Origin: an uncultured Elusimicrobia bacterium
GTDB taxonomy: Bacteria; Elusimicrobiota; Elusimicrobia; 2-01-FULL-59-12
Length of the DNA: 64,000 nt
NCBI GenBank assembly: GCA_963702895.1
Contig: OY969767.1
Location: 2,418,398-2,482,397, forward strand
Direction: 5' to 3'
In this document: one piece after another, positions 1 through 64,000 of the stretch
How positions within the stretch are numbered: the stretch's first letter is position 1
Layout: each line of letters starts with the position of its first letter
Made by a program: the position numbers and the translations under genes
Notes under the pieces: generated by a model
Database searches by the model: none
Told to the model about the DNA's origin: nothing
What the model saw: the letters and a program-made list of their open reading frames with translations, nothing else

Positions 1-3000
1 TTGACCTCGATCACCCGGACATCGAAGACTACATCAACTGGAAGGTCAAAGAAGAGCAAAAGGTGGCGGCTTTGGTCGCTGGGTCCAAGCTCTGCAAAAA
101 GCATCTGAACGAAATCATCAAAGCCGTTCACGCCTGGCCGGAAACCTCCGAGAAGCTTGACCGTAAAAAGAACACGCGCCTGGCCGCCGCCATCCGGGCC
201 GCCAGCGTCTCCATGGTCCCTCTGAATTACGTGGAGCGCGTCCTGGAGCTGGCCGCCCAAGGCGTCATCGAGATTGATTTTGACGAGTACAACACAGACT
301 GGACCTCGGAAGCTTACATCACGGTCTCAGGCCAAAACTCGAACAACTCGGTTCGCATCCCGAACGCCTTTATGGAAGCTCTGCTCGCGGATGGCGATTG
401 GCCGCTCTTCTGGCGCACAGAAAAGGAAAAAGCGGCCAAGGAAAAGCGTGATCCGAAGCCCTACCGGTCCGTCAAGGCAAAAGAACTCTGGGATCAGATC
501 TGCTACGCCGCATGGGCGTGCGCGGACCCTGGCCTGCAATTTGACACGATCATCAACGACTGGCACACCTGCCCCTCGGACGGCCGTATCAACGCTTCCA
601 ACCCCTGCGTGACAGGAGACACCCTCGTTTCCACCACGCAAGGCTATCGCAAAATCATTGATCTTGTGGGTCAGGAAGTTGAAATTGTGGCAGGCGATGG
701 ATCCTCGAAATGGATCAGCCAGGTTTTTCCCACCGGCCATCAGCCTATCTATGAATTAAAAACCGTCTCGGGCTATACCCTCCGTCTCACGGCGGACCAT
801 CGTGTTCTGACTGCCAACCGAGGGGATGTGCGAGCCTGTGAGCTGAGCCAAGACGATTGCGTGGTGTTAGGTCATGTGGGTTTTGGACCCGAATCGCTCC
901 CCAGCGCCGTGGCGGAGGTCATTGGTCTGGCCATCGGCGACGGATGCATTAATTCCGATGGCTATCTCATGATCAACATGGACCGCCTTCAGGAACAGAG
1001 GGTTCTGGAGGCCGCCTCGCGCACCATCAACGCTCTCAAACCAAACAAATTTGGAACGGTTCACTCTGGCGGCACGACCGCGCGGGTCGCGACCTGCGCC
1101 CCTGAGATTGTGCAAGTGGCGGACCACTACGCGGTGTTGGACCAGGGATCTGCCAAGAAGCAATTTTCGGACGCCGTTTGGTCTCTCAATAAAACCAGCC
1201 AGGCCGCTCTTCTCCGAGGTTTGTTCACGTCCGACGGAACGGTGGCCCATTATGGGGAGAAGAGCCACTATGTTGCGCTGGACAGCACTTCTCTTCTCCT
1301 TCTCCAGCAAGTTCAACAGCTCCTGCTTGGCTTCGGCATCAAGGCAAAGATTTACGAAAATCGTCGTGTTGCCGGCAATACCGTTTCTCTGCTTCCGGAT
1401 GGCAAAGGAGGCATCAAGCCTTACGCGGTTCAACAGATCCATTCCCTAAGAATCTCACGATCCTCTCGCCTCCTCTTTCAAAAGGAGATTGGATTCTTGC
1501 CGGATTCCCCAAAAACGGAAAAGCTGGCCGAACTGAATCGATCGATCAGCGTGTACGCGGATGTGATGGTCGATGAAGTGGCATCGCTTGTCCCTTGCGG
1601 TTCCGCTGATGTCTTTGATCTGACAGAACCCCAAACGCATCACTTTGTTGCCAATGGACTGGTGGTTCACAACTGCTCGGAGTACATGTTTCTGGACGAC
1701 ACGGCCTGCAATCTGGCCTCCATCAACCTGATGAAGTTCTACGACACCACCACGGCGCGCCTGGACATTGAAGCCTATCGCCATGCCGTGCGCCTGTGGA
1801 CGATCACCCTGGAAATCTCGGTGACCATGGCCCAATTTCCTTCCTACCCCATCGCGGAAAAATCTTACCTCTATCGGACGCTCGGTCTGGGGTACGCCAA
1901 CCTGGGGGCGCTCCTCATGGTTCAAGGGATCCCTTATGACTCCGACCGAGGGCGCGCGATCGCTGCGGCGCTGAGCGCCATCATGCACATGGGCGCCTAT
2001 GCGACGTCGGCCGAAATGGCTTCCGCGATCGGACCGTTCCCGCGCTTCGAGGCCAACCGAGACGCGATGTTGCGCGTGGTTCGGAACCATCGGCGCGCGG
2101 CCTACCCGACGAAGCGCGAAGACTACGAAGCCTTGACGGTCACGCCGCAGCACATCCGTCCTGAACACTGTCCGGAAGATCTGCTCAAGGGTGCACGCGA
2201 GGATGCGGACCGGGCCCTGGTGATGGGCGAACAGTTTGGGTACCGCAACGCACAGGTCACCGTCATTGCTCCGACGGGAACGATCGGCCTTTCCATGGAT
2301 TGCGACACGACGGGCATCGAGCCGGATTTCGCCCTGGTGAAATTTAAGAAACTGGCTGGCGGCGGCTATCTCAAGATCATCAATCAGACGGTTCCTCCGG
2401 CCCTGAAGACGCTGGGCTACACCACCCTGCAGGTCGACGATATCGTGCGCTATTGCAAAGGAGCCGGCACCCTCAAGGGCTGTCCCCATATCAACCCGGA
2501 CGCACTCAAGACAAAGGGCTTTACCGATGAGGTGATCGCCAAAGTCGAATCCGCGCTGCCCCAAGCCTTTGAAATCGGCTTCGCGTTTAACCAGTGGACC
2601 CTGGGAGAACCCTTCTGCAAAGAAACACTGAAAATCACGGAGGAGCAACTCCATGACTGGAGGTTCTCGATCCTCAAGCACATGGGTTTTTCGCAAGACG
2701 AGATTGCCATCGCGAACGAATACGTCTGCGGCACGATGACCCTGGAAGGAGCTCCACACCTCAAAGCCGAGCACATGCCGGTCTTTGACTGCGCCAATCG
2801 ATGCGGCGCCAAAGGCAAACGCTATATCGCGCCGCTCGCCCACCTGAAGATGATGGCCGCCGCTCAACCCTTCATCTCGGGCGCCATCTCCAAGACCATC
2901 AACCTCCCGCACGAAGCGACGCTTCGGGACATCAACGAAGCCTATGTGGAGTCCTGGCAGTTGATGCTCAAGGCGGTCGCGCTCTACCGCGATGGGTCGA

Positions 3001-3905
3001 AACTCTCTCAACCGCTGAACACCACCTCGGATTCCAGCGGCGACTCCACGATCACGATGGCGGACCTCCAGGAAGGGCCGCTCAAGATATCGGAGAAGAT
3101 TATTCACCGCTATATCGCGCGGCGCCGCCGGCTTCCTTATCGACGCTCCGGCTACACCCAAAAAGCCAAGATTGGGGGCCATACCATTTACCTTCGCACG
3201 GGGGAATACGAAGACAATGCCCTCGGCGAAATCTTCATCGACATGCATAAGGAAGGCGCGGCCTTCCGGAGCCTCATGAACTGCTTTTCCATCGCGATCT
3301 CATTGGGGCTTCAGCACGGTGTGCCGCTCGAAGAATTCGTGGAAGCCTTTGTTTTTACGCGTTTTGAGCCCAACGGGATGGTCCAGGGCAACCCGCAGAT
3401 TAAGATGACAACCTCCATCATCGACTACATCTTCCGGGAGCTCGCCATTTCCTATCTCAACCGGCAAGATTTGGCCCAGGTGACCACGGAGGACCTGCGT
3501 GCTTCTTCCGTCGGCGATCCGGGCGTACAACAGCCGGACTTCTCCGAAGAAGAAGTGGTGAGCGAACGCGTGGTGGACCCCAAGGACATGGCCCAGGTCT
3601 CGCCGACGCATGTGCCCAAGTCGACCCACCTCTCGAACGTGCAGCCCACTCCTCCGGGGCAAGGCACACACGCCATACCCATCAAGAACCAGGCGTCGGC
3701 GGGGGCCTCTTCTGCCGCGTCTTCGGCCGTTTCCCCTGCCATTGGATTCCGACCCCAAATGTCCGCCTTGGCAGACAAGGCCCGCGAGGCCAAGCTCAAA
3801 GGGTATGAAGGGGATCCCTGCCGAGAATGCGGCCAATTCACAATGGTCCGCAATGGCACCTGCCTGAAATGCGATACGTGCGGCACAACATCAGGATGTT
3901 CTTAA
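1..3905 (+). CDS. nrdJ: Class II (adenosylcobalamin-dependent) ribonucleotide reductase, 5'-truncated at window edge, interrupted by an intein
   Basis: Reading frame is open to the window start (frame 3, no upstream stop). Extein shows an RNR-like NPC(S)E active-site motif that is split by the insertion, class II-like blocks ([25 protein letters not shown]; [27 protein letters not shown]) and a C-terminal Cys-rich ribbon ([25 protein letters not shown]). Confidence 0.85.
606..1673 (+). other. Intein (Hint domain with LAGLIDADG homing-endonuclease motifs) inside nrdJ, 356 aa
   Basis: Insertion starts with Cys directly after INASNP and ends GLVVHN followed by Cys+1 (CSEYMFLDD). Contains LAGLIDADG-type motifs [13 protein letters not shown] and [12 protein letters not shown]. 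Removing it restores a contiguous NPCSE motif. Confidence 0.8.
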
Positions 3906-3906
3906 G

Positions 3907-4230
3907 GTGTGCCGCACGCGGCACGACATGCGGTGTCCCAATGCCCCGCCGGAGCCCCTTTTTGTGAATCGATTTCTTAGGCCTCTTGGTGCTCACCGAA
4001 GAAGTTCCGTTGTTCTGGCCATCGCTGGCGTAACATTCTGTCTCGGGTGCCAGCGAAGGACCCCCGACTCTGTGGCACAGGCTCCCCAGGAACCACAGGT
4101 CCAGAACGCTTTCACCGATTACGTCGACCGTGGCGTCCATACGATGGAGAAAGCCGAGAAAGCAGCGGAGACTGCCAACGCTCGCAACGCCGAGTTGCAG
4201 CGTCAGAGTGAGTCTATCCAGGAGCCCTAA
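3907..4230 (+). CDS. Small hypothetical protein, probably secreted; true start may be the in-frame GTG near 3964
   Basis: From the internal GTG the product begins MNRFLRPLGAHRRSS-VVLAIAGVTFCLGC, i.e. a basic n-region followed by a hydrophobic stretch. Stop overlaps the ATG of the next gene (TAATG), suggesting translational coupling. Confidence 0.35.
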   Translation: MCRTRHDMRCPNAPPEPLFVNRFLRPLGAHRRSSVVLAIAGVTFCLGCQRRTPDSVAQAPQEPQVQNAFTDYVDRGVHTMEKAEKAAETANARNAELQRQSESIQEP

Positions 4231-4598
4231 TGGCACGGATCCTGATCATTGATGATGATGTCGACGTGATTGAAATCATCCGGTACACCATCGCCCAGGA
4301 AGGGCATGAACTTTTCGAGGCAAAAAATGGAAAAGAGGGCCTCGATATGTCCATACGAGAGCGCCCTGATATCATTGTGCTCGACATCATGATGCCCGTC
4401 ATGGACGGGTTGACCTTGAACTCTCACCTGAGCGCTTTGCCCGCCACCAAAGACATCCCTGTCATTGTGCTCACAGCGAAAGGACGCATGAAAGATACGT
4501 TTGACAAAGCTCCGAATGTCCGGTGCTATATGGAAAAGCCGTTCGAGCCTGTCGTGCTGCAGGAGAAGATCCGGGAGATTCTGTCCAAGAAACAATAG
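4230..4598 (+). CDS. Single-domain response regulator (CheY-like receiver)
   Basis: 122 aa with receiver hallmarks: ILIIDDD acidic pocket, phospho-acceptor region IIVLDIMMPVMDG, VIVLTAKG and a conserved Lys in EKPF. Confidence 0.85.
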   Translation: MARILIIDDDVDVIEIIRYTIAQEGHELFEAKNGKEGLDMSIRERPDIIVLDIMMPVMDGLTLNSHLSALPATKDIPVIVLTAKGRMKDTFDKAPNVRCYMEKPFEPVVLQEKIREILSKKQ

Positions 4599-4685
4599 CC
4601 AAGATTTCGGAGTCCTCTCACCCCCGGTCGTAGGGACCCGCCTCCGACGAAATAAGCCTTGCACATTCGTGAGGCCTGCTTAGAC

Positions 4686-4956
4686 TTACCCTAAGTACTG
4701 ACTTTCATAGGAGCGCAGCGGGTTTGCGGGAACGATTTTGATGGCGAGACAAGGAACGAGGAGCGAGCATACCTGGAAGGTATGTAAGCGACGAGAGACG
4801 CGGTCGCAGCCCAAAAGCGTCCCGCCCTGCGGGGACGCCGATCTCGGGCGGATGCGTTGTTGCTTCTCACTCACAGACCGCTTCGGGTATGCTCGTTCGT
4901 CGCGCCTAGCCTCCGCCACGAGCTCGGCGTCCAAACCCGCTGCGATCCTATGAAAG
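4686..4956. repeat. 271-bp element bounded by 33-bp imperfect terminal inverted repeats; MITE-like or structured RNA
   Basis: AGTACTGACTTTCATAGGAGCGCAGCGGGTTTG at the left end pairs with the reverse complement of CAAACCCGCTGCGATCCTATGAAAGGCAGTACT at the right end (2 mismatches). Interior holds further stems, e.g. CGAGCATACC ... GGTATGCTCG and GCGTCCC-N8-GGGACGC. Confidence 0.5.
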
Positions 4957-4969
4957 GCAGTACTAAGCT

Positions 4970-7180
4970 ATGATGAGCGCTTCTCACTCTCGGGCGGTCC
5001 GCCTTGCCTTTGGTGTGACCGTTGGAGTCCTTGCCTCCATGAGCGCGGCGGCTTCCTGGAGCGCCTACGCGCTCTTCGGGTCCTTCCGGCAAGTGACGCA
5101 AGCCCAACAGGCCCTCGCCAGATTCCATCATATCGAAGCCCTCATGGAATCAGCGTTTTCTGGCGTGAGCGGCTATGCCCTCTCCGGGGAAGTGGACCGG
5201 CTGAACGCGTTTCACTACGCGAAAATAATTATTCCGCGCGAACTCGATGAGATGGTACGGCTTTCCCCCGTCCGTCGGGAAGACCTGTGGATCTCACTCC
5301 AGAACCAGCTCAACACGCGCCTGGCGCTCATGGCGCGTGCGATCCGACTGAAAGACACGCGAGGGCAGGCGGCCAGCGCGCAGCTGTTAATCTCAGAATC
5401 CGGTTCCTCCCGGGATCAAAGGGAGCGCCTTCTCTCGGAATGCCAGCAGGCCTATCTGCAGCAGATCCAGACAAAGCACGAGGCTTTGAACAGAAGTGCC
5501 GCGCAGACCCAGGGATGGTTGGCGCTCGCGACACTCGTCAGTTTCGCTCTGGTCGGATGGACCTCCTTTCTTCTTCGTAAAGAGACTTGGCAAAGGGCAC
5601 AAGCGGAAACGATCAAAGACCAGACAGAAGCGATGCTGCAATCCGTCATTGAGCGAATTCCTTACATGATTTCCGTCAAAGAGGGCCAGCACCTTCGCGT
5701 GACCCTGGTCAATCGTGCCGCCACGGAATGGATGGGCATGCCCGCTCAAAACATCCTTGGATCTCTGGAGAGTGATCTCCGAGACCCGGAAGAAGCCGCG
5801 GCGTCCATGCAAGCGGATCGAACGGCCCTGGGGGAGGCAAGGACTCTGGAGCTCCATGAGCGCTTGTCGCGCCCAGGCCGAGAGGCGCTCCTGCTCTTCA
5901 CCCAAAAGATCCCGCTCGTCGATGCCAAGGGGCGGCCCACGCATGTTCTGAGCATTTCAGAAAATATCACCCAGCGCAAACAGGCGGAACAGATGCTGGA
6001 GCTCTCCCGGGACGCCGCCGTCGAGGCGGCGCGCCTCAGGTCCGAATTCATCCGGAACATGAGCCACGAATTTCGAACACCCTTAAGCATCGTGATGGGC
6101 ATGACTTCCCTGCTGATGGACACCTCTCTGACGGACGAGCAGCGCTCCTTTGCACAGAGGATCCGGCGCTCCGCAGAAGGGCTTTCGGGGCTCACGAAGA
6201 ACATCCTCGACTTCTCAAAAATCGAAAACGGCTCTTTCACCCTCGAGAACCGTGAGATGAATGTCCTTGAGATTGCTGAAGACGTCCGTGCCATGCTGGC
6301 GGAGCAAGCCAGGGTGAAGGGTCTAGCGCTCGTGACGCTGGCTTCCCCCGCTGTTCCTCCGATCGTCCGGGGCGATGCGACGAGACTTCGCCAAGTCCTG
6401 ACGCAGCTCGTGGCCAACGCCGTCAAGTTCACGGACCGAGGGCAGATCAGCATACGCTTGAGCGTCGAGAAACAAACCGATTCCCAGCTCTGGTTGCGCT
6501 ATCAGGTGACCGATACCGGCATCGGGATATCGGACGATGTACAAAAATATCTTTTTGAACCCTTCCGGCAAGGCGATGGGTCATGGACCAGACGCTATGG
6601 CGGCACGGGTCTGGGCCTGGCCATGGCTAAGCGGATGGTCCAGCTCATGGGGGGACAGATGGGCTTCGAAAGCGCACTCGGCATGGGGTCCACGTTCTGG
6701 TTCACACTGCCGGTCCACAAGCGGCACGTCCAAGGCCCGGTCGTCCAGATTTCATCCCTTCCCTGGACTCGCGCGCGCGTGATGATCGTCAGCGAAAATG
6801 AAGTGGTGCGTAAGATGATTCAGCAGCAGCTCCACGATTGTGCGGTCGCCTGCGAAATGGTTTCGAGCGGTCAAGCGGCGATGGAAATTCTTCGGCGCGA
6901 ACAGAAAGCCGGCAAGAGTTTCCCTATCGTCCTTCTGGGCATGCATTTAACAGACATGGATGCCGTTCATTTCGCCAAGCTGCTTAAACAGGACCATGAC
7001 TTAAAAGCGACCAAGCTGGCCTTGCTCATGCCTGAAACGGATGTGCTGGATAGCTTGACCGCCACGACGCTTGGGTTCGTCGGGGGGGTCCGTCTTCCGT
7101 GCCAGGCCCAGGAACTCTATGACCGCCTGGCCGGCTGGATCGACGCCGCCGAAATGAAGCATCCGCAAAGGGCCGCCTAA
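4970..7180 (+). CDS. Sensor histidine kinase with N-terminal membrane/sensor region, PAS-like domain and C-terminal degenerate receiver-like domain
   Basis: H-box SHEFRTPLSIVMGM and ATP-binding G-box GTGLGLAMAKRMVQLMGG. N-terminal hydrophobic segments. The C-terminal receiver-like region has Gly where the phospho-acceptor Asp is expected (VLLGMHL). Confidence 0.85.
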   Translation: MMSASHSRAVRLAFGVTVGVLASMSAAASWSAYALFGSFRQVTQAQQALARFHHIEALMESAFSGVSGYALSGEVDRLNAFHYAKIIIPRELDEMVRLSPVRREDLWISLQNQLNTRLALMARAIRLKDTRGQAASAQLLISESGSSRDQRERLLSECQQAYLQQIQTKHEALNRSAAQTQGWLALATLVSFALVGWTSFLLRKETWQRAQAETIKDQTEAMLQSVIERIPYMISVKEGQHLRVTLVNRAATEWMGMPAQNILGSLESDLRDPEEAAASMQADRTALGEARTLELHERLSRPGREALLLFTQKIPLVDAKGRPTHVLSISENITQRKQAEQMLELSRDAAVEAARLRSEFIRNMSHEFRTPLSIVMGMTSLLMDTSLTDEQRSFAQRIRRSAEGLSGLTKNILDFSKIENGSFTLENREMNVLEIAEDVRAMLAEQARVKGLALVTLASPAVPPIVRGDATRLRQVLTQLVANAVKFTDRGQISIRLSVEKQTDSQLWLRYQVTDTGIGISDDVQKYLFEPFRQGDGSWTRRYGGTGLGLAMAKRMVQLMGGQMGFESALGMGSTFWFTLPVHKRHVQGPVVQISSLPWTRARVMIVSENEVVRKMIQQQLHDCAVACEMVSSGQAAMEILRREQKAGKSFPIVLLGMHLTDMDAVHFAKLLKQDHDLKATKLALLMPETDVLDSLTATTLGFVGGVRLPCQAQELYDRLAGWIDAAEMKHPQRAA

Positions 7181-7204
7181 AAGCCGGCGAAGGGAGGTAG
7201 GACC

Positions 7205-7510
7205 ATGGAGCCAAGAGAAATGAGACGTTCACCAAGAGCCAAACACGATTCCGTGGTGGAGATTTTCGACGCGGAGGGACATCTCATTATCGGCATTGGA
7301 CGAATGATCAATTTTTCCAACGTCGGCATTTGCTTTTCGAGCACCCAAGTTCTTAAAAAGGGTCAGAGATTGCATGCTCGCATTCGTCTTTTAAGGGAGG
7401 GAGCGCTGGAGACATCGGCCCATATCGTTTGGGTGAAAAAGCGCCCTGCGTTTATGCTCTATGGAATCGCTTTTGATACCATACAAAAGATCCAGACCTC
7501 GGTGATTTGA
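7205..7510 (+). CDS. PilZ-domain protein (putative c-di-GMP receptor)
   Basis: 101 aa with RxxxR (RRSPR) and N/DxSxxG (NFSNVG) PilZ motifs. Good SD (GGGAGG) upstream. Immediately downstream of the two-component genes. Confidence 0.6.
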   Translation: MEPREMRRSPRAKHDSVVEIFDAEGHLIIGIGRMINFSNVGICFSSTQVLKKGQRLHARIRLLREGALETSAHIVWVKKRPAFMLYGIAFDTIQKIQTSVI

Positions 7511-7720
7511 CTGCTCCCTGGACACTTGAAGGGGTCTGGCATCGCAGCGCAAAGACGAATATAATCGGCCGCGATGAAAGCCATCCAAGCCGGTGTTATT
7601 GAACCTAATCGAGGATCCCATACCAAAAGCGACGAAGAATGGCTGCACAGCAGCTCCTCGTCTATCCATTCTTAGGCGAGCGATCATGCCTCCCTCGCCA
7701 GGGAACACCTGGAGAGTTTC

Positions 7721-8803
7721 GTGATCTTCAGCTCTCATGGCCTACGGAAGGCCTTCTTCGCCCTCCCTTTGATCGTCTTGAGCTCCCTCGATGCGTCCGA
7801 TTCCTCCGGCAAGCGTCTTTGTGAAAAAGATTTTTCCTCCTATAAGAATCAACTCGCGAAGAACCCCTCCGATGATCTGACGTGGACAGAATTCAGGGTC
7901 TGCGCATCGGAACTTAAGAAGTGGGATGAAGCCATTCAGGTCGCGCTCCAGGCCAGACAGAAAAACAAAAACCTGCCCCAGCCTTATCTCATCCTCGGAC
8001 TCGCCCAAATGCACCAGAAGAATTTTGAGAGAGCCATTGAGCATTTCGACCAAAGCATTGCCCTCAACTCCATGCAGCCCCTCGCCTACTTTCAAATGGG
8101 GATGGCCTACCTTTTTCTCAATGAGCCGACCAAGGCGGCCCAAGCAGCAGAGCGAGCCATTGAACTCGACCCCACGAACTCCGCCTACCACAGGCAGCTG
8201 GCTTACACACGGCTCTTGCTGGACGATCTGTCGGGAGCAGAATTGTCGGCCAAGCGAGCCATCCAGTTGGACAAGGAGGACCTCGCGGCCCACAAGATCT
8301 TGGCGAAGATTTATACCAAGGCCGGCAACACCACAGGCGCGGCCTCTGAGCTCGCTTGGATCAAGTCGGCGGAGAGCGCCGCGGGGATTTCCCCGTCGGC
8401 ACTTCCCACCCAAACAGAACCCTCTTCCATGAAAGCCAAGGATGACGGCGAGGACGAGGAGGAAAAGACAGGCAAACAAGAGGATTATCAGGTGATTGGG
8501 CAATGCATCGGGCAGTGGACCCGGATGAAGAGCGCCGTTCTCCGTGGAAATTTGAACGAGTCACTGACCTATTATTCTGATTATCTCGATACGCGGGACC
8601 AATACCGCTCCTCTTTTGAGGCCATGGGGATGGAACGACTCAAGTCCATTTTCGGAAATTTCGGGGATCTTTACGATTGCGAAGTGGTGTTTGCCTCAGC
8701 CCATTGCAAGGCGATGGTCCATGGTCCATCGGGCGCCGTCGTCGTCACAAAGATTCGATTTGAGAAAAATCCCGATAAAGTTTGGAGAATTCGATCTTTT
8801 TAA
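7721..8803 (+). CDS. Secreted tetratricopeptide-repeat (TPR) protein
   Basis: N-terminal signal-like hydrophobic segment followed by several TPR-like repeats (e.g. AYFQMGMAYLFLNEPTKAAQAAERAIELDP). Confidence 0.7.
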   Translation: MIFSSHGLRKAFFALPLIVLSSLDASDSSGKRLCEKDFSSYKNQLAKNPSDDLTWTEFRVCASELKKWDEAIQVALQARQKNKNLPQPYLILGLAQMHQKNFERAIEHFDQSIALNSMQPLAYFQMGMAYLFLNEPTKAAQAAERAIELDPTNSAYHRQLAYTRLLLDDLSGAELSAKRAIQLDKEDLAAHKILAKIYTKAGNTTGAASELAWIKSAESAAGISPSALPTQTEPSSMKAKDDGEDEEEKTGKQEDYQVIGQCIGQWTRMKSAVLRGNLNESLTYYSDYLDTRDQYRSSFEAMGMERLKSIFGNFGDLYDCEVVFASAHCKAMVHGPSGAVVVTKIRFEKNPDKVWRIRSF

Positions 8804-8871
8804 AGCCGCGTCGGTCGTGCCGATACCGCGCGGCTCACCCCGTATCTGATTAACCGGGAAACTGCAGTTGC

Positions 8872-8953
8872 CGTCACCCCGGCGGCCGCCAGCCGGGGTC
8901 TATCAGACGTACAAAACCTGATGGATCCCCTGCTTACTACCGCAGGGGATGAC
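8872..8953. repeat. Composite palindromic (REP-like) element cluster, two hairpin units
   Basis: GTCACCCCGGC-N8-GCCGGGGTCTATCAGACG followed by GATGGATCCCCTGC-N8-GCAGGGGATGACGG. The same flank motifs recur at several other sites in the window. Confidence 0.5.
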
Positions 8954-8994
8954 GGCACTAAAAAGTGCACTGGGTTCAGACGGAGAGAATTGGC

Positions 8995-10157
8995 CAACTG
9001 CAGCGTAATATGAAAGCGGGCCTCAAGAGAGTTATAAACAAGGCTGTCGGTAAAGACACCTTAATAACCCCAGGAGGCCCAAAATCATGATATCCATCGG
9101 CATTGATCATCACAAGAAGTATTGTCAGGTTGTGGCTATGAGGGAGTCTGGCGAGATTGTATGGGAAGGTCAAGTCCCCACACGGCGAGAAGGTCTTGCA
9201 CAAGTTAAAGAGGCGATTCCTCCAGGAGAACCGGTGCAAAGTGTATTGGAATCTGGACGGAGCTGGGGCATTGCCTATGACATTCTGGAAGATCTCGGGA
9301 TGAATCCGGTGTTGGCCAATCCTTATAGATCACGATTGATCGCCGACTCGTTTATCAAAACAGACAAAATCGATGCAACGGCACATGCCCTGCTGCTACG
9401 TTTGGGGGTGACCCCAACAATCCACGTGCCGAGTCGAGATCGGCGGGAACAGAAAGCGCTATTGCGGCACCGACTATGGCTAGTGAAGGGACAAACGGTG
9501 ATCAAGAATCGAGTTCATGATTTACTCGACCGACTTCATGTTGACGTTCCCGAACGAAGCGACTTGTTTGGAGCGCATGGCCGGGCGTGGCTGAAGGCTT
9601 TGGAGCTTCCGGAGATGCACCAGCATTTATTGAGATCCCACATGGCATTGCTCGATGAGATTCGCGTCCAAATTCGAGCGACAGAAGAATGGATTGATCG
9701 GGTTTTAAGGGATCACCCTTTGCGCGAGCTTGTCGATTCATTTCCTGGGGTCGGCAAGATCTTAAGTGCTCTGATGGCCTTGGAAATTGACACCATTGAA
9801 CGGTTTCCGACGGCTGCGCGGTTTGCATCGTACTGTGGCGTGGTGTGTAGTACCTACAGTTCAGGGGGTAAGACGTATCACGGAGGATTGATCCCGTCTT
9901 GTAACCGCTATTTACGCTACGCATTAATCGAGGCCTGTTGGACGGCTGTATCTGTATCACCGTACTTTAAAGCCTTTTATCAGCAACGAAGAATTCGAAA
10001 GCTGTCATCGGTCGCTATTGTGGCAGTGGCCAGAAAGATGGCAGAGATCATGTGGGTATGCCTGAAGAACAAGAGGAAGTATAAGGAAAAGATGTATCGA
10101 TTTGGTCGAGTCGCCTTGGCGAAATCTTAACGGAAGCCGCGTTTAACTGCAGCGTAA
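8995..10157 (+). mobile_element. IS110-family insertion sequence (approximate boundaries)
   Basis: Contains a DEDD-type IS110 transposase ORF. Region is flanked by a 13-bp direct repeat AACTGCAGCGTAA (about 8995-9007 and 10145-10157), lacks obvious terminal inverted repeats as is typical for IS110, and is lower in GC than its surroundings. Confidence 0.6.
9087..10130 (+). CDS. IS110-family transposase
   Basis: N-terminal ISIGIDHHKK (GIDxxK-type DEDD start) and C-terminal block FPGVGKILSALMALEIDTIERFPTAARFASYCGVV..SGGK typical of IS110/IS1111 transposases. Confidence 0.85.
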   Translation: MISIGIDHHKKYCQVVAMRESGEIVWEGQVPTRREGLAQVKEAIPPGEPVQSVLESGRSWGIAYDILEDLGMNPVLANPYRSRLIADSFIKTDKIDATAHALLLRLGVTPTIHVPSRDRREQKALLRHRLWLVKGQTVIKNRVHDLLDRLHVDVPERSDLFGAHGRAWLKALELPEMHQHLLRSHMALLDEIRVQIRATEEWIDRVLRDHPLRELVDSFPGVGKILSALMALEIDTIERFPTAARFASYCGVVCSTYSSGGKTYHGGLIPSCNRYLRYALIEACWTAVSVSPYFKAFYQQRRIRKLSSVAIVAVARKMAEIMWVCLKNKRKYKEKMYRFGRVALAKS

Positions 10158-10391
10158 GGGACCCGGCCTCGAACCATTACAGTGTCCAGACGTCGTGGAC
10201 GAAGAAAAGTGTGAGTACAGCTTAAGCATCAAGACGAGGCGACGGTAAGAAAAACGCTCAAATAGCTAGTCGCACCACGGCCTACTTCAAAGGCAAGGAG
10301 AGACCTTTTGTCATTAAAGAATTTACTTGCGCCCGCTTTCAGAAAAGTTTTCGGGTTAACAGACCGCAAGGGTGCTTTTTTCAGGAGACGT

Positions 10392-11597
10392 CTAGCTGGA
10401 ACCCCTCGGCCGAATGGCCAGAACGAGCGCGTTGGCCACGGGCCTGCCACCTTCGAAGTAACGCTCATCCGCGGGGGCTTCTCCTTGCTGCGCGAAGATC
10501 GCACGCGACCTCCCCCCATCGAGCGCGATCGCCTCTTGAACGTTCATCTTGGAGAGCACGTAAGCCAATTGTTCATAGGACAAATTGCCGTTTGAATTTT
10601 TATGGGCCCAAAGCAAGACGATATCACCGTTCGCTTTCTCTGCCAGGGCAACACGGTCGCGACTTTTGAGCGTATGCAAACGCTCTTGTTGCGCCGTCAC
10701 TTGAATCTGGCCACGTTCGATCAGGCGCGGCCCAGCCAGAAGACCATGCACGATCTCTTGGGATGACCAGGCGGCTGGCAGCGACCAGGTGGCACGAACG
10801 AGAGCGCCACTCCTCAGGAGACTGGCACTGGCCCGCGCATCGCCGTGCAAAGCGACCACCAGGCCGTCCGGTGGGATCCGAAGGGGCCCCTGCCGAAAGT
10901 GGTCCTGGATTCGGTAGATCCCAGGCCGTGCGGGCTCGCTCTGTGCCGTGAGATAAATTGCATCACGAGGAATTCTGAGAAGTTTCCCATAGAGGGGCGT
11001 GAAAAGCGTCAGCGCGTTTTTTCCCCCAGGAATGTTGATATGGTGGACGGCGATTTTGGCCGCGCGGAAAGGCTTCCCCTTCCCTACGGCGAAGGTCTCC
11101 ATCCAGACCTTCGGCATCTGACGAGGCGAGGCGATGTGGAGGCGGGCCCGCGTAAGTCCGCCCTTCGAATCGCTAAATCCGACCATGCTTCGGGTAAAGC
11201 CCTGGGGCATGTTAAAGAATTCCATTTTCCGATCACGCATGAGAAACCCGATCGGGAGCCCTGTGGCCGTATCAAAAAATCCCCCGTTAATAGCCGCAAT
11301 CACGGTCCACCGGGTCTGCGCGCTAAAACGCCGGGCGATTTCACGGATGGACTCCGTCCCCGGGCCCTGGTCCCGGTAGAAGGGCACAGGGATAAGTTCC
11401 AGGCTCTCGGATCGCGCGCTGGCTGTGACATACTTGAGCGTGAGGTCCCCTTGCCTCTTGATAATAAAGCGTCCCGTACCGTTTGAGACGAGCCCATTCT
11501 GCCAGAACGTCGGAACGGAACGCTCCGGCTGGTCGACCAAGAGGGCCGAGACCAGAGCACAACAACCCAGGAGAAGGCGTTCCTTAGAGATGTTCAT
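10392..11597 (-). CDS. Phosphodiester glycosidase family protein (NAGPA-like), secreted
   Basis: Signal peptide; AINGGFFDTATGLPIGFLMRD motif characteristic of the phosphodiester glycosidase family. Confidence 0.6.
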   Translation of the reverse strand: MNISKERLLLGCCALVSALLVDQPERSVPTFWQNGLVSNGTGRFIIKRQGDLTLKYVTASARSESLELIPVPFYRDQGPGTESIREIARRFSAQTRWTVIAAINGGFFDTATGLPIGFLMRDRKMEFFNMPQGFTRSMVGFSDSKGGLTRARLHIASPRQMPKVWMETFAVGKGKPFRAAKIAVHHINIPGGKNALTLFTPLYGKLLRIPRDAIYLTAQSEPARPGIYRIQDHFRQGPLRIPPDGLVVALHGDARASASLLRSGALVRATWSLPAAWSSQEIVHGLLAGPRLIERGQIQVTAQQERLHTLKSRDRVALAEKANGDIVLLWAHKNSNGNLSYEQLAYVLSKMNVQEAIALDGGRSRAIFAQQGEAPADERYFEGGRPVANALVLAIRPRGSS

Positions 11598-11649
11598 TCA
11601 GCCAAGCGTATCCGCAGAAAGCGATAAATTCAACCGATGGTTTTAGGCC

Positions 11650-13536
11650 CTAATGGAGCAATCTGATTTGTTTCTGAATATCACCCAAACGCTGGCTCAG
11701 CTCTTTGACCCGTGCAGGGTTTTCGTGGGTCTCAAGACGCGCCATTTCACTCAGCAAGAGTGACTCTGTGTCCTGGAGCTGCCGCAGCACCTCCTGCTTC
11801 CGTTTTTGTTCCTCTTCCAGCCGATATTTCGCCTGGCGCTGTTCCGCTTCAAGCCGCTTTTGATCTTTGGTTTTTCGTTGGGAGCCTTGCGCCTGGCGGG
11901 GCTGAGCGGGTCCCCGGGCTGGGTGAGCGTGGGGAACCAGAAACGGCTGGCGGTGGTGGGCCTGCTCAATGCGCTCTTCAGAACGGAAAAGCTCCGCTTC
12001 TTCCCCTTCTTCCTGGGCTTTTTTATGAAGAAAATAGTCATAGTCGCCGGGGTACCAGGTGACTTTGCCTTTTTGGACATGGATGACGTGATCCGCGAGC
12101 TGCCGGATGAAATAGACGTCATGGCTGATAAAGCAGAGGGTCCCTTCGAAGCTCTTCAAGGCTTCGAGGAGAACATCGACGCTCGCCATGTCTAAATGGG
12201 TGGTGGGTTCATCCAGAAGCATCAGATTGGGAGGGTCCAATAAGAGTTTCGCAAGCCCCAGCCGGCTTTTTTCACCACCGCTGAGCACCTCAATCTTTTT
12301 GAAGACGGCGTCCCCCCGAAAAAGAAAGGACCCGAGCAAGGTGCGAATGGTTTGTTCCGTGTGATGGCGCTTGGTGTGGAGCGCTTCTTCGAGGACCGTT
12401 TTGTCCGGGCGGAACATCTCTGCCCGATGCTGTGAGTAATAGCCCACCTCCACGTTATGCCCCAGTTTTGTTTCACCTCCTTGATAAGGGACGACCCCTG
12501 CCAGAAGCTTGATTAAGGTGGATTTGCCGGCACCGTTCGGCCCGACCAGCGCGATTTTTTGGCCGCGCTCCAGCGTCAAGTCGAGGCCCTCATAGACCCA
12601 TGTTTTCCCGTCGTAAGACTGCCGGATGTTTTTGAGCGCCATCACATTCTGGCCGCTTCGGGCAGGTTGCGGAAAGGAAAATCCAACCGTTTTGAGCTCC
12701 TCGGGCAGTTCGATGCGCTCCATCTTTTCGAGATACTTGATTTTGGCCTGGGCCCGCGAGGCCGTGGACGCCTTCGCGCGGAATTTGTTGATGAAATCTT
12801 CCAGTTCCTTAATCTCTTTCTGCTGCCGCGTGTACGCCGCGATGAGATTTTTTTCTTCCTGCTTCTTCTGTGCCAGGTAGTCCTCAAAAGTGCCGGTGTA
12901 GATGTTGAGCTTCTGTCCGCGGACTTCGACAATCCGATCGACCACGCTGTTGATAAATTCCCGATCATGGGAGATGAGAAAAATCGCGCCCCTGTAGTTC
13001 TGCAGGTAGTCCTGAAACCAAAGCAGAGATTCCAAATCCAAGTGGTTGGTGGGTTCGTCCAACATCAAAAGATCCGGCTCATCCAGAAGGAGCCGGGCGA
13101 TTGCCACGCGCATCTGCCACCCGCCCGAGAGCTCCGAGATCGGGCGGTCGAATTCGCTCTGCCGAAATCCCAACCCCGCTAAAATCCTCTTCGCCCTCGG
13201 GACCCGGGTCGAGTCGGCCGACTCCTGCCCCACCAACTCGTCGAGCACCCGATGGTGCGAAAACTCCGCGGTCTCTTGAGGCAGGTAGCCAAAGCTCACG
13301 CCGGTTCTGTGTTGGATGGAGCCTTCATCGGTCTCCAGGCGCCCCATGATGAGCTTGAAGAGGGTCGATTTGCCCGCACCGTTGGGCCCCACCAGAGCAA
13401 AACGGTCCCTTTCATTGATCTGGAGGGAGGCGGACTCGAAGAGCGTCTGATCTCCGAAAGCTTTCGATATGTTTTTCAGTGTAATCATGCTCGAGATTGC
13501 TTCGCCCATAATGGTTCCAGCGAAGTCCAAGGACAC
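11650..13536 (-). CDS. ABC-F family ATPase (tandem ABC domains, no transmembrane domain) with C-terminal coiled-coil tail
   Basis: Two Walker A motifs (GPNGAGKSTLFKL and GPNGAGKSTLIKL), two ABC signatures (LSGGWQMRVAIARLL and LSGGEKSRLGLAKLL), inter-domain linker, charged Q/R/K/E-rich C-terminus. Confidence 0.85.
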   Translation of the reverse strand: MSLDFAGTIMGEAISSMITLKNISKAFGDQTLFESASLQINERDRFALVGPNGAGKSTLFKLIMGRLETDEGSIQHRTGVSFGYLPQETAEFSHHRVLDELVGQESADSTRVPRAKRILAGLGFRQSEFDRPISELSGGWQMRVAIARLLLDEPDLLMLDEPTNHLDLESLLWFQDYLQNYRGAIFLISHDREFINSVVDRIVEVRGQKLNIYTGTFEDYLAQKKQEEKNLIAAYTRQQKEIKELEDFINKFRAKASTASRAQAKIKYLEKMERIELPEELKTVGFSFPQPARSGQNVMALKNIRQSYDGKTWVYEGLDLTLERGQKIALVGPNGAGKSTLIKLLAGVVPYQGGETKLGHNVEVGYYSQHRAEMFRPDKTVLEEALHTKRHHTEQTIRTLLGSFLFRGDAVFKKIEVLSGGEKSRLGLAKLLLDPPNLMLLDEPTTHLDMASVDVLLEALKSFEGTLCFISHDVYFIRQLADHVIHVQKGKVTWYPGDYDYFLHKKAQEEGEEAELFRSEERIEQAHHRQPFLVPHAHPARGPAQPRQAQGSQRKTKDQKRLEAEQRQAKYRLEEEQKRKQEVLRQLQDTESLLLSEMARLETHENPARVKELSQRLGDIQKQIRLLH

Positions 13537-13589
13537 AAGCGCGGATTATACCTGACCCGTGTCAGGCAGATATACTATCCTTATAAATT

Positions 13590-15023
13590 ATGGGACGCGG
13601 TAAAAGATGGCCCATCGTGCTACTGTTGCTGCTGCTTCTTTTGGGATTTCTGTGGTGGCGCTTCTCTCGTCTTCAAAAGCCGGAGACTCTCCCGCCACCC
13701 CCCGTCATGCCATCGAGCGTGACCACCGTGACGCCGCTTCCGGAGCCGCCCAAACCAACACCGGCCGTCCGCCCGAAACCGGCCCCGACCACGAGCACCG
13801 GGGCCCCTGTGGCTCCAAAAGTCAAGCTCCACAAGGAACTGATCCCTAAGAATATCGAAATTGTGCGCTGCTATTATGCCGCTGAGGTGATCCCTCCGGG
13901 AGCCACGCTTGGCTTTGATATCAATGGATCGGGCTTCACCAGTGAATTTGAGAAAATGATCCGGGTGGATGCGGGACATGAACATGTCTCCGTCAAGAAT
14001 CTGTTGCTGGTCACCGCCAATCAGATTCATGGAGAGATCGTCGCAGGCGAGCGCGCGAAAACAGGTTTTGTCTTTCCTCGCGTCCTTATTAAAGGGCTAC
14101 CCGTGTTTAGCGCTCCTGAGCCTTTCGCCATTGTGCGAAAAGGCGAGGTCCTGACTGTGTTTTTCACCAGCATGCAAGAGAATGGGCGCGGTGGGAAATT
14201 TCGCGTGATTACCCATCTTGATGAGAAGATGGCCAAGACCTTTCGCATTGAACCCAGCACGCCCGGCATCGTTGTTTCCGAGATTGAGCCAGAACTTCCT
14301 TATTTAGTGCATGGTTCCATGCAGATCACGCCCGGTGTCCCTCCGGGCGATCATGGTCTGACCATGTCGATTCATGGGAAGGAGGTCTTCAAACGTATGG
14401 GGATGATCCGCATTGTGCGACCCAACGTTGGGCAGCTGGGCTTTATTCAGAATTTGTCGGCGGAGGAACGGTATCATCGCCCTGGTGACATGATTCAAAT
14501 CTACGTTCAGGGAACTGGCCTCTCCGCGGAAGATGCGCCCAAACTCAGGGCCAAAGTCGAAGAATTTAATCTGGGCCAGGGCTCCTTCACTTATCTTTCC
14601 CCTTTTCAGATCAGGCTTGCTCTCCAAAGCCTGACCACGATGCCCCTGAAGTCCTACAGCGTGAAAATTCAGAATGAGTCCGGGACGGAGCTCTTTGAGA
14701 AAAAGAACCTGTTTGAACTTGTCCCTCCAAACTGGGTCAAGGGAGTGCAGGTATCCCCGCCTCTGAAAGCAGGAGGGAAAAGTCTCCTCAGAGTTATAGG
14801 GCGCGATTTGACCGAAGACTTTGCGACCGCGTTTCGCATCGAAGTCGATGAGTCTGGGATTACGCTGGGGCCCATCCAGCGCGAGAGCGCCACCACCCTT
14901 TCCGCCGACATTATGGCATCGGACGGGGTGGCGCCGGGCGACTATTGGCTGCATCTTTCAGCGCACCATGCCAAGATCAGTCCACCTTTTGGCAGTATCA
15001 TTAAAGTCGAAGCGTCCCACTAA
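13590..15023 (+). CDS. Hypothetical membrane-anchored protein with Pro-rich linker
   Basis: N-terminal hydrophobic anchor (PIVLLLLLLLLGFLWW), Pro/Thr-rich linker, then about 380 aa with no motif I recognise. Confidence 0.5.
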   Translation: MGRGKRWPIVLLLLLLLLGFLWWRFSRLQKPETLPPPPVMPSSVTTVTPLPEPPKPTPAVRPKPAPTTSTGAPVAPKVKLHKELIPKNIEIVRCYYAAEVIPPGATLGFDINGSGFTSEFEKMIRVDAGHEHVSVKNLLLVTANQIHGEIVAGERAKTGFVFPRVLIKGLPVFSAPEPFAIVRKGEVLTVFFTSMQENGRGGKFRVITHLDEKMAKTFRIEPSTPGIVVSEIEPELPYLVHGSMQITPGVPPGDHGLTMSIHGKEVFKRMGMIRIVRPNVGQLGFIQNLSAEERYHRPGDMIQIYVQGTGLSAEDAPKLRAKVEEFNLGQGSFTYLSPFQIRLALQSLTTMPLKSYSVKIQNESGTELFEKKNLFELVPPNWVKGVQVSPPLKAGGKSLLRVIGRDLTEDFATAFRIEVDESGITLGPIQRESATTLSADIMASDGVAPGDYWLHLSAHHAKISPPFGSIIKVEASH

Positions 15024-15041
15024 CATTCCAGGGAGGTCTTT

Positions 15042-15638
15042 ATGTCACATCTTCGTATCGGGTTGGTTGCATCGCTGCTGTCGCTCTTCCTCATCCCTCA
15101 AGCCCCCGGTTGGTCAGCAGAATTCGAGATTGATCCAACCCACTCGAGTGTCGGATTCGTGGTCAAACATATCGTCTCCAAGGTCAAGGGGCAATTTAAC
15201 GAATTTACCGGGTCCTTCCGTTATGACCCCAAGGCCCCCGAGAAGTCTTCCGTCGAAGCCGTCCTCCAGGCCCACAGTATCAACACGAATATGGCCAAGC
15301 GTGATGATCATCTGCGCTCACCGGACTTCTTTGACACCGCCAAGTATCCCACAGCGACCTTTAAGAGCACTTCCGCAAAGAGCGCAGGCGACCATCGGTT
15401 GGAAGTGCCCGGCGTTTTGACGCTGCATGGGGTCTCGAAGCCTGTTGTCCTGAGCGTCCAAGGAGGCGAGATGGCCAAGGATCCCTGGGGAGGGACCCGC
15501 ACCGGCTTTACGGCAACGACCACCATCAACCGCAAAGACTTTGGCATCTCGTGGAATAAGACGCTCGATAACGGCGGGCTGCTGATTGGGGACGAAGTTC
15601 GGATTGAGATTGAAATTGAGGGCGTACAGAAGAAGTAG
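15042..15638 (+). CDS. yceI: YceI-family periplasmic protein
   Basis: Signal peptide, EFEIDPTHSSVGFVVKHIVSKVKGQF block and typical length (198 aa). Strong SD (GGGAGG) upstream. Confidence 0.75.
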   Translation: MSHLRIGLVASLLSLFLIPQAPGWSAEFEIDPTHSSVGFVVKHIVSKVKGQFNEFTGSFRYDPKAPEKSSVEAVLQAHSINTNMAKRDDHLRSPDFFDTAKYPTATFKSTSAKSAGDHRLEVPGVLTLHGVSKPVVLSVQGGEMAKDPWGGTRTGFTATTTINRKDFGISWNKTLDNGGLLIGDEVRIEIEIEGVQKK

Positions 15639-15713
15639 AACCGGATAGGCGCCCTGGCCCGGCACTCGTTCAAAGAGAGAGGGGGGCTTGTTCAGGCCGC
15701 AGGGCCTGTCTCC

Positions 15714-16121
15714 TCACCAATCCTCAGCGGAGATCTTTCGTAAGCCCTTCTTTTCGGCCTGGTGGTGCTTGGCGGCGAGCATCTTTTCTTTGGAGCGCCT
15801 GGACCGTCGCCTTTTCTGGCGGCGGATCTTTTCGATTCGCCGCTGTTCCTCTGACTTTTTCCCGAGCCTCATCGCCTCGTAGCGTTCCAGCAGGCGCCGT
15901 CGAGCCAGGAACCGATTGACCGCCTGGGAACGGTCTTCTTGACATTTCACCAGGATCCCCGTTGGCCGATGGAAGATCTGCACGCAGGTGGAGGTTTTGT
16001 TGACGTGTTGACCACCGGCGCCGCTGGAGCGGACAAAACTCTCTTCGATATCCTTCTCCTGAAGGCCAAGAGCGCGCATTTTGTCCCGAAGCGATTGCTC
16101 TTTTTGCGGGCTGATGCTCAC
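15714..16121 (-). CDS. arfB: Alternative ribosome-rescue factor ArfB (peptidyl-tRNA hydrolase with GGQ motif)
   Basis: 135 aa; [17 protein letters not shown] motif and a basic C-terminal tail ([16 protein letters not shown]). Confidence 0.8.
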
Positions 16122-16164
16122 GAGGGGCGAAGGGCGAGGGGCGAGGGGCGAAGAGGCATCGTGA

Positions 16165-18660
16165 TCACTCTTCTCTCTTCGTTTTCCGCCCTGGGGTCGC
16201 GGCGGGAAATTCTTGTTCCATTCCTTTGCGGATCTTCCGGACCGTCTCTTCCGCGGCGCGCTTCATGCGCCCGTCATAATCACCCGTCGTGTATTTCATA
16301 AGAGCGTCGGTTGCGCGCTCATCGGCAAACGTCCCCAGCGCCCGGACCGCGGTCAGTTGAACAAGGAGGTGCTTGTCTTCCAGCAGCCCTACCAAATGGT
16401 TCTGGACGTCCTCGCGCCCGCCTCGCCCCAACGAGGCAAGCCTTCGGATCGCCGTCATGCGCACATGGGGATGGTACCCCGAGCGGCTGTATTGCTTAAG
16501 AATCGCGCGAGATTCCGCTAACTGGAGTGAGCCGATGGCATCGAGGGCTGCGCACCGGAAAGTGTCATTCCAAGATTCTTTCTTCAAGTACTCCTTGAAG
16601 AGGCTGAGGAGGGAGGGATCTTTCATGCGGCCCAGAGAGCGGAGCGCTTCGCTTTGCGCAAAGTAGCTTTTTTCATGGGGCAGCCCAGAACGGATTTCTG
16701 CCTCCACTTTGGGAGTGGGGTAGGACCCGAGCGCTTCATAAATGGCCCGTCGCACTTTGGGATGCTGGATCTGGCGCAAAGCCTCGAGCAGCGCCTCCGC
16801 GGCCCCCGCCATGCCCGCATGGCCTAAAGCGCGGGCGATGTTCACCTGAACACCCCAAAATTGTTCCTTGAGAAGCGCCTGGCGAAGCGCCTGGACCGCG
16901 GAGGGGCTCGCAAGACGCCCCAGGGCGGCGGCCGCGTCCACCCTTCCCAGAAGATGAGGGTCCTCGGTGAGCTGGACAGCCCACATCTCTTCGGACTTGG
17001 CGAAATCAACTCGCTTGAGCAAACCATGATCGGGATCAAAGAGGATGAGCCGAGGCGGCGCGGACAACGTGTAGCAAAAGAGCTGGTCCTTCTTGTCGAG
17101 GGTTCCCTTAAATCGTCGAGAGACCCCCCCCACATCGACAGCCCATTCCACGGGGAGCGTGTAAAGCGGCGTTTCATCATTGACCGTCTGGGTTTGCAGG
17201 ACCCTCAAGTTCAGCTTTCTTGATTTCGCGTCCCACCAGGACCGGATCTTGATCTCGGGATGGCCTCCCTTGTAGACCCATTGGTCAAAGAACGACCGCA
17301 TGTTCCTGCCGGTGGCTTCCTGAATGGACTCAATGAGGTCGATCGTTTCCACGCCTTGAGCTTTGTGGCGCGCGAGGTAGGTATGAATAGAGCGCCACCA
17401 GTCCCGGTCCCCTAACAGGCGCCGGATCATGTGCAAAATGCATGCCCCCTTCTCGTAAAGGTGACGGTCAAAGAGATCGTTCGTGTTTTTATACAGTTTG
17501 GTCGAAAGCGGCCGACGGTAGCGGTCTTTGTCCTCGTCAAAATAGGTCTCGGCATTCGTGCGCATCTCGTACATAAACTCATCATGGCCGAGATCATGCT
17601 CACGGAAAAGGGCCTCAAAATAGGTGGCAAAGCTTTCATTGAGCCAAGCATGCGACCAGTCCTTGCAAGTGACCAGATCGCCAAACCACTGATGGGCAAG
17701 CTCATGCGCCACCAGAGGGTCGCTTGTGAAATCGAGATGGGCCCGCTCATCATGCAGGGTCAGCGCCGTTTGGGTGGTGCAGGAGGTGTTCTCCATTCCT
17801 CCATAGATAAAATCGATTGCCGCGACCTGCGCGTATTTCGCGTAAGGGTAAGGAACTCCCAGTTTTTTGGAAAAGAAATCGATCATTCTGGGGGTGTTGC
17901 CAAAAGCGCGCTTGGCGTCTTCTTCCCGGCCCGCAGGACAGTAATAGAGCACAGGGACCCTGCCCCAACGGTCTTTGATTTCGCTGAACTCTCCCACGGC
18001 CAGCGAGACCAAATAAGGGGAATGGGGTACATTCTGTTTCCAGTGGAAGGTCCGGGTGGCACCCTTACGCTGGACGCCCAGCAAGGCCCCGTTGGAGATG
18101 GCCGTGAATCGGGAGGGCACGCTCACGATCATTTCTGTGGTCGTTTTCTCCTGCGGGGCATCATGGCAAGGAAACCAGTAACGGTTGTATTCGTCTTCGC
18201 CTTGGGTCCAGGCCTGAAGGGGCTTCTGGGGATAGTGCCGATCGGGACCGATGAAGTGGAGCCCGAGCTTAGGCCGAACGACCCGATAGTCAATCGTGAC
18301 TTCCAGGGAAGCTCCGCGGCGCACTGGCGTCGGCCACTTGATCTTGAGCTCGCGGCCGGAATAGGTGAATGGAAGTCTCTTGCCCTTGGCGCTGACGCGT
18401 ACCTCGATGAAGTTGACCGCGTCGAAGAGGATGTCGGTCGCACCATCCGCGATGGCCACCAAAGATGAGGTGCAGCGTCCACGCAGCGATTGCTTTGAGA
18501 AATCGAGCGCTAACTCGAGCCGAATATGGCGGGTGTCAAAAAGACGGTCCGGGGCGTAATGCGGCGTGGCCCCCGGATAGGCAAAGCGGCCATCCGCTGC
18601 CCAGGCACCTGTATAGGCACGACATCGCATTTCTTCATTCACCTTCGTGTTCCTTTTCAA
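16165..18660 (-). CDS. M1-family zinc aminopeptidase (aminopeptidase N-like) with C-terminal HEAT repeats
   Basis: GGMEN exopeptidase motif, HELAHQWFG HExxH zinc motif with downstream NESFATYFE, then HEAT-like repeats. Confidence 0.85.
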
Positions 18661-18771
18661 TCATGGTCGCAAGGCCATGGGCAAGGCGGTGCGCTATTCC
18701 ATAACACCGAGCCGATGGCAGGCGGTCATTTTATCAATTTCTCGCTTTTTCAAACCTCTTGCAAAAACAAT

Positions 18772-19551
18772 ATGAATCAGCTACATAAAACTATGCGTCC
18801 AGGGCCACGAAAGCATAAGAGCTGTGTCTTCATCTCCGTTCTGTGTCTCTTGCTTCAAACCACCCTGCTCCAATGTGCGGAAACGCCCTTCACGCGTGTC
18901 TACGCGTTAAAGAATATTGAGGCTCCTATTGTTATCCAACTTCTCAATTTTTCCGTAGTGGATGCTTCAAAAAAACGAATCCTCTCCGGCCAGGGAAAGA
19001 GATTGGTTGTGACAGACACTGAGGCAAATCAAAATGCCATCGCCGAACTCTTGCCGATCATTGACCAACCCACGACGGAATCAGAACCACGGAAAATACT
19101 CATGGAAGCAGGTGTGCGGCTGACCAATTATCTCAACAGTCGTGCGAAGGAAAGAGAAGGATATGCTCCATCAGGGGCCTCTGCGATGACTGCCTTATCA
19201 CCCTCAGGACCAGCTCAAACCTATGATGACAGGAAGAGAACAGTTGCCTACAAGAGCGTCTACTCCAATGAGGACGAAATACTAAATAAGAAGACTCGTG
19301 TGATCACCAACGATCCGCCCCTTCCTTCAGTCGCCAATCTTACTCTCCAAGGAATATTTTTCATCAATCCTCGAACACCGATCGCACTTCTTTCCTTTCA
19401 GGGCACAAATTTTACAGCTCGCAACGGCGGTCTTTATTACAACAACAAGTCTCCCTTGAAGGGCATTTCCACGAAGGTTCTGAAAGACCGCGTTATTGTC
19501 ACAGGTCCCGATAGAATTCCTAGAGAAATCACTTTCAAGACCAGCCTATGA
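18772..19551 (+). CDS. Secreted protein with secretin-N-like domain
   Basis: Start moved to the ATG at about 18772; the longer track ORF would overlap the 5' end of the convergent aminopeptidase gene. Signal peptide SCVFISVLCLLLQTTLLQCAE. Domain VYALKNIEAPIVIQLLNF...RLVVTDTEANQNAIAELLPIIDQ resembles secretin N-terminal domains. Lower local GC. Confidence 0.5.
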   Translation: MNQLHKTMRPGPRKHKSCVFISVLCLLLQTTLLQCAETPFTRVYALKNIEAPIVIQLLNFSVVDASKKRILSGQGKRLVVTDTEANQNAIAELLPIIDQPTTESEPRKILMEAGVRLTNYLNSRAKEREGYAPSGASAMTALSPSGPAQTYDDRKRTVAYKSVYSNEDEILNKKTRVITNDPPLPSVANLTLQGIFFINPRTPIALLSFQGTNFTARNGGLYYNNKSPLKGISTKVLKDRVIVTGPDRIPREITFKTSL

Positions 19552-20045
19552 GAGTCCGGCAAACCATGAGACAGGGTCGTGGTGGGTGGATGCTGACCGA
19601 GCTACTCATTCTCCTTGTTATCGTGAGCATCATCTATTGCATTTTTCTAGCTTCCTACGATGCTTTACAGGCCAGACTCCGCTTTAACGTGGTCAAAGCC
19701 AATATGGACGCGATAAGCAAAGCTGCCTTTGTGGATTTCACTTCCAGCAAGGACCACGTATGGGCTCCTATGGTGGCTCCAGGCTCAGCTCCGAGTTTCA
19801 CAGCATCGCACCTCTCCAAATGGCCGGAACCACCCTGCCCTGGGTGGATGTATGGTTGGGATAATTATTACGGGGTGGCGACGGTCAAGGCCGTGCGCGT
19901 CACTGTTTATCAACGTAACGGGCATGCCCTTTGGAGCATTTGTTTAGAAAACTATGGCGGCGATTGTGAGGGAGCCGATATGTTTGGCGACAGCCCGACA
20001 GAACTGTCCAAAGTGACCGATCGCTACGTCTATTGCAACGAGTAA
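19548..20045 (+). CDS. Type IV pilin-like protein (prepilin-type N-terminal cleavage/methylation domain)
   Basis: RQGRGG|WMLTELLILLVIVSII: Gly at the cleavage site, Glu at mature position +5 and a hydrophobic helix. C-terminal Cys residues. Start overlaps the stop of the upstream gene. Confidence 0.6.
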   Translation: MRVRQTMRQGRGGWMLTELLILLVIVSIIYCIFLASYDALQARLRFNVVKANMDAISKAAFVDFTSSKDHVWAPMVAPGSAPSFTASHLSKWPEPPCPGWMYGWDNYYGVATVKAVRVTVYQRNGHALWSICLENYGGDCEGADMFGDSPTELSKVTDRYVYCNE

Positions 20046-20076
20046 TAGCCTTCCTTTCCTTTTGTAGAATGCGGCG

Positions 20077-21156
20077 GTGTCCATACCGCCATTAAAAATC
20101 CCTTCCTTTCCCTCCAGCGCTTCCCAGGCTCTCGAACAATCTCCTTTCATGAGGGCCTGTCGCAAGGAAACCGTGCCGTATACGCCCATTTGGCTCATGC
20201 GCCAAGCGGGGCGCTACATGAAGGAATACCGCACGCTCCGGGAAAAACATGGATTTGTCGAGCTCTGCAAGAATTCGGATCTGGCCTGCGAAGTCACCGT
20301 GTACGCGGCAGAGCGTCTCAAGGTCGATGCGGCCATCATCTTTTCTGATCTGCTCCTGATTCTCGAGCCTATGGGGATTCAGCTGGAATATTCCAAGGGG
20401 GAGGGTCCTGTCATTGGAAATCCCATTCGCTCCTCCAGCGACATCGAACGGCTGCGCGCTTTTTCCGATCCTGCCTCGCTTTCTTTTGTTTTCGACGGCC
20501 TCCGTAAGACACGTCAAGCGCTTCCCTCTGAAATTCCTCTGATCGGGTTTGCAGGCGCACCGTTTACGCTGGCGTCCTACATGATCGAAGGCGGCGGCTC
20601 GGATCATTATCTCCACACGAAAACGCTCATGCGCGGCTCCCCCCGGGACTGGAACGCTCTGATGGTGAAACTGTCCCAGTCTCTGGTCGGCTATCTCAAT
20701 GGCCAAATCGCGGCGGGGACTCAATGCGTCCAGCTCTTTGACAGCTGGGTGGGGTGCCTGAGTCCCGCGGATTACAAAACCTACGTTCTCCCCCACGCCC
20801 AATACGTCATTCGCCACATCACTCCAGGGGTCCCCGTCATCCATTTCGGGACGGGTACAGCGGCGCTCTTAGAACTCATGAAAGAGGCAGGAGGAGACGT
20901 GATCGGCCTGGACTGGCGTGTGGAACTGGGGGAGGCTTGGAACCGGCTGGGATCCGTCGCCGTCCAGGGAAATATGGATCCTGTTTTTCTCTTAAATGAT
21001 GTGGCCGCGATCCGGCGAGAAGCCAAGCGCATCCTCGATCAGGCCGCCGGCCGTCCGGGCCACATCTTTAACCTTGGGCATGGCGTTGTGCCGCAAACGC
21101 CCGTCGATCACGCCAAGGCCCTCGTCGACGCGGTCCATGAAATGAGCCAGAGGTGA
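20077..21156 (+). CDS. hemE: Uroporphyrinogen decarboxylase
   Basis: TPIWLMRQAGRYMKEYR N-terminal signature. Track ORF begins at a GTG at 20077; the ATG at about 20149 is an alternative start. Confidence 0.85.
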   Translation: MSIPPLKIPSFPSSASQALEQSPFMRACRKETVPYTPIWLMRQAGRYMKEYRTLREKHGFVELCKNSDLACEVTVYAAERLKVDAAIIFSDLLLILEPMGIQLEYSKGEGPVIGNPIRSSSDIERLRAFSDPASLSFVFDGLRKTRQALPSEIPLIGFAGAPFTLASYMIEGGGSDHYLHTKTLMRGSPRDWNALMVKLSQSLVGYLNGQIAAGTQCVQLFDSWVGCLSPADYKTYVLPHAQYVIRHITPGVPVIHFGTGTAALLELMKEAGGDVIGLDWRVELGEAWNRLGSVAVQGNMDPVFLLNDVAAIRREAKRILDQAAGRPGHIFNLGHGVVPQTPVDHAKALVDAVHEMSQR

Positions 21157-21159
21157 TCC

Positions 21160-22299
21160 GTGCCGACGTATGACGCCGTTCTCTTTATCGGATTTGGCGG
21201 GCCCGAAAAACGGGAGGATATCCGCCCCTTTCTGGAGATCGTAACGAGAGGCCGCCCGATTCCTCCCGAGCGGATCGAGGAAGTCGCGCATCACTATGAG
21301 GCCATCGGCGGCTCCTCTCCCATCAACGCCATCACCATAAGCCAAGCTGAAGGCCTGCGTAAGCTTCTGAACAGTCCCGAGTCCCGAGTCTCGAGTCTTG
21401 CGTCGAAAAGAGGAACGCGGGACAACATTCCCGTCTATGTCGGAAACCGGAACTGGCACCCCTTTATCGAAGATGCCCTCCGCCAGATGCAGTCGGGCGG
21501 CGTGAAGCGCGCCATCGGGTTTTACACCGCGGCACACCGCTCCGAAGCCAGTCTTGAACGATACCTGAATGCCGTGGAAAGCGCGAGAACGCGCATCGGG
21601 CCGGAAGCGCCGGTCGTGGATCTGGTCGGCCCCTGGTTCGACCATCCCCTCTTCATCGAGGCCATTACGCTCAGAGCGCAAGAGGCCCTACAGGCTGTTC
21701 CAGGCGAAGAACGTTCCTCTATCCCTTTGATCTTTACAGCCCACAGTATTCCTTGTGCCATGGCGAAGGATTCGACCTATGTTCTGGAGCTGCAAAAAAC
21801 AGCGGAACTCATCGCTCACAAACTCGGGCGTAAAGAATGGAAGCTCGCCTACTCCAGCCGAAGCGGGAATCCCCGCGACCCGTGGCTCGAGCCGGACATT
21901 GGCGATGAGATCCGGACAAGAGCCCGACACGGCCAGAAGCAGCTTCTCATGATTCCGATCGGGTTCATCGCCGATCATGTGGAAATCCTTTTTGATCTGG
22001 ATGTGGAAGCCCAACAAGTTGCTCGGGAGGTGGGGGTTACGATTTACCGCGCCAAAACCGTAGGCGATCACCCCGTCTTTTGCCGCATGATCGCGGACGT
22101 TGTGCAAAAGCGTGCCGCCCAGGAGGCGCTGCCCGAGATGATGTCTTCCCAGACCACGCGCGACCAAAGCGGCCAAATCTTCACGGCCCCCGGGCGCTCG
22201 TCCAAAGTCTGCTACTGCCAGCCCGTCTCGGCGAGCCCCCCTTGCCTGCAGACGCTGCCCACGGCGGGGTCGCCTGCGATGCACGCGCGCCGAAGTTAA
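21160..22299 (+). CDS. hemH: Ferrochelatase (possibly coproporphyrin ferrochelatase) with C-terminal extension
   Basis: DAVLFIGFGGPEKREDIRPFLEIV and PIGFIADHVEILFDLD ferrochelatase blocks. 4 nt downstream of hemE. Confidence 0.85.
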   Translation: MPTYDAVLFIGFGGPEKREDIRPFLEIVTRGRPIPPERIEEVAHHYEAIGGSSPINAITISQAEGLRKLLNSPESRVSSLASKRGTRDNIPVYVGNRNWHPFIEDALRQMQSGGVKRAIGFYTAAHRSEASLERYLNAVESARTRIGPEAPVVDLVGPWFDHPLFIEAITLRAQEALQAVPGEERSSIPLIFTAHSIPCAMAKDSTYVLELQKTAELIAHKLGRKEWKLAYSSRSGNPRDPWLEPDIGDEIRTRARHGQKQLLMIPIGFIADHVEILFDLDVEAQQVAREVGVTIYRAKTVGDHPVFCRMIADVVQKRAAQEALPEMMSSQTTRDQSGQIFTAPGRSSKVCYCQPVSASPPCLQTLPTAGSPAMHARRS

Positions 22300-23808
22300 T
22301 TGAGGGTTGCCCAGATGAAATCGACAGGAAAGAAAGTCACGGTTATTGGCGGAGGGATCACGGGCCTTGCCGCGGCTCTCCGGTTGACCCGGCGCGCCAA
22401 AGAAGAGGGCCGGGATCTCGAGGTCGAGCTTCTGGAAAGCTCTTCCCGTCTTGGGGGAAGCCTGCACTCCACCCGGCGTGATGGGTTTCTGCTGGAAGGT
22501 GGTCCCGACTGCTTCATTTCGAACAAAGCGCGGGGTGTGAAGCTCTGCGAAGAGCTTGGGCTTTTCGATCAATTGATCAATACGCGGCCCGAGTTTCGCC
22601 GCAGCTTTATCGTGAAAAATGGAAAGCTTCACCCGGTGCCGGAGGGTTTTTATCTTCTGGCCCCGGCCAAACTCCACCCTTTTCTCATGAGCCCGCTTCT
22701 TTCCTGGCCGGGGAAACTGCGGACGCTGCTGGAGCCCCTTGTGCCGGCCAAGCCTCAGGACGAGGAATCGCTCGCTTCTTTTGTCCGGCGCAGGCTCGGC
22801 CGTGAAGTGTTGGACTGGCTTGCGCAGCCGCTGGTGGCGGGGATCTACGCGGCCGACCCGGAAACGTTAAGCCTTCGGTCCACTTTTCCGCTCTTTATTG
22901 AAATGGAAAAGAAATACGGAAGCATTTTGCTGGGACTCGCCAAGCGCGACAGCGCCGTTCAGAGCGCCAGCGGCGCGCGCTACAGCCTATTCGTCAGCTT
23001 CCGTAATGGAATGGAAACGTTCGTATCCAGGATTGCGGCGCTGCTCCCCCAAGAGTCGGTTCGACGGAACACGCCGGTCCAGCACATTCAGCGGAGCGAG
23101 CAAGGCTGGGACATTCATCTCAAAAATGGCGAGCGGTCCCACAGCGATGCGATTTGCTTGTGCACAGGCGCTCCTCAATCGGCGAGGCTCCTTGAGCTTC
23201 AGAACCGCGCGCTCTCGGCGGAGCTCTCGAGCATCCCGTACACGCACTCCATGACGGTCAACCTGGCCTTTGATGCCGGCCTCATACGGCATCCCATGGA
23301 CGGCGTCGGGTTTGTGACGCCGGAGCTCGAAGCGCATCGCCATTCCTTCGAAATGGAGGAAGAGACAGCCCCCCGTCGGGATGGCGGACGGCCGGCCATC
23401 GCCTGCACCTTTGTCCACCGGAAATTTGCCGGCCGCGCGCCGGAAGGGACCGCGCTTCTTCGCGCTTTTCTGGGCGGAGCGCATCAGGCCGATCTTCTTG
23501 CCAAGGACGACCAGGCACTCACGAACATTGTTCTTGATCAAGTGGGGCGGCTCTTGGGTATTTCCGGGCCTCCGAAGTTCACCTCGGTCGAGCGCTGGCC
23601 GGACGCCATGCCGCAATACACGCTGGGACATCTTCCAAGAATGCTCAAGATCGAAGAAGCGGCGTTCGGTCTCCCCGGGCTGGCGCTCGCGGGAAACTGG
23701 CAATACGGAGCGGGGGTACCGGACTGCATCGAAAGCGGCGAGCGCGCAGCGGATGCGCTCGTCGATCGTTTCTTAAGGCTTGAGCCGGCTGCCCACTCTC
23801 CGCGCTAG
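22300..23808 (+). CDS. hemY: FAD-dependent protoporphyrinogen/coproporphyrinogen oxidase (HemY-type)
   Basis: KVTVIGGGITGLAAA dinucleotide-binding motif and overall HemY-like layout. Likely start is the ATG at about 22315. Contiguous with hemE and hemH. Confidence 0.8.
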   Translation: MRVAQMKSTGKKVTVIGGGITGLAAALRLTRRAKEEGRDLEVELLESSSRLGGSLHSTRRDGFLLEGGPDCFISNKARGVKLCEELGLFDQLINTRPEFRRSFIVKNGKLHPVPEGFYLLAPAKLHPFLMSPLLSWPGKLRTLLEPLVPAKPQDEESLASFVRRRLGREVLDWLAQPLVAGIYAADPETLSLRSTFPLFIEMEKKYGSILLGLAKRDSAVQSASGARYSLFVSFRNGMETFVSRIAALLPQESVRRNTPVQHIQRSEQGWDIHLKNGERSHSDAICLCTGAPQSARLLELQNRALSAELSSIPYTHSMTVNLAFDAGLIRHPMDGVGFVTPELEAHRHSFEMEEETAPRRDGGRPAIACTFVHRKFAGRAPEGTALLRAFLGGAHQADLLAKDDQALTNIVLDQVGRLLGISGPPKFTSVERWPDAMPQYTLGHLPRMLKIEEAAFGLPGLALAGNWQYGAGVPDCIESGERAADALVDRFLRLEPAAHSPR

Positions 23809-24024
23809 GCCACTCCGTGCGGCGGGGAGGGAGGGTTGCTGACAAAAAAGATGTTTCTTCATCGCATCATGACTTGGTTTTTAAGGAGGAAGAATACCAC
23901 CTATGTTTTGGATGGGACTAAGCGGAAACCTCTGGGTCAAGGCTTCGCACTCGAGATAGCATGCCATTGGCTTCGACCCCATCGAGTTCCTCTGAAGCCT
24001 CCCAACAAGGCATAATATTGTCCG

Positions 24025-25365
24025 ATGCACCGCTATAAGACCCACCTGCATGAGACCGAGATGCCAACACGCTGGTACAACGTGGTGGCTGATCTTCCTT
24101 TCGCGCTGCCGCCGCCGCTCCATCCCGGGACCCGGCAGCCGCTCGACCCCAAAGAACTCGAAGCCATTTTCCCCAAGTCGTTGATCGAGCAGGAAGGCTC
24201 GCGCGAGCGCTGGATCGACATTCCCCAGGAAGTGCGCGATGTCCTGCGTCTGTGGCGGCCGACTCCCTTGCGGCGCGCCCATCGGCTCGAGCACGTTCTC
24301 AAGACTTCATCCCGCATCTATTACAAGGATGAAAGCGTCTCACCCACGGGCAGCCACAAGACCAACACGGCTGTCGCGCAAGCTTTTTACAACAAGCAGG
24401 CCGGGATCAAGCGTCTCACCACGGAGACCGGCGCGGGTCAGTGGGGCTGCGCCCTCTCCTTTTCCTGCAACGTGTTCGGCCTCGCGTGCCGGGTTTACAT
24501 GGTGAAAGTGACCTACAACCAGAAACCGATGCGCCAGTCGCTCATGCATCTCTGGGGCGGCGAGGTGATCGCTTCGCCTTCTGATCGGACGGAAGCCGGC
24601 CGAAAGATTCTGCAGGCCGATCCGCACTGTCCCGGCAGCCTCGGTATTGCCATCTCGGAGGCAGTGGAGGACGCCGCGGGCGACCCACAGGCCAACTACT
24701 CTTTAGGGAGCGTGCTCAATCATGTCCTTCTGCACCAGACTGTGATCGGCTTGGAGGCCAAGGAGCAATTGTCGCAGCTCGGTGAAACTCCGGATGCCGT
24801 GATCGCCTGCGTTGGCGGCGGCAGCAACTTCGGCGGCATCGCCTTTCCCTTTGTCCCTGACAAGCTCACAAAGCACAAGGCCATGCGCATCATCGCCGTG
24901 GAACCGACGTCCTGCCCGTCGCTCACACGCGGAAGCTACGCCTACGATTTCGGCGACACGGTGGGCCTTACGCCCCTTTTAAAAATGTTTACGCTCGGCC
25001 ATACCTTTATCCCCCCCAGCATTCATGCCGGCGGCTTGCGCTACCACGGGGCCTCGCCGATCGTGAGCGCCCTGGTCGATCAGAAGATTGTCGAGCCCAT
25101 GGCCTACGAGCAGACCACCGTCTTTGAAGCCGCGGTTGCTTTTGCGCGCGCCGAAGGGATCGTGCCCGCACCGGAAACTTCCCATGCGGTCAAAGCCGCC
25201 ATGGACCTGGCCACCCTGCCCGATCCGCCCAAGGTGATCCTTTTCAATCTAAGCGGTCACGGGTTCCTTGACCTGGCGTCTTATGACAAGTATTTGGCGG
25301 GTGAGCTCAAGGACTTCGCCGACCCCGCTCACGGGATCCAAAAAGCCCTCAAAGAACTGCCGTAA
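24025..25365 (+). CDS. TrpB-like PLP-dependent enzyme (tryptophan synthase beta, TrpB2 type)
   Basis: [18 protein letters not shown]-lysine block, [12 protein letters not shown] and [16 protein letters not shown] blocks; 446 aa with the N-terminal extension typical of TrpB2. Confidence 0.8.
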
Positions 25366-25377
25366 CTGAATTTTCTT

Positions 25378-25791
25378 TTGTTCATGAAACTCTCTCGTCA
25401 CTCCTGGACCTTCTTTTTTCTTCTCCTCTGCTGCATCGTGAATTTTGTATTCCTCTTGCCGAATGGTTGGAAGGCCGCGCAGGCTTTCCGTGACGCCTCT
25501 GGCCTTTCGAACCCCGAACGCCGAATTCTGCAAGGCGGGCATTGGCATCGCGTGGTCACGCAGGTCGCCAGCCAAATTCCTCTCGAAGCTTCGGTCCGAT
25601 TGGTCTCTGCTGCACCACCCTGGTATCTCTCTTATTATTTATATCCGCGGCTTCTGAAAAATGGTTCACGGGTCCTGAGTGAACGGGACGAAGTCCGAAA
25701 GAGGTACCCTTCCGCCTGGGTCTTGGTCTACGTGCTCCCCCCTCACGCGGAATTGACGGCTTATCCCCCGCTCGTTCCAATCCATGAGTGA
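25378..25791 (+). CDS. Hypothetical small membrane protein
   Basis: N-terminal transmembrane segment (WTFFFLLLCCIVNFVFLL). Stop overlaps the start of the downstream membrane-protein gene. No recognised motif. Confidence 0.3.
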   Translation: MFMKLSRHSWTFFFLLLCCIVNFVFLLPNGWKAAQAFRDASGLSNPERRILQGGHWHRVVTQVASQIPLEASVRLVSAAPPWYLSYYLYPRLLKNGSRVLSERDEVRKRYPSAWVLVYVLPPHAELTAYPPLVPIHE

Positions 25792-27163
25792 ACTTGTCGT
25801 GCTTCTGTATTTAGCGTATGTGACCCTCTTGGGTCTGGCCTGGATGCGCTTATTGAAGAAAACCATCGGGTGGGAAGACCTGGCTTGGGGTTTTGGTGTT
25901 GGAACGATCGTTTGGGCATACGCGCAGTTCTTGCTCAATGTTTTCCATATTCAGACGCGCGGTGCCCTGTTTTATGTATGGCAGGCGGGGTTGGTGGCGG
26001 TGCCCCTTCTCTTCTATCGGAGGCCCCAAGCCAGCATCTCTGATTTGAATGGCCGTCAGATTTCGGACTTCAGACTTTGGAAGCCACATTATTGGCTTTG
26101 CATTCCTGTCGCGATCGCTCTCCTCACCTCCCTGCTTCAGGCCCTCACCTTCCCCATGCATATGTGGGACAGCATCGTAATTTATGGGTATAAGGCTAAA
26201 ATACTGTTTTACAAAGAGACGTTTAGAACGGAAGCTTTTCTCGATCCTTCTGTTCTGCATATCAACGCCGATTATCCGTTGCTCATCCCCTATCTGGAAG
26301 CGGGCTTCTACCGATGGCTGGGACACCCGGATGACCGGGCGGTCCGGCTCTTGTTTGTTGGGCACTGGACCGCGTGGCTCGGGATGATCTATGCCGCACT
26401 CTCTCGGAGAATCCACAAAGAGTATGCTTTGGTCGTTTGCGGGGTTGTCGCGACGCTCCCTCTTTTTTCTAGTACGTTTATGGGGCAGGCTGCTTCTGGA
26501 TTTGCCGACATCCCCTTCGGATTTTATTGGACGGGTTTTTTGCTTTGTCTCGTCAAGACGTCTGGAGTCCGAGGCTCAAAGTCGGGGAGCTTGGGTGAGC
26601 CTGCTATGACCGCCTTGTTCGCTTTGGGGTGTGTCTTTACCAAAAATGAAGGTATTCCAGCCGTCATCATCGGACTCGTTTTATGTGCTTTTTCATTACG
26701 TCCTCGTTTCCAGGACTTTGGACTTCGGACGGTATTACCCACGGCGCTTCTGCTTGTTCCCTGGATATGGACAAGGTATTTCCTGCCGCATAACTCCGTC
26801 CATACAGTGCGGCTTCTGGCGCTTCCTTGGGACGAGGCATGGCAGCGAATGTATATCACAGCCTATGCTTTGGGTCGTGAGCTGTTCCATGTGCGGAACT
26901 GGGGCCTCTACTGGATTTTGGTGGCGGCGGGATTGCTGTGGCCAGCGACAAAGCGGCCCTTTCCAAGGGAATCCAAAATGCTCTTCGCGGCCGCGGGGCT
27001 GCAGATGTGTGCCTATGTCTACGCGTACTTAACGTACTCGCAGGATTTTGACTTTGTTTTGCCCATCACGCTCCTTCGGCTGATGGTTCACCTCATTGGC
27101 CCCCTCACGCTGGCGATCGGCTGGCGCCTTGCCGATGATGACCGAGCGGGTGGACCGCGGTAG
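25784..27163 (+). CDS. Polytopic membrane protein, possibly a GT-C-type glycosyltransferase
   Basis: About 12 predicted hydrophobic helices. Sits in a cluster with GT4, GT9 and a DUF1736/TPR protein. No catalytic motif confidently identified. Confidence 0.5.
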   Translation: MSELVVLLYLAYVTLLGLAWMRLLKKTIGWEDLAWGFGVGTIVWAYAQFLLNVFHIQTRGALFYVWQAGLVAVPLLFYRRPQASISDLNGRQISDFRLWKPHYWLCIPVAIALLTSLLQALTFPMHMWDSIVIYGYKAKILFYKETFRTEAFLDPSVLHINADYPLLIPYLEAGFYRWLGHPDDRAVRLLFVGHWTAWLGMIYAALSRRIHKEYALVVCGVVATLPLFSSTFMGQAASGFADIPFGFYWTGFLLCLVKTSGVRGSKSGSLGEPAMTALFALGCVFTKNEGIPAVIIGLVLCAFSLRPRFQDFGLRTVLPTALLLVPWIWTRYFLPHNSVHTVRLLALPWDEAWQRMYITAYALGRELFHVRNWGLYWILVAAGLLWPATKRPFPRESKMLFAAAGLQMCAYVYAYLTYSQDFDFVLPITLLRLMVHLIGPLTLAIGWRLADDDRAGGPR

Positions 27164-27226
27164 GGAAAAGCGAAGAGATCTCTTTGCGGTGGATTGTTGA
27201 TTCCGAGCCTCGAGAGGTGCAACCGC

Positions 27227-27418
27227 TCAGCGGCGAACCAACAACCATCCCAATAACGCTCCGTAGAGCGTGCTGATATAGGGATTCGCGGTGATCGGGC
27301 AAACACCGCTACGACATCCGACGATGCGATGATAAGCATAGCCGGCTAAAGCGCCGAGTCCAATTCCTAAAGTGATTCGCAGCACGGACGTTCTCCTTTC
27401 AGAAGATGCTTTTGACAA
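27227..27418 (-). CDS. Small membrane protein with CxxGxCP motif
   Basis: 63 aa: hydrophobic GIGLGALAGYAY stretch, then VGCRSGVCPITANPYISTLYGALLGWLL; resembles small conserved membrane proteins of unknown function. Confidence 0.4.
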   Translation of the reverse strand: MSKASSERRTSVLRITLGIGLGALAGYAYHRIVGCRSGVCPITANPYISTLYGALLGWLLVRR

Positions 27419-27755
27419 AGGTGCTTGGATTTTGGGGCCTCCCTCGATCGCTCAAACCTCCGCCGCTTGAGGTTCGAAGGGTCGCTTTGGGGGAGCGCGT
27501 GTAAGACGATTGGGCGATCGGTAGCTGAGCGGAATGAGATGGCCCTCTTCGTCCGCAGCTTGGTCGCGCGCAGAATCATTCGTGTATTCATGGAATTCGG
27601 ATTTCATTTGATCATAACAAGTCCAAAACCTGTAATTCCCAGAAAACAAAACGGCGGGTGCCGGGACCTCTGTCTTTCTCAAAGACCAGCAGGCTCCGAG
27701 GTCACGAGCCCGTCAGCGGTTCGGGTTGTGACACCCAGATGGCTATAATCGGTTT

Positions 27756-28940
27756 ATGGTTCTTGAAGCAGGTGCGTTGAACGACAGCCAGAACGCTCAA
27801 AGTCTGGCCCCGATCAAGATTCTCCTGGTCACGGAGAGCTCTGGTTGGAGCGGCGGCGCGGCACAGACCCTCTTGCTCGCCCGCGGCCTGGCAGCACGAA
27901 AGCATGGGGTCTGGATTGCCTGTCAGCGAGGAAGCGAGATTGCCCGTCGCGCGGAGTCTTTCGGCATACCGCTTTTGCTCACCAGGATCCGCGGTGATCT
28001 CGATGTATTGGCCATCTGGGCCCTCCTTCGCTTCGTCCGGAAAAAAGGGATCCAGATTCTTCATGCCCAGCATCCCAAAGCTCACGGCGTGGGGCTCTTC
28101 GCCACGGCGTTGGCTTCGCATTCCTGCTCGTTTCTCGTCACCCGCCGGGTTTCCTTCCCCGTTGGAGAACACCGCTTCAGTCGGTTGAAATACACCTCTT
28201 CTTATGTGGATCGTTATCTCGCCGTCTCCGATGGGGTTAAACAGGTGTTGATTCAAGGGGGTCTTGAGCCCTCCCGCGTCCAAGTGGTCTATAGCGGCGT
28301 GGAAACGGAGGACTTCCGTCCCTCGTCGCCCCAGCAGGTGGAGTCTTTGCGCCACGCCTTGCAGTTGCATCCGAAGGTTCCAACGTTTATCAAAGTGGCC
28401 AATTACTCCCAATGGAAAGGGCAAGAAGTGTTTCTCCGGGCGATCCAACGATACCTATCCTGGGGCCACCCCGGACAATTCATTTTTGCCGGCCGGGCAA
28501 CAGACGGACCTGAAATGACGGGCCTGGTCGATTCTTTGGGCATTCGATCCTCCGTGCGGCGGCTCGGGTTCCGAACGGATGTCGCGGATCTTCTGGCTGC
28601 CAGCGACGCGAGCGTCAATTCCGCCATTGCCGGCGAGGGTTTGTCGGGGGCACTGCGGGAATCTTTATTGCTCGGAATCCCCGTGGTGGCCAGCGACGTG
28701 GCCGGCAACCGGGAACTCGTGCAAGAAGGCGTCACGGGAAAACTCGTTCCCGTGGGGGACTCCGAATCTCTGGCGAAGGCGCTCGTCTGGATGATCCAGA
28801 ACCGAGACGAGGCCCGGCGCCTGGCCGAGCAGGGCCGCCAGCGCGTTCTGACCGAGTTTTCAGCGGACCAAATGGTGCATAAAACCGAGCAAGCCTACCG
28901 TGAACTCCTCACGCAAAAGGAGGGTTCCTCGAAGAGATGA
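27756..28940 (+). CDS. Glycosyltransferase family 4
   Basis: C-terminal GT4 signature EGLSGALRESLLLGIPVVASDVAGNRELV...GKLV; N-terminal Rossmann-like ILLVTESSGWSGGAAQ. Confidence 0.8.
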   Translation: MVLEAGALNDSQNAQSLAPIKILLVTESSGWSGGAAQTLLLARGLAARKHGVWIACQRGSEIARRAESFGIPLLLTRIRGDLDVLAIWALLRFVRKKGIQILHAQHPKAHGVGLFATALASHSCSFLVTRRVSFPVGEHRFSRLKYTSSYVDRYLAVSDGVKQVLIQGGLEPSRVQVVYSGVETEDFRPSSPQQVESLRHALQLHPKVPTFIKVANYSQWKGQEVFLRAIQRYLSWGHPGQFIFAGRATDGPEMTGLVDSLGIRSSVRRLGFRTDVADLLAASDASVNSAIAGEGLSGALRESLLLGIPVVASDVAGNRELVQEGVTGKLVPVGDSESLAKALVWMIQNRDEARRLAEQGRQRVLTEFSADQMVHKTEQAYRELLTQKEGSSKR

Positions 28941-30094
28941 TATCGGCTGAACGCCTCTCAAGAGTACGCAATGCGATTGCTCTGCTTCTCACACCTTCCG
29001 GACCCGCAAAGAAGCTAACACCAGCGGAAGTGCGCCGCCACATGGAGTCAGGGACGATTCGCAAAATCCTGTTTATCCGGCCACAACAGGGCATCGGCGA
29101 CATGCTCTTGACCACGCCTCTTTTTCGCTCACTGAAGGAGAGCTATTCTTCTTTGCGCCTTGATCTGTTGGCAAGCCGACACAACGCCACCGCCATCCGG
29201 GGGAACTCTCGGCTCACGAAGGTGTGGGTTTGGGATAAGAAGGCCATGTGGAACCCTCTCTGGATCTTTCGCTTTTTGAGTGGTTTGCGAAAAGAACAAT
29301 ACGATCTGGTGATCGCTGTCTATAGCCACTCTCCTTCTTTGACGAATCTCCTTCTGGCGAAATGTTTAGGCGTCAAGATCATCTGGTGTTTAGACAGCGC
29401 TGCTTTAACATTAGGACTGAATTGGAGCCAGCGCCTGGCTCAGGTGGAGGTCCAACCCGCACCTGCTTCCGAGCCCGAGTGGAACCGTTACGCGCAGTTG
29501 ATCCGTCCTCTCGTTGATCACGTAGCACCGGAACCCGAGTTTTTCCCAAGTGCCGAGGACCATGCTTGGGCGGAAAGATGGTGGAGCGAAATCCACTGGA
29601 ACTCTAAACTACCGAAGGTGGGACTATTTTTGGCAGGGAACCCGACACGTCCCGACCGATTATGGCCTGTCGTTTCGTGGGTGAAATTAGCAGAACGTTT
29701 CTTGCAGAATCAAAACGCAGAGCTGATCGCCATCAATCCTCCGCCAGGTCATCGGACGGGAACGGGCAAGGTGGAGACAGGCATGTATGCCCCGTTCTGC
29801 GCCGCGCTCGGCCGAGAGATCCCTCTGTACAAAGAACGAGGTCTCGGGACTGTCGCGGCACTCTTCCAACGCCTCCAGCTCTTCCTCTGCCCCGACGGCG
29901 GCATTTTTCATGTTGCGGTCGCTTGCCGCGTCCCCACACTGGGGCTTTTTTTCCAGACCGATCCCAAGCGGTGGTGTCCTTCCGTCCCCTGGGCCAACGC
30001 CATCAAAATACCCGCGGGCGAGGCAACAGAGGAGACCCTCATGACGGTTTATCAAAAGGTGGAACATCTGCTGCGCCATCAAGATCGTTGTTAA
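28937..30094 (+). CDS. Glycosyltransferase family 9 (heptosyltransferase-like)
   Basis: IRKILFIRPQQGIGDMLLTTPLFRSLKE GT9 N-terminal signature. Start overlaps the GT4 stop. Confidence 0.8.
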   Translation: MISAERLSRVRNAIALLLTPSGPAKKLTPAEVRRHMESGTIRKILFIRPQQGIGDMLLTTPLFRSLKESYSSLRLDLLASRHNATAIRGNSRLTKVWVWDKKAMWNPLWIFRFLSGLRKEQYDLVIAVYSHSPSLTNLLLAKCLGVKIIWCLDSAALTLGLNWSQRLAQVEVQPAPASEPEWNRYAQLIRPLVDHVAPEPEFFPSAEDHAWAERWWSEIHWNSKLPKVGLFLAGNPTRPDRLWPVVSWVKLAERFLQNQNAELIAINPPPGHRTGTGKVETGMYAPFCAALGREIPLYKERGLGTVAALFQRLQLFLCPDGGIFHVAVACRVPTLGLFFQTDPKRWCPSVPWANAIKIPAGEATEETLMTVYQKVEHLLRHQDRC

Positions 30095-30174
30095 GAGTCC
30101 TCCTCTGCGCTGGGGCAAGGCCACCCCGCATAGAAATTCAGATCTAAAAAAACTACATTCTGTCGCGTATAGCT

Positions 30175-32067
30175 ATGGATAAGCCTCTTTCACCGCCGCG
30201 TTTTCGAATCATTCTGCCTTTACTCGTTGCCGTGTTGACGTTCGTGGCCTTTTCCCCAGCGCTCAAGAATGGCTTCCTGGCCTGGGATGACCTGGACAAT
30301 TACGTCAAGAATCCCCACTTTAGAGGTTTTGGCCTGGAGCACCTCCGGTGGATGTTCACCACCTACCACATGGGGCCGTACCAGCCTTTGAGTTGGCTCA
30401 CGAGCGCCTTGGATTACAAAATATGGGCGTTGGACCCAAAGGGTTATCACCTCACGAACCTTCTGATTCAGAGTCTCAATGGTGTTGTGTTCTTTTATTT
30501 CGTACGGCGGGTCCTTCTGTTCGCTTGGGATCGACCGGATACACAGAGGAATATTCTAGGGGCATCGTTTCTTGCCGCTTTGTTTTTTTCCATCCATCCT
30601 CTCCGTGTGGAGTCGGTGGTCTGGGCGACGGAACGCCGCGACGTTCTTTCAGGGCTCTTCTTTCTGTTGGCAGGCTGGGCGTATCTGAAGCGCTGGCCAA
30701 CCCTGACCGGAGGGCCGGAAGAAACGCGGTGGTACCCATGGTCCCTGGTGCTCTTTCTTCTCGGTCTCTTATCCAAAGCAACCACGGTTGGGCTCCTCTG
30801 GGTCTTGATAGCGCTGGATGTTTTCCCTCTGCGCCGCCTGGCGACGGATCCCCGCCGGTGGTTCAGGCGGGAGAGCTGGCCGATTTGGCGCGAGAAGATT
30901 CCGTTCTTCGTCCTGGGAGCTGCCGCCGTGATCAACGGCGCCCTGGGCCTCACCCAAGCGATGAGTCCTTACAGTCTTACGGAGCGCCTGTCGTTCTTCT
31001 TCTATGGGACCATCTTCTACCTTCAAAAAACGATTTGGCCTGGCGAGTTGTCGCCTCTGTATGAAGTGCCGTACGTCTTTCAAAGCATGGCAGGCTCGTT
31101 TGCTGCCTGCGCCATTCTTTCGCTTGTGCTGACGGCCATCTTCCTTGGCCTCTATCGCCGTTCTCCGGCCTTCCTCCTCGCCTGGGGATGCTACCTCCTC
31201 ATCTTCGCGCCGGTCTCGGGGCTCGCCCAAAACGGCCCGCAGCTGGTCGCCGCGCGCTACAGCTATTTATCCTGCATTCCGTGGCCTTTTCTCCTGGCGG
31301 GATTTCTCCTCAAGCGCCGTTCCGCGTGGCTGCCGATGGCCGCGCTCTTGGGGGTGCTGGGATGGCAGACATGGGCGCAAACTCACCATTGGCGGGATGA
31401 TCTGTCCCTGTGGGGACATGCCCTGGAGATGGATCCCAAGAACAGCCGGGCCCATAACAATTACGGCGCGGCGCTGATGAAGAAGGGCCGCCTGGAAGAA
31501 GCCGCGGCCCACTATGAACAATCCCTGGAGCTGAACCCGACCCTGGCGGAAGCTTACCGGGACATGGGGCTTGTGCTCATGGAACAAAAGAAGCCGCAAG
31601 AGGCCCTCGCCTATTACAAGAATGCTGAAGCGCTTCGCGCTTCAGTTCCTGAGCTGGCCGTCAACATGGCAGCGGCTTACTACGCGCTTGGCAAGATCGA
31701 TGAAGCGATTACGTACTACCAAAAAGCGCTTGATCTGCACACGCCCCATGAGGCGGAAGTGTTCAGCAACCTGGCCCTGTCTTATATGCTCAAGGGCAAC
31801 ACCGAAATGGCGATCGCCTATTATGAGAAAGCAAGAAACCTCAGGCCCGATCTTCCGCAGGTCCGGCTGAACCTCGCGACGGCCTACGCGAAGCTCGGCC
31901 GACGGGAAGAAGCCATCAAGGAAGCGCAAGCGGCGCTGGATATAAAACCGGACTATGCCAAGGCCCACTATCTGTTGGGGAAGCTTTTGACTGAATCCGG
32001 GAGAGCTGAGGAAGGCGCGGAACATCTTCGTCAAGCCGAACGCTTGGGCCTTCCTACGAAGAAGTAA
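30175..32067 (+). CDS. DUF1736 membrane domain fused to TPR repeats (TMTC-like putative protein O-glycosyltransferase)
   Basis: N-terminal multi-helix membrane domain (FLAWDDLDNYVKNPHFRGF ... ) followed by at least six TPR repeats (AHNNYGAALMKKGRLEEAAAHYEQSLELNP etc.). Confidence 0.75.
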   Translation: MDKPLSPPRFRIILPLLVAVLTFVAFSPALKNGFLAWDDLDNYVKNPHFRGFGLEHLRWMFTTYHMGPYQPLSWLTSALDYKIWALDPKGYHLTNLLIQSLNGVVFFYFVRRVLLFAWDRPDTQRNILGASFLAALFFSIHPLRVESVVWATERRDVLSGLFFLLAGWAYLKRWPTLTGGPEETRWYPWSLVLFLLGLLSKATTVGLLWVLIALDVFPLRRLATDPRRWFRRESWPIWREKIPFFVLGAAAVINGALGLTQAMSPYSLTERLSFFFYGTIFYLQKTIWPGELSPLYEVPYVFQSMAGSFAACAILSLVLTAIFLGLYRRSPAFLLAWGCYLLIFAPVSGLAQNGPQLVAARYSYLSCIPWPFLLAGFLLKRRSAWLPMAALLGVLGWQTWAQTHHWRDDLSLWGHALEMDPKNSRAHNNYGAALMKKGRLEEAAAHYEQSLELNPTLAEAYRDMGLVLMEQKKPQEALAYYKNAEALRASVPELAVNMAAAYYALGKIDEAITYYQKALDLHTPHEAEVFSNLALSYMLKGNTEMAIAYYEKARNLRPDLPQVRLNLATAYAKLGRREEAIKEAQAALDIKPDYAKAHYLLGKLLTESGRAEEGAEHLRQAERLGLPTKK

Positions 32068-32079
32068 ACCCAAATGTTC

Positions 32080-32205
32080 GTCACCCCGGCGGATTGTTAG
32101 CCGGCCCTCCAGACGCCCGGCGGGCCGTCCGCCCTGCCGTGTGGCGGACGGAGTCTATCATCGACGAAAAAGACATGATGGATCCCGGCTTTCGCCGGGA
32201 TGACG
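32080..32205. repeat. Composite palindromic (REP-like) element cluster, three hairpins
   Basis: GTCACCCCGGCGG...; CCGTCCGCC-N9-GGCGGACGG; GATGGATCCCGGC-TTTC-GCCGGGATGACGG. Same flank motifs as the 8872-8953 cluster. Confidence 0.5.
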
Positions 32206-32300
32206 GCATAGTAGAGTTTGCTTATTACGGACGATAACACCGTTTCATTCGACAATTTTCGGGTTAATACGTCTATTAGGTTAGAGAGGCAAAGGAACGA

Positions 32301-33347
32301 TCAAGAGGTTTTCGCGGCGGGCTCGTAAGCGCAATAGGGTTCTTCCGACTGGACGTTCCCCGTCGCGTAATACCCTCGGGCACGACACCCGCCACAGACA
32401 TCCTTAAAGTCGCACACCCCGCAGCGACCTTCCAACAGGTCTGAGTTTCGCAGCGAACGAAAGAGCGTGGCGCTCTCCCAAATCTTCTGGAAGGGCTCTT
32501 GGCGAATGTTGCCAGCCGCCTGGGGCAAGTAGCCGCAAGGGAACACGTCACCCTTGTGCGAGATAAAGCACATGTGAATGCCGGCCAGGCACCCTTTGCG
32601 GTCGCTCGAGATGGGGTTGGCCTGTGGTGCTTCAAGACTTTCATGCTCTATACGGTAGATGTGCGGCGCGCAAATGGCTTTGAGCGGAAGGGACCCTGGC
32701 TTGTCGTGCTCGCAAACCCACTTGAGCCATTCTTCCACTTCGGAGCTGCTCAGCATCTGGGAGTCGGCGATCTGGACCCCGCAACCCACGGGCACAAGGA
32801 GAAAGAGGTAGAGCGCCGCTGCCTTGGACTCTTTGGCGAGCGCATAGACCTGCTCGATCTGGTCCTTGTTTTGACGCGTGACGGTGAAATTGATCTGGAC
32901 CTTCAAGCCAGCCTCACGCAGAAGACTCATGCCCTGGAGTGTTTTTTCAAAAGTGCCGGGGCCTCTAAATTTGTCATGGGTCTCCGCTGTTGCACCATCC
33001 AGGGAAACCGAGGCGTAATAAATCCCGACTTGCCGAATCTTTTCAGCCATGGGCTTGTCGACAAGGGTTCCGTTCGTCGAAAGCGCTATGGGCAGGCCGC
33101 AATTCTTGGCGTAGGCCGCGAGCTCAAATAAGTCCTTACGGTATAAGGGTTCTCCGCCAGAAAAGATGAGCACAGGCCTTCCCATGGACTGCAGGTCCTT
33201 GATGAGTGCCATGCCCTCTTCCGTCGTGAGTTCGTCCTTGGCGGGCTGATCCAAAATATCCAAGCGACGGCAATGGATGCAACGCAAGTTGCAGCCTGCG
33301 GTCGTTTCCCAATACACCCTTCGTAAGTGAGGATTCCAAACGGTCAT
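32301..33347 (-). CDS. Radical SAM enzyme with C-terminal SPASM domain (AhbD/NirJ-like)
   Basis: CNLRCIHC CxxxCxxC radical-SAM cluster motif near the N-terminus and a Cys-rich SPASM-type C-terminus (CGVCDFKDVCGGCRARGY...EPYC). Confidence 0.8.
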   Translation of the reverse strand: MTVWNPHLRRVYWETTAGCNLRCIHCRRLDILDQPAKDELTTEEGMALIKDLQSMGRPVLIFSGGEPLYRKDLFELAAYAKNCGLPIALSTNGTLVDKPMAEKIRQVGIYYASVSLDGATAETHDKFRGPGTFEKTLQGMSLLREAGLKVQINFTVTRQNKDQIEQVYALAKESKAAALYLFLLVPVGCGVQIADSQMLSSSEVEEWLKWVCEHDKPGSLPLKAICAPHIYRIEHESLEAPQANPISSDRKGCLAGIHMCFISHKGDVFPCGYLPQAAGNIRQEPFQKIWESATLFRSLRNSDLLEGRCGVCDFKDVCGGCRARGYYATGNVQSEEPYCAYEPAAKTS

Positions 33348-33401
33348 TCGATTTACGCCTGCATTATACCAAGGCGGCTTCCAAGCCCTTAAGATTTCCG
33401 A

Positions 33402-35069
33402 TCAGAGCGCCCGAAGCGCCTCCAGAACCTGAGAGACGGTGAGAAACTCTGAAAGGAGGATGGGTTCTCCGCCGGGGCGGTACAAGGCGTAAAAAGGGAT
33501 GCCGGCGCGGCCGTACTTCATCAGATAGCGGCCGATGGCAGGATCACGGTTAGTCCAGTCCGCTTTCATGAGGACCACGCGACGTTTCGCAAACTCTGAC
33601 ATGACCCGCGCATCCGCCAGAACAAAGCGCTCGTTGTATTTGCAGGTCACACACCAGTCCGCTGTGACATCAACCAAGACAGGTCTTCCTTCGTTCAAAT
33701 AGCGTGGAATGGCCGGTTCATCAAAGGCACCCCAAGTGGAACTGGCTTGGGCTTGCGCCGGGCGCTCCTTCTGCTGTTGATAGAGGACCCAGCCCAGCCA
33801 GGCCGCTGTGGCAAAAAGCAAGATGGCGAACCCTTTCTTGAGCGTGACCATCCAGGCCCCTGGCTTAGGGAGCCAACGGATGCTCTGGGGAAAGGCGGCA
33901 AGCGCGAGATACGGAAGTGCCATTCCCACCCCGACCGCCGTGAAGGTCATCAAGATGACGGAAGACGGCTGGGAAAGCGCGAAGCCCATAGCCGTTCCCA
34001 GGTAGGGAGCTGAGCAGGGTGTGGCGAGGAGCGTTGCCAAGAGTCCCGAAACAAAATGAGCGGGAAGCGTCTCGTGATAGCCATAGGACGTCGCGAAATG
34101 ACCGAGGAAACGTGGCATTTGAATTTCAAAGACCCCCCACAGGTTCAACGCAAAAAAGAGAACGACCGCCATGAGAAAGGCGACAAAGACGGGGTTCTGG
34201 AACTGGATTCCCCACCCAATCGCGTGTCCCGCCCGGCGGGCGAGGATCGCGACAAGGGCCAGGACCTCAAAGGAAACCAGGATCCCGGCAAAAGACGCCA
34301 GGGAACTTTTCACCACATCAGAGGAAGATTGCCCGGAGTGTTGGAGAAGTCCCGCGAGCTTGATGGAGAGCACGGGCAGCACGCAAGGCATCACATTGAG
34401 AAGCACGCCCCCCAAAAAAGCGAGGAGCAAGATGACGAGGAGCGATCCTTTCCTGTCCGTCCCTGGCTCCATGCCGACCCCTGGAAACTTCTCGAGGGTT
34501 GGCGCCCGCTTCATGATTTCCTCATCCGTCATGCTGCCGGCGGGGACTTTCCTGAGCGCTTCCTGGATCAGACGATCTGCTTCGGCGTCCGGGTGGGCGA
34601 CGGGTCCCGCGGGCAAATCAAGGGTGAAGGTGTAGTCGTAGGCCACGCAAGAGGTATAACAGGTGAGATAGGACAGGTCCACGACGATGCGGACGCTGCC
34701 GCCAGTCAGTTTGGCCTTGATGGGATAGACCGTCTCGCCGTCGTAGCCAAATTCTTCGATGGGGCCTGGGAGGAGGATGCGCGTCGGGGCGGGCCAAAGA
34801 AGCCGGGCGTCGCGAAAGCCTCGGGACTCTTTCCACCGGAGGCGGGGAGGGTAACCGCTTTCTCCCGGCACCTTCCAGTAGAGATACCAGTCCGGGGCCG
34901 GCTTGAAATGCAGCCCCAGGAGGATCTCCCCAGAAGCCGGCACGGTATTCCAAGCGGAGACGAGCCTGACCGCTCCATGAGGATTGGATTGCCACTTTGT
35001 GGAAACAGCCTCGACGGTCCGAATGGCGGAGAGGGAGCACAGAAGAGCGAAGACGTAGCGTTTCGTCAC
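33402..35069 (-). CDS. dsbD: DsbD-family thiol:disulfide interchange protein (CcdA-like membrane core with C-terminal thioredoxin domain)
   Basis: Membrane core with paired Cys (NVMPCVLPVL ... LLATPCSAPYLG) and C-terminal thioredoxin-like domain with WCVTCK CxxC. Confidence 0.75.
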   Translation of the reverse strand: MTKRYVFALLCSLSAIRTVEAVSTKWQSNPHGAVRLVSAWNTVPASGEILLGLHFKPAPDWYLYWKVPGESGYPPRLRWKESRGFRDARLLWPAPTRILLPGPIEEFGYDGETVYPIKAKLTGGSVRIVVDLSYLTCYTSCVAYDYTFTLDLPAGPVAHPDAEADRLIQEALRKVPAGSMTDEEIMKRAPTLEKFPGVGMEPGTDRKGSLLVILLLAFLGGVLLNVMPCVLPVLSIKLAGLLQHSGQSSSDVVKSSLASFAGILVSFEVLALVAILARRAGHAIGWGIQFQNPVFVAFLMAVVLFFALNLWGVFEIQMPRFLGHFATSYGYHETLPAHFVSGLLATLLATPCSAPYLGTAMGFALSQPSSVILMTFTAVGVGMALPYLALAAFPQSIRWLPKPGAWMVTLKKGFAILLFATAAWLGWVLYQQQKERPAQAQASSTWGAFDEPAIPRYLNEGRPVLVDVTADWCVTCKYNERFVLADARVMSEFAKRRVVLMKADWTNRDPAIGRYLMKYGRAGIPFYALYRPGGEPILLSEFLTVSQVLEALRAL

Positions 35070-35413
35070 TGAAACAGGTGGTCTAATTTCTCTGGGGGGC
35101 GGGCGATGACGGCCCGATCCCCCAACACCACGACGGGGCGCTCGATCAGGATTGGGTTTTCATGGAGAACTTTGATCCACTCGGCACGTGAAAGGTCTTT
35201 ATCCGCGAATTTCTCTTGGTAGAGCGGCTCTTTCTTCCTCAGAAGCATCTGAGGCTCAAGCTTGAGTTTCTTCAAGAGCGCGTCGAGTTCAGCAAGAGAA
35301 GGCGGCGTTTTGAGGTACTCAATGGCTGTGATGTCGGCGCCCTTCTTCTTGAGCGCCTTCATCACTTTCTGGCAGGTGCCGCATGTCGGCTTATGGTAGA
35401 GCGTGATTTTCAT
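35066..35413 (-). CDS. ArsC/Spx-family thioredoxin-fold protein
   Basis: MKITLYHKPTCGTCQK N-terminal CxxC motif; about 115 aa from this Met. The longer track ORF (to 35524) adds an implausible N-terminal extension. Stop overlaps the dsbD start. Confidence 0.65.
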   Translation of the reverse strand: MKITLYHKPTCGTCQKVMKALKKKGADITAIEYLKTPPSLAELDALLKKLKLEPQMLLRKKEPLYQEKFADKDLSRAEWIKVLHENPILIERPVVVLGDRAVIARPPEKLDHLFQ

Positions 35414-35631
35414 GGGTCTTATTGTGACAAATTTTATTGTAGGATCAACTCTGTGATTCATCGAATTCTGGCAACGACGGCGGTCTGGAGTATCGCCTCG
35501 GTTGTGACGATGCGGCTGCGCCACCCGATGGTGGGGCTCACGCTGGGAGCGCTGGCTGCTTATCTAACCTTCCTCATCTGGACCCCGCGGCATCCGAAAT
35601 TACCCTACGACTCCAATGGAGGATCAAACTA

Positions 35632-36549
35632 ATGTGGTTTACGCTGGCTGTCATTTTCGTTGTCATCATGATGGCGCTCGGATACAAGACTTGGTTTTCT
35701 CCACGAGAACAACTCTTTCACACGGATGTTTTCATTCGCAGCCTCGCCAAATACTTCGCCATCGGGCTTTCGGTGGCTCTCTTGGCGACCTTCATCACAG
35801 ATTCTGTTGTGATCGTCCCAGCCGGCAATCGAGGGGTGGTCTTTGACCGATTTAAAGGGGTGCGGCCCGTTTCGCTCAATGAAGGCCTCAATATGATCCT
35901 GCCTATTGTTCAAGATGCGACGCTTTTTGAGGTGCGTGTCCAAAAGGTGGAGTTTGACGCAACAGCCGCCTCCAAAGACCTCCAAAGCGTGCGCACCAAA
36001 ATCGCGCTCAACTTCCACCCGATCCCGGAGCAGGTCCCGGAAATCTATCGTGCCTACGGGCTTGGCTACACAGAAAAGATTGTGCATCCCGCTGTTCAGG
36101 AAGCCGTGAAATCCGTCACCGCCCGCTACACCGCCGAGGAACTGATCACGCGGCGCGAAGAGGTCAAGGGCCATATTCACGACCAGCTGGTCAGGCATGT
36201 GGGGGCGGCGAACTTAAAACTCGTGGAAACCTACATTACGGATTTTGAATTCTCATCGGAATTCGCGCACGCGATTGAGGCCAAGCAAGTGGCCGAGCAG
36301 CAGGCCTTCAAGGCCAGGCGCGACTTAGACAGAATTAAGATTGAGGCGGAGCAGCGTATCGCCCAAGCACGCGCTGAGGCGGAGGGTCTCAAGATGCAAC
36401 GGGAAGCGATCACCCCGCAGCTGATTGAACTTCGGAAAATCGACGCCCAGAAACTCGCCATTGAGAAGTGGGATGGCCGCATGCCCCAAGTCATCATGGG
36501 ACAGGGTTCTACCCCCTTCATCGACGTTAATCGTTTTATCCAAAAATAG
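35632..36549 (+). CDS. SPFH/band-7 (prohibitin-like) membrane protein
   Basis: N-terminal transmembrane helix, SPFH core (NRGVVFDRFKGVRPVSLNEGLNMILPIVQDATLFEVRVQKVEF), coiled-coil C-terminus. Confidence 0.8.
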   Translation: MWFTLAVIFVVIMMALGYKTWFSPREQLFHTDVFIRSLAKYFAIGLSVALLATFITDSVVIVPAGNRGVVFDRFKGVRPVSLNEGLNMILPIVQDATLFEVRVQKVEFDATAASKDLQSVRTKIALNFHPIPEQVPEIYRAYGLGYTEKIVHPAVQEAVKSVTARYTAEELITRREEVKGHIHDQLVRHVGAANLKLVETYITDFEFSSEFAHAIEAKQVAEQQAFKARRDLDRIKIEAEQRIAQARAEAEGLKMQREAITPQLIELRKIDAQKLAIEKWDGRMPQVIMGQGSTPFIDVNRFIQK

Positions 36550-36589
36550 CGAAAACTTCGTTCACGAAACGGCCGTGGAAGGCGCTGAG

Positions 36590-37075
36590 CTCCCGGACCT
36601 GGGCGCCGCACGACCGGCGCTCGCCCGACTATAGTGTGTCGGGTGAACCTAGACGAAGTGCAAAACTCCCGGACTAGGATTCGAGCGCCACACTTCGGGC
36701 GCTCGCCCGACTGTTGTGTGTCGGGTGAACCTAGACGAAGTGCAAAACTCCCGGACTAGGATTCGAGCGCCACACTTCGGGCGCTCGCCCGACTGTTGTG
36801 TGTCGGGTGAACCTAGACGAAGTGCAAAACTCCCGGACTAGGATTCGAGCGCCACACTTCGGGCGCTCGCCCGACTGTTGTGTGTCGGGCGAACCTAGAC
36901 GAAGTGCAAAACTCCCGGACTAGGATTCGAGCGCCACACTTCGGGCGCTCGCCCGACTGTTGTGTGTCGGGCGAACCTAGACGAAGTGCAAAACTCCCGG
37001 ACTAGGATTCGAGCGCCACACTTCGGGCGCTCGCCCGACTGTTGTGTGTCGGGCGAACCTAGACGAAGTGCAAAA
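36590..37075 (-). repeat. Tandem array of six head-to-tail ~82-bp units (five 82-bp plus one degenerate 76-bp distal copy), each a tRNA-Gln 3'-end copy with a two-hairpin insert
   Basis: The motif CAAAACTCCCGGACTAGG recurs at a strict 82-bp period (36661, 36743, 36825, 36907, 36989, 37071). Units contain two perfect 7-bp hairpins, GCCCGAC-N8-GTCGGGC and GAGCGCC-N8-GGCGCTC. No unique spacers. Confidence 0.85.
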
Positions 37076-37146
37076 CTCCCGGACTAGGATTCGAACCTAG
37101 ACTAAGGGATTCAGAGTCCCTCGTGCTACCGTTACACAATCCGGGA
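37076..37146 (-). tRNA. tRNA-Gln (anticodon CUG), 71 nt, CCA not encoded
   Basis: Manual cloverleaf: acceptor TCCCGGA/TCCGGGA with U1-A72 and G73 discriminator (both typical of bacterial tRNA-Gln); D-arm GTGT-AACGGTA-GCAC; anticodon arm AGGGA-CTCTGAA-TCCCT (CUG at about 37112-37114 on the minus strand); T-arm CTAGG-TTCGAAT-CCTAG. Confidence 0.8.
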
Positions 37147-37330
37147 GTTTTGCACTCCATATGCCAGAGTCCCTCGTGCTACCTAACCTTTATCCTTCGA
37201 CTCCGCACGCCCTGAGCGCAATCGAAGGACTCGTTCCGCTTAGGATGGTTCGGCTCGTATCACTGATGGTGAGCGAGGTCGCCAAACATCTGGCGACCGA
37301 GTCGAACCAGACCCTCCGAAAGCATGACTC

Positions 37331-37849
37331 TTATGGTTTGATGATTTCCGGTCCTTTGCTCACGCCGGGCGGGATGATTATATCAGGGCCTTTTTTCTCC
37401 GTCGCCTTTTCGGCGGACGCCTCGGACTTGCGGACTTCGTCAGCAAAGTTGAGCTCCAGGTCGGACACCAGGTTGTCGAGCATCTCCTGTTCTTTGACGC
37501 TCAAGTTTCCTTCCGTCTTTTCCTGAAGCATGCGCAAGAACTCAATCGAGATGCGGGCCTGATCGATGTCCTTTTCGATCTTCTGGGTCACCGGATGGGG
37601 CACTTTCCCCAGCTGCGCCCAGGCGGCAGACCCCAAGGACATCACCAGCGTCAAAAACCGGTAATCGTCCACAACGCTATCAGGCGGACGAGCGCCTGTT
37701 GTGTGGCGCTCGGCTTCTCCTGGCATTTCAATTTTTTCTTCTGACACAACCACCCTCCTTGCCGTCACCCCAGCGGATTGTGAGCCGGGGTCCATCGTTA
37801 TTGGCGTAGGCATGATGGATCCCCCACTTACAGCCGTGGGGGATGACAC
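37331..37849 (-). CDS. DUF1844-like protein; N-terminal region overlaps a palindromic repeat, so the true start may be internal
   Basis: C-terminal part (LTLVMSLGSAAWAQLGKVPHPVTQKIEKDIDQARISIEFLRMLQEKTEGNLSVKEQEMLDNLVSDLELNF) matches the small conserved family commonly encoded beside gltX. The N-terminal about 40 codons lie on palindromic-repeat sequence. Confidence 0.55.
   Translation of the reverse strand: MSSPTAVSGGSIMPTPITMDPGSQSAGVTARRVVVSEEKIEMPGEAERHTTGARPPDSVVDDYRFLTLVMSLGSAAWAQLGKVPHPVTQKIEKDIDQARISIEFLRMLQEKTEGNLSVKEQEMLDNLVSDLELNFADEVRKSEASAEKATEKKGPDIIIPPGVSKGPEIIKP
37762..37849. repeat. Palindromic element pair overlapping the 5' end of the DUF1844-like ORF
   Basis: CATGATGGATCCCCCA-CTTACAGCC-GTGGGGGATGACAC plus an adjacent GGACCCCGGCTCACAATCCGCTGGGGTGACGG unit. 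Near-identical to the element inside metH at about 47011-47127. Confidence 0.5.
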
Positions 37850-39334
37850 CTAGATTACTTTTGCCTGCAAAAGTTGTTGGGCCTTCTTAATACGCTCGAG
37901 CGTGCGTTTCTTTCCTAAAAATTCCACCATGTGCCAAAGGCTTGGCCCTTCCGTCCGCCCGGACACGCAAACGCGCAAGGGATGAAACACGGCACCGTTC
38001 TTGACCCCTTTATCTTTGGCCAAGGTCTTGCATAGGTTCTCAATGCCCGGCACGTCAAAGGGCTCAAGCGCCGCCAGGCGCTTGACAAGTTCTTCGATGA
38101 TCCCCGCAGCACCCTCGGCGCGAAGCACTTTGCCCACCGCCTCCTCTCGATACTCGTAATCATCCCAGAGAAGAAAATCCGTGAGCTTCGGAACATCCGA
38201 GAGCAGCTTGACTTTTTCGAGCTCGAGGGCGACCGCTGCCTCATAAGTGGACGCAGGCACAGCGGATATGTCTTTGCCCTTGTAGAAGGGTTCCGCCAGG
38301 GCAGCCAGTTCCCGAGCGGACGTTTTGCGGATGTATTCGCCGTTCATCCACAAAAGCTTCGTGGGATCAAAGGTCGCGGCGCTTTTGCCGCAGCGTTCAA
38401 TCTGAAATTTTTCCACCATCTCTTGCTGCGTGAACAGCTGCTGGCTGTCTTCGGTCCCCCAGCCAAGAAGAGCGAGATAATTCAGCAGCGCGTTCGGGAG
38501 ATACCCCGCGTCCCGGTACTCCGTGACAGAGGTCGCGCCATGCCGCTTGGAGAGCCGGGCGCCATCGGAACCCAGGATCATCGCCAGATGCGCAAATTGT
38601 GGCACCTGCCAGCCCAGCGCCTCGTAAACGAGCATCTGCCGCGGCGTGTTGGAGAGGTGGTCATCGCCGCGGATCACATGGCTGATCTTCATGAGATGGT
38701 CGTCCACCACGCAAGCGAAGTTGTAGGTCGGCACCCCCGTCGACTTGAGGACCACGAAATCTTCCATGAGAGCATTCTCAAAAACTTTGACGCCATGGAT
38801 GAGATCCGTAAAGCGCGTCTCGCCCACATGCGGGGTCTTAAAACGGATGGATTTCTTCCGCCCCTGGGCTTCCTTGGCTTTTCGCTCATCAGCGCTCAGG
38901 TTGCGGCACCTGCCGTCATACTTGGGAGGCCTTTTGGCAAGGAGCGCGAGCTCCCGCATTTTCTCCACTTCTTCTGGAGTGCAGTAACAGGGATAGGCAA
39001 ACCCCTTCTTCAGCAGCTCGTCGCACGCGGCCCAATAGCCTGCCAGGCGTTGCATCTGATAGTAGGGACCATAGTCGCCCTTCACTCCTCTGCCATCGGC
39101 GGTTGGCCCTTCGTCCCAATCGAGGCCCAGCCACTTCATGGACTCGAGGATCCCGTTGACAGACTCATCTGTGGAGCGCACTTCATCGGTATCTTCAATC
39201 CGAAGAATGAACGTCCCCTGATGGTGACGGGCAAAGAGCCAGTTAAACAGGGCTGTACGCGCCCCGCCGATATGGAGGAAACCCGTGGGCGAAGGCGCAA
39301 ACCGGACGCGGATAGACGGTTTATCCATAGACAT
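37850..39334 (-). CDS. gltX: Glutamyl-tRNA synthetase
   Basis: HIGH-region (RFAPSPTGFLHIGGARTALFN) and KMSKS-like RLSKRHG. 494 aa. Confidence 0.9.
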   Translation of the reverse strand: MSMDKPSIRVRFAPSPTGFLHIGGARTALFNWLFARHHQGTFILRIEDTDEVRSTDESVNGILESMKWLGLDWDEGPTADGRGVKGDYGPYYQMQRLAGYWAACDELLKKGFAYPCYCTPEEVEKMRELALLAKRPPKYDGRCRNLSADERKAKEAQGRKKSIRFKTPHVGETRFTDLIHGVKVFENALMEDFVVLKSTGVPTYNFACVVDDHLMKISHVIRGDDHLSNTPRQMLVYEALGWQVPQFAHLAMILGSDGARLSKRHGATSVTEYRDAGYLPNALLNYLALLGWGTEDSQQLFTQQEMVEKFQIERCGKSAATFDPTKLLWMNGEYIRKTSARELAALAEPFYKGKDISAVPASTYEAAVALELEKVKLLSDVPKLTDFLLWDDYEYREEAVGKVLRAEGAAGIIEELVKRLAALEPFDVPGIENLCKTLAKDKGVKNGAVFHPLRVCVSGRTEGPSLWHMVEFLGKKRTLERIKKAQQLLQAKVI

Positions 39335-39432
39335 AGGCGCTATTTTAACACACCCGCTAACTCGCCGGCGAAAGCGCGTTAGCTTGAACCTCTCTGACGC
39401 TTAACATACGATATCGCATCCTGAGGAGCATC

Positions 39433-41820
39433 ATGACCATCACACCGCATTTTCGCCACTACCTGAGCCTCTTTTTGATGGCGATGAGCATCATTGTCTG
39501 GGAAATTTTGCTCACGCGCATCTACAGTGTGGTACTGTTCTACCATTTTGCGTTTATGGCTGTTTCGATTGCGATGTTTGGGCTCTCTATGGGCGCCGCT
39601 TGCGTCGCCCTGCAAAAAGTGGATCGTTCTTCAGAGTCTCCCCTGTCCGACCGTATGCTGGCAGCGCTCGGCCTGCTCACAGGGGTTCTCATGGTGCTGG
39701 CGATCACGTTGCAGTTAAGCTTGCCCATCCCGCCCACACGCAATCCGTGGCAGCTCTTTGGGGTACTTTTCCGAACGTACGTGCTTTCATCGCTTCCGTT
39801 TTTCCCGGCAGGGGCTTTTATATGTCTATTGCTTACGCGCTCCAAGCAAGTGGGACGGCTCTATGCTGTGGATTTGATCGCCGCAGGGCTTGGATGCGCG
39901 CTGATCCCCGTTCTTCTTTCAGTCTTCGGAGGCCCTGGGGCCACCCTGGTGGCAGCAGCGCTGGCCGGCGGTTCTGCTCTTTGTTTTCTCCCAAGGAAAT
40001 CACGCGCGTCCAGGGTGGCATGGCTTTTGGTCGTAGGGCTCTTGCTGGGGGCCTTGATCAACCGATCAGCCCAAGTCCTGCGCGTGCGTTGGCGGCACAA
40101 CGGCCCGGTTCCTATCCCTTTATTTGAAAAATGGAACTCCTTTTCGCGCATTATGATCCAGCCGGGCGGGTCCAGCAATCTGAATTGGGGAGTTGAAGAG
40201 ACCTGGAGACGTCAACTGACGCCGGCTCCTCAACTTCAGCTTGAAATTGACTCCGGGGCCGGGACCGCCATCACGCATTTTGACGGGAGACTGGAACCTC
40301 TTCGTTTTTTACAGTACGACATCACGTCGTTTGCTCATTACTTGCGGCCCCAATCCAAAGTGCTCATCATCGGGCCGGGCGGCGGCCGCGATGTGTTGGC
40401 GGCCTTAAGCTTCAAACAGGTCTCCGTGCATGCCGTTGAAGTCAACCCCTCTATTCTATACGCCGTCAATGACGTCTTCGGTGATTTCACGGGCCGCTTG
40501 AACAAACGCCCCGACGTTCACTTCGTGGTTGATGAAGGCCGGAGCTACTTACATCACGAACAACAACCCTTTGACATCATCCAAGCCTCCCTTGTGGATA
40601 CGGTGGCGGCCACGGCCTCTGGCGCCTATTCCTTTGTCGAAAACGGCCTCTACACCGTTGAAGCATGGCGGCTTTTTCTCCATCGGCTCACGCCGCGGGG
40701 CCTTCTGTCCTTTTCACGTTGGTATTTTGGGTCCACGACTTGGCCCGTGGAAGTGTGCCGCACGGTAGCGCTCGCCGCTGAAGCCCTCCGCCAGGAAAGC
40801 AAAAGACCTCAAGACCACATTCTGGTCATCCGCAACAGCAATTTGCGGCCGCCGAAAGAAGGCATCGCGACGGTCCTGGTCTCACGTGAACCCTTTTCAT
40901 CTTCGGACTGGGCCAAAGCTTTTGAAACATGCCGGCGGCTCCATTGCGAAATCGCTCTGGCCAAGGGACAAGGGGAACCTCTGCTCGCGTCCATCGTCGG
41001 GACCACCAACCCGCGCGCGCTGTACGCCGAACTTCCCTTGGACATCTCACCGCCCTCGGACAACAAACCTTATTTCTTTTTCCATGCAAGACTGCGGGAT
41101 ATTCTTCGGTTTCGTCAGAGCCCGCAATTCGGGGCCTCAGGCTTCAACTTGCCCGCCGTCCGCATTCTGGTCGAGTTAAGTTTGATTACGCTTGCTCTGT
41201 CCGCCCTCATGGTGGTTTGGCCCTACCGCATCCTAAGTCGCAGAACGTCTTGGGCGCCCGTGCCTGCTCGACGGTCTGTTGGGATGCCTTTCTATTTTGG
41301 ACTGATCGGTCTTGCTTTTATGTTCCTTGAAATTGGGTGGATGCAGCGCTTCAGCCTTTTCCTTGGTCACCCAACCTATGGGTTCACTGTGATATTGCTG
41401 GGACTTCTCGTCATGAGCGGTCTCGGGAGTTGGTGGGTCACTTCTACGAAGCTTTTGAGCGACCAATCGCGTCGGTGGATTCCATTGCTCCTCATTCCAC
41501 TTCTGCTCATCTCCAATAGGGTGGTCCAGATATTTTTGCCACAGTGGATGGGATCTCCCCTGGAGGTCCGCATTCTAATTACGCTGCTTTCGATCAGTCC
41601 TCCGGCGATCGTGATGGGCATGTTTTTCCCCCTGGCCATGGCGCCTGCTCAGCGCTGGATGGCGGACCGGGTAGGATGGCTATGGGCCATCAACGGCGCC
41701 CTGTCGGTGACAGGCTCCGTGCTCGCGATGGTTTGTTCGTTGGCGTTCGGCATCAGCGGGACTCTAATGCTGGGAACGGGCGCTTATTTCTTGGCTGCGA
41801 TCCTGCTTTTACTCCTCTAA
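39433..41820 (+). CDS. Membrane protein with central spermidine-synthase-like (SAM-dependent) domain flanked by transmembrane regions
   Basis: Multiple N- and C-terminal hydrophobic helices. Central VLIIGPGGGRDVLAALSFKQVSVHAVEVNPSILYAVNDVF ... FDIIQASL resembles the spermidine/spermine synthase fold. Confidence 0.7.
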   Translation: MTITPHFRHYLSLFLMAMSIIVWEILLTRIYSVVLFYHFAFMAVSIAMFGLSMGAACVALQKVDRSSESPLSDRMLAALGLLTGVLMVLAITLQLSLPIPPTRNPWQLFGVLFRTYVLSSLPFFPAGAFICLLLTRSKQVGRLYAVDLIAAGLGCALIPVLLSVFGGPGATLVAAALAGGSALCFLPRKSRASRVAWLLVVGLLLGALINRSAQVLRVRWRHNGPVPIPLFEKWNSFSRIMIQPGGSSNLNWGVEETWRRQLTPAPQLQLEIDSGAGTAITHFDGRLEPLRFLQYDITSFAHYLRPQSKVLIIGPGGGRDVLAALSFKQVSVHAVEVNPSILYAVNDVFGDFTGRLNKRPDVHFVVDEGRSYLHHEQQPFDIIQASLVDTVAATASGAYSFVENGLYTVEAWRLFLHRLTPRGLLSFSRWYFGSTTWPVEVCRTVALAAEALRQESKRPQDHILVIRNSNLRPPKEGIATVLVSREPFSSSDWAKAFETCRRLHCEIALAKGQGEPLLASIVGTTNPRALYAELPLDISPPSDNKPYFFFHARLRDILRFRQSPQFGASGFNLPAVRILVELSLITLALSALMVVWPYRILSRRTSWAPVPARRSVGMPFYFGLIGLAFMFLEIGWMQRFSLFLGHPTYGFTVILLGLLVMSGLGSWWVTSTKLLSDQSRRWIPLLLIPLLLISNRVVQIFLPQWMGSPLEVRILITLLSISPPAIVMGMFFPLAMAPAQRWMADRVGWLWAINGALSVTGSVLAMVCSLAFGISGTLMLGTGAYFLAAILLLLL

Positions 41821-44147
41821 GCCAATAATCCCCACGTGTGAAGGAGGTCCCCTTCATGCCGCCACCGGAACCCGATGTCGGTGCGGTAGAACATGTTGGG
41901 GATGATGATGGTTTTGACGCGGGAGTAGGCCTCGCGGTGGGCTTCTTCCATGGTGGACCCGGAACCGGTGATCACGAGCGCATACCCGTCGCGTCCCGTG
42001 ATCTTCCAGTCGCCGTCTTCGAGTTTGACGTCGCCAAGATGGATCCCGTCCATCCCAGGCTTGGTGAATATCACGACCGCGTCCTCGGAAAACTTGCGGA
42101 ACGTATCCAAGTCGGCAAAGGGCCAAGGAGGAAGCGCGATGACCACCCCCACCTGAAATCCTTTTTGTGTTTTGAGGTTATAGGGCTTTTTGTTAGCAAG
42201 CGCGTAGAGAAATTCTCCCCACGGGCTCTGGATGCCCTCCATTTGGATGCTGACCGTCGGGTAGCCAAAACGTGGGGTGATCTCCAAGGGGTAGACGTTG
42301 CGGGCCGTGGCGATGCAATTGATATCAAAATAACCCACGTAGCCTGCTTCTTTGAGGCGCGGCACCATTTTCTCGATCGTTTCGCGGTAGAGCCGGCTGG
42401 GTCCCGTCCAAAACATCGAGGTATTTCCACACCACAAAGGCTTTCCATTTCTCCTAACATAGAGCGTGTGATAAGGAACTGTGACACAGTAGACACGCCC
42501 TTTGTAATCAACCACGGTCGTATCTCTGCGGTCAAGCCACGCGTTTGTCTTTTGGATCCTTTCGATCACTTCGTAGCAGGGATGGACCTTTTGAAAGACT
42601 CTCGTTCCGATCTTGCCTCCACGACGTAAGCGCCGTTTGACGATTCCGACACGACCCATCTTGAGAAGCAGTTCTTGGACGTCGTCCGCTAATCGAGGAG
42701 AAGAGGTGTAGTAAATTCGAAAACCGGTGCGCTGTTTATTCCCGTCCCCTAAACACATATGGTCGAAGAGAATCGCTAATTGGCGAGGGGATTGCTCCTT
42801 GTATTCCGAGGGAATATATTTCGTGAGCGCGTGACCGAAAGGCTTAAGATACGCCCACAAGCGCTTGTCGTAGCATTTCCAGCCTCCTTTCACCTTTCTA
42901 AAACGGAATGGCAACCTTTCAATCGTCTCTTGAACGGCACGCGCCTTCCGGGCATTCACTTGAGAGATGCCGACCTGATAAGATTTCTCGGAAGTCCAGC
43001 CTTCCGCGAGCCAGAGCCCAAGGAATGCCAGCCAATGGTCCATCGCCATGAGCAAGGGCTGGAACTTGTCCCTGCTTAGGCCATGCCCAGAACGTCCTCT
43101 TAATGCAGGCAACGAAAACACGGCTTCTTCCTTGCCTTTCCAACAACCCGAGCGCGGCACCACAAATTGGTGGGGAAGATTTTTCGCTTTCACAAAGGTC
43201 CACTGTTTTTTCTTGCGATATCGCGTGGCTTCCTGGCCGAACATCTGGTGGTCGAGCGTCACAAGCAGATCGGTTGCTCGATTGCGAATACGGACCATTT
43301 TCTTGTGATGATCGAACTGAACAACAGCGGATGGTCTATGATATTCGATCTCATCGGACTCGGGGTTCACACTGGCAAAGCGATCCTCCAGAGAAACATC
43401 CCGAAATCTTTTCCAACCGCCCTGCGTAAGCACTTCCGTCTCCTCGTCATAACAGCCCATCTCTCCTGTAGAGGGGCCGATTTCACCGGCAAAGAGTTTC
43501 TTGTGCTCGAAGTTGATGCAGACGGGCATGATGAACTCTTGTCCATTGAAGAAACCACCGACCGCAACTTCAATACCTGAGACAAACTTTTGGATTTGCA
43601 GACGGCGCACTTTGGATCCCCAGCCGACTTTGTACCGGTCTAAAATCGCGACGACGTCTTTCCCGTCTTCTTCATGACCCACGAAAGAAAGGACTTTGTC
43701 GTTTTGCGCTTTGCCGGAGGGTTTCACCACGTAGCGGGCAGGATTTTTTATAACAAACTTGGTCGCTTCATCGAAGGAATCGAATTCCCAGGAGTCCGGG
43801 ATCGTGAGGCCCACGGCCTTCATCTCCTGAGCTCCGAAGTCGCGGTCAAGCTCCAAGCGATCTGAATAAGAAGATCCTCCGACCACGGGCTTGCCTTCTT
43901 TGCGCAGACGGTCCGCGATCGTCCCGAACGCGGCATCATCGATGATGATGAGGTCCGCCCAGTCTTTATGCGATTCCCATTCGTCCACTTTATCGAGAAA
44001 TCCATCATAGAGCACACGGTCGGCTTTGGACTGCACGAACCATTTGACGTTGTAGCCTTCGAGTTTGAGACGGTAAGCGAGGTCGCCCGCACAGGCCTCA
44101 AAGGAGAGGAAGAGAATATTTTTCGGTTTTCCGTTGCCGTTTGCCAT
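41817..44147 (-). CDS. Divergent PurD-like ATP-grasp ligase interrupted by an intein
   Basis: Extein matches the PurD family core (FEHKKLFAGEIGPSTGEMG; PLEITPRFGYP; C-terminal FYRTDIG) but lacks the canonical PurD N-terminal GGREHA motif. A 344-aa insertion sits between GEMG and TSMFW. Coordinates are from the ORF track; my hand reading of the printed sequence around 43440 and 44100 did not reproduce this frame exactly. Confidence 0.7.
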   Translation of the reverse strand: MANGNGKPKNILFLSFEACAGDLAYRLKLEGYNVKWFVQSKADRVLYDGFLDKVDEWESHKDWADLIIIDDAAFGTIADRLRKEGKPVVGGSSYSDRLELDRDFGAQEMKAVGLTIPDSWEFDSFDEATKFVIKNPARYVVKPSGKAQNDKVLSFVGHEEDGKDVVAILDRYKVGWGSKVRRLQIQKFVSGIEVAVGGFFNGQEFIMPVCINFEHKKLFAGEIGPSTGEMGCYDEETEVLTQGGWKRFRDVSLEDRFASVNPESDEIEYHRPSAVVQFDHHKKMVRIRNRATDLLVTLDHQMFGQEATRYRKKKQWTFVKAKNLPHQFVVPRSGCWKGKEEAVFSLPALRGRSGHGLSRDKFQPLLMAMDHWLAFLGLWLAEGWTSEKSYQVGISQVNARKARAVQETIERLPFRFRKVKGGWKCYDKRLWAYLKPFGHALTKYIPSEYKEQSPRQLAILFDHMCLGDGNKQRTGFRIYYTSSPRLADDVQELLLKMGRVGIVKRRLRRGGKIGTRVFQKVHPCYEVIERIQKTNAWLDRRDTTVVDYKGRVYCVTVPYHTLYVRRNGKPLWCGNTSMFWTGPSRLYRETIEKMVPRLKEAGYVGYFDINCIATARNVYPLEITPRFGYPTVSIQMEGIQSPWGEFLYALANKKPYNLKTQKGFQVGVVIALPPWPFADLDTFRKFSEDAVVIFTKPGMDGIHLGDVKLEDGDWKITGRDGYALVITGSGSTMEEAHREAYSRVKTIIIPNMFYRTDIGFRWRHEGDLLHTWGLLA
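42423..43454 (-). other. Putative intein with LAGLIDADG-like motifs inside the PurD-like gene (about 344 aa; boundaries approximate)
   Basis: Insertion begins with Cys (CYDEETEVLTQGG) right after the conserved GEMG loop and ends ...KPLWCGN followed by Thr+1. Internal motifs LGLWLAEGW and LFDHMCLGDGNK. The penultimate residue is Gly rather than the usual His. Confidence 0.6.
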
Positions 44148-44384
44148 GTTCCTCTATATGTATGGAATAAAACTTAAGAAATTGCCACTTATTTTTCTGT
44201 CCGGAGTCCTTTTTCATAAGACACTCGAAGCGTGTCTCAAGGAACATGAGGCGCAGCGCGTCTTTCATCGGTGATGCATCGTGATCGATCTGACCGTTTT
44301 TTTAAGAATGATCCGTCGTGCTTGCTCGGCACCCAGACGAGACGTGGACATTATTCTATTCGATAGGATGCTAAAATACTGAAT

Positions 44385-45206
44385 ATGAGACGGCGAGCTT
44401 GGCTTTCCTTGCTTCTTTTGGGGTTCTGTGTGTTCAATTTGGCTCCGGGGTCAGAGGCCCGCGTGAAGATTTCGAAGCTTGCTGAGAAATTGGTTTACGG
44501 CGACCAGCCCACGAGGCTCGCCGGGATTGAAGAGTTCAACAAGCTGCCCGCGGAAGCCCAGCAAAAACTGGTACCTGATTTTATGGTCGCCATGAGCGAT
44601 GAAGATCCAGAGGCCCGCAAAATCGCCTCTCGCATCTTGAAAGCGATGGGTGTCCAAGCGGAAGCCCAGGTCCCAGACGCGAAAAAGGAGATCGCCTCAG
44701 AGAAGTCCAAGACCAAGCCCATCGACAAGTGGGAAGAAGAGAAACGCTTAAAACAGGAGGCGAGTCAGGATAAGTGGGCTGATTTAAGAAGCATGCGCTC
44801 GGAAGAGCAGGGGGGCTACGCCTCCATGAAGCAACAACTCGAAAGCGAAAAGAAGGGCCAGGTGTGGATCGATCCCTCCCAGCTCACCACCGAGGCCTTG
44901 GACAAGACCTCGCCTCTCGGTTCTGTGACCGAGGCTTTGCGTGACTCGGATCCGTGGGTGAGAGCACAGGCCGCGCGGCGCCTCGGCACGATCCGGCCCG
45001 CGCCCGTGGAAGCCATCCCCGACCTCATCGCGATGCTGGGTGAGAACATCCCGGAGTCGCGCCGCGCGGCGGCCGCTGCGCTCGGTTCCTTTGGGCCCCT
45101 GGCGGAAAAAGCGCTTCCTGCCCTCACAACGGCCCTCTCCGACCCTGACCCCGCCACGCGGCAGATCGCGCAAGAGGCGATTAAGCAGATTCAAATGCAC
45201 CCGTGA
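44385..45206 (+). CDS. Secreted HEAT-repeat protein
   Basis: Signal peptide; C-terminal HEAT-like repeats (DSDPWVRAQAARRLGTI; ESRRAAAAALGSFG; DPATRQIAQEAIKQI). Confidence 0.6.
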   Translation: MRRRAWLSLLLLGFCVFNLAPGSEARVKISKLAEKLVYGDQPTRLAGIEEFNKLPAEAQQKLVPDFMVAMSDEDPEARKIASRILKAMGVQAEAQVPDAKKEIASEKSKTKPIDKWEEEKRLKQEASQDKWADLRSMRSEEQGGYASMKQQLESEKKGQVWIDPSQLTTEALDKTSPLGSVTEALRDSDPWVRAQAARRLGTIRPAPVEAIPDLIAMLGENIPESRRAAAAALGSFGPLAEKALPALTTALSDPDPATRQIAQEAIKQIQMHP

Positions 45207-48200
45207 CCCGAGACGATTTCAACAAACTCCTTCGCGAACAGGTTCTCGTCTTCGACGGGGCTACAGGCACCAACCTTCAGCTCCACAATCCCACCCTGGA
45301 CGACTATGCCGGCATGGAAGGCTGCACCGAAATTCTTCTTGAAACACATCCGGAATGGATCGAGGAGCTTCACGCCTCCTTCTTTAAAGCGGGATGCCAG
45401 GTCGTGGAGACCAATTCTTTTGGGGCGAATCGTATCGTTTTCACCGAATACGGTCTTGAGGACCGGGTTCATGAGTTTAATGTCAAAGCGGCCCAGCTTG
45501 CTCGGAAAGTCGCCCATGCCTTCAGCGCCCAAGACAAACCCCGTTTTGTCGCGGGCTCCATGGGTCCTGGCACGAAGCTTCCTTCTCTTGGACACACCAC
45601 TTTCGACACACTGCGCCATAACTACCAGGAACAAGCTGAAGGTCTGATCGACGGGGGCGTGGACATCCTCCTGATCGAAACCTGCCAGGATATCCTACAG
45701 GCCAAAGCCGCCACGGTGGGCGTTCTGGACGCTCTTTCCCGCAAGAAGAAGGACCTCCCGATCATGGTGCAGGTCACCGTGGAGTCCACGGGGACTTTGC
45801 TCTTGGGGACCGAAATGGCGGCGGTCATCTCCGCTTTGGAGCCCTATCCCATCGCTTCCCTCGGCATGAACTGTGCGACGGGCCCCCAGGAGATGTCGGA
45901 ACACGTGCGGATCCTGTCCCAGCAGTGGGCCCGGCCTATTTCTGTTCTTCCCAACGCGGGTTTACCCGAAAACGTGGGCGGACGAGCAGTCTATCGGCTC
46001 ACTCCTCAGGAGCTGGCCGAGCATCTGAAAGATTTCGTCACCCGGTTCGGGATCAATATCGTAGGCGGCTGCTGTGGGACCACGCCCGCGCATCTGGCTG
46101 AAGTCGTGAAAGTCATGGAGAAGATCAAGCCTGTTCCGAGAAGCCTCTCAAGCACCCCGGCTTGTTCAAGCCTCTACCTTCAAGTGCCCTTCAAGCAGGA
46201 GCCGAGGCCTCTTATCATCGGTGAACGCACGAATGCCAACGGCTCCAAGAAATTTCGTGAGCTGCTCGCCAAGGATGACTTTGATGCGATCGCCGCCATG
46301 GGAAAAGAAGAGGTGAACGAGGGCGCTCACATGATCGACCTCTGCACAGCTTTTGTGGGCCGGGACGAGGTCCGTGACATGAAGGAATGTGTGAGCCGCA
46401 TGGCGCTCCAGGTGCGCCTGCCGCTCATGATTGACTCCACCGAGGCCCCCGTGATTGAAGAAGCTCTTAAACGTGCGGGCGGACGCTGTGTCATCAATTC
46501 CATCAACCTGGAAGATGGCGAAGAAAGAATGAAGGCGGTCTGCCCTCTGGCCAAGACTTATGGCGCAGCCCTGGTGGCGCTCACAATCGACGAGCAAGGC
46601 ATGGCCAAAACCCGGCAAAAGAAGCTCGCCATCGCCAAGCGCATTCACGATCTGGCCATCAAGCGCTTCGGTCTGCGACCGGAAGATTTGCTGTTCGACG
46701 CTTTGACGTTTACGCTCGGTTCGGGTGACGAGGATTTTCGCAAGGCAGGTCTCGAGACCATCGAGGCCATCCGCCTGATCAAAAAGGAGCTCCCCGGAGT
46801 CTTCACCGTACTGGGCGTTTCCAATATCTCGTTTGGTCTGGCACCCCAGATCCGCCAGGTGTTGAACTCGGTGTTTCTCCATTACGCCATTGAAGCCGGT
46901 CTCGACGCTGCCATTGTCCACGCACGCAAGATCCTGCCCCTCTACAAAATCGATGAGAAAGGACGGGAGCTCGCTCGTAAATTGATTTTTGATGATCGCA
47001 CACCCCTCTCGTCATCCCCCGCGGGTGTCAGCGGGGGATCCATCATGATGGACCCCGGGTCTCCAAACAACAGGCGACCCGGCCCGCCGGACGTGTGGAG
47101 GGCCGGCTTACAATCCGCCGGGGTGACGGCTTCTTTTGATCCTCTGACCGCGCTCATGGCGCACTATGCCGAAACCTCAGAGATCTCTGCGAAAGCGAAT
47201 AAGGAAGAACCCAAGACCATCGAAGAGCATCTCAAGGTCCGTATCATCGACGGGAATAAACAGGGCCTGGAGGGACTGCTCGATGAGGCGATGAAGAAGT
47301 GGGGTCCGCTCGAGATCATCAACACCATACTGCTTGACGGGATGCGGGTGGTGGGCGATTTGTTTGGTTCGGGCCAGATGCAGCTCCCCTTCGTTCTTCA
47401 GTCCGCGGAAACCATGAAAGTGGCGGTGCGTCATCTGGAGCCCTTCATGCCTAAGGCGGACGCTGGTGTTCATAAAGGGAAGCTCGTCCTTGCGACCGTC
47501 AAAGGGGACGTTCACGACATCGGGAAGAACCTCGTCGATATCATCCTCACGAACAACGGCTACAAGGTTTTCAATTTGGGCATCAAGATGTCGATCGATG
47601 AGATCCTCAAGGCTGCCGCGGAAAAGAAGGCCGATGCGATCGGGATGTCAGGCTTGCTCGTCAAATCGACGGCGGTCATGAAGGAAAACTTAGAGGAGAT
47701 GAATAAACGAGGCGTGCAAACGCCGGTCCTTTTGGGTGGGGCGGCTCTCACGCGCCGATTTGTGGAAGAAGATCTCCGGCAGCTCTACAAGGGCTATGTC
47801 TATTATGGGGTGGACGCTTTTGCGGGGCTTCGCATCATGGACGAGCTGACCAACCCTTCCAGAGAAAAGAAGTTGACCCTCTATGAGACGCGTGGCGGTT
47901 CGGGCCAAACCTTGAAAGCGGGAGACTTGCCCTCACCCCACCCCTCTCCCGCCTTCGGCGGGAGAGGGCGGTCGCCAGACGCCTGGCGACCGGGTGAGGG
48001 CACGCTCTATATCCCTCTATCCCCCTCTCCTTCTATTCCTCATCCGCCGTTCTGGGGCAGCCGGGTCGCGCGAGGAATCGCTTTAAAGGATGTCTTCCCC
48101 TATATCAACGAAACGGCCCTCCTCAAAGTGCGCTGGGGCTTTTCCAGGGGGCAAACAAGCGCCGAAGATTACGCGCAACTCCTTAAGGAAACCGTTGGGC

Positions 48201-48904
48201 CGCTCTTTCAGAAGTGGAAAAACTACTGCCTTAAGGAGCAGATACTGGTCCCGCAAGTGGTTTACGGTTATTTCCCTTGCCTGTCTGAAGGAGATGATGT
48301 GGTGGTGTATAGGCCGGAAGATTTGAAAAAGGAATGGGTGCGCTTTAAATTCCCGCGACAAAACACGACTCCGATGCGATGTATCAGTGACTTCTTTCTC
48401 CAAAAGCCGTCATCCCGGCATGCTGTAAGCCGGGATCCATCAGACGTGATGGATCCCCCGCTAAAGTCCGCGGGGGATGACAGAAAGAATTTTGACGTAT
48501 TAGGTTGCTTTGTCGTGACGGTCGGAACCCAGGCAAGCAACAAAGCGCATGCCCTCTTCAAGGAGAACTCCTACAGCGATTATCTCTACCTGCACGGGCT
48601 AAGCGTGGAAACGGCCGAAGCCTTAGCCGAGCACTGGCACCGCCGCATGCGTGAGGAGCTGAACATCCACCAGGAAGATCACCCGGAGGTGCGTGAATGG
48701 TTTCACCAGAAGTACCATGGCGGTCGCTACTCTTTTGGGTATCCCGCCTGCCCCAACCTGGAAGATCAAGCAAAGCTTTTTGAACTGCTGGATCCCCAAC
48801 GCATTGGCGTAGCGCTCTCCGAAGCGTTTCAGTTAGACCCTGAGCAAAGCACCTCCGCCATCGTCCTGCACCACCCCGAAGCCAAATACTTTAACGTCCA
48901 GTAA
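45203..48904 (+). CDS. metH: Cobalamin-dependent methionine synthase (Hcy-binding, pterin-binding, B12-binding and AdoMet-activation domains) carrying three in-frame palindromic insertions
   Basis: Single 1233-aa ORF with Hcy-domain start (VLVFDGATGTNLQ), GCCGTTPAHL, B12-binding region and C-terminal activation domain. Start overlaps the upstream stop. Confidence 0.9.
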   Translation: MTRDDFNKLLREQVLVFDGATGTNLQLHNPTLDDYAGMEGCTEILLETHPEWIEELHASFFKAGCQVVETNSFGANRIVFTEYGLEDRVHEFNVKAAQLARKVAHAFSAQDKPRFVAGSMGPGTKLPSLGHTTFDTLRHNYQEQAEGLIDGGVDILLIETCQDILQAKAATVGVLDALSRKKKDLPIMVQVTVESTGTLLLGTEMAAVISALEPYPIASLGMNCATGPQEMSEHVRILSQQWARPISVLPNAGLPENVGGRAVYRLTPQELAEHLKDFVTRFGINIVGGCCGTTPAHLAEVVKVMEKIKPVPRSLSSTPACSSLYLQVPFKQEPRPLIIGERTNANGSKKFRELLAKDDFDAIAAMGKEEVNEGAHMIDLCTAFVGRDEVRDMKECVSRMALQVRLPLMIDSTEAPVIEEALKRAGGRCVINSINLEDGEERMKAVCPLAKTYGAALVALTIDEQGMAKTRQKKLAIAKRIHDLAIKRFGLRPEDLLFDALTFTLGSGDEDFRKAGLETIEAIRLIKKELPGVFTVLGVSNISFGLAPQIRQVLNSVFLHYAIEAGLDAAIVHARKILPLYKIDEKGRELARKLIFDDRTPLSSSPAGVSGGSIMMDPGSPNNRRPGPPDVWRAGLQSAGVTASFDPLTALMAHYAETSEISAKANKEEPKTIEEHLKVRIIDGNKQGLEGLLDEAMKKWGPLEIINTILLDGMRVVGDLFGSGQMQLPFVLQSAETMKVAVRHLEPFMPKADAGVHKGKLVLATVKGDVHDIGKNLVDIILTNNGYKVFNLGIKMSIDEILKAAAEKKADAIGMSGLLVKSTAVMKENLEEMNKRGVQTPVLLGGAALTRRFVEEDLRQLYKGYVYYGVDAFAGLRIMDELTNPSREKKLTLYETRGGSGQTLKAGDLPSPHPSPAFGGRGRSPDAWRPGEGTLYIPLSPSPSIPHPPFWGSRVARGIALKDVFPYINETALLKVRWGFSRGQTSAEDYAQLLKETVGPLFQKWKNYCLKEQILVPQVVYGYFPCLSEGDDVVVYRPEDLKKEWVRFKFPRQNTTPMRCISDFFLQKPSSRHAVSRDPSDVMDPPLKSAGDDRKNFDVLGCFVVTVGTQASNKAHALFKENSYSDYLYLHGLSVETAEALAEHWHRRMREELNIHQEDHPEVREWFHQKYHGGRYSFGYPACPNLEDQAKLFELLDPQRIGVALSEAFQLDPEQSTSAIVLHHPEAKYFNVQ
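47011..47127. repeat. Palindromic element pair lying in frame inside metH
   Basis: GTCATCCCCCGCGGG-TGTCA-GCGGGGGATCCATCATGATGGACCCCGGG ... GGCTTACAATCCGCCGGGGTGACGG. Encodes SSSPAGVSGGSIMMDPGSPNNRRPGPPDVWRAGLQSAGVTA. Confidence 0.6.
47930..48000. repeat. Nested palindrome (CCCTCACC ... GGGTGAGGG family) lying in frame inside metH
   Basis: CCCTCACCCCACCCCTCTCCCGCC-TTCG-GGCGGGAGAGGGCGGTCGCCAG-ACGC-CTGGCGACCGGGTGAGGG: an outer stem enclosing two hairpins, followed by a CT-rich tract. Encodes PSPHPSPAFGGRGRSPDAWRPGEG. Confidence 0.6.
48409..48482. repeat. Two opposed palindromic units lying in frame inside metH
   Basis: GTCATCCCGGC-ATGCTGTAA-GCCGGGATCCATCAGACGTGATGGATCCCCCGC-TAAAGTCC-GCGGGGGATGACAG. 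Confidence 0.6.
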
Positions 48905-48908
48905 CGTC

Positions 48909-48940
48909 GTCATCCCGGCTTACGTCCTGCCGGGGTGACG
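48909..48940. repeat. Palindromic hairpin immediately after the metH stop, between convergent genes
   Basis: GTCATCCCGGC-TTACGTCCT-GCCGGGGTGACG followed by TTAAAAAATC. May act as a bidirectional terminator or mRNA 3'-end stabiliser. Confidence 0.45.
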
Positions 48941-48949
48941 TTAAAAAAT

Positions 48950-50464
48950 CTATTTCTGGGTGGAGGCCCTGAGGAACTGGAGTCGAGCGGCCGCCGGGAG
49001 TTTGGACGCAGGGATCGCCCGCAGCGACCATTCTTTCCAGCCTCCCTGTAAGCGGCCAAAGGCGGGCTGTGACTGATATTTCGTAGGGATGAGTGCTTTG
49101 AGGGGTGCGTCCTTTTCTCGAAAATCGATGCGCGTATAGACGTCGATGCCTTTGCGCTCAAGATCCACCCGGCCAAAACCGCTGGCCCGGACGCTCGACA
49201 TGACCAGAAGCCCCTCTTGCGCCGTGACGATGCCGTTTTTCGCCTGCCAACGGACGCTGAGCTTGCTAAAAGGGATACCCGTCGACGAGTCGAGATATTT
49301 TTTCTTCAAGTAGGGCATCGATTTGGCTTTGGCCAGTCGTTTAAGGGAACTCGCCGGGAACTCGTAGCGCCCTTCTTGAAGTTCCAGAGAACCCCGCCCT
49401 TCGATCGTGCTCGAGGTGCGACTGGAGAAGACCATTCCGAAGTCTTGGGTGATGCCGGTGAGCTTCCCGGACAATGAGAGATTTTCCCCCGTCACCAGAA
49501 GCAACGCTTCGACCGGCACGGCGCTCACAGCGCCCTCCAAACGCAGTCGCGGCCCCGCGGTCTCAGGCGTGAGAGTCCCCTTGAGCTCACTCTGTCCTCC
49601 AGAGATTTGGGCCGAATGCTCAAAGGCCATCCCAGATCCACTCTCTTTGATGGACAACTGCCATAGGTCCAAGCTCAGCGCTGTGTCGAGGGATGGACTG
49701 ATCGGGAGCCGCGCCAGAAATTGAAGGACAGTGCTCGCCCGGCTCAGGCGCCACGTCGAGGCCTGAGATTTGAGCTCAAAGCCTTGAGGGGTCCTCGTGA
49801 GGCGTGCGGTGAGCGCGTGGGCCTGGTCGGCCACCTCGAGGTCTCCCGTCCACTGGGGATTTGCGAAAAACTGTCCATTGGCGGCAAACGCAAGGCTCAC
49901 CCCCGAAAGAGGCCCCGTGAAGGCGCCACGAACTTCCAGCGTCTCAGGTCTTGGGTTCCAGCTCCCTTCGACAAGGGACAGAACAAGCTCCTGTGGCGCA
50001 CTCGCGTAGGAGTCCACCCAGTGGATCTCCCCTTGCTTCCAATTCACGCGCCGGAGGGTTGACATCTTAGCGCCAGGAAGGCTTGCATCACGCGGCCACC
50101 AGTCGCGGTCGTCCCATTGGCCATTGGGCTTTCGATTGATGACCGCGGACCATCCTTTGATCTCAGCCTCTTCCGGCAAGATTTTTAAGCGAAGGAGGCC
50201 TGAGAAGCTCAAGGGCGCGGAAAGGGTCTCGATTTGGAGAAAAGGCTCCTTTTGGTCGTTCAGGACGGCGATCTGTCCGAGACGAAGGGTTGGCGGCCAG
50301 TATCCGAAGGAGCATTGACCGATCACGACGGGCCGATGGAGGAGGGTGGCGAGGACTTCTTCTATTTTGGCCCGCTGCTGTTCCGGGCGAATCAGGAGTG
50401 GAAGGGTCGCGACCGCCGCCACCAGGACAACGATCAAGAGAACAAAAAACGCTAATCGTTTCAC
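48950..50464 (-). CDS. AsmA-family outer-membrane biogenesis protein
   Basis: N-terminal membrane anchor (FFVLLIVVLVAAVATLPLLI) followed by a long beta-rich periplasmic region, typical AsmA-like layout. Confidence 0.6.
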   Translation of the reverse strand: MKRLAFFVLLIVVLVAAVATLPLLIRPEQQRAKIEEVLATLLHRPVVIGQCSFGYWPPTLRLGQIAVLNDQKEPFLQIETLSAPLSFSGLLRLKILPEEAEIKGWSAVINRKPNGQWDDRDWWPRDASLPGAKMSTLRRVNWKQGEIHWVDSYASAPQELVLSLVEGSWNPRPETLEVRGAFTGPLSGVSLAFAANGQFFANPQWTGDLEVADQAHALTARLTRTPQGFELKSQASTWRLSRASTVLQFLARLPISPSLDTALSLDLWQLSIKESGSGMAFEHSAQISGGQSELKGTLTPETAGPRLRLEGAVSAVPVEALLLVTGENLSLSGKLTGITQDFGMVFSSRTSSTIEGRGSLELQEGRYEFPASSLKRLAKAKSMPYLKKKYLDSSTGIPFSKLSVRWQAKNGIVTAQEGLLVMSSVRASGFGRVDLERKGIDVYTRIDFREKDAPLKALIPTKYQSQPAFGRLQGGWKEWSLRAIPASKLPAAARLQFLRASTQK

Positions 50465-50494
50465 TTTTCCCTCCCCTGGGTCCCGGCGCGGGCC

Positions 50495-51376
50495 TTACGG
50501 TATGACTTTATTGAGCGGGTACTCGATGATCCCCTCAGCACCCGCGCGCTTGAGCTGAGGGAGCAGCTTCTTGACCGTTTTTTCTTCGATGATCACTTCC
50601 AGTGCCGACCAGCCGGGTTCACTCAAGCTGGCGATGGTAGGACGTTTGAGCGCTGGCAAAAGTTTCATCACTTCCTTCAAATCCTTCTGAGCGACATTCA
50701 TCTTGAGACCCACAAGACCTTCAGCGGCAAGAGCGCCTTGGAGCAGCATCGCGAGATTTTCCATTTTCTCGCGTTTCCACGAGTCTTTCCAGGCCTGCGG
50801 ATTCGCGATAAAACGCGTACTGGAGGTCAGAATCTCCTCCACCACACGCAGTTTATTGGCGCGCAGCGAGCTTCCGGTCTCAGTGAGCTCCACAATGGCA
50901 TCGACCAAGACCCCGGCTTTGGCTTCCGTGGCGCCCCAAGAGAACTCGACTTCGGCATTCACCTTGTGCTTCGCCAAGTATTTCTTGACCACCCCGACCA
51001 GCTCCGTCGCAATCCTTTTGCCTTCCAAATCTTTGACAGACTTAATCGCTGAATCCTGAGGAACCGCCAGCACCCAGCGGACCGGGCGGAAACCGGACTT
51101 TGCATAAAGAAGTTCACAGACTTCATGGACCTTGGCCCCCGACTCCATCACCCAGTCATGACCGGTGAGGCCGGCATCAAAGACACCCTCCGCCACGTAA
51201 CGGGCCATTTCCTGGGAACGGACGAGCATGATTTCAAGCTCATCGTCATCCGTGCCGGGAAAATAGGAGCGCTCCGAAGCGTGCACGCGGATACCGGCAC
51301 GCTTAAAGATTTCAATCGTTGATTCCTGGAGACTCCCCTTGGGAAGCCCGAGTTTGAGTTTTTTGTCTTCAGCCAT
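50495..51376 (-). CDS. hisG: ATP phosphoribosyltransferase, long form with C-terminal regulatory domain
   Basis: [24 protein letters not shown]-terminus, catalytic core, C-terminal regulatory domain; 293 aa. Confidence 0.85.
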
Positions 51377-51452
51377 AAAGAGTCCTTTTATTGAGAAATG
51401 GTAGTGAATTATAGCAAGCAGAGCCAGTGTGGTGATTCCAACGTCGCTTTAT

Positions 51453-52385
51453 TTATGCGGAAGCGATTTTGGCCAGCGTCAAGGTGCGACGAGAGGGCCA
51501 TGGTGAAGCTTTGTAAGCGTGGTGCACATAATCCTGAAAAAGCTGTTGCAAGCGCCGGGTTATGGGCTTGGACAAACCTCGGCCAAGAGGATGCGCCCGG
51601 GAAGATCCCGCGCTCTTGAGCAGGACGACCGGAACAACTTCGAGCGTTGTGCTGGTGAGGAAGACCTCCTCCGCTTTCAGCAGATCAAGCGGCCTGTAGC
51701 GGCCTTCATGAGCTGGAATCTCATGAAGCTTGGCAAGTTTCAAGACCACGCCGCGCGTAATGCCCGGGAGGAGTCCGCAGGCCAGAGACGGCGTGTAGAG
51801 CTGGCCTTGCTTGACGAAAAAGATATTGGAAGTCGTTCCTTCCGTGAGCTCACCCTTCAGGTTCAAGAGGATGGCCTCAAAAACGCCCATCGCGTTGGCT
51901 TCCATCTTCGCCTGAATGGTATTAAGCGAGCTGATGGATTTGATCTGGGGATCGAGCGCCTCGGGCGGGTTACGGCGGACTTGGGTGATCCCAATGGACA
52001 CGCCCTCGCGCTGATAGCGCTCCACGTCTCGATGGGGGTGCAGCATCATCACCAGGGTAGGCGTCTTGCAAACCGATGGATCAAGCCCCAAAGGGCCCGG
52101 GCCGCGCGCCAGGGTGATGCGAACGCTCGCGTTGGGCTGCCGATTGGCTTTGAGCAGTTTCACCACGGCTCTTTCGAGCGCCCGGCCCGCCCATGGGCAT
52201 CTCAAAGCGATGCGGCTGGCAGAATTCAGAAACCTGCGGTAATGGTCAGGCCAATGAAAGATCTGGTAGCCATAGGCATGGACGGTCTCATAAACCCCGT
52301 CGCCGTAGAGAAAGCCATGGTCGAAGGCGGAGACCCTGGCCGAACGCGCGTCGACGAGGCGGTCATTGATCCAGATCATCGCCAA
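51453..52385 (-). CDS. Class IV PLP aminotransferase (aminodeoxychorismate lyase / branched-chain aminotransferase family)
   Basis: SAFDHGFLYGDGVYETV class IV fold motif; 310 aa. Two genes downstream of a chorismate-utilising enzyme, which favours PabC-like. Confidence 0.7.
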   Translation of the reverse strand: MAMIWINDRLVDARSARVSAFDHGFLYGDGVYETVHAYGYQIFHWPDHYRRFLNSASRIALRCPWAGRALERAVVKLLKANRQPNASVRITLARGPGPLGLDPSVCKTPTLVMMLHPHRDVERYQREGVSIGITQVRRNPPEALDPQIKSISSLNTIQAKMEANAMGVFEAILLNLKGELTEGTTSNIFFVKQGQLYTPSLACGLLPGITRGVVLKLAKLHEIPAHEGRYRPLDLLKAEEVFLTSTTLEVVPVVLLKSAGSSRAHPLGRGLSKPITRRLQQLFQDYVHHAYKASPWPSRRTLTLAKIASA

Positions 52386-52390
52386 GAGCG

Positions 52391-53680
52391 TTATCGATCC
52401 TTCGGGGCGAAGTACCCTCGACGCTTATCGAAGGTGAGACTCTCGGCGTTTTCTTTCCACCAGGCTTTGGCTTCTTTGAAGGCTTTCTTCTTGTCTTTGG
52501 AGGTATAGGCGGAGGAGAAATCAAAATTCCTGTGGCAGAGGAGCTCAAAAGCCTGTTCTGCCGGAATCACACCTACGGTCCGAAGGACGCTGAGTTGGTT
52601 GCGCGTCTCATCATCCATAATTTTGTAACTGAGAGGCTGTGTTTGATGGCGTTCGATAAGGGTCATCAGATCCACCAGGGCCGTCCGGTCCCCCAGTGAG
52701 CCGCGCGCCACAAGGCGCCCTCCTGTAGGCCAAGAGCGGGATGCCACCTGGAGGATTGGCAAAGAAGCCCGGCTGTTCCGCCAAGCGAGCAGTACGCTCG
52801 CGTAATCGCCGTAGCCCACGTCATTGACCAGTTTTTCAAGGTACGCGCCCACGCGCGGGTCTGGCTGATGGGCCACCCGGTCCAGGATGTCCTTGGCTTC
52901 GGACCAGTCGGCAACGTGTTGCCTGGCTCCGGCGGCAGGGCCATTGCTCCAAGCGATGATTTTCTCCTGCTCCTGCTCCGGCCTTTTTTCAAAGGCGACT
53001 TGGGCGTCCTTGATCCCTTCTGGCACGTACCAGAACTGCTCTTGCGCAAAGGGATGGACGCGTATCTGCTGGAGCCTGGATCTTGTGTCCTTTAAAAGGT
53101 GCCCCACGAGGTCCGCCTTACCCCCCTGGCTTTTCCACCATTTCTGCCAGACCTTGACGGATGGATCGAGACGCTTGCCGGTCACCTCCTGAAGAATCTC
53201 ATAAGCGAGCACATTCGGTCCGGGGACCTTGAGGAGATTGATCAGCTCAGGAACATGCGCGGGTTGGATGAAGAGCACGAGTTTTTTTCGTGCCTTGTTT
53301 CGCAAATCCGGGTTCTTGCTACGAAGTCCCGCCAAATAGAGATTGCCTGAGAGGGAGAAGCTGTCCCATCTTTGGGACACGATGCCCGCCAGAACACATC
53401 GCGCGGAGGGGTTGAGCTTTGAGCGGACCTCCGCTTTGCCCAGCAAGGTTCGCACGTTGAGAAAATCGGGGCCATCCTGATCGTAGATTGAGCGCAGGAT
53501 GGAGAATCCAGGGTCGGTCATGTCGCTGAGCTGCTCTTCGGGGATCTGGTTGAGCCGCTGGATAAGCTGAAGGACCGAAGTCTCCTCCGCAGCAGGGGCG
53601 GATCCCGACAACATCGCAAGCGCTAAGATCAAAGAGACAAGAGATGAGAGACGGATGGTGGGGTGTCGTGACGGGTTCAT
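52391..53680 (-). CDS. Hypothetical secreted protein
   Basis: Signal peptide (LSSLVSLILALAMLSGSAPAAEE). No recognised motif. Start overlaps the upstream stop. Confidence 0.45.
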   Translation of the reverse strand: MNPSRHPTIRLSSLVSLILALAMLSGSAPAAEETSVLQLIQRLNQIPEEQLSDMTDPGFSILRSIYDQDGPDFLNVRTLLGKAEVRSKLNPSARCVLAGIVSQRWDSFSLSGNLYLAGLRSKNPDLRNKARKKLVLFIQPAHVPELINLLKVPGPNVLAYEILQEVTGKRLDPSVKVWQKWWKSQGGKADLVGHLLKDTRSRLQQIRVHPFAQEQFWYVPEGIKDAQVAFEKRPEQEQEKIIAWSNGPAAGARQHVADWSEAKDILDRVAHQPDPRVGAYLEKLVNDVGYGDYASVLLAWRNSRASLPILQVASRSWPTGGRLVARGSLGDRTALVDLMTLIERHQTQPLSYKIMDDETRNQLSVLRTVGVIPAEQAFELLCHRNFDFSSAYTSKDKKKAFKEAKAWWKENAESLTFDKRRGYFAPKDR

Positions 53681-55227
53681 GGAAGCCTCCTGTCTTTCGT
53701 GGGTGCCGGGACGCTCGCCCCCAATGCCTCGAGCATCGCCGCAGCTTTATAGAGTGTTTCCTGATATTCCCGAAGAGGAACGGAATCCGCGACAATGCCG
53801 GCGCCCACGGGAAAGGACAACTGGTTCTGATCGAGAAAGAGGGTCCTGATCAGGATATTCAGGGTGGCATCTCCCGTAAACCCGATCCATCCGAGAGACC
53901 CGGTATAGGGCCCGCGCTTGTGCGGCTCGAGTTTATGAATGATTTCCATCGACCGGATCTTCGGACAGCCTGTGATGGTACCTCCGGGAAAGGCGGCGCG
54001 CAGAAGATCCAGCCAGGAACATTCAGGTTTGAGCGTTCCGCGCACGTCGGAGACCAGGTGAATCACATGCGAATAAATCTCCCGGACCAGAGCTTCGGCC
54101 ACACGAACGGTCTTCGGCAAGCACACGCGCCCTAAATCATTGCGCTCAAGGTCCACGAGCATGATATGTTCCGCGCGCTCCTTCGCATCTTGCGCGAGGG
54201 CCTTCGCGAGCCAGACGTCATTGGAGAGCGGCACTCTTCTCGGATAAGTGCCCGCGATCGGTCGCGTCTCCACGCGCCCAGCTTCCAGACGCAGGAGAAG
54301 TTCCGGGGATTGACTGACCATCCAGCGTGTGCCGGATTTATAAAGCGCCGCGTAGGGAGAGGGATTAATCCGGGTCAGCTCCCGGTAGAGTGCCCAGGGA
54401 TGACCGCTCCATCGCGAGGTAAAGGCCTGGCTCAGATTACATTGGTAGATCTCTCCTGCCGCAATGAGGCCCTTGGCGCGCCGTACCATCAGTTGATAAG
54501 CGGCCTCCGAACGGTTGGACCGCACGTCCGTCGCATGGAACTCTCCCCAAGACCTATGACGATGAATGGCCTTCTGGAGAACCACCGCTGATCGACGCAA
54601 ACGGTCCTGCCCCTGGCGGTAAAGGCGTTCCAGTTGAATCGGGGAGAGCGCACGGCCTTCAGGAATGAAAACAGAATGCACAAGCCACAAACGCTTCCTG
54701 GCGTGATCGATCGCGGCCACCGCGTCATAGATGCCAAACTCGAAATCCGGAAATCTTTCTACGGAGAGCATCGCGGGTTTAGGCCGTTTGCTTTGGAACA
54801 GAGACTGAAGGCGCGGCTCGAGCGATGCCGCGCTTTCATAGCCAAAATACCCTACCGCCCCACCCCAAAAGGGAGGAAGCCCGTCCACGCGGGGTCCTGT
54901 CATAGGACTAAACCAACCATGGAAGCGTTCAAAGGTGTTCCCGATTTTGATGGCTTCTTGCTTGGTCCCGGAGGAGGTGCGATGACGGAGCGTTAACGTG
55001 TCCTGGGCGGCCTCGACATGATACCGAGGAGCGTCGAGCGATAAATAAGAATATCGGGCCTGGGAGCCACCCGCAGCGCTGTGGAGAAAAAACGAATCCT
55101 TGTCCTGGGACTGGAGGTTATACACCCACTCCAGCAAATCGCTGGAAGGGAGGTGCGGCTCGATCCAAAGAGGGACCACCCGGTACTGGGTGGCCCAGCG
55201 GGCGAACTGATTAAAGGTCGGAAACAT
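53677..55227 (-). CDS. Chorismate-utilising enzyme, anthranilate/aminodeoxychorismate synthase component I family
   Basis: Chorismate-binding C-terminal domain (RPIAGTYPRR; GGTITGCPKIRSMEII; GAGIVADSVPLREYQE). Lies next to a class IV aminotransferase, suggesting PabB/PabC. Confidence 0.8.
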   Translation of the reverse strand: MFPTFNQFARWATQYRVVPLWIEPHLPSSDLLEWVYNLQSQDKDSFFLHSAAGGSQARYSYLSLDAPRYHVEAAQDTLTLRHRTSSGTKQEAIKIGNTFERFHGWFSPMTGPRVDGLPPFWGGAVGYFGYESAASLEPRLQSLFQSKRPKPAMLSVERFPDFEFGIYDAVAAIDHARKRLWLVHSVFIPEGRALSPIQLERLYRQGQDRLRRSAVVLQKAIHRHRSWGEFHATDVRSNRSEAAYQLMVRRAKGLIAAGEIYQCNLSQAFTSRWSGHPWALYRELTRINPSPYAALYKSGTRWMVSQSPELLLRLEAGRVETRPIAGTYPRRVPLSNDVWLAKALAQDAKERAEHIMLVDLERNDLGRVCLPKTVRVAEALVREIYSHVIHLVSDVRGTLKPECSWLDLLRAAFPGGTITGCPKIRSMEIIHKLEPHKRGPYTGSLGWIGFTGDATLNILIRTLFLDQNQLSFPVGAGIVADSVPLREYQETLYKAAAMLEALGASVPAPTKDRRLP

Positions 55228-56446
55228 CGCCGTCTAAGGTCCGCATGACAAGGCCCGTGGTGACCTTGGGATAGAAATAAGTCGATTTTTGGGGCAGGGG
55301 CCTGCCCGCTTTACAAATGCGGGCAAACACCTCTTTGTCAGGGGGCGGCAGCAGGAACACCGCATCGTATTCCCCGCGCATGAGGTGTTCCGCCATCTCG
55401 CGCGGATTTTGCCCATAGGAGATCTGCTCCAGCGGAATATCTTTGAGGACGCCCTCATGCAGCGCGACCACAGGCATGGGAGAGACTTTGTCCTTGGGCG
55501 AGAGCCAGTAGGCCGGACCACTTTTTAAAAGAAGCCCCATGCCGGAATGCTCATTCTTTCGTCTCAAGCGGCTCATGACAACGCTCAAGCCCGGGACCTT
55601 TCGAAGGATGAAATAGGGCGTGATGCGATTTTCCCATTCCGCTTGTGAGGCTTGATAGCGCACGGCTCGATGCGTCGGTTGAATGACAAGCCCCGGGTCC
55701 GTCAGGGAGCACAAAAAGGTCATCACGTAATGGTAAGCCTTTGTCTTTTTGGACGAGTGCTGGCTTGCTTGAGAGCGCTCCTGTGCATAATCCCAAGACG
55801 TTTCATACCGGTGATGGCCGTCTGCGATCAAAATATCCCCTGAAGAAACGATTTTTCTTAAGGCCTTGATCGTTGGAGGATCTGACCATTTCCATAAGCG
55901 GTGTGTGACGCCTTTGTCGTCCCGGCAAACGAGAAGCGGTTTTGCCTGCATGCGCTCGCCGATGATCTTACAGGCCTGGCTTTGGGGGTCGAAATAGATG
56001 CCAAAGATAGGGCTGATGTTGGCGCGCGTCGCGCGCATGAGCATCAGACGGTCCGCCTTATGCTTGGGGAAGGTCCGCTCATGAGGACGGATGCGGCCTC
56101 TCCCCGGTTTTTCCACACGCAGCGCCGCGAAGAACCCCTGACGCACAAAAGGCGCGCCGCTCACATTAAATCGTTGTTCATACCCGTAGAAGCATGGTTC
56201 TTTTTCTCGGATGAGCGTCTTGTTGTTCTGCCACTTCTTCCAGAAAAGCGCGGCGACCTCATATTTGTCTTTGCTGCCCTGGGTCATCGGAAGCTCCACG
56301 CGGACCATGTTCCAGGGACTCCTGCCCATCAAGCGGTGATAGTCCGTGATGCTGATCACGTCATAGGGAGGGCAAATGATCTGGGAAAGGCTGGGGTGGC
56401 GCTTGAGGTTATAGCGAAGTGCCTTGAAAGGCGCGATCTCGACCAT
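55211..56446 (-). CDS. Conserved hypothetical protein (DUF1015-like)
   Basis: 411 aa, soluble, no catalytic motif recognised. Overlaps the downstream gene start. Confidence 0.45.
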   Translation of the reverse strand: MVEIAPFKALRYNLKRHPSLSQIICPPYDVISITDYHRLMGRSPWNMVRVELPMTQGSKDKYEVAALFWKKWQNNKTLIREKEPCFYGYEQRFNVSGAPFVRQGFFAALRVEKPGRGRIRPHERTFPKHKADRLMLMRATRANISPIFGIYFDPQSQACKIIGERMQAKPLLVCRDDKGVTHRLWKWSDPPTIKALRKIVSSGDILIADGHHRYETSWDYAQERSQASQHSSKKTKAYHYVMTFLCSLTDPGLVIQPTHRAVRYQASQAEWENRITPYFILRKVPGLSVVMSRLRRKNEHSGMGLLLKSGPAYWLSPKDKVSPMPVVALHEGVLKDIPLEQISYGQNPREMAEHLMRGEYDAVFLLPPPDKEVFARICKAGRPLPQKSTYFYPKVTTGLVMRTLDGDVSDL

Positions 56447-56483
56447 GCTGCTATTTTAGCTTAGAAGGGCTTTCGAAACGAGT

Positions 56484-57803
56484 CTAGCTGACAGGAAGCT
56501 TGGAAAAAGTTTTTTCGATGGCGGCAAGGGCCTTCTTCAGCACAGCCTTGGAGTGGGTGGTCGTGATAAAAGCGGCCTCAAAGGCGGAAGGAGGAAGGTA
56601 GACGCCGCGTTCCAGAAGCTCATGGAAGAACGTCGCGTAGAGCGCTGTGTTGGACCTTTGAACACTGACAAGGTCGACCACAGGAGCGTTGTTGAAGAAG
56701 AGTGTCCACATGGAACCGATGCGATTGATACGGACAGGCAGGCCCGCTTCCCTTGCGATCTCTTCAATTTCACCGGTGAACCAGGTTGTTACTTTTTCAA
56801 GGGCTTTATAAGGTGATCGTGCTTTCAGGATGGTGAGCGTGGCAATGCCGGCAGCGACCGCCACGGGGTTGCCCGCCAGGGTGCCAGCCTGGTAAACAGG
56901 GCCTAGGGGAGCGACCCATTCCATGATGTCGCGCCGACCGCCATAGGCGGCCAGGGGCATTCCCCCCCCTACGATCTTGCCAAGACAGGTGAGATCTGGC
57001 GTGACTTTATAAACGGTTTGAGCGCCGCCGTAGTTGACGCGGAAACCGCTGATCACTTCGTCAAAAATAAGAAGAGCATTATGCGCCGACGTAAGGGTTC
57101 GGAGTTCTTCCAAAAAACCCTCGCGCGGAGGGACCACGCCCATATTGGCGGCGATAGGCTCCACAATGACAGCGGCGATCGACTCGCCTTCCCTCCGAAA
57201 GAGGTCCCGAGCGGCTTCAAGATCGTTGTAGGGCAAAACGCGGGTTTTCTGGGCCAAGGAAGCCGGAATCCCGGCAGAATCGGGCGAGGAGAGCGTCAGC
57301 GCCCCGGAACCGGCCTTGACGAGGAGCGAATCGACATGCCCATGGTAACATCCGGAAAATTTCACAATCACTTCGCGCTGGGTGGCCGCTCTTGCGACAC
57401 GCAAGGCGGACATCACAGCTTCCGTGCCTGAGCTGACCAAGCGCATGCGCGCCATGGACGGAACAGCCTTTTGAATAAGCTGTCCCAACTCCAGTTCCAG
57501 CTCCGTAGGAGCCCCAAAGGAGAGACCCCGCTTGGCTGTGCGGGCAATCGTTGCCGCAAGCACATTCGGTATATGCCCCAAGACAGAGGCGCCCCAAGAG
57601 CCACAGAAGTCGATCAGCCGGTGGCCATCGGCGTCCCACACATAGGGGCCCTGGCCGCGCGTGATAAAGCGCGGCGTCCCTCCCACGCCCTTAAACGAGC
57701 GGACCGGGGAATTCACACCACCTACAAAAACGTCCTGGGACTTCCTAAATAAGAGATCGGATTTCTTCGTTTTCATGGGTTCATTCGGGCAAAATACTAC
57801 CAT
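56484..57803 (-). CDS. hemL: Glutamate-1-semialdehyde 2,1-aminomutase
   Basis: GGVNSPVRSF N-terminal block, class III aminotransferase fold. An alternative start at the Met about 9 codons downstream (near 57776) is possible. Confidence 0.85.
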   Translation of the reverse strand: MVVFCPNEPMKTKKSDLLFRKSQDVFVGGVNSPVRSFKGVGGTPRFITRGQGPYVWDADGHRLIDFCGSWGASVLGHIPNVLAATIARTAKRGLSFGAPTELELELGQLIQKAVPSMARMRLVSSGTEAVMSALRVARAATQREVIVKFSGCYHGHVDSLLVKAGSGALTLSSPDSAGIPASLAQKTRVLPYNDLEAARDLFRREGESIAAVIVEPIAANMGVVPPREGFLEELRTLTSAHNALLIFDEVISGFRVNYGGAQTVYKVTPDLTCLGKIVGGGMPLAAYGGRRDIMEWVAPLGPVYQAGTLAGNPVAVAAGIATLTILKARSPYKALEKVTTWFTGEIEEIAREAGLPVRINRIGSMWTLFFNNAPVVDLVSVQRSNTALYATFFHELLERGVYLPPSAFEAAFITTTHSKAVLKKALAAIEKTFSKLPVS

Positions 57804-57901
57804 TTGAACCCGTCGTTGACAATATCGACGGAAAATTTTACAATCCGCATCGGACCCACAGCAACGACACCGTAAATATCAATCCATATCTAAAAATAAA
57901 C

Positions 57902-58606
57902 ATGATTTCGGCATTATTATTTGATTTTGGGGGCACCCTGGACTCCGATGGCGAGCATTGGCTTAACCGGTTCTATGCCATTTATCCCGATATAGGCTTA
58001 CCCGAAGTGCCTAAACCAAAGATTAAAGAGGCCTTTTACTGGGCTGATGAGCAGGCGAGTATCGACCCTGCCATGCGTCAGGCCGGTCTCAGACAAATGA
58101 CCGAGCTTCACGTCCGCTGGCAATTTCATAAACTGGGGCTCCATGACCGTCAGCTTGAAGTCGAAGCCGCGGCGGCCTTCTACAAACCGGCCAACCGAAT
58201 TCTTCGTCGTAATCGACACGTTCTAGAGAAATTAAAACACGCTGGTTTGAAACTCGGGATCCTCTCGAATTTTTATGGCAACATCGACACACTCTGCAGG
58301 GAATATTCCTTCTCCCCCCATTTGGACATCATCTTGGACTCGGCCGTGATCGGAATAAAAAAGCCTGACCCGAGGCTCTTTGCGCTTGCCTGCGAGCGGC
58401 TGAAGCTACCGGCCCATGAAATCGCTTTTGTCGGCGACTCCTTTGAGCGTGATATCGTCCCAGCGAAAATCCTTGGAATGAAGACGTTTTGGCTTGTTGG
58501 AGATCGCAAGCTCACACCCCCTGAGCCCGCCAAAGTGGACTGCATCCTTCGAAGCCTGGCGGACCTCCCCCATGATCTTGTCCCTCACCACAAAGATCCC
58601 AAATGA
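57902..58606 (+). CDS. HAD-superfamily hydrolase (phosphatase-like)
   Basis: N-terminal LLFDFGGTLD (DxD/G-type motif I) and distal FVGDSFERDI motif. Confidence 0.7.
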   Translation: MISALLFDFGGTLDSDGEHWLNRFYAIYPDIGLPEVPKPKIKEAFYWADEQASIDPAMRQAGLRQMTELHVRWQFHKLGLHDRQLEVEAAAAFYKPANRILRRNRHVLEKLKHAGLKLGILSNFYGNIDTLCREYSFSPHLDIILDSAVIGIKKPDPRLFALACERLKLPAHEIAFVGDSFERDIVPAKILGMKTFWLVGDRKLTPPEPAKVDCILRSLADLPHDLVPHHKDPK

Positions 58607-59472
58607 AGGCAGGCATCATCGCGGCGGGATGGGGCCAGAGACTAGCTCAGAACATCCCCAAAGCCCTGACGCCCATAGGACGGAGAGCTCTGATCGATTA
58701 CGCCCTCGACGGCTTGCAAGCCGCGGGGGCGAGCGAAGTGACCTGTATTGTCAACGAAGCCGCAAGGTCGGTCCCCGACTATGTGGCAAAAGCCAGTCGA
58801 AGAATCAAAATGGACTGGGTGATTCAAACGACACCTTCGTCGATGCACAGTTTTTTAATCGTGCTGGAGCATCTCGCGAATCAGCCCTCACCCCCAACCC
58901 TCTCCCGCGTGCACGCGGGAGAGGGCGAGGTCCGCAGGGCCGCGGGTGAGGGGAGCGAAGCCTTTTTGATTACCACGGTGGACTCGGTTGGTCCGCTTTC
59001 GATCTACAAGGATTTTGTCGAATCTTGCCAGCACTTCCCGGACGCGGATCTCTGCCTGGGGCTGACCCCCCATACCGACGACGAAAAACCCCTACGCGTG
59101 GCGATGCGCGGCAAGGAAGGAACAGGCCTGCTCCCGGAGCGCGTGGCGCAAGATCCCCCGGCCTTTGAGATCACGGCGATGAGCAGCAACGGATTCGAAA
59201 GCGAGTTCGTGACCGCCGGCCTCTACTGGGCTCATCCGCGCATTCTCCAAGAGAAGGAGAAGGTTCTCTCCGGCGGGCTCTCAGCGCTGCGGCAGTACTT
59301 CGGCTACCTGTTAAAATATGGTTATCGTTTCTACGGTGTGCCCCTGCCGCCAGTTCTGGACGTGGACCGGCCTCAGGACATCGCAAAGGCTGCAGAATGG
59401 GAACGCTCCGGGCTCGTGGCGCAAGCCACGGGCAGCGCCCAAGCGCCTCCAGCCGAAAGACGAGAGGGATGA
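58603..59472 (+). CDS. Nucleotidyltransferase (sugar/polyol-phosphate nucleotidyltransferase-like) carrying an in-frame palindromic insertion
   Basis: N-terminal GIIAAGWGQRLAQNIPKALTPIG nucleotide-binding signature. Start overlaps the upstream stop. Confidence 0.6.
   Translation: MKAGIIAAGWGQRLAQNIPKALTPIGRRALIDYALDGLQAAGASEVTCIVNEAARSVPDYVAKASRRIKMDWVIQTTPSSMHSFLIVLEHLANQPSPPTLSRVHAGEGEVRRAAGEGSEAFLITTVDSVGPLSIYKDFVESCQHFPDADLCLGLTPHTDDEKPLRVAMRGKEGTGLLPERVAQDPPAFEITAMSSNGFESEFVTAGLYWAHPRILQEKEKVLSGGLSALRQYFGYLLKYGYRFYGVPLPPVLDVDRPQDIAKAAEWERSGLVAQATGSAQAPPAERREG
58885..58950. repeat. Nested palindrome (CCCTCACC ... GGGTGAGGG family) lying in frame inside the nucleotidyltransferase gene
   Basis: CCCTCACCCCCAACCCTCTCCCGCG-TGCA-CGCGGGAGAGGGCG ... 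GCGGGTGAGGGG. Same family as the metH insert at 47930-48000. Confidence 0.55.
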
Positions 59473-60320
59473 TGCGTTTCTTGGGTATTTATCGTGAGCC
59501 AGAGTTTTCTCCTGGCCGACACCTGTCCAATGACGCCAAAATCCTGCGCTTGGTCGCACAGGCCTTAGCGTGCCAGGACATCTCGGTGCGCCTGGCCACG
59601 CTGGAAGAGGCTCGAGGCGAGTGGCAGGACGCGGACCTCATTTTCTCCATGTGTCAGGGGCCACAAGCTCTCCACGAGCTCACGCGGTGGAAGAGGCAGG
59701 GCGCTTGGATCCTCAATGACCCCGAAGCCTCTCGCCGGACCTATCGCGACAGCCTCTGTTCAGCCCTGCGCGAAGAGGATCTGAGATTTCCGCACAGCGA
59801 ATTTATTTCCACGAGCGCCCACCTCCGGGACCTGGAAAGTTTTCAGCCCTGGTTCTTGAACGAAGGCGCCTGGCTTAAACGCGCGGATGTCCACGCGACC
59901 ACCCCGTCCGACGTGGTGAAACTCGAACGGTGGTCAGACTTGAACTCGGTACTCGGAAGATTTCGCGCGCGCGGCCTCGAGAAAGCGGTTTTGCAGCATC
60001 ATTGCCCGGGCGATGAAGTGAAGTTCTATGCCGTCAAAGGGGATCGCCTGTTTTGGCCTTACTACCCTAAAGAATCCGAAGGGCACCCTTTTGATGAAAA
60101 AGCGCTCAAAGCCCTCGCGGAGCATGCGGCCAAAACGTTGGATCTCGCCATTTATGGCGGAGACGCGATTATTTCCCCGGAAGGCAGGATCACTCTGATC
60201 GATTTAAACGACTGGCCATCTTTCGCCCCCTGCCGGGGTGCCGCGGCCAGCGCCATCGCCAAATTCTTAAAGGATGCCTATCGTGCCCGCCAAAACAAAA
60301 GAGAAACAGCCAAAGTCTAA
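59469..60320 (+). CDS. ATP-grasp-like protein
   Basis: Start set at the MMRFLGIY Met overlapping the upstream stop. ATP-grasp-like blocks (EVKFYAVKGDRLFW; GGDAIISPEGRITLIDLNDWPSF). Confidence 0.5.
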   Translation: MMRFLGIYREPEFSPGRHLSNDAKILRLVAQALACQDISVRLATLEEARGEWQDADLIFSMCQGPQALHELTRWKRQGAWILNDPEASRRTYRDSLCSALREEDLRFPHSEFISTSAHLRDLESFQPWFLNEGAWLKRADVHATTPSDVVKLERWSDLNSVLGRFRARGLEKAVLQHHCPGDEVKFYAVKGDRLFWPYYPKESEGHPFDEKALKALAEHAAKTLDLAIYGGDAIISPEGRITLIDLNDWPSFAPCRGAAASAIAKFLKDAYRARQNKRETAKV

Positions 60321-61755
60321 GTTCGTCCGACGTACGACGTCCGACGCCCGCACATCTCACCCGAAACGGCCTCTGCGGGTCGCCCCTGGCCCCGAAGGAC
60401 TTCAGGACGTCGGACCTCGGACGTCGGACGCCCTCACAGGCTGGCCCGGCCCAAAATCCGTCGCCCTCTTCGAAGAGGAGCAAGCTTTCCTCTCCCCAGG
60501 CAATCAGTCGATCGCGCTCCTCTCGAAATTAACGATCGAGCGTGGCAGCGGCTGTCGCCTCACGGATGCTGACGGCAACTCCTATCTCGACTTGAATGGA
60601 GGTGTTTCGAGCGCAAGCCTTGGCCACTGCCATCCAAAGTTCGTTCAGGCGATGACGGACCAGCTCTCCAAAGTGACCCTGGGCAGTTATACCAGCCGTT
60701 CCCGTCTGGCTTTGGTCAAGTTGCTCGCGAAGATTGCCCCCAAAGGCCTGCGGCGGACTCAGTTTTTTTCCAGCGGCGCCGAAGCCGTCGAGGCCGCTTT
60801 TCGGCTCGCGAAGTCGATCACGAAGAAAAACCAGATCTTTGGGTTCTGGGGTGGCTATCATGGCAAAACACAAGGGACCCTGCCGCTTTCTCTGGTTGAT
60901 TGGAAGTTCGAGCTCGGCCCCTTGATGGCCGGCTACCAACAGACGCCTTATGCGGACTGCTACCGTTGCCCCTTCCGTGCGCGCTATCCGGAATGTGGTC
61001 TGGCCTGCGCTGAATATTTCCGTGATCAGATCCGTGCGACCGCCAGAGGCGACGTCGCCGCCGTTATCGCCGAGCCTGTTCAGGGCACGGCGGGCAATAT
61101 CGTTCCTCCCGATGGATTCATTCGAGCGGTATGCGAAATCGCCAAAGAGGAAGGTGCTGTCTTTATCTCGGACGAAATGATTACGGGCTTTGGCCGCACC
61201 GGTCACATGTTCGGCGTGGACCACGACAACGTCTTGCCGGACGTGATGAGCGTGGGCAAAGGCATGGGCAACGGTTTCCCCGTATCGGGCGTCATCACCA
61301 CGGACGCGCATGCCCAGGCCAGGCCCTGGTCGCTCCCCAGCGCATCCTCTTCGAGCTACGGGGGCAATCCTTTCGCGAGCGAAGCGGTGCGCGTCACGAC
61401 GCAAACGATCCTCGAAGAGGACCTCGTGAACAACAGCGCCCGCGTGGGACGCGTGCTCTTGGATGGCATTCGAAAGCTCCAAGGCCACTATCCTTTTATC
61501 GGGGACGTGCGCGGGCGTGGGCTGCTGATCGGCATGGACCTGGTCAAAGACCGCAAGACAAAGGAGTTCCTGCCTGCGGTCCTTTGCGAGAAGTTCTTTT
61601 TTGAATGTTTAAAGCGCGGTCTCCTCATGATGAGTTACACGCCGCGCGTCCGCATTCATCCGCCCTTGGTCCTGAGCGAATCCGAAGCCCAGGAAGCTCT
61701 CGCCAAAATGGATGAAGCGTTGGCGACCCTTGTCTCCGACTTCGAGAAGCTATGA
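60274..61755 (+). CDS. Class III PLP-dependent aminotransferase (omega-aminotransferase family)
   Basis: GGYHGKTQGTL, DEMITGFGRTGHMFGVDH and the PLP-lysine block SVGKGMGNGFP. About 50 N-terminal codons span the inverted-repeat element; no canonical in-frame start lies downstream of it. Confidence 0.75.
   Translation: MPIVPAKTKEKQPKSKFVRRTTSDARTSHPKRPLRVAPGPEGLQDVGPRTSDALTGWPGPKSVALFEEEQAFLSPGNQSIALLSKLTIERGSGCRLTDADGNSYLDLNGGVSSASLGHCHPKFVQAMTDQLSKVTLGSYTSRSRLALVKLLAKIAPKGLRRTQFFSSGAEAVEAAFRLAKSITKKNQIFGFWGGYHGKTQGTLPLSLVDWKFELGPLMAGYQQTPYADCYRCPFRARYPECGLACAEYFRDQIRATARGDVAAVIAEPVQGTAGNIVPPDGFIRAVCEIAKEEGAVFISDEMITGFGRTGHMFGVDHDNVLPDVMSVGKGMGNGFPVSGVITTDAHAQARPWSLPSASSSSYGGNPFASEAVRVTTQTILEEDLVNNSARVGRVLLDGIRKLQGHYPFIGDVRGRGLLIGMDLVKDRKTKEFLPAVLCEKFFFECLKRGLLMMSYTPRVRIHPPLVLSESEAQEALAKMDEALATLVSDFEKL
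60324..60429. repeat. Inverted-repeat element (duplicated 9-mer arms) at the 5' end of the aminotransferase ORF
   Basis: CGTCCGACGTACGACGTCCGACG ... about 60 bp ... CGTCGGACCTCGGACGTCGGACG. Just downstream of the ATP-grasp stop and in frame within the N-terminal extension of the next ORF. Confidence 0.5.
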
Positions 61756-62822
61756 CGAAACTGCAGGGGGCTTTCATCGGCTTTGGCAAGACCGCGGAAC
61801 TGGGGCACTGGCCTTCTTACACCCGCTCCTCGGACGCGGAAATTGTGGCCGTCATGGACCCCGCGCCGGCCCGCCAGCAGGCAGCACGCGTTCTTGATCC
61901 TCGCTTGCGTGTGTACGGCTCGGTGGAGGAGCTTTTCCGGACCGTGGAGCTCGATTTTGTCGATATCTGCGCGCCTCCTTCCTTTCACGCGCCCCTCGCA
62001 CTCGAGGCCCTGGAGCATCGGTGTCATGTCTTGTGCGAAAAACCCTTGACCTTGAAACCTTCGGAGTATGGGGCGCTCTCCCAGGCCATGAATCGTCATG
62101 GCCGGACGGTCTTTACCGTACACAACTGGAAGTTCGCGCCCATCTTTCAAAAGGCGCTCTCGCTCATCCAGGAAGGTCGGATTGGACCGGTGTGGCATGT
62201 GGAGATCTTCACCCTGCGCGACAACGCATGCAAAGGATCAGAATCGGCGGCGCAAAGAGCGGATTGGCGAAAAAGTATGGCGGTGGCGGGCGGCGGGATT
62301 TTGGTGGACCATGGATGGCATTCGTTCTACCTTCTCTTAAACCTGGTCAACGCCGAGCCGCAGAAAATCCTCGCCAAGATGCTCAAAGATCGGGAGGATC
62401 CGGAGAGCCTGGAGGAAGCAGTCCAAGCGCTGGTGCAATTCCCGGAAGCCCATGGCTACCTCCACCTGACTTGGTGTGCCCCCACGCGTCGGAACCATGT
62501 CCTGGTTCAGGGACAAAAGGGAATACTCCTGATCGACGATGACCGACTTCTCCTCACGACGCGTGACGGCCAGCGAGAGGAAGCCCACTTTGACGCCCCG
62601 CTCTCCGCCGGATCGCATCATGCGGATTGGTTTCAAGCGCTTTTACCGGAGTTTGTCGCTGAAATCAACATTCCCTCCAAACGCGGCACCAACTTCAAGG
62701 AGGCGGGCTGGTGCCTGGCACTGACGTCGGCCGCCTATCAATCGAACCTCCAAGGTTTTAAAGAGGTCTCGGTCGACTTTCCTGGCACCTTCAACGCGCC
62801 AGTCGCTCAAGAAAGCGGCTGA
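61752..62822 (+). CDS. Gfo/Idh/MocA-family NAD(P)-dependent oxidoreductase
   Basis: N-terminal Rossmann fold (FIGFGKTAELGHWPSY) and EKPL motif (HVLCEKPLTL). Start overlaps the upstream stop. Confidence 0.75.
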   Translation: MTKLQGAFIGFGKTAELGHWPSYTRSSDAEIVAVMDPAPARQQAARVLDPRLRVYGSVEELFRTVELDFVDICAPPSFHAPLALEALEHRCHVLCEKPLTLKPSEYGALSQAMNRHGRTVFTVHNWKFAPIFQKALSLIQEGRIGPVWHVEIFTLRDNACKGSESAAQRADWRKSMAVAGGGILVDHGWHSFYLLLNLVNAEPQKILAKMLKDREDPESLEEAVQALVQFPEAHGYLHLTWCAPTRRNHVLVQGQKGILLIDDDRLLLTTRDGQREEAHFDAPLSAGSHHADWFQALLPEFVAEINIPSKRGTNFKEAGWCLALTSAAYQSNLQGFKEVSVDFPGTFNAPVAQESG

Positions 62823-63905
62823 TCAGTTCGGAGGCGGGGAGGTGGGTTTGAATTTGGACAGACGCCAGAAGATCCAGAGGCCAGCGCAGTTCCAGAAGAT
62901 TTCACGAACACGTCGTATGAGAGCCACCGACACACCCAACGCAGGAGGAAGCCCCAGAGCGGCCGCCGCGAGATAGTGCCCTCCTTCATAAAGACCGATC
63001 CCCGCGGGGGCAAAAAGTCCGACGACGGCAGCCAGTTGTGCCATGGCCCCCACATACCAAGCTTCACGCCAATTGACCGCGTGACCGATTAGGCGGAAGA
63101 TGATCGCCACTTCGAGGGCCCCGGCCACCCAACCCGCACTGTGCCACAACGTGCTTCCCAAGAACCGGAGTTTGCCTTCTCGGTAGAAGGCCCCGATGGA
63201 ATCATCCAGAGCGTTGAGCTTTCCTTCCTGTTTCTTCAGCCAGGGGTGCCCGGTGAGATTGTGAAGCCACGCCCCTATCCGACTCAACGACCGGCTGGCC
63301 AAAAGAAAAGTAAAGATCATAATGCCCAGACACAAGGCCATGAGCGCGATGAGCGTTTTAGGGTGATGGGCGAGTCCCGGTTGTCCGCGTTGCGTGCCGA
63401 GCGTTAGTCCGACGCCTACAAAAAGCACCAGTCCTATGCTTTGCGCGGCTTTTGCGATCAGGACAGAAGACGCCGCTTCGCGCAAGGGGACCCACCGGGA
63501 TAAGAGCTGCGCTTTTAAGGGCTCGCCACCGACATAACCAGAGGGCAAAAGAGAATTAAAAGTTTCGCCGGAGAGGCGGATCTGCAATAACCGCAAGAGA
63601 GGCTGATTGGCATATTCCTGATGCAGCGCCATGCGCCACCCTTGAGTGTTGAGCAGATTCCAGCTCACAGCATAAACAATCACCAGGAGGTAGCCCCAGC
63701 CGATCATGCCAAGGGAATGTTGGATCTGCTGCCATCCCACTTCGTGGATGAGAAAAACGACGATCGCCACTCCGATCAGAACACCCAAAGCGCGGAGGAG
63801 GGTCATGAAGCGACTTTTCCGAGGATCAGGCTCGCCCAGAAGTTGATGGTAGATAGCCCTCAGCGACACTAAAAACGCGATACCTAGGGGCGCGTGAACA
63901 GGCAT
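62823..63905 (-). CDS. Polytopic membrane protein (lysylphosphatidylglycerol-synthase-like / flippase-like transmembrane domain)
   Basis: At least 8 hydrophobic helices over 360 aa; resembles the membrane domain family associated with MprF-like proteins. Confidence 0.5.
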   Translation of the reverse strand: MPVHAPLGIAFLVSLRAIYHQLLGEPDPRKSRFMTLLRALGVLIGVAIVVFLIHEVGWQQIQHSLGMIGWGYLLVIVYAVSWNLLNTQGWRMALHQEYANQPLLRLLQIRLSGETFNSLLPSGYVGGEPLKAQLLSRWVPLREAASSVLIAKAAQSIGLVLFVGVGLTLGTQRGQPGLAHHPKTLIALMALCLGIMIFTFLLASRSLSRIGAWLHNLTGHPWLKKQEGKLNALDDSIGAFYREGKLRFLGSTLWHSAGWVAGALEVAIIFRLIGHAVNWREAWYVGAMAQLAAVVGLFAPAGIGLYEGGHYLAAAALGLPPALGVSVALIRRVREIFWNCAGLWIFWRLSKFKPTSPPPN

Positions 63906-64000
63906 GGGGAGATTCTACGGCATCCGTCAAATTTAATAAACGGCAAACTTCGTAAATCGTGAATCGTAAATAGTTTGTGGGGACGGCCTCGTAAACCATT

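What the first reader, a model, noticed from the sequence alone, without database searches (positions are those of the whole stretch)
4686..4956. IR-bounded structured element between response regulator and histidine kinase genes
A 271-bp segment with 33-bp terminal inverted repeats (two mismatches, each ending in the palindrome AGTACT) lies between the CheY-like gene and the hybrid kinase, ending 13 nt before the kinase start. The interior has several mutually exclusive pairing options (for example CATACC-TGGAA-GGTATG locally against CGAGCATACC pairing about 115 nt away). It could be a MITE, or a cis-regulatory leader RNA controlling kinase expression.
Basis: seen in the sequence. Interest (0 to 1): 0.5.

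Follow-up and report, generated by a model that had tools for sequence, protein, structure and literature searches.

The report
Small mobile element splitting kinase promoter
The inverted-repeat segment is a small non-coding mobile DNA element (a MITE-like insertion), missing from the same site in related genomes, that landed between a kinase gene's conserved promoter-like motif and its start codon; it is an ordinary kind of element in an interesting position, not a conserved regulatory RNA.

Summary
The inverted repeats are real but sit 8 nt right of the stated coordinates: 33-nt arms at 4694-4726 and 4932-4964, or 36 nt (92%) at 4691-4726/4932-4967, each bounded by CTAAG.

I read the 272-277-bp segment as a non-autonomous TIR element (MITE-like):
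- It has no credible ORF and no Rfam match.
- Six orthologous RR-HK-PilZ loci (HK 55-59% identical) lack it. Their kinase ATG lies 6-12 nt after a conserved TTGC-N16-18-TAGACT motif, and removing the element restores that layout.
- A second, diverged copy with near-identical termini lies upstream of a pilin-like gene in soil-metagenome contigs. That copy is absent from its ortholog and is itself interrupted by an IS1111-like element.
- Logan contig breaks imply another copy of the right end in the source sample.

TANNNT hexamers 6-8 nt before start codons without a Shine-Dalgarno motif occur in 9-10 of 39 window genes. I therefore infer that the kinase was leaderless. The insertion now separates the -10-like hexamer from the ATG, and the native transcript would carry a ~275-nt hairpin leader.

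Unresolved: the transposase family, the TSD (TAA/CTAAG, or none), the copy number in the source genome, and any effect on expression. A conserved leader RNA is not supported.

The parts
4230..4598 (+). CheY-like single-domain response regulator gene, upstream neighbour
   Evidence: Pfam Response_reg, E=2e-21. The same gene sits in the same position in orthologous loci L084-L088.
4659..4686 (+). Conserved promoter-like motif of the kinase gene: TTGCAC (4659-4664), a 16-nt spacer, then TAGACT (4681-4686)
   Evidence: All six orthologous upstream regions carry cTTGC-N16-18-TAGACTTG. It is the only TTGNNN-N16-19-TANNNT match on either strand in 4600-5000. The E. coli-type consensus scan did not call it, because it matches only 7 of 12 positions. 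Promoter function is inferred from conservation and position.
4691..4695 (.). Left CTAAG: either one copy of a target-site duplication (TAA or CTAAG) or the outermost bases of the element
   Evidence: The same 5-mer is a direct repeat at both ends of the window copy and of the L090 copy. The two readings could not be separated.
4691..4726 (.). Left terminal inverted repeat (36 nt)
   Evidence: the repeat finder pair I1, 92% complementary to 4932-4967. It matches the left end of the L090 copy at 35 of 36 positions.
4696..4962 (.). Body of the non-autonomous element (minimal extent if CTAAG is the duplicated target). The insertion relative to orthologs is 272 bp with a TSD or 277 bp without one.
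   Evidence: Absent from orthologous loci. ORFs of 59-82 aa inside it have no homologues: one search gave 0 hits and one search gave one weak hit (E=9e-4, 29% identity to a 374-aa protein) that I do not regard as meaningful. No Rfam match.
4768..4784 (.). Local hairpin CATACC-TGGAA-GGTATG in the left arm
   Evidence: Present in the sequence. The L090 copy has CATACTC-GCATA-GAGTATG at the same place, a hairpin with a changed stem and loop. With only two sequences this is weak evidence.
4921..4967 (.). 47-nt stretch behaving as a repeat node in the Logan assembly graph of sample ERR11561443
   Evidence: Contig L001 ends at window 4950 and contig L002 starts at 4938. Each overlaps a 47-nt node by k-1 = 30 nt. 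Logan uses k=31 and drops contigs shorter than 150 bp (PMC12424806). That this reflects at least one more copy of the right end is my inference.
4932..4967 (.). Right terminal inverted repeat (36 nt), ending in the right CTAAG (4963-4967)
   Evidence: The terminal 38 nt are identical to the right end of the L003/L090 copy, and similarity stops right after CTAAG.
4970..7180 (+). Hybrid sensor histidine kinase gene (CHASE3-PAS-HisKA-HATPase_c-REC), intact, with no Shine-Dalgarno motif
   Evidence: Pfam. Orthologs are 44-59% identical at full length. N-termini align, so the ATG at 4970 is the orthologous start.
7205..7510 (+). PilZ-domain gene, conserved downstream neighbour
   Evidence: Pfam PilZ. 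Present in every orthologous locus.

Best explanation
The segment is a non-autonomous DNA transposon of the MITE type. It is about 270 bp long, non-coding, bounded by 36-bp terminal inverted repeats, and is presumably moved in trans by a transposase encoded elsewhere. That transposase was not found. The CTAAG ends fit insertion at C|TNA|G with TNA duplication, as in part of the IS5/PIF-Harbinger superfamily, but this is only a lead.

In this genome the element inserted 5-9 nt downstream of the conserved TAGACT -10-like hexamer of a hybrid histidine-kinase gene. In relatives that gene starts 6-12 nt after the hexamer, which implies a leaderless or near-leaderless mRNA.

Shown here: the element is an insertion relative to orthologs, and it belongs to a dispersed family.

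Inferred: transcription from the native promoter now begins at or near the left terminus of the element. The mRNA then carries the whole element as a ~275-nt leader that can fold into a ~130-bp imperfect hairpin ending about 5 nt before an AUG with no Shine-Dalgarno motif. This should lower or otherwise change kinase translation. Processing of the long duplex, as RNase III does for Correia elements, could regenerate a short leader.
For: 1. Inverted repeats and palindromic architecture are far beyond chance.
2. Six orthologous loci keep the RNR-RR-HK-PilZ synteny. Five have the RR directly upstream of the HK with a 70-94 nt spacer, against 371 nt here. L089 has one extra gene between RR and HK (62 nt to the HK). 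All six lack the element.
3. Deleting 272 or 277 bp from the window restores the orthologs' TTGC-N16-18-TAGACT-N6-12-ATG layout.
4. A second copy lies upstream of a pilin-like gene in L003/L090/L091. Its left TIR matches at 35/36 and its right terminal 38 nt at 38/38. The interior is 76% identical with a 43-nt indel. Its 65%-identical ortholog L092 lacks it.
5. The Logan contig breaks fit a 47-nt repeat node at the right end, ending exactly after CTAAG.
6. There is no coding capacity and no Rfam family.
7. Leaderless layout is common in this genome. TANNNT starts at -12 to -14 in 10 of 39 genes, and 9 of the 10 have no SD-like motif. The kinase orthologs have TAGACT 6-12 nt before the ATG.
8. 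No alternative promoter-like motif occurs inside the element on either strand.
9. Known MITEs act on neighbouring genes through promoters, IHF sites and RNase III cleavage at their TIRs (review PMC10969869). The C|TNA|G target, with the same 3-versus-5-bp ambiguity, is described for NuwaII elements (PMC4482050).
Against: No autonomous partner with the same TIRs was found. The window holds no DDE transposase among ORFs of 200 aa or more.

Only two copies could be read, plus one inferred, and none of the others is in the 64-kb window. The TIR pattern had 0 hits in 185,579 GTDB species representatives and 1 hit in JGI metagenomes.

The TSD is unproven. CTAAG flanks both ends in both copies, and the inferred third right end also ends in CTAAG, so these bases may simply be the termini.

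G+C is 60%, above the window's 56.5%, whereas MITEs are typically AT-rich.

The promoter, the leaderless start and any effect on expression are inferred from sequence only.
Confidence: 0.8

Rival explanations
1. The window element is a deletion derivative of the 1.88-kb TIR-bounded unit seen in L090. That unit carries an IS110/IS1111-type DEDD transposase, which would be the autonomous parent that moves the small element.
For: In L090 the same 36-bp termini enclose a 338-aa DEDD_Tnp_IS110/Transposase_20 gene. The window element equals the left ~45 nt plus the right ~270 nt of that unit. A 6-nt GCCGGA sits at both breakpoints and could have mediated a deletion. The window also has an IS110-type gene 4 kb away.
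Against: The 1,550-bp insert has the layout of a self-contained IS1111-type element (criteria from PMC11187229). It has a long non-coding region downstream of tnp. It has short subterminal inverted repeats (GAGCGCC/GGCGCTC) with asymmetric extensions, which I saw by eye in the sequence. A 12-nt copy of its own circle junction lies in the non-coding region (reached or exceeded in 1 of 200 shuffles). IS110/IS1111 elements lack long TIRs and are known to target REPs, attC sites and transposon TIRs. The small element's two arms are complete without the insert. The window's IS110-type protein is only 27% identical to the L090 one.
Confidence: 0.07
2. The segment is a locus-specific cis-regulatory leader RNA (riboswitch, attenuator or thermosensor-like) that evolved to control kinase expression.
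For: It lies between the promoter-like motif and the start codon and would be transcribed. Its predicted structure is very stable. Alternative pairings exist.
Against: It is absent from all six orthologous loci. The reverse strand folds equally well. The same element occurs in front of an unrelated pilin-like gene. The full-length hairpin is not conserved in that copy. There is no Rfam hit.
Confidence: 0.03
3. The segment is a repeated palindromic element of another kind, for example a REP/BIME-like unit spread by a RAYT-type enzyme, or an element that integrates without target duplication. On this reading CTAAG belongs to the element and there is no TSD.
For: CTAAG is found at every end seen so far, including the inferred third right end. 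Removing 277 bp gives TAGACT-6 nt-ATG. That matches L086/L088 and the usual -12 geometry of leaderless genes in this genome. The genome also holds a second family of GC-rich palindromic repeats.
Against: REPs are 20-40-nt palindromes, not 270-bp units with 36-bp TIRs. No RAYT gene was seen in the window. Orthologs L084/L087 have CCTAGG/CCTAGA, and L092 has CTAAG, at the corresponding places, which suggests that CTAAG pre-existed as the target.
Confidence: 0.08
4. The segment is a local, non-mobile inverted duplication (fold-back) that arose once at this site.
For: The window holds a single copy. This copy is palindromic over its full length.
Against: A second copy exists in an unrelated locus of another organism, with identical termini. 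The assembly graph shows a repeat node.
Confidence: 0.01

Closest known systems
Prokaryotic MITEs in general (review PMC10969869)
   Same: Under 500 bp, non-coding, with terminal inverted repeats. Intergenic and close to gene starts. The transcript can form a stable stem-loop. Presence or absence differs between related genomes.
   Different: The 36-bp TIRs are at the long end of the usual range. G+C is 60%, not AT-rich. No partner IS is known, and the TSD is not proven.
Correia/NEMIS elements of Neisseria
   Same: Small TIR-bounded palindromic elements often found just upstream of genes and co-transcribed with them. Their TIR duplex is cut by RNase III, and they can insert between a promoter and a gene, as at mtrCDE (PMC10969869). 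This is the best functional analogue for a hairpin leader created by insertion.
   Different: No sequence similarity was seen or expected. Correia elements duplicate TA, carry their own sigma70 promoters and an IHF site. No promoter-like motif was found in this element.
Tourist-like MITEs and NuwaII elements of the PIF/Harbinger-IS5 (PHIS) superfamily
   Same: Insertion at C|TNA|G with the same unresolved choice between a 3-bp (TNA) and a 5-bp (CTNAG) duplication (PMC4482050). Both readable copies here are flanked by CTAAG on both sides.
   Different: Those are eukaryotic families. No IS5-type transposase or TIR similarity was shown here. All ends seen carry the same central base, which could mean that CTAAG is part of the element.
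Tn3-derived inverted-repeat miniature elements (TIMEs)
   Same: From my own recollection, not checked here: elements of about 200-300 bp with TIRs of about 38 bp and 5-bp duplications.
   Different: As I recall, Tn3-family TIRs start with GGGG. This element starts (CTAAG)TACTG, with no such motif.
IS1111/IS110-type insertion sequences that target repeats
   Same: The L090 copy is the landing site of such an IS. This parallels the IS1111 members that target REP sequences, attC sites and Tn21-family TIRs (PMC11187229, PMC12288879).
   Different: The window element has no DEDD transposase, has long TIRs, and sits at two unrelated target sequences.

Membership tests
MITE (non-autonomous TIR transposon) | Short (under ~500 bp) with no transposase or other credible ORF | tested here: met
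   272-277 bp. The internal ORFs of 59-82 aa have no homologues: one search gave 0 hits, and one search gave only one weak hit (E=9e-4) that I do not regard as meaningful. ORFs are listed.
MITE (non-autonomous TIR transposon) | Terminal inverted repeats | tested here: met
   36 nt at 92% complementarity. No match of this quality in 100 shuffles. The termini are conserved in the second copy.
MITE (non-autonomous TIR transposon) | Target-site duplication flanking the TIRs | tested here: inconclusive
   CTAAG is a direct repeat at both ends of both readable copies. It is the same sequence in every copy, so a TSD at a preferred CTAAG target cannot be told apart from element-internal termini. Ortholog comparison fits both a 272-bp and a 277-bp insertion.
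MITE (non-autonomous TIR transposon) | Insertion polymorphism: filled site versus empty orthologous site | tested here: met
   Six HK orthologous loci lack it. The L092 ortholog of the second locus lacks it. All of these orthologs are distant (55-65% protein identity).
MITE (non-autonomous TIR transposon) | Several dispersed copies within a genome | tested here: inconclusive
   One copy in the 64-kb window. One copy in another organism. One further right end is inferred from Logan contig breaks in the source sample. The rest of the 2.72-Mb source contig (size) could not be read.
MITE (non-autonomous TIR transposon) | A cognate autonomous IS with matching TIRs | tested here: inconclusive
   None found. 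There were 0 hits in GTDB representatives and 1 hit in JGI metagenomes, which was the second small copy. Nothing turned up in IMG/VR or PLSDB. The window holds no DDE transposase.
IS5 / PIF-Harbinger (PHIS)-derived MITE | C|TNA|G or TNA target duplication | tested here: inconclusive
   The CTAAG ends are consistent with this (PMC4482050). Variation of the central base among copies was not observed.
IS5 / PIF-Harbinger (PHIS)-derived MITE | TIR similarity to, or mobilisation by, an IS5-family DDE transposase | not testable with these tools
   No ISfinder-type TIR library is available, and no partner IS was recovered.
Conserved cis-regulatory leader RNA | Presence at orthologous loci with structure-preserving covariation on one strand | tested here: not met
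   Absent from all six orthologous loci. Both strands fold equally well. The full-length hairpin is not kept in the second copy. No Rfam match.
IS110/IS1111 family element or derivative | DEDD transposase, non-coding guide-RNA region, no long TIRs, one specific target sequence | tested here: not met
   The window element has no tnp and has 36-bp TIRs. Its two insertion sites share only CTAAG. The IS1111-like unit in L090 has its own ends inside the element.
Correia/NEMIS | TA duplication, characteristic 26-bp TIR, internal promoters and IHF site | tested here: not met
   The ends are CTAAG/TAA, not a symmetric TA. No promoter-like motif lies inside. An IHF site was not tested.
REP/BIME | 20-40-nt palindromic units, often in clusters, associated with a RAYT enzyme | tested here: not met
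   This is a single 270-bp unit with distinct 36-bp TIRs. No RAYT gene was seen among the window ORFs.

The most novel reading that the evidence does not exclude
The element family may be more than passive. Both readable copies have the same orientation, with the right terminus 2 nt and 22 nt upstream of a start codon. In the window the insertion converts a leaderless kinase gene into one with a long double-stranded leader. If these insertions are retained because the hairpin, perhaps after RNase III processing, gives a new post-transcriptional control of leaderless genes, this would be a mobile regulatory module specific to a lineage rich in leaderless genes. The family would also double as the programmed landing pad of an RNA-guided IS1111-type element.
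Probability: 0.08. Interest if true: 0.55.

Novelty: new member of a known kind. Interest (0 to 1): 0.27.

Why it matters
The element is an ordinary kind of mobile DNA, from a poorly sampled lineage. The only taxonomic clue is that one kinase ortholog is labelled Elusimicrobiota. Its position is what makes it instructive. It separates a conserved -10-like hexamer from the start codon of a gene that looks leaderless in relatives. That makes it a natural test of what happens to a leaderless gene when a ~275-nt hairpin is placed in front of its AUG. For annotation, the practical point is that the long RR-HK spacer should be labelled as a repeat or mobile-element insertion, not as a candidate riboswitch. 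The side observations may deserve more attention than the element itself. These are the frequency of the leaderless layout, a second palindromic repeat family that sits in frame inside metH, and an IS1111-like element that uses a copy of this element as its target.

Tried and rejected
1. Rfam at gathering threshold over the whole window, and at E<=10 on 4400-5200, gave nothing relevant.
2. A search for more copies in the window, by pattern with up to 3 mismatches and by blastn with word size 7, found none.
3. The TIR pattern had 0 hits in GTDB species representatives.
It returned only paralogs at 43% identity or less and no orthologous locus.
5. Three further pattern scans of IMG/VR and a distant blastn against PLSDB gave nothing, apart from one chance 17-nt match in a phage gene.
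6. I tried to find other copies through spurious ORFs that gene callers might have predicted. The 82-aa minus-strand ORF had 0 hits among 5.8 billion proteins. The 71-aa plus-strand ORF had one weak hit (E=9e-4) among 1.84 billion representatives, which I do not regard as meaningful.
7. The E. coli-type promoter/terminator scan found no sites in 4400-5200. The conserved motif matches only 7 of 12 consensus positions.
8. I tested whether the non-coding region of the L090 IS carries target-matching segments. The 8-mer ACGTGTGG is not significant on its own (reached or exceeded in 93 of 200 shuffles). Only the 12-nt circle-junction copy is (1 of 200).
9. I considered and rejected an integron attC site, an IS200/IS605-type PATE and a retron ncRNA. 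There are no GTTRRRY cores, no Y1 transposase or subterminal-hairpin-only ends, and no adjacent reverse transcriptase.

Full report
**Observation**

- The 33-nt arms with two mismatches are at 4694-4726 and 4932-4964 (none in 100 shuffles).
- The repeat finder extends them to 36 nt at 92% complementarity, 4691-4726/4932-4967. Both ends are bounded by CTAAG.
- The right end is therefore 2-5 nt from the kinase ATG at 4970, not 13 nt.
- The whole segment is an imperfect palindrome, 68% identical to its own reverse complement over 284 nt.
- It folds into one long hairpin on either strand, with dG -153 and -151 kcal/mol and z-scores of -9.9 and -9.1.
- This strand symmetry already points to a DNA-level repeat structure rather than a strand-specific RNA.
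- No Rfam family matches.
- The internal ORFs of 59-82 aa have no meaningful relatives in the large protein collections. One search gave 0 hits and one search gave one weak hit at E=9e-4.

**Context**

Upstream are a ribonucleotide reductase gene with an intein, a small ORF and a CheY-like receiver gene (4230-4598). Downstream are a CHASE3-PAS-HisKA-HATPase-REC hybrid kinase (4970-7180) and a PilZ gene.

The source lineage is poorly sampled.
- The kinase has no ortholog among 185,579 GTDB species representatives; the best hits are 43% identical or less over partial matches.
- It has orthologs at 44-59% identity in metagenome assemblies. One partial ortholog (P0031, 57% identical) is labelled Elusimicrobiota.

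**The segment is an insertion**

Six orthologous loci (L084-L089) keep the RNR-RR-HK-PilZ arrangement.
- In five of them the RR-HK spacer is 70-94 nt, against 371 nt in the window.
- In L089 one extra gene lies between the RR and the HK.
- All six upstream regions share cTTGC-N16-18-TAGACTTG, followed after only 6-12 nt by the ATG.
- The kinase N-termini align residue for residue, so these are homologous start codons.
- The window has the same motif at 4659-4686 (TTGCAC, 16 nt, TAGACT). The element lies between it and the ATG.
- Removing 272 bp (keeping one CTAAG) gives TAGACT-11 nt-ATG, as in L084/L087.
- Removing 277 bp gives TAGACT-6 nt-ATG, as in L086/L088.
- Either way the ancestral layout is restored.

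**The segment belongs to a dispersed family**

A scan of JGI metagenomes with a TIR pattern gave one hit, L003. The neighbouring pilin-like protein led to the longer contig L090 and to L091.
- In L090 the same termini occur upstream of an unrelated prepilin-like gene. The left TIR matches at 35/36 and the right terminal 38 nt at 38/38.
- CTAAG is again present at both ends.
- The interior is 76% identical to the window copy and has a 43-nt indel at the apex.
- The 65%-identical ortholog of that locus, L092, has the same flanking genes but no element.

In sample ERR11561443 the two Logan contigs identical to the window stop at 4950 and restart at 4938.
- Logan uses k=31 and drops contigs shorter than 150 bp (PMC12424806).
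- This is the signature of a 47-nt repeat node spanning 4921-4967.
- I infer at least one more copy of the right end in that sample, diverging immediately after CTAAG.
- An empty-site allele would instead break the graph at 4963.

**What kind of element**

Short length, lack of coding capacity, long TIRs, filled-versus-empty sites and dispersed copies fit a MITE. Three things remain open.

First, the transposase.
- No DDE transposase occurs among the window's ORFs of 200 aa or more.
- No larger element with these TIRs was recovered.

Second, the target-site duplication.
- CTAAG...CTAAG is a direct repeat. A true inverted repeat would read CTAAG...CTTAG.
- It matches the C|TNA|G target described for NuwaII elements of the PIF/Harbinger-IS5 superfamily. 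The authors of that work met the same 3-versus-5-bp ambiguity (PMC4482050).
- Orthologs L084/L087 (CCTAGG, CCTAGA) and L092 (CTAAG) hint that the target pre-existed.
- However, every end seen carries the same central base. The 277-bp excision reproduces the commonest leaderless geometry of this genome. So CTAAG may instead be part of the element.

**The IS110-type gene in the second copy**

In L090 the two termini are 1.8 kb apart. A 338-aa DEDD (IS110-family) transposase gene lies between them. I considered whether this 1.88-kb unit is the autonomous parent. I think not.
- The 1,550-bp insert (L090 552-2101) interrupts the left arm at the position equivalent to window 4735-4744.
- It has GCCGGA at both junctions.
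- It has a 436-nt non-coding region downstream of tnp.
- It has short subterminal inverted repeats (GAGCGCC/GGCGCTC) with asymmetric extensions, which I saw by eye in the sequence.
- A 12-nt copy of its own circle junction lies in the non-coding region, reached or exceeded in 1 of 200 shuffles.
- This is the IS1111-type layout. Such elements are known to target REPs, attC sites and transposon TIRs (PMC11187229; PMC12288879).
- The small element's two arms are complete without the insert.

I keep the parent hypothesis at about 7%.

**How it most likely acts at this locus (inferred)**

TANNNT hexamers start at -12 to -14 in 10 of 39 window genes. In 9 of those 10 there is no SD-like motif. Examples are TATAAT, TAGAAT and TAAAAT. 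Leaderless mRNAs therefore seem common in this genome, and the kinase orthologs fit that pattern.

In the window the -10-like TAGACT ends at 4686.
- A TSS 6-9 nt downstream would fall in the left CTAAG.
- The native transcript would then carry the whole element as a ~275-nt leader, folded into a ~130-bp imperfect duplex ending about 5 nt before the AUG.
- No Shine-Dalgarno motif precedes the AUG.
- No other TTGNNN-N16-19-TANNNT motif exists in 4600-5000 on either strand, so an outward promoter is not evident.

The expected result is reduced or altered kinase translation. Cleavage of the duplex, as RNase III does at Correia TIRs (PMC10969869), could regenerate a short leader. The kinase ORF is intact, so the insertion is either recent or tolerated.

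The full-length hairpin is not conserved in the L090 copy. Only the termini, the left interior and the small hairpin at 4768-4784 are. This argues against selection for the long RNA structure.

**Verdict**

This is a new member of a known kind of element, in an informative position. Interest is modest.

Noticed in passing
window, upstream of many start codons (e.g. 20077, 24025, 27756, 44385; minus-strand genes ending at 13536, 39334, 56446, 63905): TANNNT hexamers (TATAAT, TAGAAT, TAAAAT and similar) start at -12 to -14 from the start codon in 10 of 39 genes. In 9 of the 10 there is no Shine-Dalgarno-like motif. This suggests that leaderless mRNAs are frequent in this genome.
   Followed up: partly
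window 8870-8954, 32079-32207, 37761-37847, 46996-47140, 48396-48490, 48901-48950: A second, unrelated family of GC-rich palindromic repeats (CGTCATCCCGGC...GCCGGGGTGACG and GTCATCCCCCGCGGG...CCCGCGGGGGATGAC). A 12-nt core has 7 hits against 0.47 expected. Two copies lie inside the intact metH ORF (45203-48904), in a linker and in a variable loop of the activation domain. This resembles Rickettsia palindromic elements inserted in frame.
   Followed up: partly
L090 552-2101 (ENA ERZ27315238 k141_1407809): A 1,550-bp IS1111-like element (DEDD transposase on the minus strand, 436-nt non-coding region downstream of tnp, GCCGGA at both junctions) sits inside the second copy of the MITE. Its right junction, CCGCCGGACGTGTGGAGG, matches window 47084-47101 at 18/18. 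That window site lies in the second repeat family inside metH, so the IS target sequence may recur in both repeat families.
   Followed up: partly
window 8996-10157: An IS110-family transposase gene (9087-10130, 347 aa) is bracketed by a perfect 13-nt direct repeat, AACTGCAGCGTAA, at 8996-9008 and 10145-10157. A copy of the second repeat family lies just upstream. The non-coding ends inside that bracket (78 and 14 nt) look too short for a guide RNA, so the true boundaries are unclear.
   Followed up: no
window 36616-37094: An 82-nt tandem repeat, 5.8 copies at 99% identity, lies directly next to a tRNA gene (37076-37146, minus strand). An inverted partial copy is at 37681-37712.
   Followed up: no
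window 63-3905: The ribonucleotide reductase gene carries an intein with a LAGLIDADG homing-endonuclease domain (Pfam Intein_splicing and LAGLIDADG_3). The ortholog in L084 (1,237 aa) shows no intein domains in its precomputed Pfam list.
   Followed up: no
window 60309-60445: 41-nt inverted repeats (76% complementary) rich in CGTCCGACG-type units lie at the junction of two ORFs (59397-60320 and 60274-61755).
   Followed up: no

Follow-up and report, generated by a model that had tools for sequence, protein, structure and literature searches.

Palindromic repeats tagged with the tetranucleotide CGTC constitute a superfamily of REP sequences, which was defined together with its families CGTC-1 to -4 by Di Nocera, De Gregorio and Rocco in 2013 (BMC Genomics 14:522; PMC3733652). 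Members were reported from five phyla, mainly from Alphaproteobacteria and not including Elusimicrobiota, and they comprise RPE-4 (CGTC-4) and RPE-6 (CGTC-1) of Rickettsia as well as dRS3 (CGTC-1) of Neisseria (PMC3733652). The tag has the variants TGTC and CCTC, and the loop measures 4 nt in family 1 and 5 nt in families 2-4, with exceptions in some species (PMC3733652). Moreover, tyrosine transposase genes were checked in many of the host species and none of them was flanked by CGTC units, and neither a RAYT nor any other dedicated transposase is known for these repeats (PMC3733652). In our literature search, nothing published after 2013 was found to explain how CGTC repeats move, no description of REPs in Elusimicrobia was found, and nothing relevant was retrieved for the DNA strings of the units or for the peptides derived from the repeats.

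In the present study, six clusters of hairpin-forming repeats were analyzed in the window, which denotes here the whole stretch of 64,000 nucleotides under study. Judged from their sequence plan, the repeats fit the CGTC-tagged REP superfamily, which is already described, and the new element would be their Elusimicrobiota hosts. The six clusters are probably one family of non-coding, hairpin-forming repeats of this superfamily that has been copied in trans and filtered by selection. The first-pass annotation had placed hairpins at six positions in the window, and hairpins are present at all six. These clusters and the gene that holds two of them are as follows, with scores from a covariance model of the unit:

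8872-8954, inverted dimer: units 8872-8902 (+) and 8922-8954 (-), 43.9 and 39.4 bits.
8872-8902, plus strand, unit of the first dimer: CGTC-ACCCCGGC-ggccgcca-GCCGGGGT-CTATCA.
8922-8954, minus strand, unit of the first dimer: CGTC-ATCCCCTGC-ggtagtaa-GCAGGGGAT-CCATCA.
32079-32205, composite cluster: long unit from 32079 to about 32162 (+) and short unit 32179-32205 (-), 39.6 and 20.3 bits.
37763-37848, inverted dimer: units 37763-37794 (+), with one stem mismatch, and 37816-37848 (-), with the tag TGTC, 36.7 and 32.1 bits.
47010-47128, composite dimer in metH: left unit 47010-47042 (+) and long unit 47047-47128 (-), 33.4 and 23.3 bits.
48408-48482, inverted dimer in metH: units 48408-48439 (+) and 48450-48482 (-), the latter with the tag TGTC, 54.4 and 36.6 bits.
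48908-48941, single double-tagged hairpin: CGTC-ATCCCGGC-ttacgtcct-GCCGGGGT-GACG, 23.5 bits, z -4.4.
45203-48904, plus strand: metH, cobalamin-dependent methionine synthase, an uninterrupted ORF of 1233 aa in which all five Pfam domains are present.

The canonical unit is composed of a tag (C/T)GTC, a first stem arm beginning with A(T/C)CCC, a loop, a second stem arm ending in GGG(A/G)T and a tail CCATCA. The tag and the tail are both unpaired, and the G+C-rich stem of 8-9 bp starts with AT or AC, followed by CCC. Two related motif forms had been distinguished initially, namely GATGGATCCC...GGGATGAC and GTCAYCCCGGC...GCCGGGGT; both exist, but they are the same unit read on opposite strands. 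Similarly, the loop length of 8-9 nt given for the hairpins holds for most units in the window and fails for the unit 32179-32205, which has a 4-nt GAAA loop. The loops of 8-9 nt share a 3' end, ..GT(A/T)A. The unit finder recovered seven clean short units in the window, with the tag CGTC in five and TGTC in two, and the 27 units from related contigs are likewise tagged with CGTC or TGTC, so that each unit carries one of these two tags and none carries GTAG. In addition, the first stem pair is A-T in 27/28 units, whereas the second is T-A in 25/28 and C-G in 3/28. Most units have the tail CCATCA; exceptions are CTATCA at 8872 and CCAGC in the related contig L109.

The covariance model, which was built from 19 units (2 from the window and 17 from related contigs), returned 11 matches at E<1e-3 when the window was searched with filters off. 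None of these matches falls outside the six clusters, and the best match after them has E=0.71; the list of six places is therefore complete for the window. The pattern GTCAYCCC-N(10-24)-GGGRT was matched 10 times in the window against 0.08 matches expected from 100 dinucleotide shuffles, and GGGATCCATCA at up to one mismatch was matched 10 times against 1.9 expected. Furthermore, 28 distinct units were aligned with N-padding that keeps the registers of 8-bp and 9-bp stems apart. In this alignment 231/231 stem cells are paired, a figure that is partly circular because the units used for covariation were picked for pairing. Two-sided changes occur in 6/9 pairs, the covariation score is 0.354 compared with 0.121 in shuffles, and sliding of the 3' partner reduces stem pairing to 51% or less. 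A non-circular control was obtained from 88 distinct interiors of public genomes, picked by their flanks only among the matches listed, and three or more additional complementary bases are present in 85% of these interiors compared with 2% after shuffling. The covariance model, the shuffles and the covariation agree with the earlier reading of a palindromic repeat family of the REP/BIME type. The family is genuine, with stems that vary yet stay complementary and one sequence type that is found at unrelated loci.

Clustering of the units, also proposed earlier, is seen in five of the six places as inverted dimers or composites. These five clusters are inverted pairs in which the tags point outward and the tails stand face to face, and a dimer taken as a single strand is predicted to fold with the tags paired as an outer stem, inside which each unit forms its own hairpin and the tails form a third one in the centre. 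For the dimer 8872-8954 as ssDNA, the tag stem surrounds three hairpins at -29.3 kcal/mol with a z-score of -6.3. The z-scores of the dimers as DNA range from -2.4 to -6.3; the fold of cluster 32079-32205 has a z-score of -3.8, and that of dimer 48408-48482 reaches -5.5 as DNA and -5.9 as RNA. The long units at 32079-32162 and 47047-47128 are normal units extended internally by about 48 bases, and they are 94% identical to each other across 49 nt, a stretch that corresponds to 47080-47128 in the second of them. The six clusters are not assembly duplicates, since their stems, loops and flanks all differ, which disposes of the artefact that had been envisaged.

The four intergenic clusters all lie 2-69 nt past stop codons, between convergent or co-directional genes, in line with an association with gene ends. 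The dimer 8872-8954 is placed 69 nt past the stop of a TPR gene (7721-8803). The cluster 32079-32205 begins 12 nt past the end of another TPR gene (30175-32067, +), which converges with a radical-SAM/SPASM gene (32301-33347, -). Only 2 nt separate the dimer 37763-37848 from the preceding stop codon of gltX (37850-39334, -), and the ribosome-binding site of a DUF1844 gene lies downstream of this dimer. The hairpin 48908-48941 stands between the stop codons of metH, 4 nt away, and of a convergent AsmA-like gene (48950-50464, -), 9 nt away. The location between convergent or operonic genes that the first-pass annotation had described thus applies to four clusters, but not to 47010-47128 and 48408-48482, which are inside the metH ORF. 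No T-run follows the units in the six clusters and no unit hairpin was called terminator-like; the only terminator-like site within a cluster is the inner hairpin of a long unit, at 47073-47088. A function of the units as terminators was rejected, as the units have no T-tails. Once transcribed, the intergenic copies would likely constitute 3' stem-loops on the upstream mRNA.

MetH is an essential and well-understood enzyme, and in the window it bears three palindromic inserts with its frame and its predicted folds intact. Most of 36 close MetH orthologs have 1148 aa, and alignment with the orthologs revealed three extra segments in the window protein. Site 1 is the CGTC composite 47010-47128, which lies in the linker between the pterin-binding and B12-cap domains and encodes the peptide SSSPAGVSGGSIMMDPGSPNNRRPGPPDVWRAGLQSAGVT (starting with SSSPAGVSGGSIMMDPG, ...AGVT). 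Site 2, in the linker between the B12 and activation domains, is an unrelated palindrome at 47930-48000. Site 3 is the CGTC dimer 48408-48482, whose encoded peptide PSSRHAVSRDPSDVMDPPLKSAGDD forms part of a loop in the AdoMet activation domain. According to Pfam, the inserts fall between domains or in a variable loop. In an AlphaFold model of MetH residues 561-1233 the domains are predicted with confidence, and the three inserts are coil with pLDDT<50, at the low-confidence model residues 44-81 (site 1), 331-373 and 512-531 (site 3). Two CGTC clusters and a third palindrome therefore sit in metH without breaking the frame or the predicted domain folds.

Open frames amount to 48% in the repeat elements and to 48% in random DNA of the window, and with no surplus of open frames an adaptation of the repeats for coding was rejected. 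Since open frames are no commoner than in random DNA, the in-frame state is best explained by selection after insertion. In the ortholog comparison the window lineage alone carries an insert of this family at site 3, and unrelated palindromes of other lineages occupy MetH sites 2 and 3, which indicates that these MetH loops have been hit repeatedly. The surviving copies are confined to two settings, namely directly past a stop codon or in frame within a gene where the encoded linker or loop is disordered. A word-indexed protein search with the 41-aa insert peptide gave no candidates, and an exhaustive HMMER search with the insert peptide gave only five matches, namely three short ORFs without a Pfam domain, one unrelated repeat protein and one DHH/RecJ-like fragment, which may carry the long unit in frame. 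For annotation, SSSPAGVSGGS, MDPG..AGVT and PSP..GEG in proteins of this lineage should be regarded as repeat-derived, and short ORFs that consist solely of repeat-derived peptides should be regarded as spurious.

Lineages differ in whether a given orthologous site carries a unit. The spacer between gltX and the DUF1844 gene is filled only in the window genome and is empty in four relatives (L109, L110, L119 and L120). No unit was found in the 43 kb of syntenic DNA from the sister lineages L119 and L120, whose metH has no insert, compared with a unit density of 0.17-0.34 per kb for L109, L110 and the window; the density across related contigs is 0.13-0.86 per kb. Neither the six clusters nor the comparison of filled with empty sites revealed a target-site duplication, and this comparison revealed no conserved target sequence either; this observation counts against spread by copying. 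In a metagenome scan, the exact 31-mer GTCATCCCCCGCGGGYGTCAGCGGGGGATCC was found at seven loci, of which two are in metH, one is in kdpA and four are elsewhere (at least three of these intergenic). The copy in kdpA (L115) lies in frame in a 628-aa ORF, between ...QQYT and RMQTIAVGPVASQEAIK.

The lineage is assigned to Elusimicrobiota from the MetH ortholog P0016, which is on assembly CAZSAL01, and from the adjacent clade of MetH proteins, which carries the name Elusimicrobiota. The left unit of site 1 is identical at 30-31/31 positions in the orthologs P0002 and P0016, whose neighbouring codons differ and whose MetH proteins share only 75-78% identity with that of the window. The three carriers of site 1 fall within one 12-member MetH clade (74% bootstrap), and P0002 groups at 100% support with six orthologs that have no insert at site 1. 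On these sequences, the history of the site would fit either three separate gains or a single gain after which two or more clean losses took place. As a separate observation, a near-identical unit at site 1 in three lineages with proteins of 75-78% identity could reflect selection and not mobility.

The distribution extends far beyond the relatives of the window. A scan of public genomes by flanks only, with the pattern CGTCATCCC-N(8-30)-GGGATCCATCA, found at least 108 loci. Among the matches listed, Bosea, Beijerinckiaceae and sphingomonads dominate, and the same hairpin plan is also present in Coxiellaceae, Nitrospirales, Patescibacteria and several Elusimicrobiota. The flank-selected units among these matches thus come from Alphaproteobacteria, Gammaproteobacteria, Elusimicrobiota, Nitrospirales, Patescibacteria and others, and the alphaproteobacterial ones listed also form dimers with the tags outward. 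Carriage of the units by phages was considered and rejected, with 1 match in 2.9 million viral contigs.

This distribution suggests that an enzyme supplied in trans copies the units to new sites, or did so recently. The enzymes of IS200/IS605 and RAYT systems use a hairpin and a 5' tetranucleotide. By analogy with them, the enzyme would act on single-stranded DNA and recognise there the hairpin as well as the tag and the tail, which are unpaired. Purifying selection would remove all insertions except the harmless ones, and the tolerated sites within genes would be those in which the frame is kept, no stop codon arises and the protein segment is flexible and at the surface. The conserved loop of 8-9 nt could signify a host function, for example a protein-binding site, and not purely selfish spread.

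A bolder version of this account, which is conceivable and which we put forward only tentatively, is that the units are still being copied by an enzyme or host pathway of the unit-bearing lineages that is missing from the unit-free sisters, with the Fol/Cap linker of metH as a preferred target that was hit independently in three lineages. If true, this clade would provide the first phyletic handle on the movement of CGTC REPs, including Rickettsia RPE-4/6 and Neisseria dRS3. CGTC REPs are widespread, and their copying enzyme has been a question ever since the definition of the class in 2013; close relatives that either carry or lack the repeats offer a practical comparison in which the mobilising enzyme may be sought.

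Among the other explanations, the one that survives best, although it is unlikely, takes the clusters for host regulatory elements under selection (3'-end stabilisers, attenuators, terminators or sites for nucleoid or topology proteins) whose spread is ancient and over. Such elements would be expected where the intergenic clusters are, 4/4 of which stand 2-69 nt past a stop codon, and the shared ..GT(A/T)A end of the loops, the conservation of the flanks across phyla among the matches listed, and the site-1 unit of metH that has stayed 30-31/31 identical in three lineages while the neighbouring codons diverged all agree with this idea. However, the units are followed by no T-run and none of their hairpins is terminator-like, and the copies in coding sequences (twice in metH and once in kdpA) are poorly explained as 3'-end elements. 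Moreover, the sister lineages do without units in the syntenic 43 kb, and the gltX-DUF1844 spacer is empty in four relatives. A regulatory role is compatible, as a secondary one, with a family that is copied in trans and filtered by selection.

The dimers might also be classical REPINs, moved by a single-copy RAYT that resides elsewhere in the genome and is flanked by units, which we regard as improbable. The inverted dimers with their spacer are REPIN-like, and an unpaired tetranucleotide adjoins the foot of the hairpin as in GTAG REPs. The tag, however, is CGTC or TGTC and never GTAG, which places the repeats in the CGTC superfamily, where a RAYT is not the expected partner; in the many CGTC host species checked, tyrosine transposase genes have no flanking CGTC units (PMC3733652). 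A RAYT-like gene, which the first-pass annotation had recommended seeking, was searched for in the six-frame translations of about 270 kb (about 200 kb of related contigs and the window, which covers 64 kb of the 2.72 Mb genome and leaves this explanation some room) with E. coli RayT as a single-sequence probe, in itself a weak test, and the best match had an E-value of 0.26. Likewise, no Y1 transposase was present in the Pfam tables of neighbouring genes or in the gene tables of related contigs.

Still less probable is an origin of the clusters as MITEs from a conventional DDE insertion sequence with the terminal repeats GTCAYCCC...GGGRTGAC. The outer ends of the dimers are indeed inverted repeats (CCGTCAYCCC...GGGRTGACGG), and a size of 75-127 bp is in the range of MITEs. 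On the other hand, target-site duplications are missing from the six clusters and from the comparison of filled with empty sites, single units and double-tagged single hairpins occur, and no insertion sequence with such ends is present in the window. In addition, the interior stems vary freely and stay paired, as is characteristic of REPs but not of elements derived by deletion from one insertion sequence.

An insertion sequence of another kind lies beside the first dimer, and the first-pass annotation had connected its insertion with the REP sequences:

About 9005-10350, plus strand: IS110-family element, transposase 9087-10130 with Pfam domains PF01548 and PF02371, ends set by alignment with the related copies L121-L123.

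The left end of this element is about 50 bp from the dimer 8872-8954, and the element interrupts no unit. A guide-like segment at 10142-10160, just past the transposase gene, matches the element's own left flank. In the window copy, L121 and L122, the segment past the transposase matches the left flank of the respective copy together with the first bases of the element. The match in the window is AACTGCAGCGTAA, at 8996 and 10145, and the co-varying segment corresponds to AACTGCAG(CG), a sequence outside the units. The segment behaves as a bridge-RNA guide would and points to a target other than a REP. No units were found near the related copies L121-L123, whose flanks differ, so that the proposed association of IS110 copies with the units was not borne out. 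It was also observed that AACTGCAG occurs on both sides of a block made of the dimer and 50 nt, one of the occurrences being just left of the dimer, and that TTTTCGGGTTAA at the right junction of the element recurs about 48 nt from cluster 32079-32205. That the units are landing sites of a REP-targeting IS110-family element (cf. IS621, ISPpu9/10 and IS1111), with the proximity to the dimer being causal, is very improbable: the distance of about 50 bp, the recurrences of AACTGCAG and TTTTCGGGTTAA, and the known targeting of REPs by members of this family, including the case of QMITE2/IS1111, are outweighed by the uninterrupted units, by the match of the flank-co-varying segment outside any unit, by the different and unit-free flanks of L121-L123, and by the transposase being single-copy in the source contig.

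The earlier interpretation is therefore partly supported: the repeats are REP-like, but they are of the CGTC kind and are not all intergenic, and the links to a RAYT and to the IS110-family element are unsupported.

The comparison with known systems may be summarized as follows. REPIN-RAYT systems, reportedly described by Bertels and Rainey in 2011 and by Nunvar et al. in 2010, involve the GTAG REPs of Pseudomonas and Enterobacteria. As in these systems, two inverted hairpins would be the unit of propagation, an unpaired tetranucleotide stands at the foot of the hairpin, the presence of the repeats is lineage-specific and the copies are probably numerous. The repeats of the window differ from them in the tag, which is CGTC and not GTAG, and in the RAYT, none of which was found in the sequences searched and none of which is known for the class. 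With dRS3 of Neisseria, the repeats share the plan of tag, stem and tail. The dRS3 repeats are integration sites for elements that use recombinases of the IS110/Piv type, a link of the sort suggested by the first-pass annotation. The window differs in this respect, as the IS110-family element stands beside a unit and not in one, and has a guide-like segment that does not match the unit.

The Rickettsia RPE are resembled in several ways, the units themselves having been compared for the plan of tag, stem and tail. Both kinds of repeat are located in frame in coding genes, the encoded peptide is tolerated, and several inserts per host gene are possible; the metH inserts are absent from orthologs and keep the frame, and the kdpA copy is in frame. 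Unlike the obligate intracellular alphaproteobacterium that carries RPE, the present host is apparently a free-living environmental member of the Elusimicrobiota, as the sample sources of the related contigs suggest.

The closest likeness is with the CGTC superfamily as a whole. The tag CGTC/TGTC, the stem of 8-9 bp starting with AT and the tail CCA are shared, as are the predominance of inverted dimers, the location of copies after ORFs and between convergent or co-directional genes, and the existence of some intragenic copies (20-45 residues encoded). No associated transposase was found for the published families or, in the sequences searched, for the repeats of the window. The differences concern the long units of the window with their internal extension of about 48 bases, the host genes metH and kdpA, which are missing from the REP-carrying genes of PMC3733652, and the loops, which are 8-9 nt long with a ..GTAA-like end in the window and 4-5 nt long in the published families CGTC-1 to -4. 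Since that paper allows other loop lengths, the loops of 8-9 nt argue against membership in the four named families and not against membership in the superfamily. The window would thus add a phylum to the CGTC class.

Both copies of a second palindromic repeat family in the window (2/2) were located in frame within genes, as follows:

47930-48000: second palindromic repeat family, copy in metH
58885-58955: second palindromic repeat family, copy in a MobA-like NTP-transferase gene (58603-59472)

The family has the layout CCCTCACCC..CCCTCTCCCGC-loop-GCGGGAGAGGG..second hairpin..GGGTGAGGG, and a Y-shaped fold was obtained for the two copies, with z of -8.1 and -3.6. It is separate from, and unrelated to, the CGTC units, the hairpin repeats of the CGTC-tagged REP superfamily. 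In metH, the copy lies in the linker of the B12 domain and the activation domain; in the MobA-like gene, the Pfam match was lengthened by approximately 30 residues at the palindrome-bearing gene. Moreover, palindromic inserts of a different kind were found in the same MetH loops of other lineages, at site 3 (48408-48482 in the window) in the P0004 metH (L119) and at site 2 (47930-48000) in the P0016 metH (L110). An example of such a differing palindrome in other Elusimicrobiota is GGACTGAGGACTGAG...CTCAGTCCTCAG (z -6.2). The MetH loops at sites 2 and 3 are thus recurrent permissive sites for palindromic inserts.

A CGTC dimer was also found inside another gene, as the following metagenomic insert:

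L115, contig Ga0181520_10003779, 9952-10016: CGTC dimer, in-frame insert in kdpA

The dimer type of this insert is shared with the metH of the P0016 lineage, and both come from the same sample. Furthermore, the long composite unit encodes the peptide DPGSPxxxRPGPPxVWRAGL, which was found again in three short ORFs (P0245-P0247), which are probably spurious, and at the end of P0249, a fragment of a DHH/RecJ-like (DHH-family) protein, which may represent a further in-frame long-unit insert, in a DNA-repair gene. Among the public-genome matches listed, flank-exact CGTC units occurred in contigs labelled Mediterranea massiliensis (L007), Klebsiella pneumoniae MAG (L025) and Bifidobacterium MAG (L084); these hosts are unexpected, and mis-binning of the contigs or horizontal transfer may account for them.

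A tandem array adjoins a tRNA gene:

36616-37094: tandem array in which an 82-bp unit is repeated 5.8 times at 99% identity
37075-37147, minus strand: tRNA-Gln

Every array unit duplicates the final ~27 nt of the tRNA-Gln gene (GTGCAAAACTCCCGGACTAGGATTCGA), and the array looks like a serially duplicated tRNA-end attachment site.

The remaining feature is a mobile element:

~9005-10350: IS110-family element, with a non-coding region 3' of the transposase and a guide-like segment at 10142-10160

The direct 8-mer repeat AACTGCAG (8859-8866 and 8997-9004) flanks a block of the REP dimer plus 50 nt. TTTTCGGGTTAA occurs at the right junction of the element (10347-10358) and again at 32254-32265, ~48 nt beyond the right end of cluster 32079-32205, a distance equal to the spacing between cluster 8872-8954 and the element. 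In the 3' non-coding region, 11-13 nt match the element's own left flank plus its first bases, and the guide-like segment and left flank co-vary in three copies (window, L121 and L122). The segment at 10142-10160 resembles a bridge-RNA guide, with an arrangement like that of IS1111.

What the first reader, a model, noticed from the sequence alone, without database searches (positions are those of the whole stretch)
8995..10157. Compact IS110-family element flanked by a 13-bp direct repeat
A DEDD-type transposase (347 aa) sits in a roughly 1.15-kb lower-GC segment bounded by AACTGCAGCGTAA direct repeats. IS110-family elements are known to carry a structured bridge/guide RNA in a non-coding end that base-pairs with target and donor DNA. 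Here the 5' flank is only about 80 nt, so any such RNA would have to be short or lie 3' of the ORF (10131-10390), which contains several stems.
Basis: partly seen in the sequence, partly recalled or inferred. Interest (0 to 1): 0.5.

Follow-up and report, generated by a model that had tools for sequence, protein, structure and literature searches.

The report
IS1111-type insertion sequence with bridge RNA
This is an intact, ordinary member of the RNA-guided IS110/IS1111 transposon family, and the reported "13-bp direct repeat" is not a flanking duplication but the element's own guide RNA gene carrying a copy of the DNA site it inserted into.

Summary
The repeat AACTGCAGCGTAA (8996-9008, 10145-10157) and the 347-aa DEDD transposase (9087-10130) are real. 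The proposed boundaries are wrong.

Alignment with over 20 related metagenomic elements puts the element at 9004-10345, plus one copy of an AG core dinucleotide (1344 bp). It has perfect 11-bp subterminal inverted repeats at 9011-9021 and 10331-10341. The second repeat copy therefore lies inside the element.

That copy sits in a conserved structured RNA (10101-10232) that begins within the last codons of the transposase gene. The RNA has two internal loops:
- **Target loop:** one guide is complementary to the right flank (10120-10127). The other is identical to the left flank plus core (10145-10152, extended to 10157).
- **Donor loop:** its two guides match the element's own ends (10176-10180, 10203-10211).

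Guide-to-flank matching holds across relatives (about 5.2 of 7 bases cognate versus 1.9 of 7 non-cognate; 0 of 20,000 permutations). Helices show compensatory changes. Joining the two ends in silico creates a TTGCGC-17-TAATAT promoter.

This is the IS1111-type seekRNA/bridge RNA architecture published in 2024, so it is a new member of a known kind. Expression and activity are untested.

The parts
8996..9001 (+). Left target half-site (LT), AACTGC, host DNA just left of the core
   Evidence: It is identical to the variable part of the internal guide at 10145-10150. The equivalent 6-7 nt differ in every relative and track that relative's guide.
9002..9003 (+). Left copy of the AG core dinucleotide (crossover site)
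   Evidence: AG precedes the conserved left end in 21 of 21 loci, while the base before it varies. Both target guides cover it.
9004..10345 (+). Body of the insertion sequence (1342 bp; 1344 bp with one core copy)
   Evidence: These are the limits of similarity to L002, L003 and L004, which sit in unrelated flanks. Sizes of 1287-1556 bp were reconstructed for relatives.
9004..9010 (+). 7-nt left terminal extension, CGTAATA
   Evidence: It lies between the core and the left inverted repeat. A 7-bp left extension is described for the IS1111 family (PMC11187229).
9006..9011 (+). TAATAT, the -10 half of the promoter formed when the ends are joined in a circle
   Evidence: Joining the right end, one AG and the left end gives TTGCGC-17 nt-TAATAT. 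An equivalent TTGACN-17-TAnnAT forms in nearly all relatives.
9011..9021 (+). Left subterminal inverted repeat, TGAAAGCGGGC
   Evidence: It is 11 of 11 complementary to 10331-10341 (pair I13) and conserved in relatives.
9018..9080 (+). Left-end hairpin (GGGCCUC at 9018-9024 with GAGGCCC at 9074-9080) that covers the ribosome-binding site GGAGG (9073-9077)
   Evidence: Folding 9004-9100 gives -29.9 kcal/mol, z = -4.55, with 0 of 200 shuffles as stable. Equivalent arms are visible in relatives with different sequence (by eye).
9087..10130 (+). Transposase/recombinase gene (347 aa, DEDD RuvC-like N-terminal domain plus Tnp C-terminal domain)
   Evidence: Supported by Pfam and NCBIfam NF033542. 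It has 534 homologues. D7, E55, D93, D96 and S259 are invariant in the 14-sequence alignment A2.
10101..10232 (+). Bridge RNA / seekRNA module; its first ~26-30 nt (CM hit starts at 10101, first helix at 10105) overlap the end of the transposase ORF
   Evidence: Covariance model R1 scores it at 112 bits, E = 6e-26, and it is the only hit in the window. The same model finds the RNA next to the transposase gene in loci not used to build it.
10105..10118 (+). 5' strand of the stem that closes the target-binding loop (GUCGAGUC, a G bulge, then CCUUG)
   Evidence: It pairs with 10155-10167. Seven of the 13 pairs show compensatory double changes, and 97% of cells are paired.
10120..10127 (+). Right target guide (RTG), CGAAAUCU, complementary to top strand 10346-10353. 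U10128 can additionally pair with A10345 (last base of the right end).
   Evidence: Eight of nine positions pair in the window (and sequence). Across relatives, 5.2 of 7 match for cognate pairs versus 1.9 of 7 for non-cognate, with 0 of 20,000 permutations as good. Out-of-sample loci L020, L021 and L031 also match.
10129..10143 (+). Small hairpin between the two target guides
   Evidence: It appears in the single-sequence fold. The equivalent helix in relatives has 3 pairs with compensatory changes (helix 2).
10145..10157 (+). Left target guide (LTG): AACUGC plus core AG (10145-10152), then CGUAA (10153-10157), which matches the first 5 nt of the left end.
   Evidence: It is identical to 8996-9008. 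Cognate guide/flank identity is 5.2 of 7 versus 1.9 of 7, with 0 of 20,000 permutations as good. The 2 nt after the core track the first 2 nt of each element's left end (AT, CG or GT).
10155..10167 (+). 3' strand of the target-loop closing stem (UAAGG, then GACCCGGC)
   Evidence: In the window this stem has one A.C mismatch and one G.U pair.
10176..10180 (+). Right donor guide (RDG), AUUAC, complementary to GTAAT at 9005-9009 in the left end
   Evidence: This RNA segment changes with left-end positions 2-5 across relatives (ACUA/TAGT, GUUA/TAAC, AUUA/TAAT, CCUA/TAGG).
10183..10201 (+). Hairpin inside the donor-binding loop (UGUCCA ... UGGACG)
   Evidence: 96.8% of cells are paired. The apical pair occurs as UA, CG, AU and GC (helix 4).
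10203..10211 (+). Left donor guide (LDG), AGAAAAGUG. It has the same sense as the right end's last 5 nt, the AG core and the left end's first 2 nt, i.e. the circle junction AGAAAAGCG (one G.U).
   Evidence: It matches 9 of 9 in 14 of the 17 loci scored, including the co-varying variants ATAAAAGAT and AGAAGAGAT.
10327..10332 (+). TTGCGC, the -35 half of the circle-junction promoter
10331..10341 (+). Right subterminal inverted repeat, GCCCGCUUUCA
   Evidence: See (pair I13).
10346..10347 (+). Right copy of the AG core
   Evidence: It follows the right-end consensus (TTTCAGAAA in most; G-to-T or A-to-G variants in some; L004's right end was read by eye) in every window-family locus whose right end was recovered (about 18). 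The multi-copy relative P0084 has AT or AA there instead.
10348..10353 (+). Right target half-site (RT), TTTTCG, host DNA
   Evidence: It is complementary to the RTG except at the first base. TTTTCGGGTTAA recurs at 32256 as part of a host repeat.

Best explanation
Window 9004-10345, plus a shared AG core, is an intact IS1111-type member of the IS110 family of RNA-guided insertion sequences.

**Components**
- A DEDD/serine recombinase gene.
- A roughly 130-nt bridge RNA (seekRNA), encoded at and just past the 3' end of that gene.

**RNA layout**
- The RNA folds into two internal loops.
[quoted passage not shown] - In the donor loop, the 5' side pairs with the start of the left end. The 3' side pairs across the joined right-end/core/left-end junction.

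**Inferred cycle, by homology with IS621 and ISEc11**
1. The element excises as a circle.
2. The circle junction creates a promoter (TTGCGC-17-TAATAT) that drives the recombinase gene and, by read-through, the RNA.
3. The recombinase-RNA complex brings the circle junction and a target of the form AACTGC-AG-(A/T)TTTCG together and exchanges strands at AG.

**Shown here:** boundaries, inverted repeats, RNA structure by covariation, covariation of all four guides with DNA, and the in-silico junction promoter.
**Inferred:** transcription, processing, binding to the recombinase, and the chemistry.
For: **Boundaries**
- Similarity among the window, L002 and L003 starts at AG|CGTAATATG and ends at TTTCAGAAA|AG, within unrelated flanks.
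- The same ends are seen in about 20 further loci.
- The multi-copy relative P0084 sits in at least 3 different left contexts that diverge exactly upstream of CTAACC|AG, and its guide reads UUAACCAG.

**Element features**
- The 11-bp subterminal inverted repeats are perfect.
- Protein family.

**RNA**
- Consensus structure has 28 pairs, 13 with compensatory double changes and 95% of cells paired. 0 of 500 shuffles reach this, and slid controls drop to 27-50% paired.
- The covariance model finds the RNA beside the transposase gene in loci not used for training, down to 34-36% protein identity.

**Guides**
- LTG versus left flank and RTG versus right flank each score 5.2 of 7 for cognate pairs and 1.9 of 7 for non-cognate, with 0 of 20,000 permutations as good.
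- Out-of-sample loci L020, L021 and L031 also match.
- The LDG matches the reconstructed circle junction 9 of 9 in 14 of the 17 loci scored, with co-varying variants. The RDG tracks left-end positions 2-5.

**Promoter**
- The junction promoter has optimal 17-nt spacing only with a single AG, and it is conserved family-wide.

**Agreement with the literature**
- IS1111 type: subterminal repeats, downstream non-coding region, top-strand guide 5' of bottom-strand guide, overlapping matches (PMC11187229).
- The core is included in every guide pairing (PMC11208160).
Against: - There is no expression data, and no sigma-70-like promoter on the + strand inside the integrated element.
- The single-sequence fold is no more stable than shuffles (z = 0.4 to 0.86).
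- The window copy has an A.C mismatch in the target-loop stem and a U.T mismatch at the first base after the core in the RTG pairing.
- No empty site was found, so the single-core model rests on comparison and promoter spacing.
- The stem closing the donor loop is ambiguous: 10168-10171 with 10212-10215, versus a 3' hairpin at 10211-10225. Both are nearly invariant.
- Rfam 15 has no matching family.
- The terminal extensions (7 nt left; 4 nt + core right) differ from the canonical 7/3 reported for IS1111 elements.
Confidence: 0.88

Rival explanations
1. One reading: a compact ~1.15-kb IS110-family element (8995-10157) bounded by a 13-bp target-site duplication, with 10158-10390 being host DNA.
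For: The repeat is exact and statistically unexpected. The ORF lies between the two copies.
Against: - The 190 bp after the second copy are conserved in relatives from unrelated contexts. They contain the right inverted repeat and the -35 box.
- In relatives the 'right copy' sits at the same internal RNA position, while its variable bases follow each element's own left flank.
- This family makes no duplication beyond the core (PMC11187229).
Confidence: 0.02
2. The architecture is as described, but this copy is an immobile relic. The RNA stem mismatch and the imperfect right-flank pairing would reflect decay, and the element would no longer move.
For: - There is one A.C mismatch in the closing stem and one mismatch in the RTG/right-flank pairing.
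- Only one copy is present in the 64-kb window.
- No internal promoter was detected.
Against: - The ORF is uninterrupted, and every column invariant among 14 homologues is retained.
- The inverted repeats are perfect.
- The RNA scores 112 bits, in the same range as the best out-of-sample relatives (119, 118 and 81 bits).
- An independent assembly of run ERR11561443 breaks 29 nt inside the right end. That is typical of a repeat present more than once in that sample.
- Lack of an internal promoter is the normal state for this family, which relies on the junction promoter (PMC12288879).
Confidence: 0.12
3. The RNA guides only target choice (a short seekRNA), and the element's ends are recognised by the protein through the subterminal inverted repeats. 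On this view the apparent donor guides (10176-10180, 10203-10211) are conserved for another reason, such as RNA folding or protein binding.
For: - The experimentally purified IS1111-family seekRNAs were short (82-96 nt), and only target matches were described in them (PMC11187229).
- The donor segments are mostly invariant, so the covariation rests on few events.
- Long inverted repeats exist that a protein could read.
Against: - The few variants do co-vary: right end CATAAA with RNA AUAAAAG (L008, L009); right end CAGAAG with RNA AGAAGAG (L019, L024); left-end start AT, CG or GT with the 2 nt after the core; left-end positions 2-5 with the RDG.
- Donor-binding nucleotides are reported for predicted IS1111 bridge RNAs (PMC11208160).
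Confidence: 0.1

Closest known systems
IS1111-family insertion sequences with a seekRNA (ISEc11, ISKpn4, ISPa11, ISPst6; Siddiquee et al. 2024, PMC11187229)
   Same: - A DEDD transposase of about 340 aa.
- 11-13-bp subterminal inverted repeats.
- A short left end and a long non-coding region downstream of the transposase gene.
- An RNA whose top-strand-complementary segment lies 5' of the bottom-strand-complementary segment, with the two matches overlapping in the target.
- A junction promoter formed on circularisation.
- A 7-nt left extension.
   Different: - Protein identity to anything in the plasmid collection is at most 36%, and no named IS was matched.
- The right extension is 4 nt plus core rather than 3.
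- The RNA's 5' stem strand and right target guide overlap the last codons of the transposase gene in the window and in 14 of 20 relatives. I found no mention of this in that paper's text.
- A small hairpin separates the two target guides.
IS621 / ISCro4 bridge RNA systems (IS110 group; Durrant et al. 2024 PMC11208160; Hiraizumi et al. 2024 PMC11208158; PDB 8wt6, 9t56)
   Same: - Two internal loops in the order target then donor.
[quoted passage not shown]
- All guides include a 2-nt core.
- One or two extra guide bases pair with the partner DNA (U10128 with the last base of the right end), resembling handshake guides.
   Different: - The RNA is 3' of the gene rather than in the left end.
- Guide order within each loop is reversed (right guide 5', left guide 3').
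- The core is AG, not CT.
- The subterminal repeats are long.
- Protein similarity is weak and limited to the C-terminal domain (E = 1e-10 and 2e-8).
- The LTG continues 2-5 nt into the left end on the bottom strand, which is not part of the IS621 handshake description.
ISPpu9 / ISPpu10-type IS110-family elements that insert into repetitive extragenic palindromes (PMC12288879)
   Same: - They insert beside host intergenic palindromic repeats.
- They recombine at an invariant AG dinucleotide.
   Different: ISPpu9 belongs to the IS110 group, has no subterminal repeats, has its own promoter, and forms no junction promoter.

Membership tests
IS110 family (DEDD RNA-guided transposases) | Protein with a DEDD_Tnp_IS110 N-terminal domain and a Transposase_20 C-terminal domain, scoring above curated cutoffs | tested here: met
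   PF01548 scores 68.6 bits (cutoff 29) and PF02371 scores 79.4 bits (cutoff 21.3). NF033542 scores 229 bits (cutoff 140).
IS110 family (DEDD RNA-guided transposases) | Catalytic D-E-D-D residues and the conserved Ser-Gly of the C-terminal domain are present | tested here: met
   D7, E55, D93, D96 and S259 are invariant in alignment A2 (14 sequences; G260 is not listed there), and the window protein reads SSGG at 258-261. Assigning these residues to catalytic roles is by homology to IS621 D11/E60/D102/D105/S241 (PMC11208158) and was not aligned residue by residue.
IS110 family (DEDD RNA-guided transposases) | Site-specific insertion with no duplication other than a short shared core | tested here: met
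   AG is found at the left junction in all 21 loci and at the right junction wherever a right end was recovered; otherwise the flanks are unrelated. No empty site was available to confirm a single AG in the target.
IS1111 group | Subterminal inverted repeats (7-17 bp, usually 11-13) | tested here: met
   TGAAAGCGGGC (9011-9021) and GCCCGCTTTCA (10331-10341) are 11 of 11 complementary.
IS1111 group | Short left end, with the long non-coding region downstream of the transposase gene | tested here: met
   The left end is 83 nt (9004-9086) and the right non-coding region is 215 nt (10131-10345).
IS1111 group | Asymmetric terminal extensions of 7 (or 6) bp on the left and 3 bp on the right | tested here: inconclusive
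   Between core and repeat there are 7 nt on the left (6 in most relatives) and 4 nt on the right (GAAA). If the core is counted with the left end, as in PMC11187229, the figures become 9 and 4. The outcome depends on convention and on an empty site I could not obtain.
IS1111 group | RNA with the top-strand-complementary target match 5' of the bottom-strand-complementary match, overlapping in the target | tested here: met
   The RTG (10120-10127) lies 5' of the LTG (10145-10152), and both include AG.
IS1111 group | Junction promoter formed by joining the right and left ends | tested here: met
   TTGCGC-17-TAATAT forms in silico, and the feature is conserved across relatives. It has not been shown experimentally.
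IS1111 group | Transposase groups phylogenetically with IS1111-type transposases and is related across its full length | not tested
   No ISfinder reference set was available. A 24%-identical Klebsiella plasmid element with 12-bp subterminal repeats aligns over residues 3-332. IS110-group structures align only over the C-terminal domain.
Bridge RNA / seekRNA | Structured RNA with a target loop and a donor loop whose guide segments co-vary with target flanks and element ends | tested here: met
   
Bridge RNA / seekRNA | The RNA is transcribed, binds the recombinase and is required for transposition | not testable with these tools
   This needs RNA-seq, co-purification and transposition assays.
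Bridge RNA / seekRNA | Match to a curated RNA family | tested here: not met
   There was no Rfam 15 hit at E <= 10 in 8000-11500 and none at gathering score in the whole window. That shows only that no model in that library matches this RNA.

The most novel reading that the evidence does not exclude
In this clade the 5' part of the bridge RNA (closing-stem strand and right target guide) is read as the last 8-12 codons of the recombinase, in different frames in different relatives. The RNA would then be the 3' end of the recombinase mRNA itself. Translation to the stop codon and folding of the target loop would be mutually exclusive on a single transcript. Retargeting the right guide would rewrite the protein's C-terminal tail. 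This would couple guide maturation to translation and favour action in cis. In addition, the bottom-strand guide runs 2-5 nt into the left end, so it matches the integrated junction perfectly (13 nt here). That could bias the RNA toward recognising occupied sites for excision.
Probability: 0.15. Interest if true: 0.5.

Novelty: new member of a known kind. Interest (0 to 1): 0.3.

Why it matters
The result turns a misleading "flanking direct repeat" into a textbook annotation of an RNA-guided insertion sequence, with exact ends, core, four guides, junction promoter and predicted target. It also shows that a guide-versus-flank repeat is a practical way to spot bridge RNAs from raw sequence.

It adds an environmental clade of dozens of metagenomic loci, with a covariance model that no Rfam family covers. 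This may be useful to people mining compact programmable recombinases.

It does not change the understanding of the mechanism. The overlap of guide and coding sequence is a minor curiosity unless it proves to have regulatory consequences.

Tried and rejected
- **Rfam:** no relevant family in a permissive scan of 8000-11500 or a gathering-score scan of the whole window. The only hit was a tRNA at 37076-37146.
- **Genome-contig scan with the protein:** only one distant (30%) locus, so there is no related genome and no empty site.
- **Exact-protein look-ups for the transposase:** nothing on record.
- **Look-ups with the two neighbouring genes:** these found an independent assembly of what is probably the same organism, not an empty site. 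One contig stops 29 nt inside the right end, the other inside the host repeat.
- **Other copies in the window:** blastn, tblastn and the covariance model found none.
- **Single-sequence folding of the RNA:** not more stable than shuffles, so I relied on covariation.
- **Closing stem of the donor loop:** I could not decide between two alternatives.
- **Plasmid search:** best hit 36% identity. The model detects that element's RNA (33 bits), but its left flank did not match its guide, so it was not used. The 24%-identical enterobacterial elements are beyond the model's reach.
- **Promoter scan:** no + strand promoter inside the integrated element.
- **Chance as the explanation for the repeat:** rejected (permutations).
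Full report
**1. Observation**

The 13-mer AACTGCAGCGTAA occurs exactly twice in the window, at 8996-9008 and 10145-10157, both on the + strand. Dinucleotide-preserving shuffles expect 0.04 such matches, and 0 of 100 shuffles gave two. Between the copies lies a 347-aa ORF (9087-10130). It has the two Pfam domains of IS110-family transposases and scores 229 bits on NCBIfam NF033542 "IS110 family RNA-guided transposase". GC is modestly lower (0.47-0.53) from about 9000 to about 10350, which already reaches beyond the second repeat copy.

**2. True boundaries**

A protein search gave 534 homologues, mostly on 1.2-2-kb metagenomic contigs. I fetched loci for the closest ones and 59 further loci from a metagenome scan.

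- The window was aligned with L002 (86% aa identity) and L003 (78%), which sit in unrelated flanks. Similarity begins at AG|CGTAATATGAAAGCGGGC (window 9002/9004) and ends at GCCCGCTTTCAGAAA|AG (10345/10347).
- The same ends appear in about 20 more relatives.
- The ends carry a perfect 11-bp subterminal inverted repeat, 9011-9021 with 10331-10341 (pair I13).
- The element is therefore 9004-10345 plus one AG, 1344 bp in all. The second copy of the 13-mer is about 190 bp inside it.
- A multi-copy relative (P0084, 23 contigs) gives independent support. At least three different left contexts diverge exactly upstream of CTAACC|AG, and its internal guide reads UUAACCAG.

**3. What the internal copy is**

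In every relative the segment homologous to 10145-10152 has a variable 5-7 nt followed by AG. The variable part equals that element's own left flank:
- window: AACTGC
- L002: AACCG
- L003: TCTA
- L006: CTTGT
- L014: GCCTCCA
- and so on.

A second variable segment lies upstream (window 10120-10127, CGAAAUCU). It is the reverse complement of core plus right flank.

I scored these matches in register over 7 nt.
- Cognate guide/flank pairs average 5.2 of 7 for both guides.
- Non-cognate pairs average 1.9 of 7.
- 0 of 20,000 permutations reach the observed sums.
- Loci found later by the covariance model and not used in the table also match: L020; L021, with a 10/10 right-guide match; and L031 (right guide only).

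**4. RNA structure**

An alignment of 21 sequences (A3) gives a consensus fold. I refined it and tested it.
- 28 pairs, 95% of cells paired, 13 pairs with compensatory double changes.
- 0 of 500 shuffles are as good, and slid controls fall to 27-50% paired.
- A long stem (window 10105-10118 with 10155-10167) closes a loop. That loop holds the right target guide, a small hairpin (10129-10143) and the left target guide.
- A second loop follows. It holds AUUAC (10176-10180), a hairpin (10183-10201) and AGAAAAGUG (10203-10211).
- The stem closing the second loop is ambiguous, because both alternatives are almost invariant.
- Single-sequence folding recovers the main helices but is not more stable than shuffles. 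The support is comparative.

A covariance model (R1) scores the window RNA at 112 bits and finds no other copy in the window. It detects the RNA right after the transposase gene in loci not used for training, down to 34-36% protein identity. These include a Sphingobium plasmid element.

**5. Donor loop**

The 9-nt segment at 10203-10211 has the same sense as the right end's last 5 nt, then AG, then the left end's first 2 nt. That is the junction expected in a circular intermediate.
- It matches 9 of 9 in 14 of the 17 loci scored, and the rare variants co-vary:
  - right end CATAAA with RNA AUAAAAG
  - right end CAGAAG with RNA AGAAGAG
  - left-end start AT, CG or GT with the two bases after the core
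- AUUAC and its equivalents are complementary to left-end positions 2-5 and change with them.
- The RNA therefore has the full target-loop plus donor-loop logic of a bridge RNA.

**6. Junction promoter and left end**

Joining the right end, one AG and the left end gives TTGCGC-17 nt-TAATAT in the window. It gives TTGACN-17-TAnnAT in nearly all relatives. Zero or two core copies would give 15 or 19 nt, so the spacing supports a single shared core. No + strand promoter exists inside the integrated copy.

The left end (9004-9100) folds very stably (z = -4.55). The fold hides the ribosome-binding site and the start codon. This is consistent with silencing of read-through transcripts (inference).

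**7. Comparison with the literature**

Siddiquee et al. (PMC11187229) define IS1111-type elements by four features:
- subterminal repeats
- a downstream non-coding region
- 7/3-bp extensions
- a seekRNA whose top-strand-complementary match is 5' of the bottom-strand-complementary match, with the two overlapping in the target

Durrant et al. (PMC11208160) define the left guide as pairing with the bottom strand and the right guide with the top strand, with the core included in each. They place IS1111 bridge RNAs in the right end.

All of this fits, apart from the right extension (4 nt plus core). The nearest solved structures, ISCro4 and IS621, align only weakly and only C-terminally. Rfam has no matching family.

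**8. The window copy in detail**

- The target implied by the guides is AACTGC-AG-ATTTCG(C).
- The occupied site reads AACTGC-AG-TTTTCG(G), so there is one U.T mismatch right after the core.
- The closing stem has one A.C mismatch.
- The 13-nt identity is longer than in most relatives (9-11 nt). In this subclade the left end starts CGTAA, which also matches the guide's CG extension and the UAA that opens the stem strand.
- By analogy with the handshake guides and excision complexes of IS621 (PMC11208158; PMC13626964), this extension could stabilise the recombined or excision state. That is inference.

**9. Context**

The element sits about 45 nt from a host palindromic repeat (8861-8957) that recurs at least four times in the window. 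The right flank TTTTCGGGTTAA recurs at 32256, at the same distance from another repeat copy.

An independent assembly (ERR11561443) has the same insertion. Its contig breaks 29 nt into the right end, which suggests that the element is repeated in that sample.

**10. Verdict**

- The object is an intact IS1111-type RNA-guided insertion sequence with a complete bridge RNA, a new member of a known kind.
- The only mildly unusual point is that the RNA's 5' part overlaps the recombinase's last codons. The overlap is 24-35 nt in 14 of 20 loci and falls in different reading frames. In six relatives the same RNA lies 20-138 nt downstream of the stop codon. Conservation there is therefore at the RNA level.

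Noticed in passing
window 8861-8957; also 32085-32210, 37760-37850, 47010-47100 (- strand), 48390-48485: A composite host intergenic palindromic repeat (GTCACCCCGGCGG...GCCGGGGTC...GATGGATCCCC..GGGGATGAC) recurs at least five times in the window. The insertion sequence sits about 45 nt to its right.
   Followed up: partly
window 32256-32267 (and 45961-45972, - strand, 1 mismatch): The right-flank sequence TTTTCGGGTTAA recurs 47 nt after another copy of the host repeat, compared with 46 nt at the insertion site. The target therefore lies in a larger, diverged repeat unit. The base pair before it is AA, not AG, and the left half-site does not match the guide.
   Followed up: partly
window 8860-8873: AACTGCAGTTGCCG lies 140 bp upstream of the element. 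It differs at only 2 of 14 positions from the reconstructed target AACTGC-AG-TTTTCG and is unoccupied. It contains a palindromic CTGCAG.
   Followed up: no
window 9004-9100: The left end folds into a very stable structure (z = -4.55) that pairs the ribosome-binding site and the start codon. A transcript starting at the junction promoter would lack part of the 5' arm.
   Followed up: partly
window 10104-10130; relatives L002-L024: The recombinase's last 8-12 codons are the RNA's stem strand and right target guide. The same RNA sequence is read in different frames in different relatives (FGRVAL versus RSGRL), and in six relatives it is not translated at all. The 'conserved' C-terminal tail is therefore an RNA constraint.
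   Followed up: yes
L066-L075 (relative P0084): In this multi-copy relative the left junction has AG, but the right junction has AT or AA. Its right target guide carries AU where others carry CU, while its left target guide and left donor guide say AG. The two core copies therefore differ, and I have no explanation. One possibility is heteroduplex resolution at a mismatched core.
   Followed up: partly
L076 (Logan ERR11561443), corresponding to window 10318-10460: An independent assembly carries the same insertion and its contig ends 29 nt inside the right end. This is typical of an assembly-graph branch at a repeat, so the element may be multi-copy or polymorphic in that sample.
   Followed up: no
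L021 flanks: The target of this relative is itself palindromic (CGCAAATC...GATTTGCG). This suggests that other members of the clade also insert into palindromic repeats.
   Followed up: no
window 9087-10130 (protein residues 179-320): There is a weak sub-threshold match to NF052498 'TIGR-Tas system RNA-guided endonuclease' (40.7 bits against a cutoff of 100).
   Followed up: no
window 37076-37146 (- strand): A tRNA gene, the only Rfam hit at gathering score in the window.
   Followed up: no
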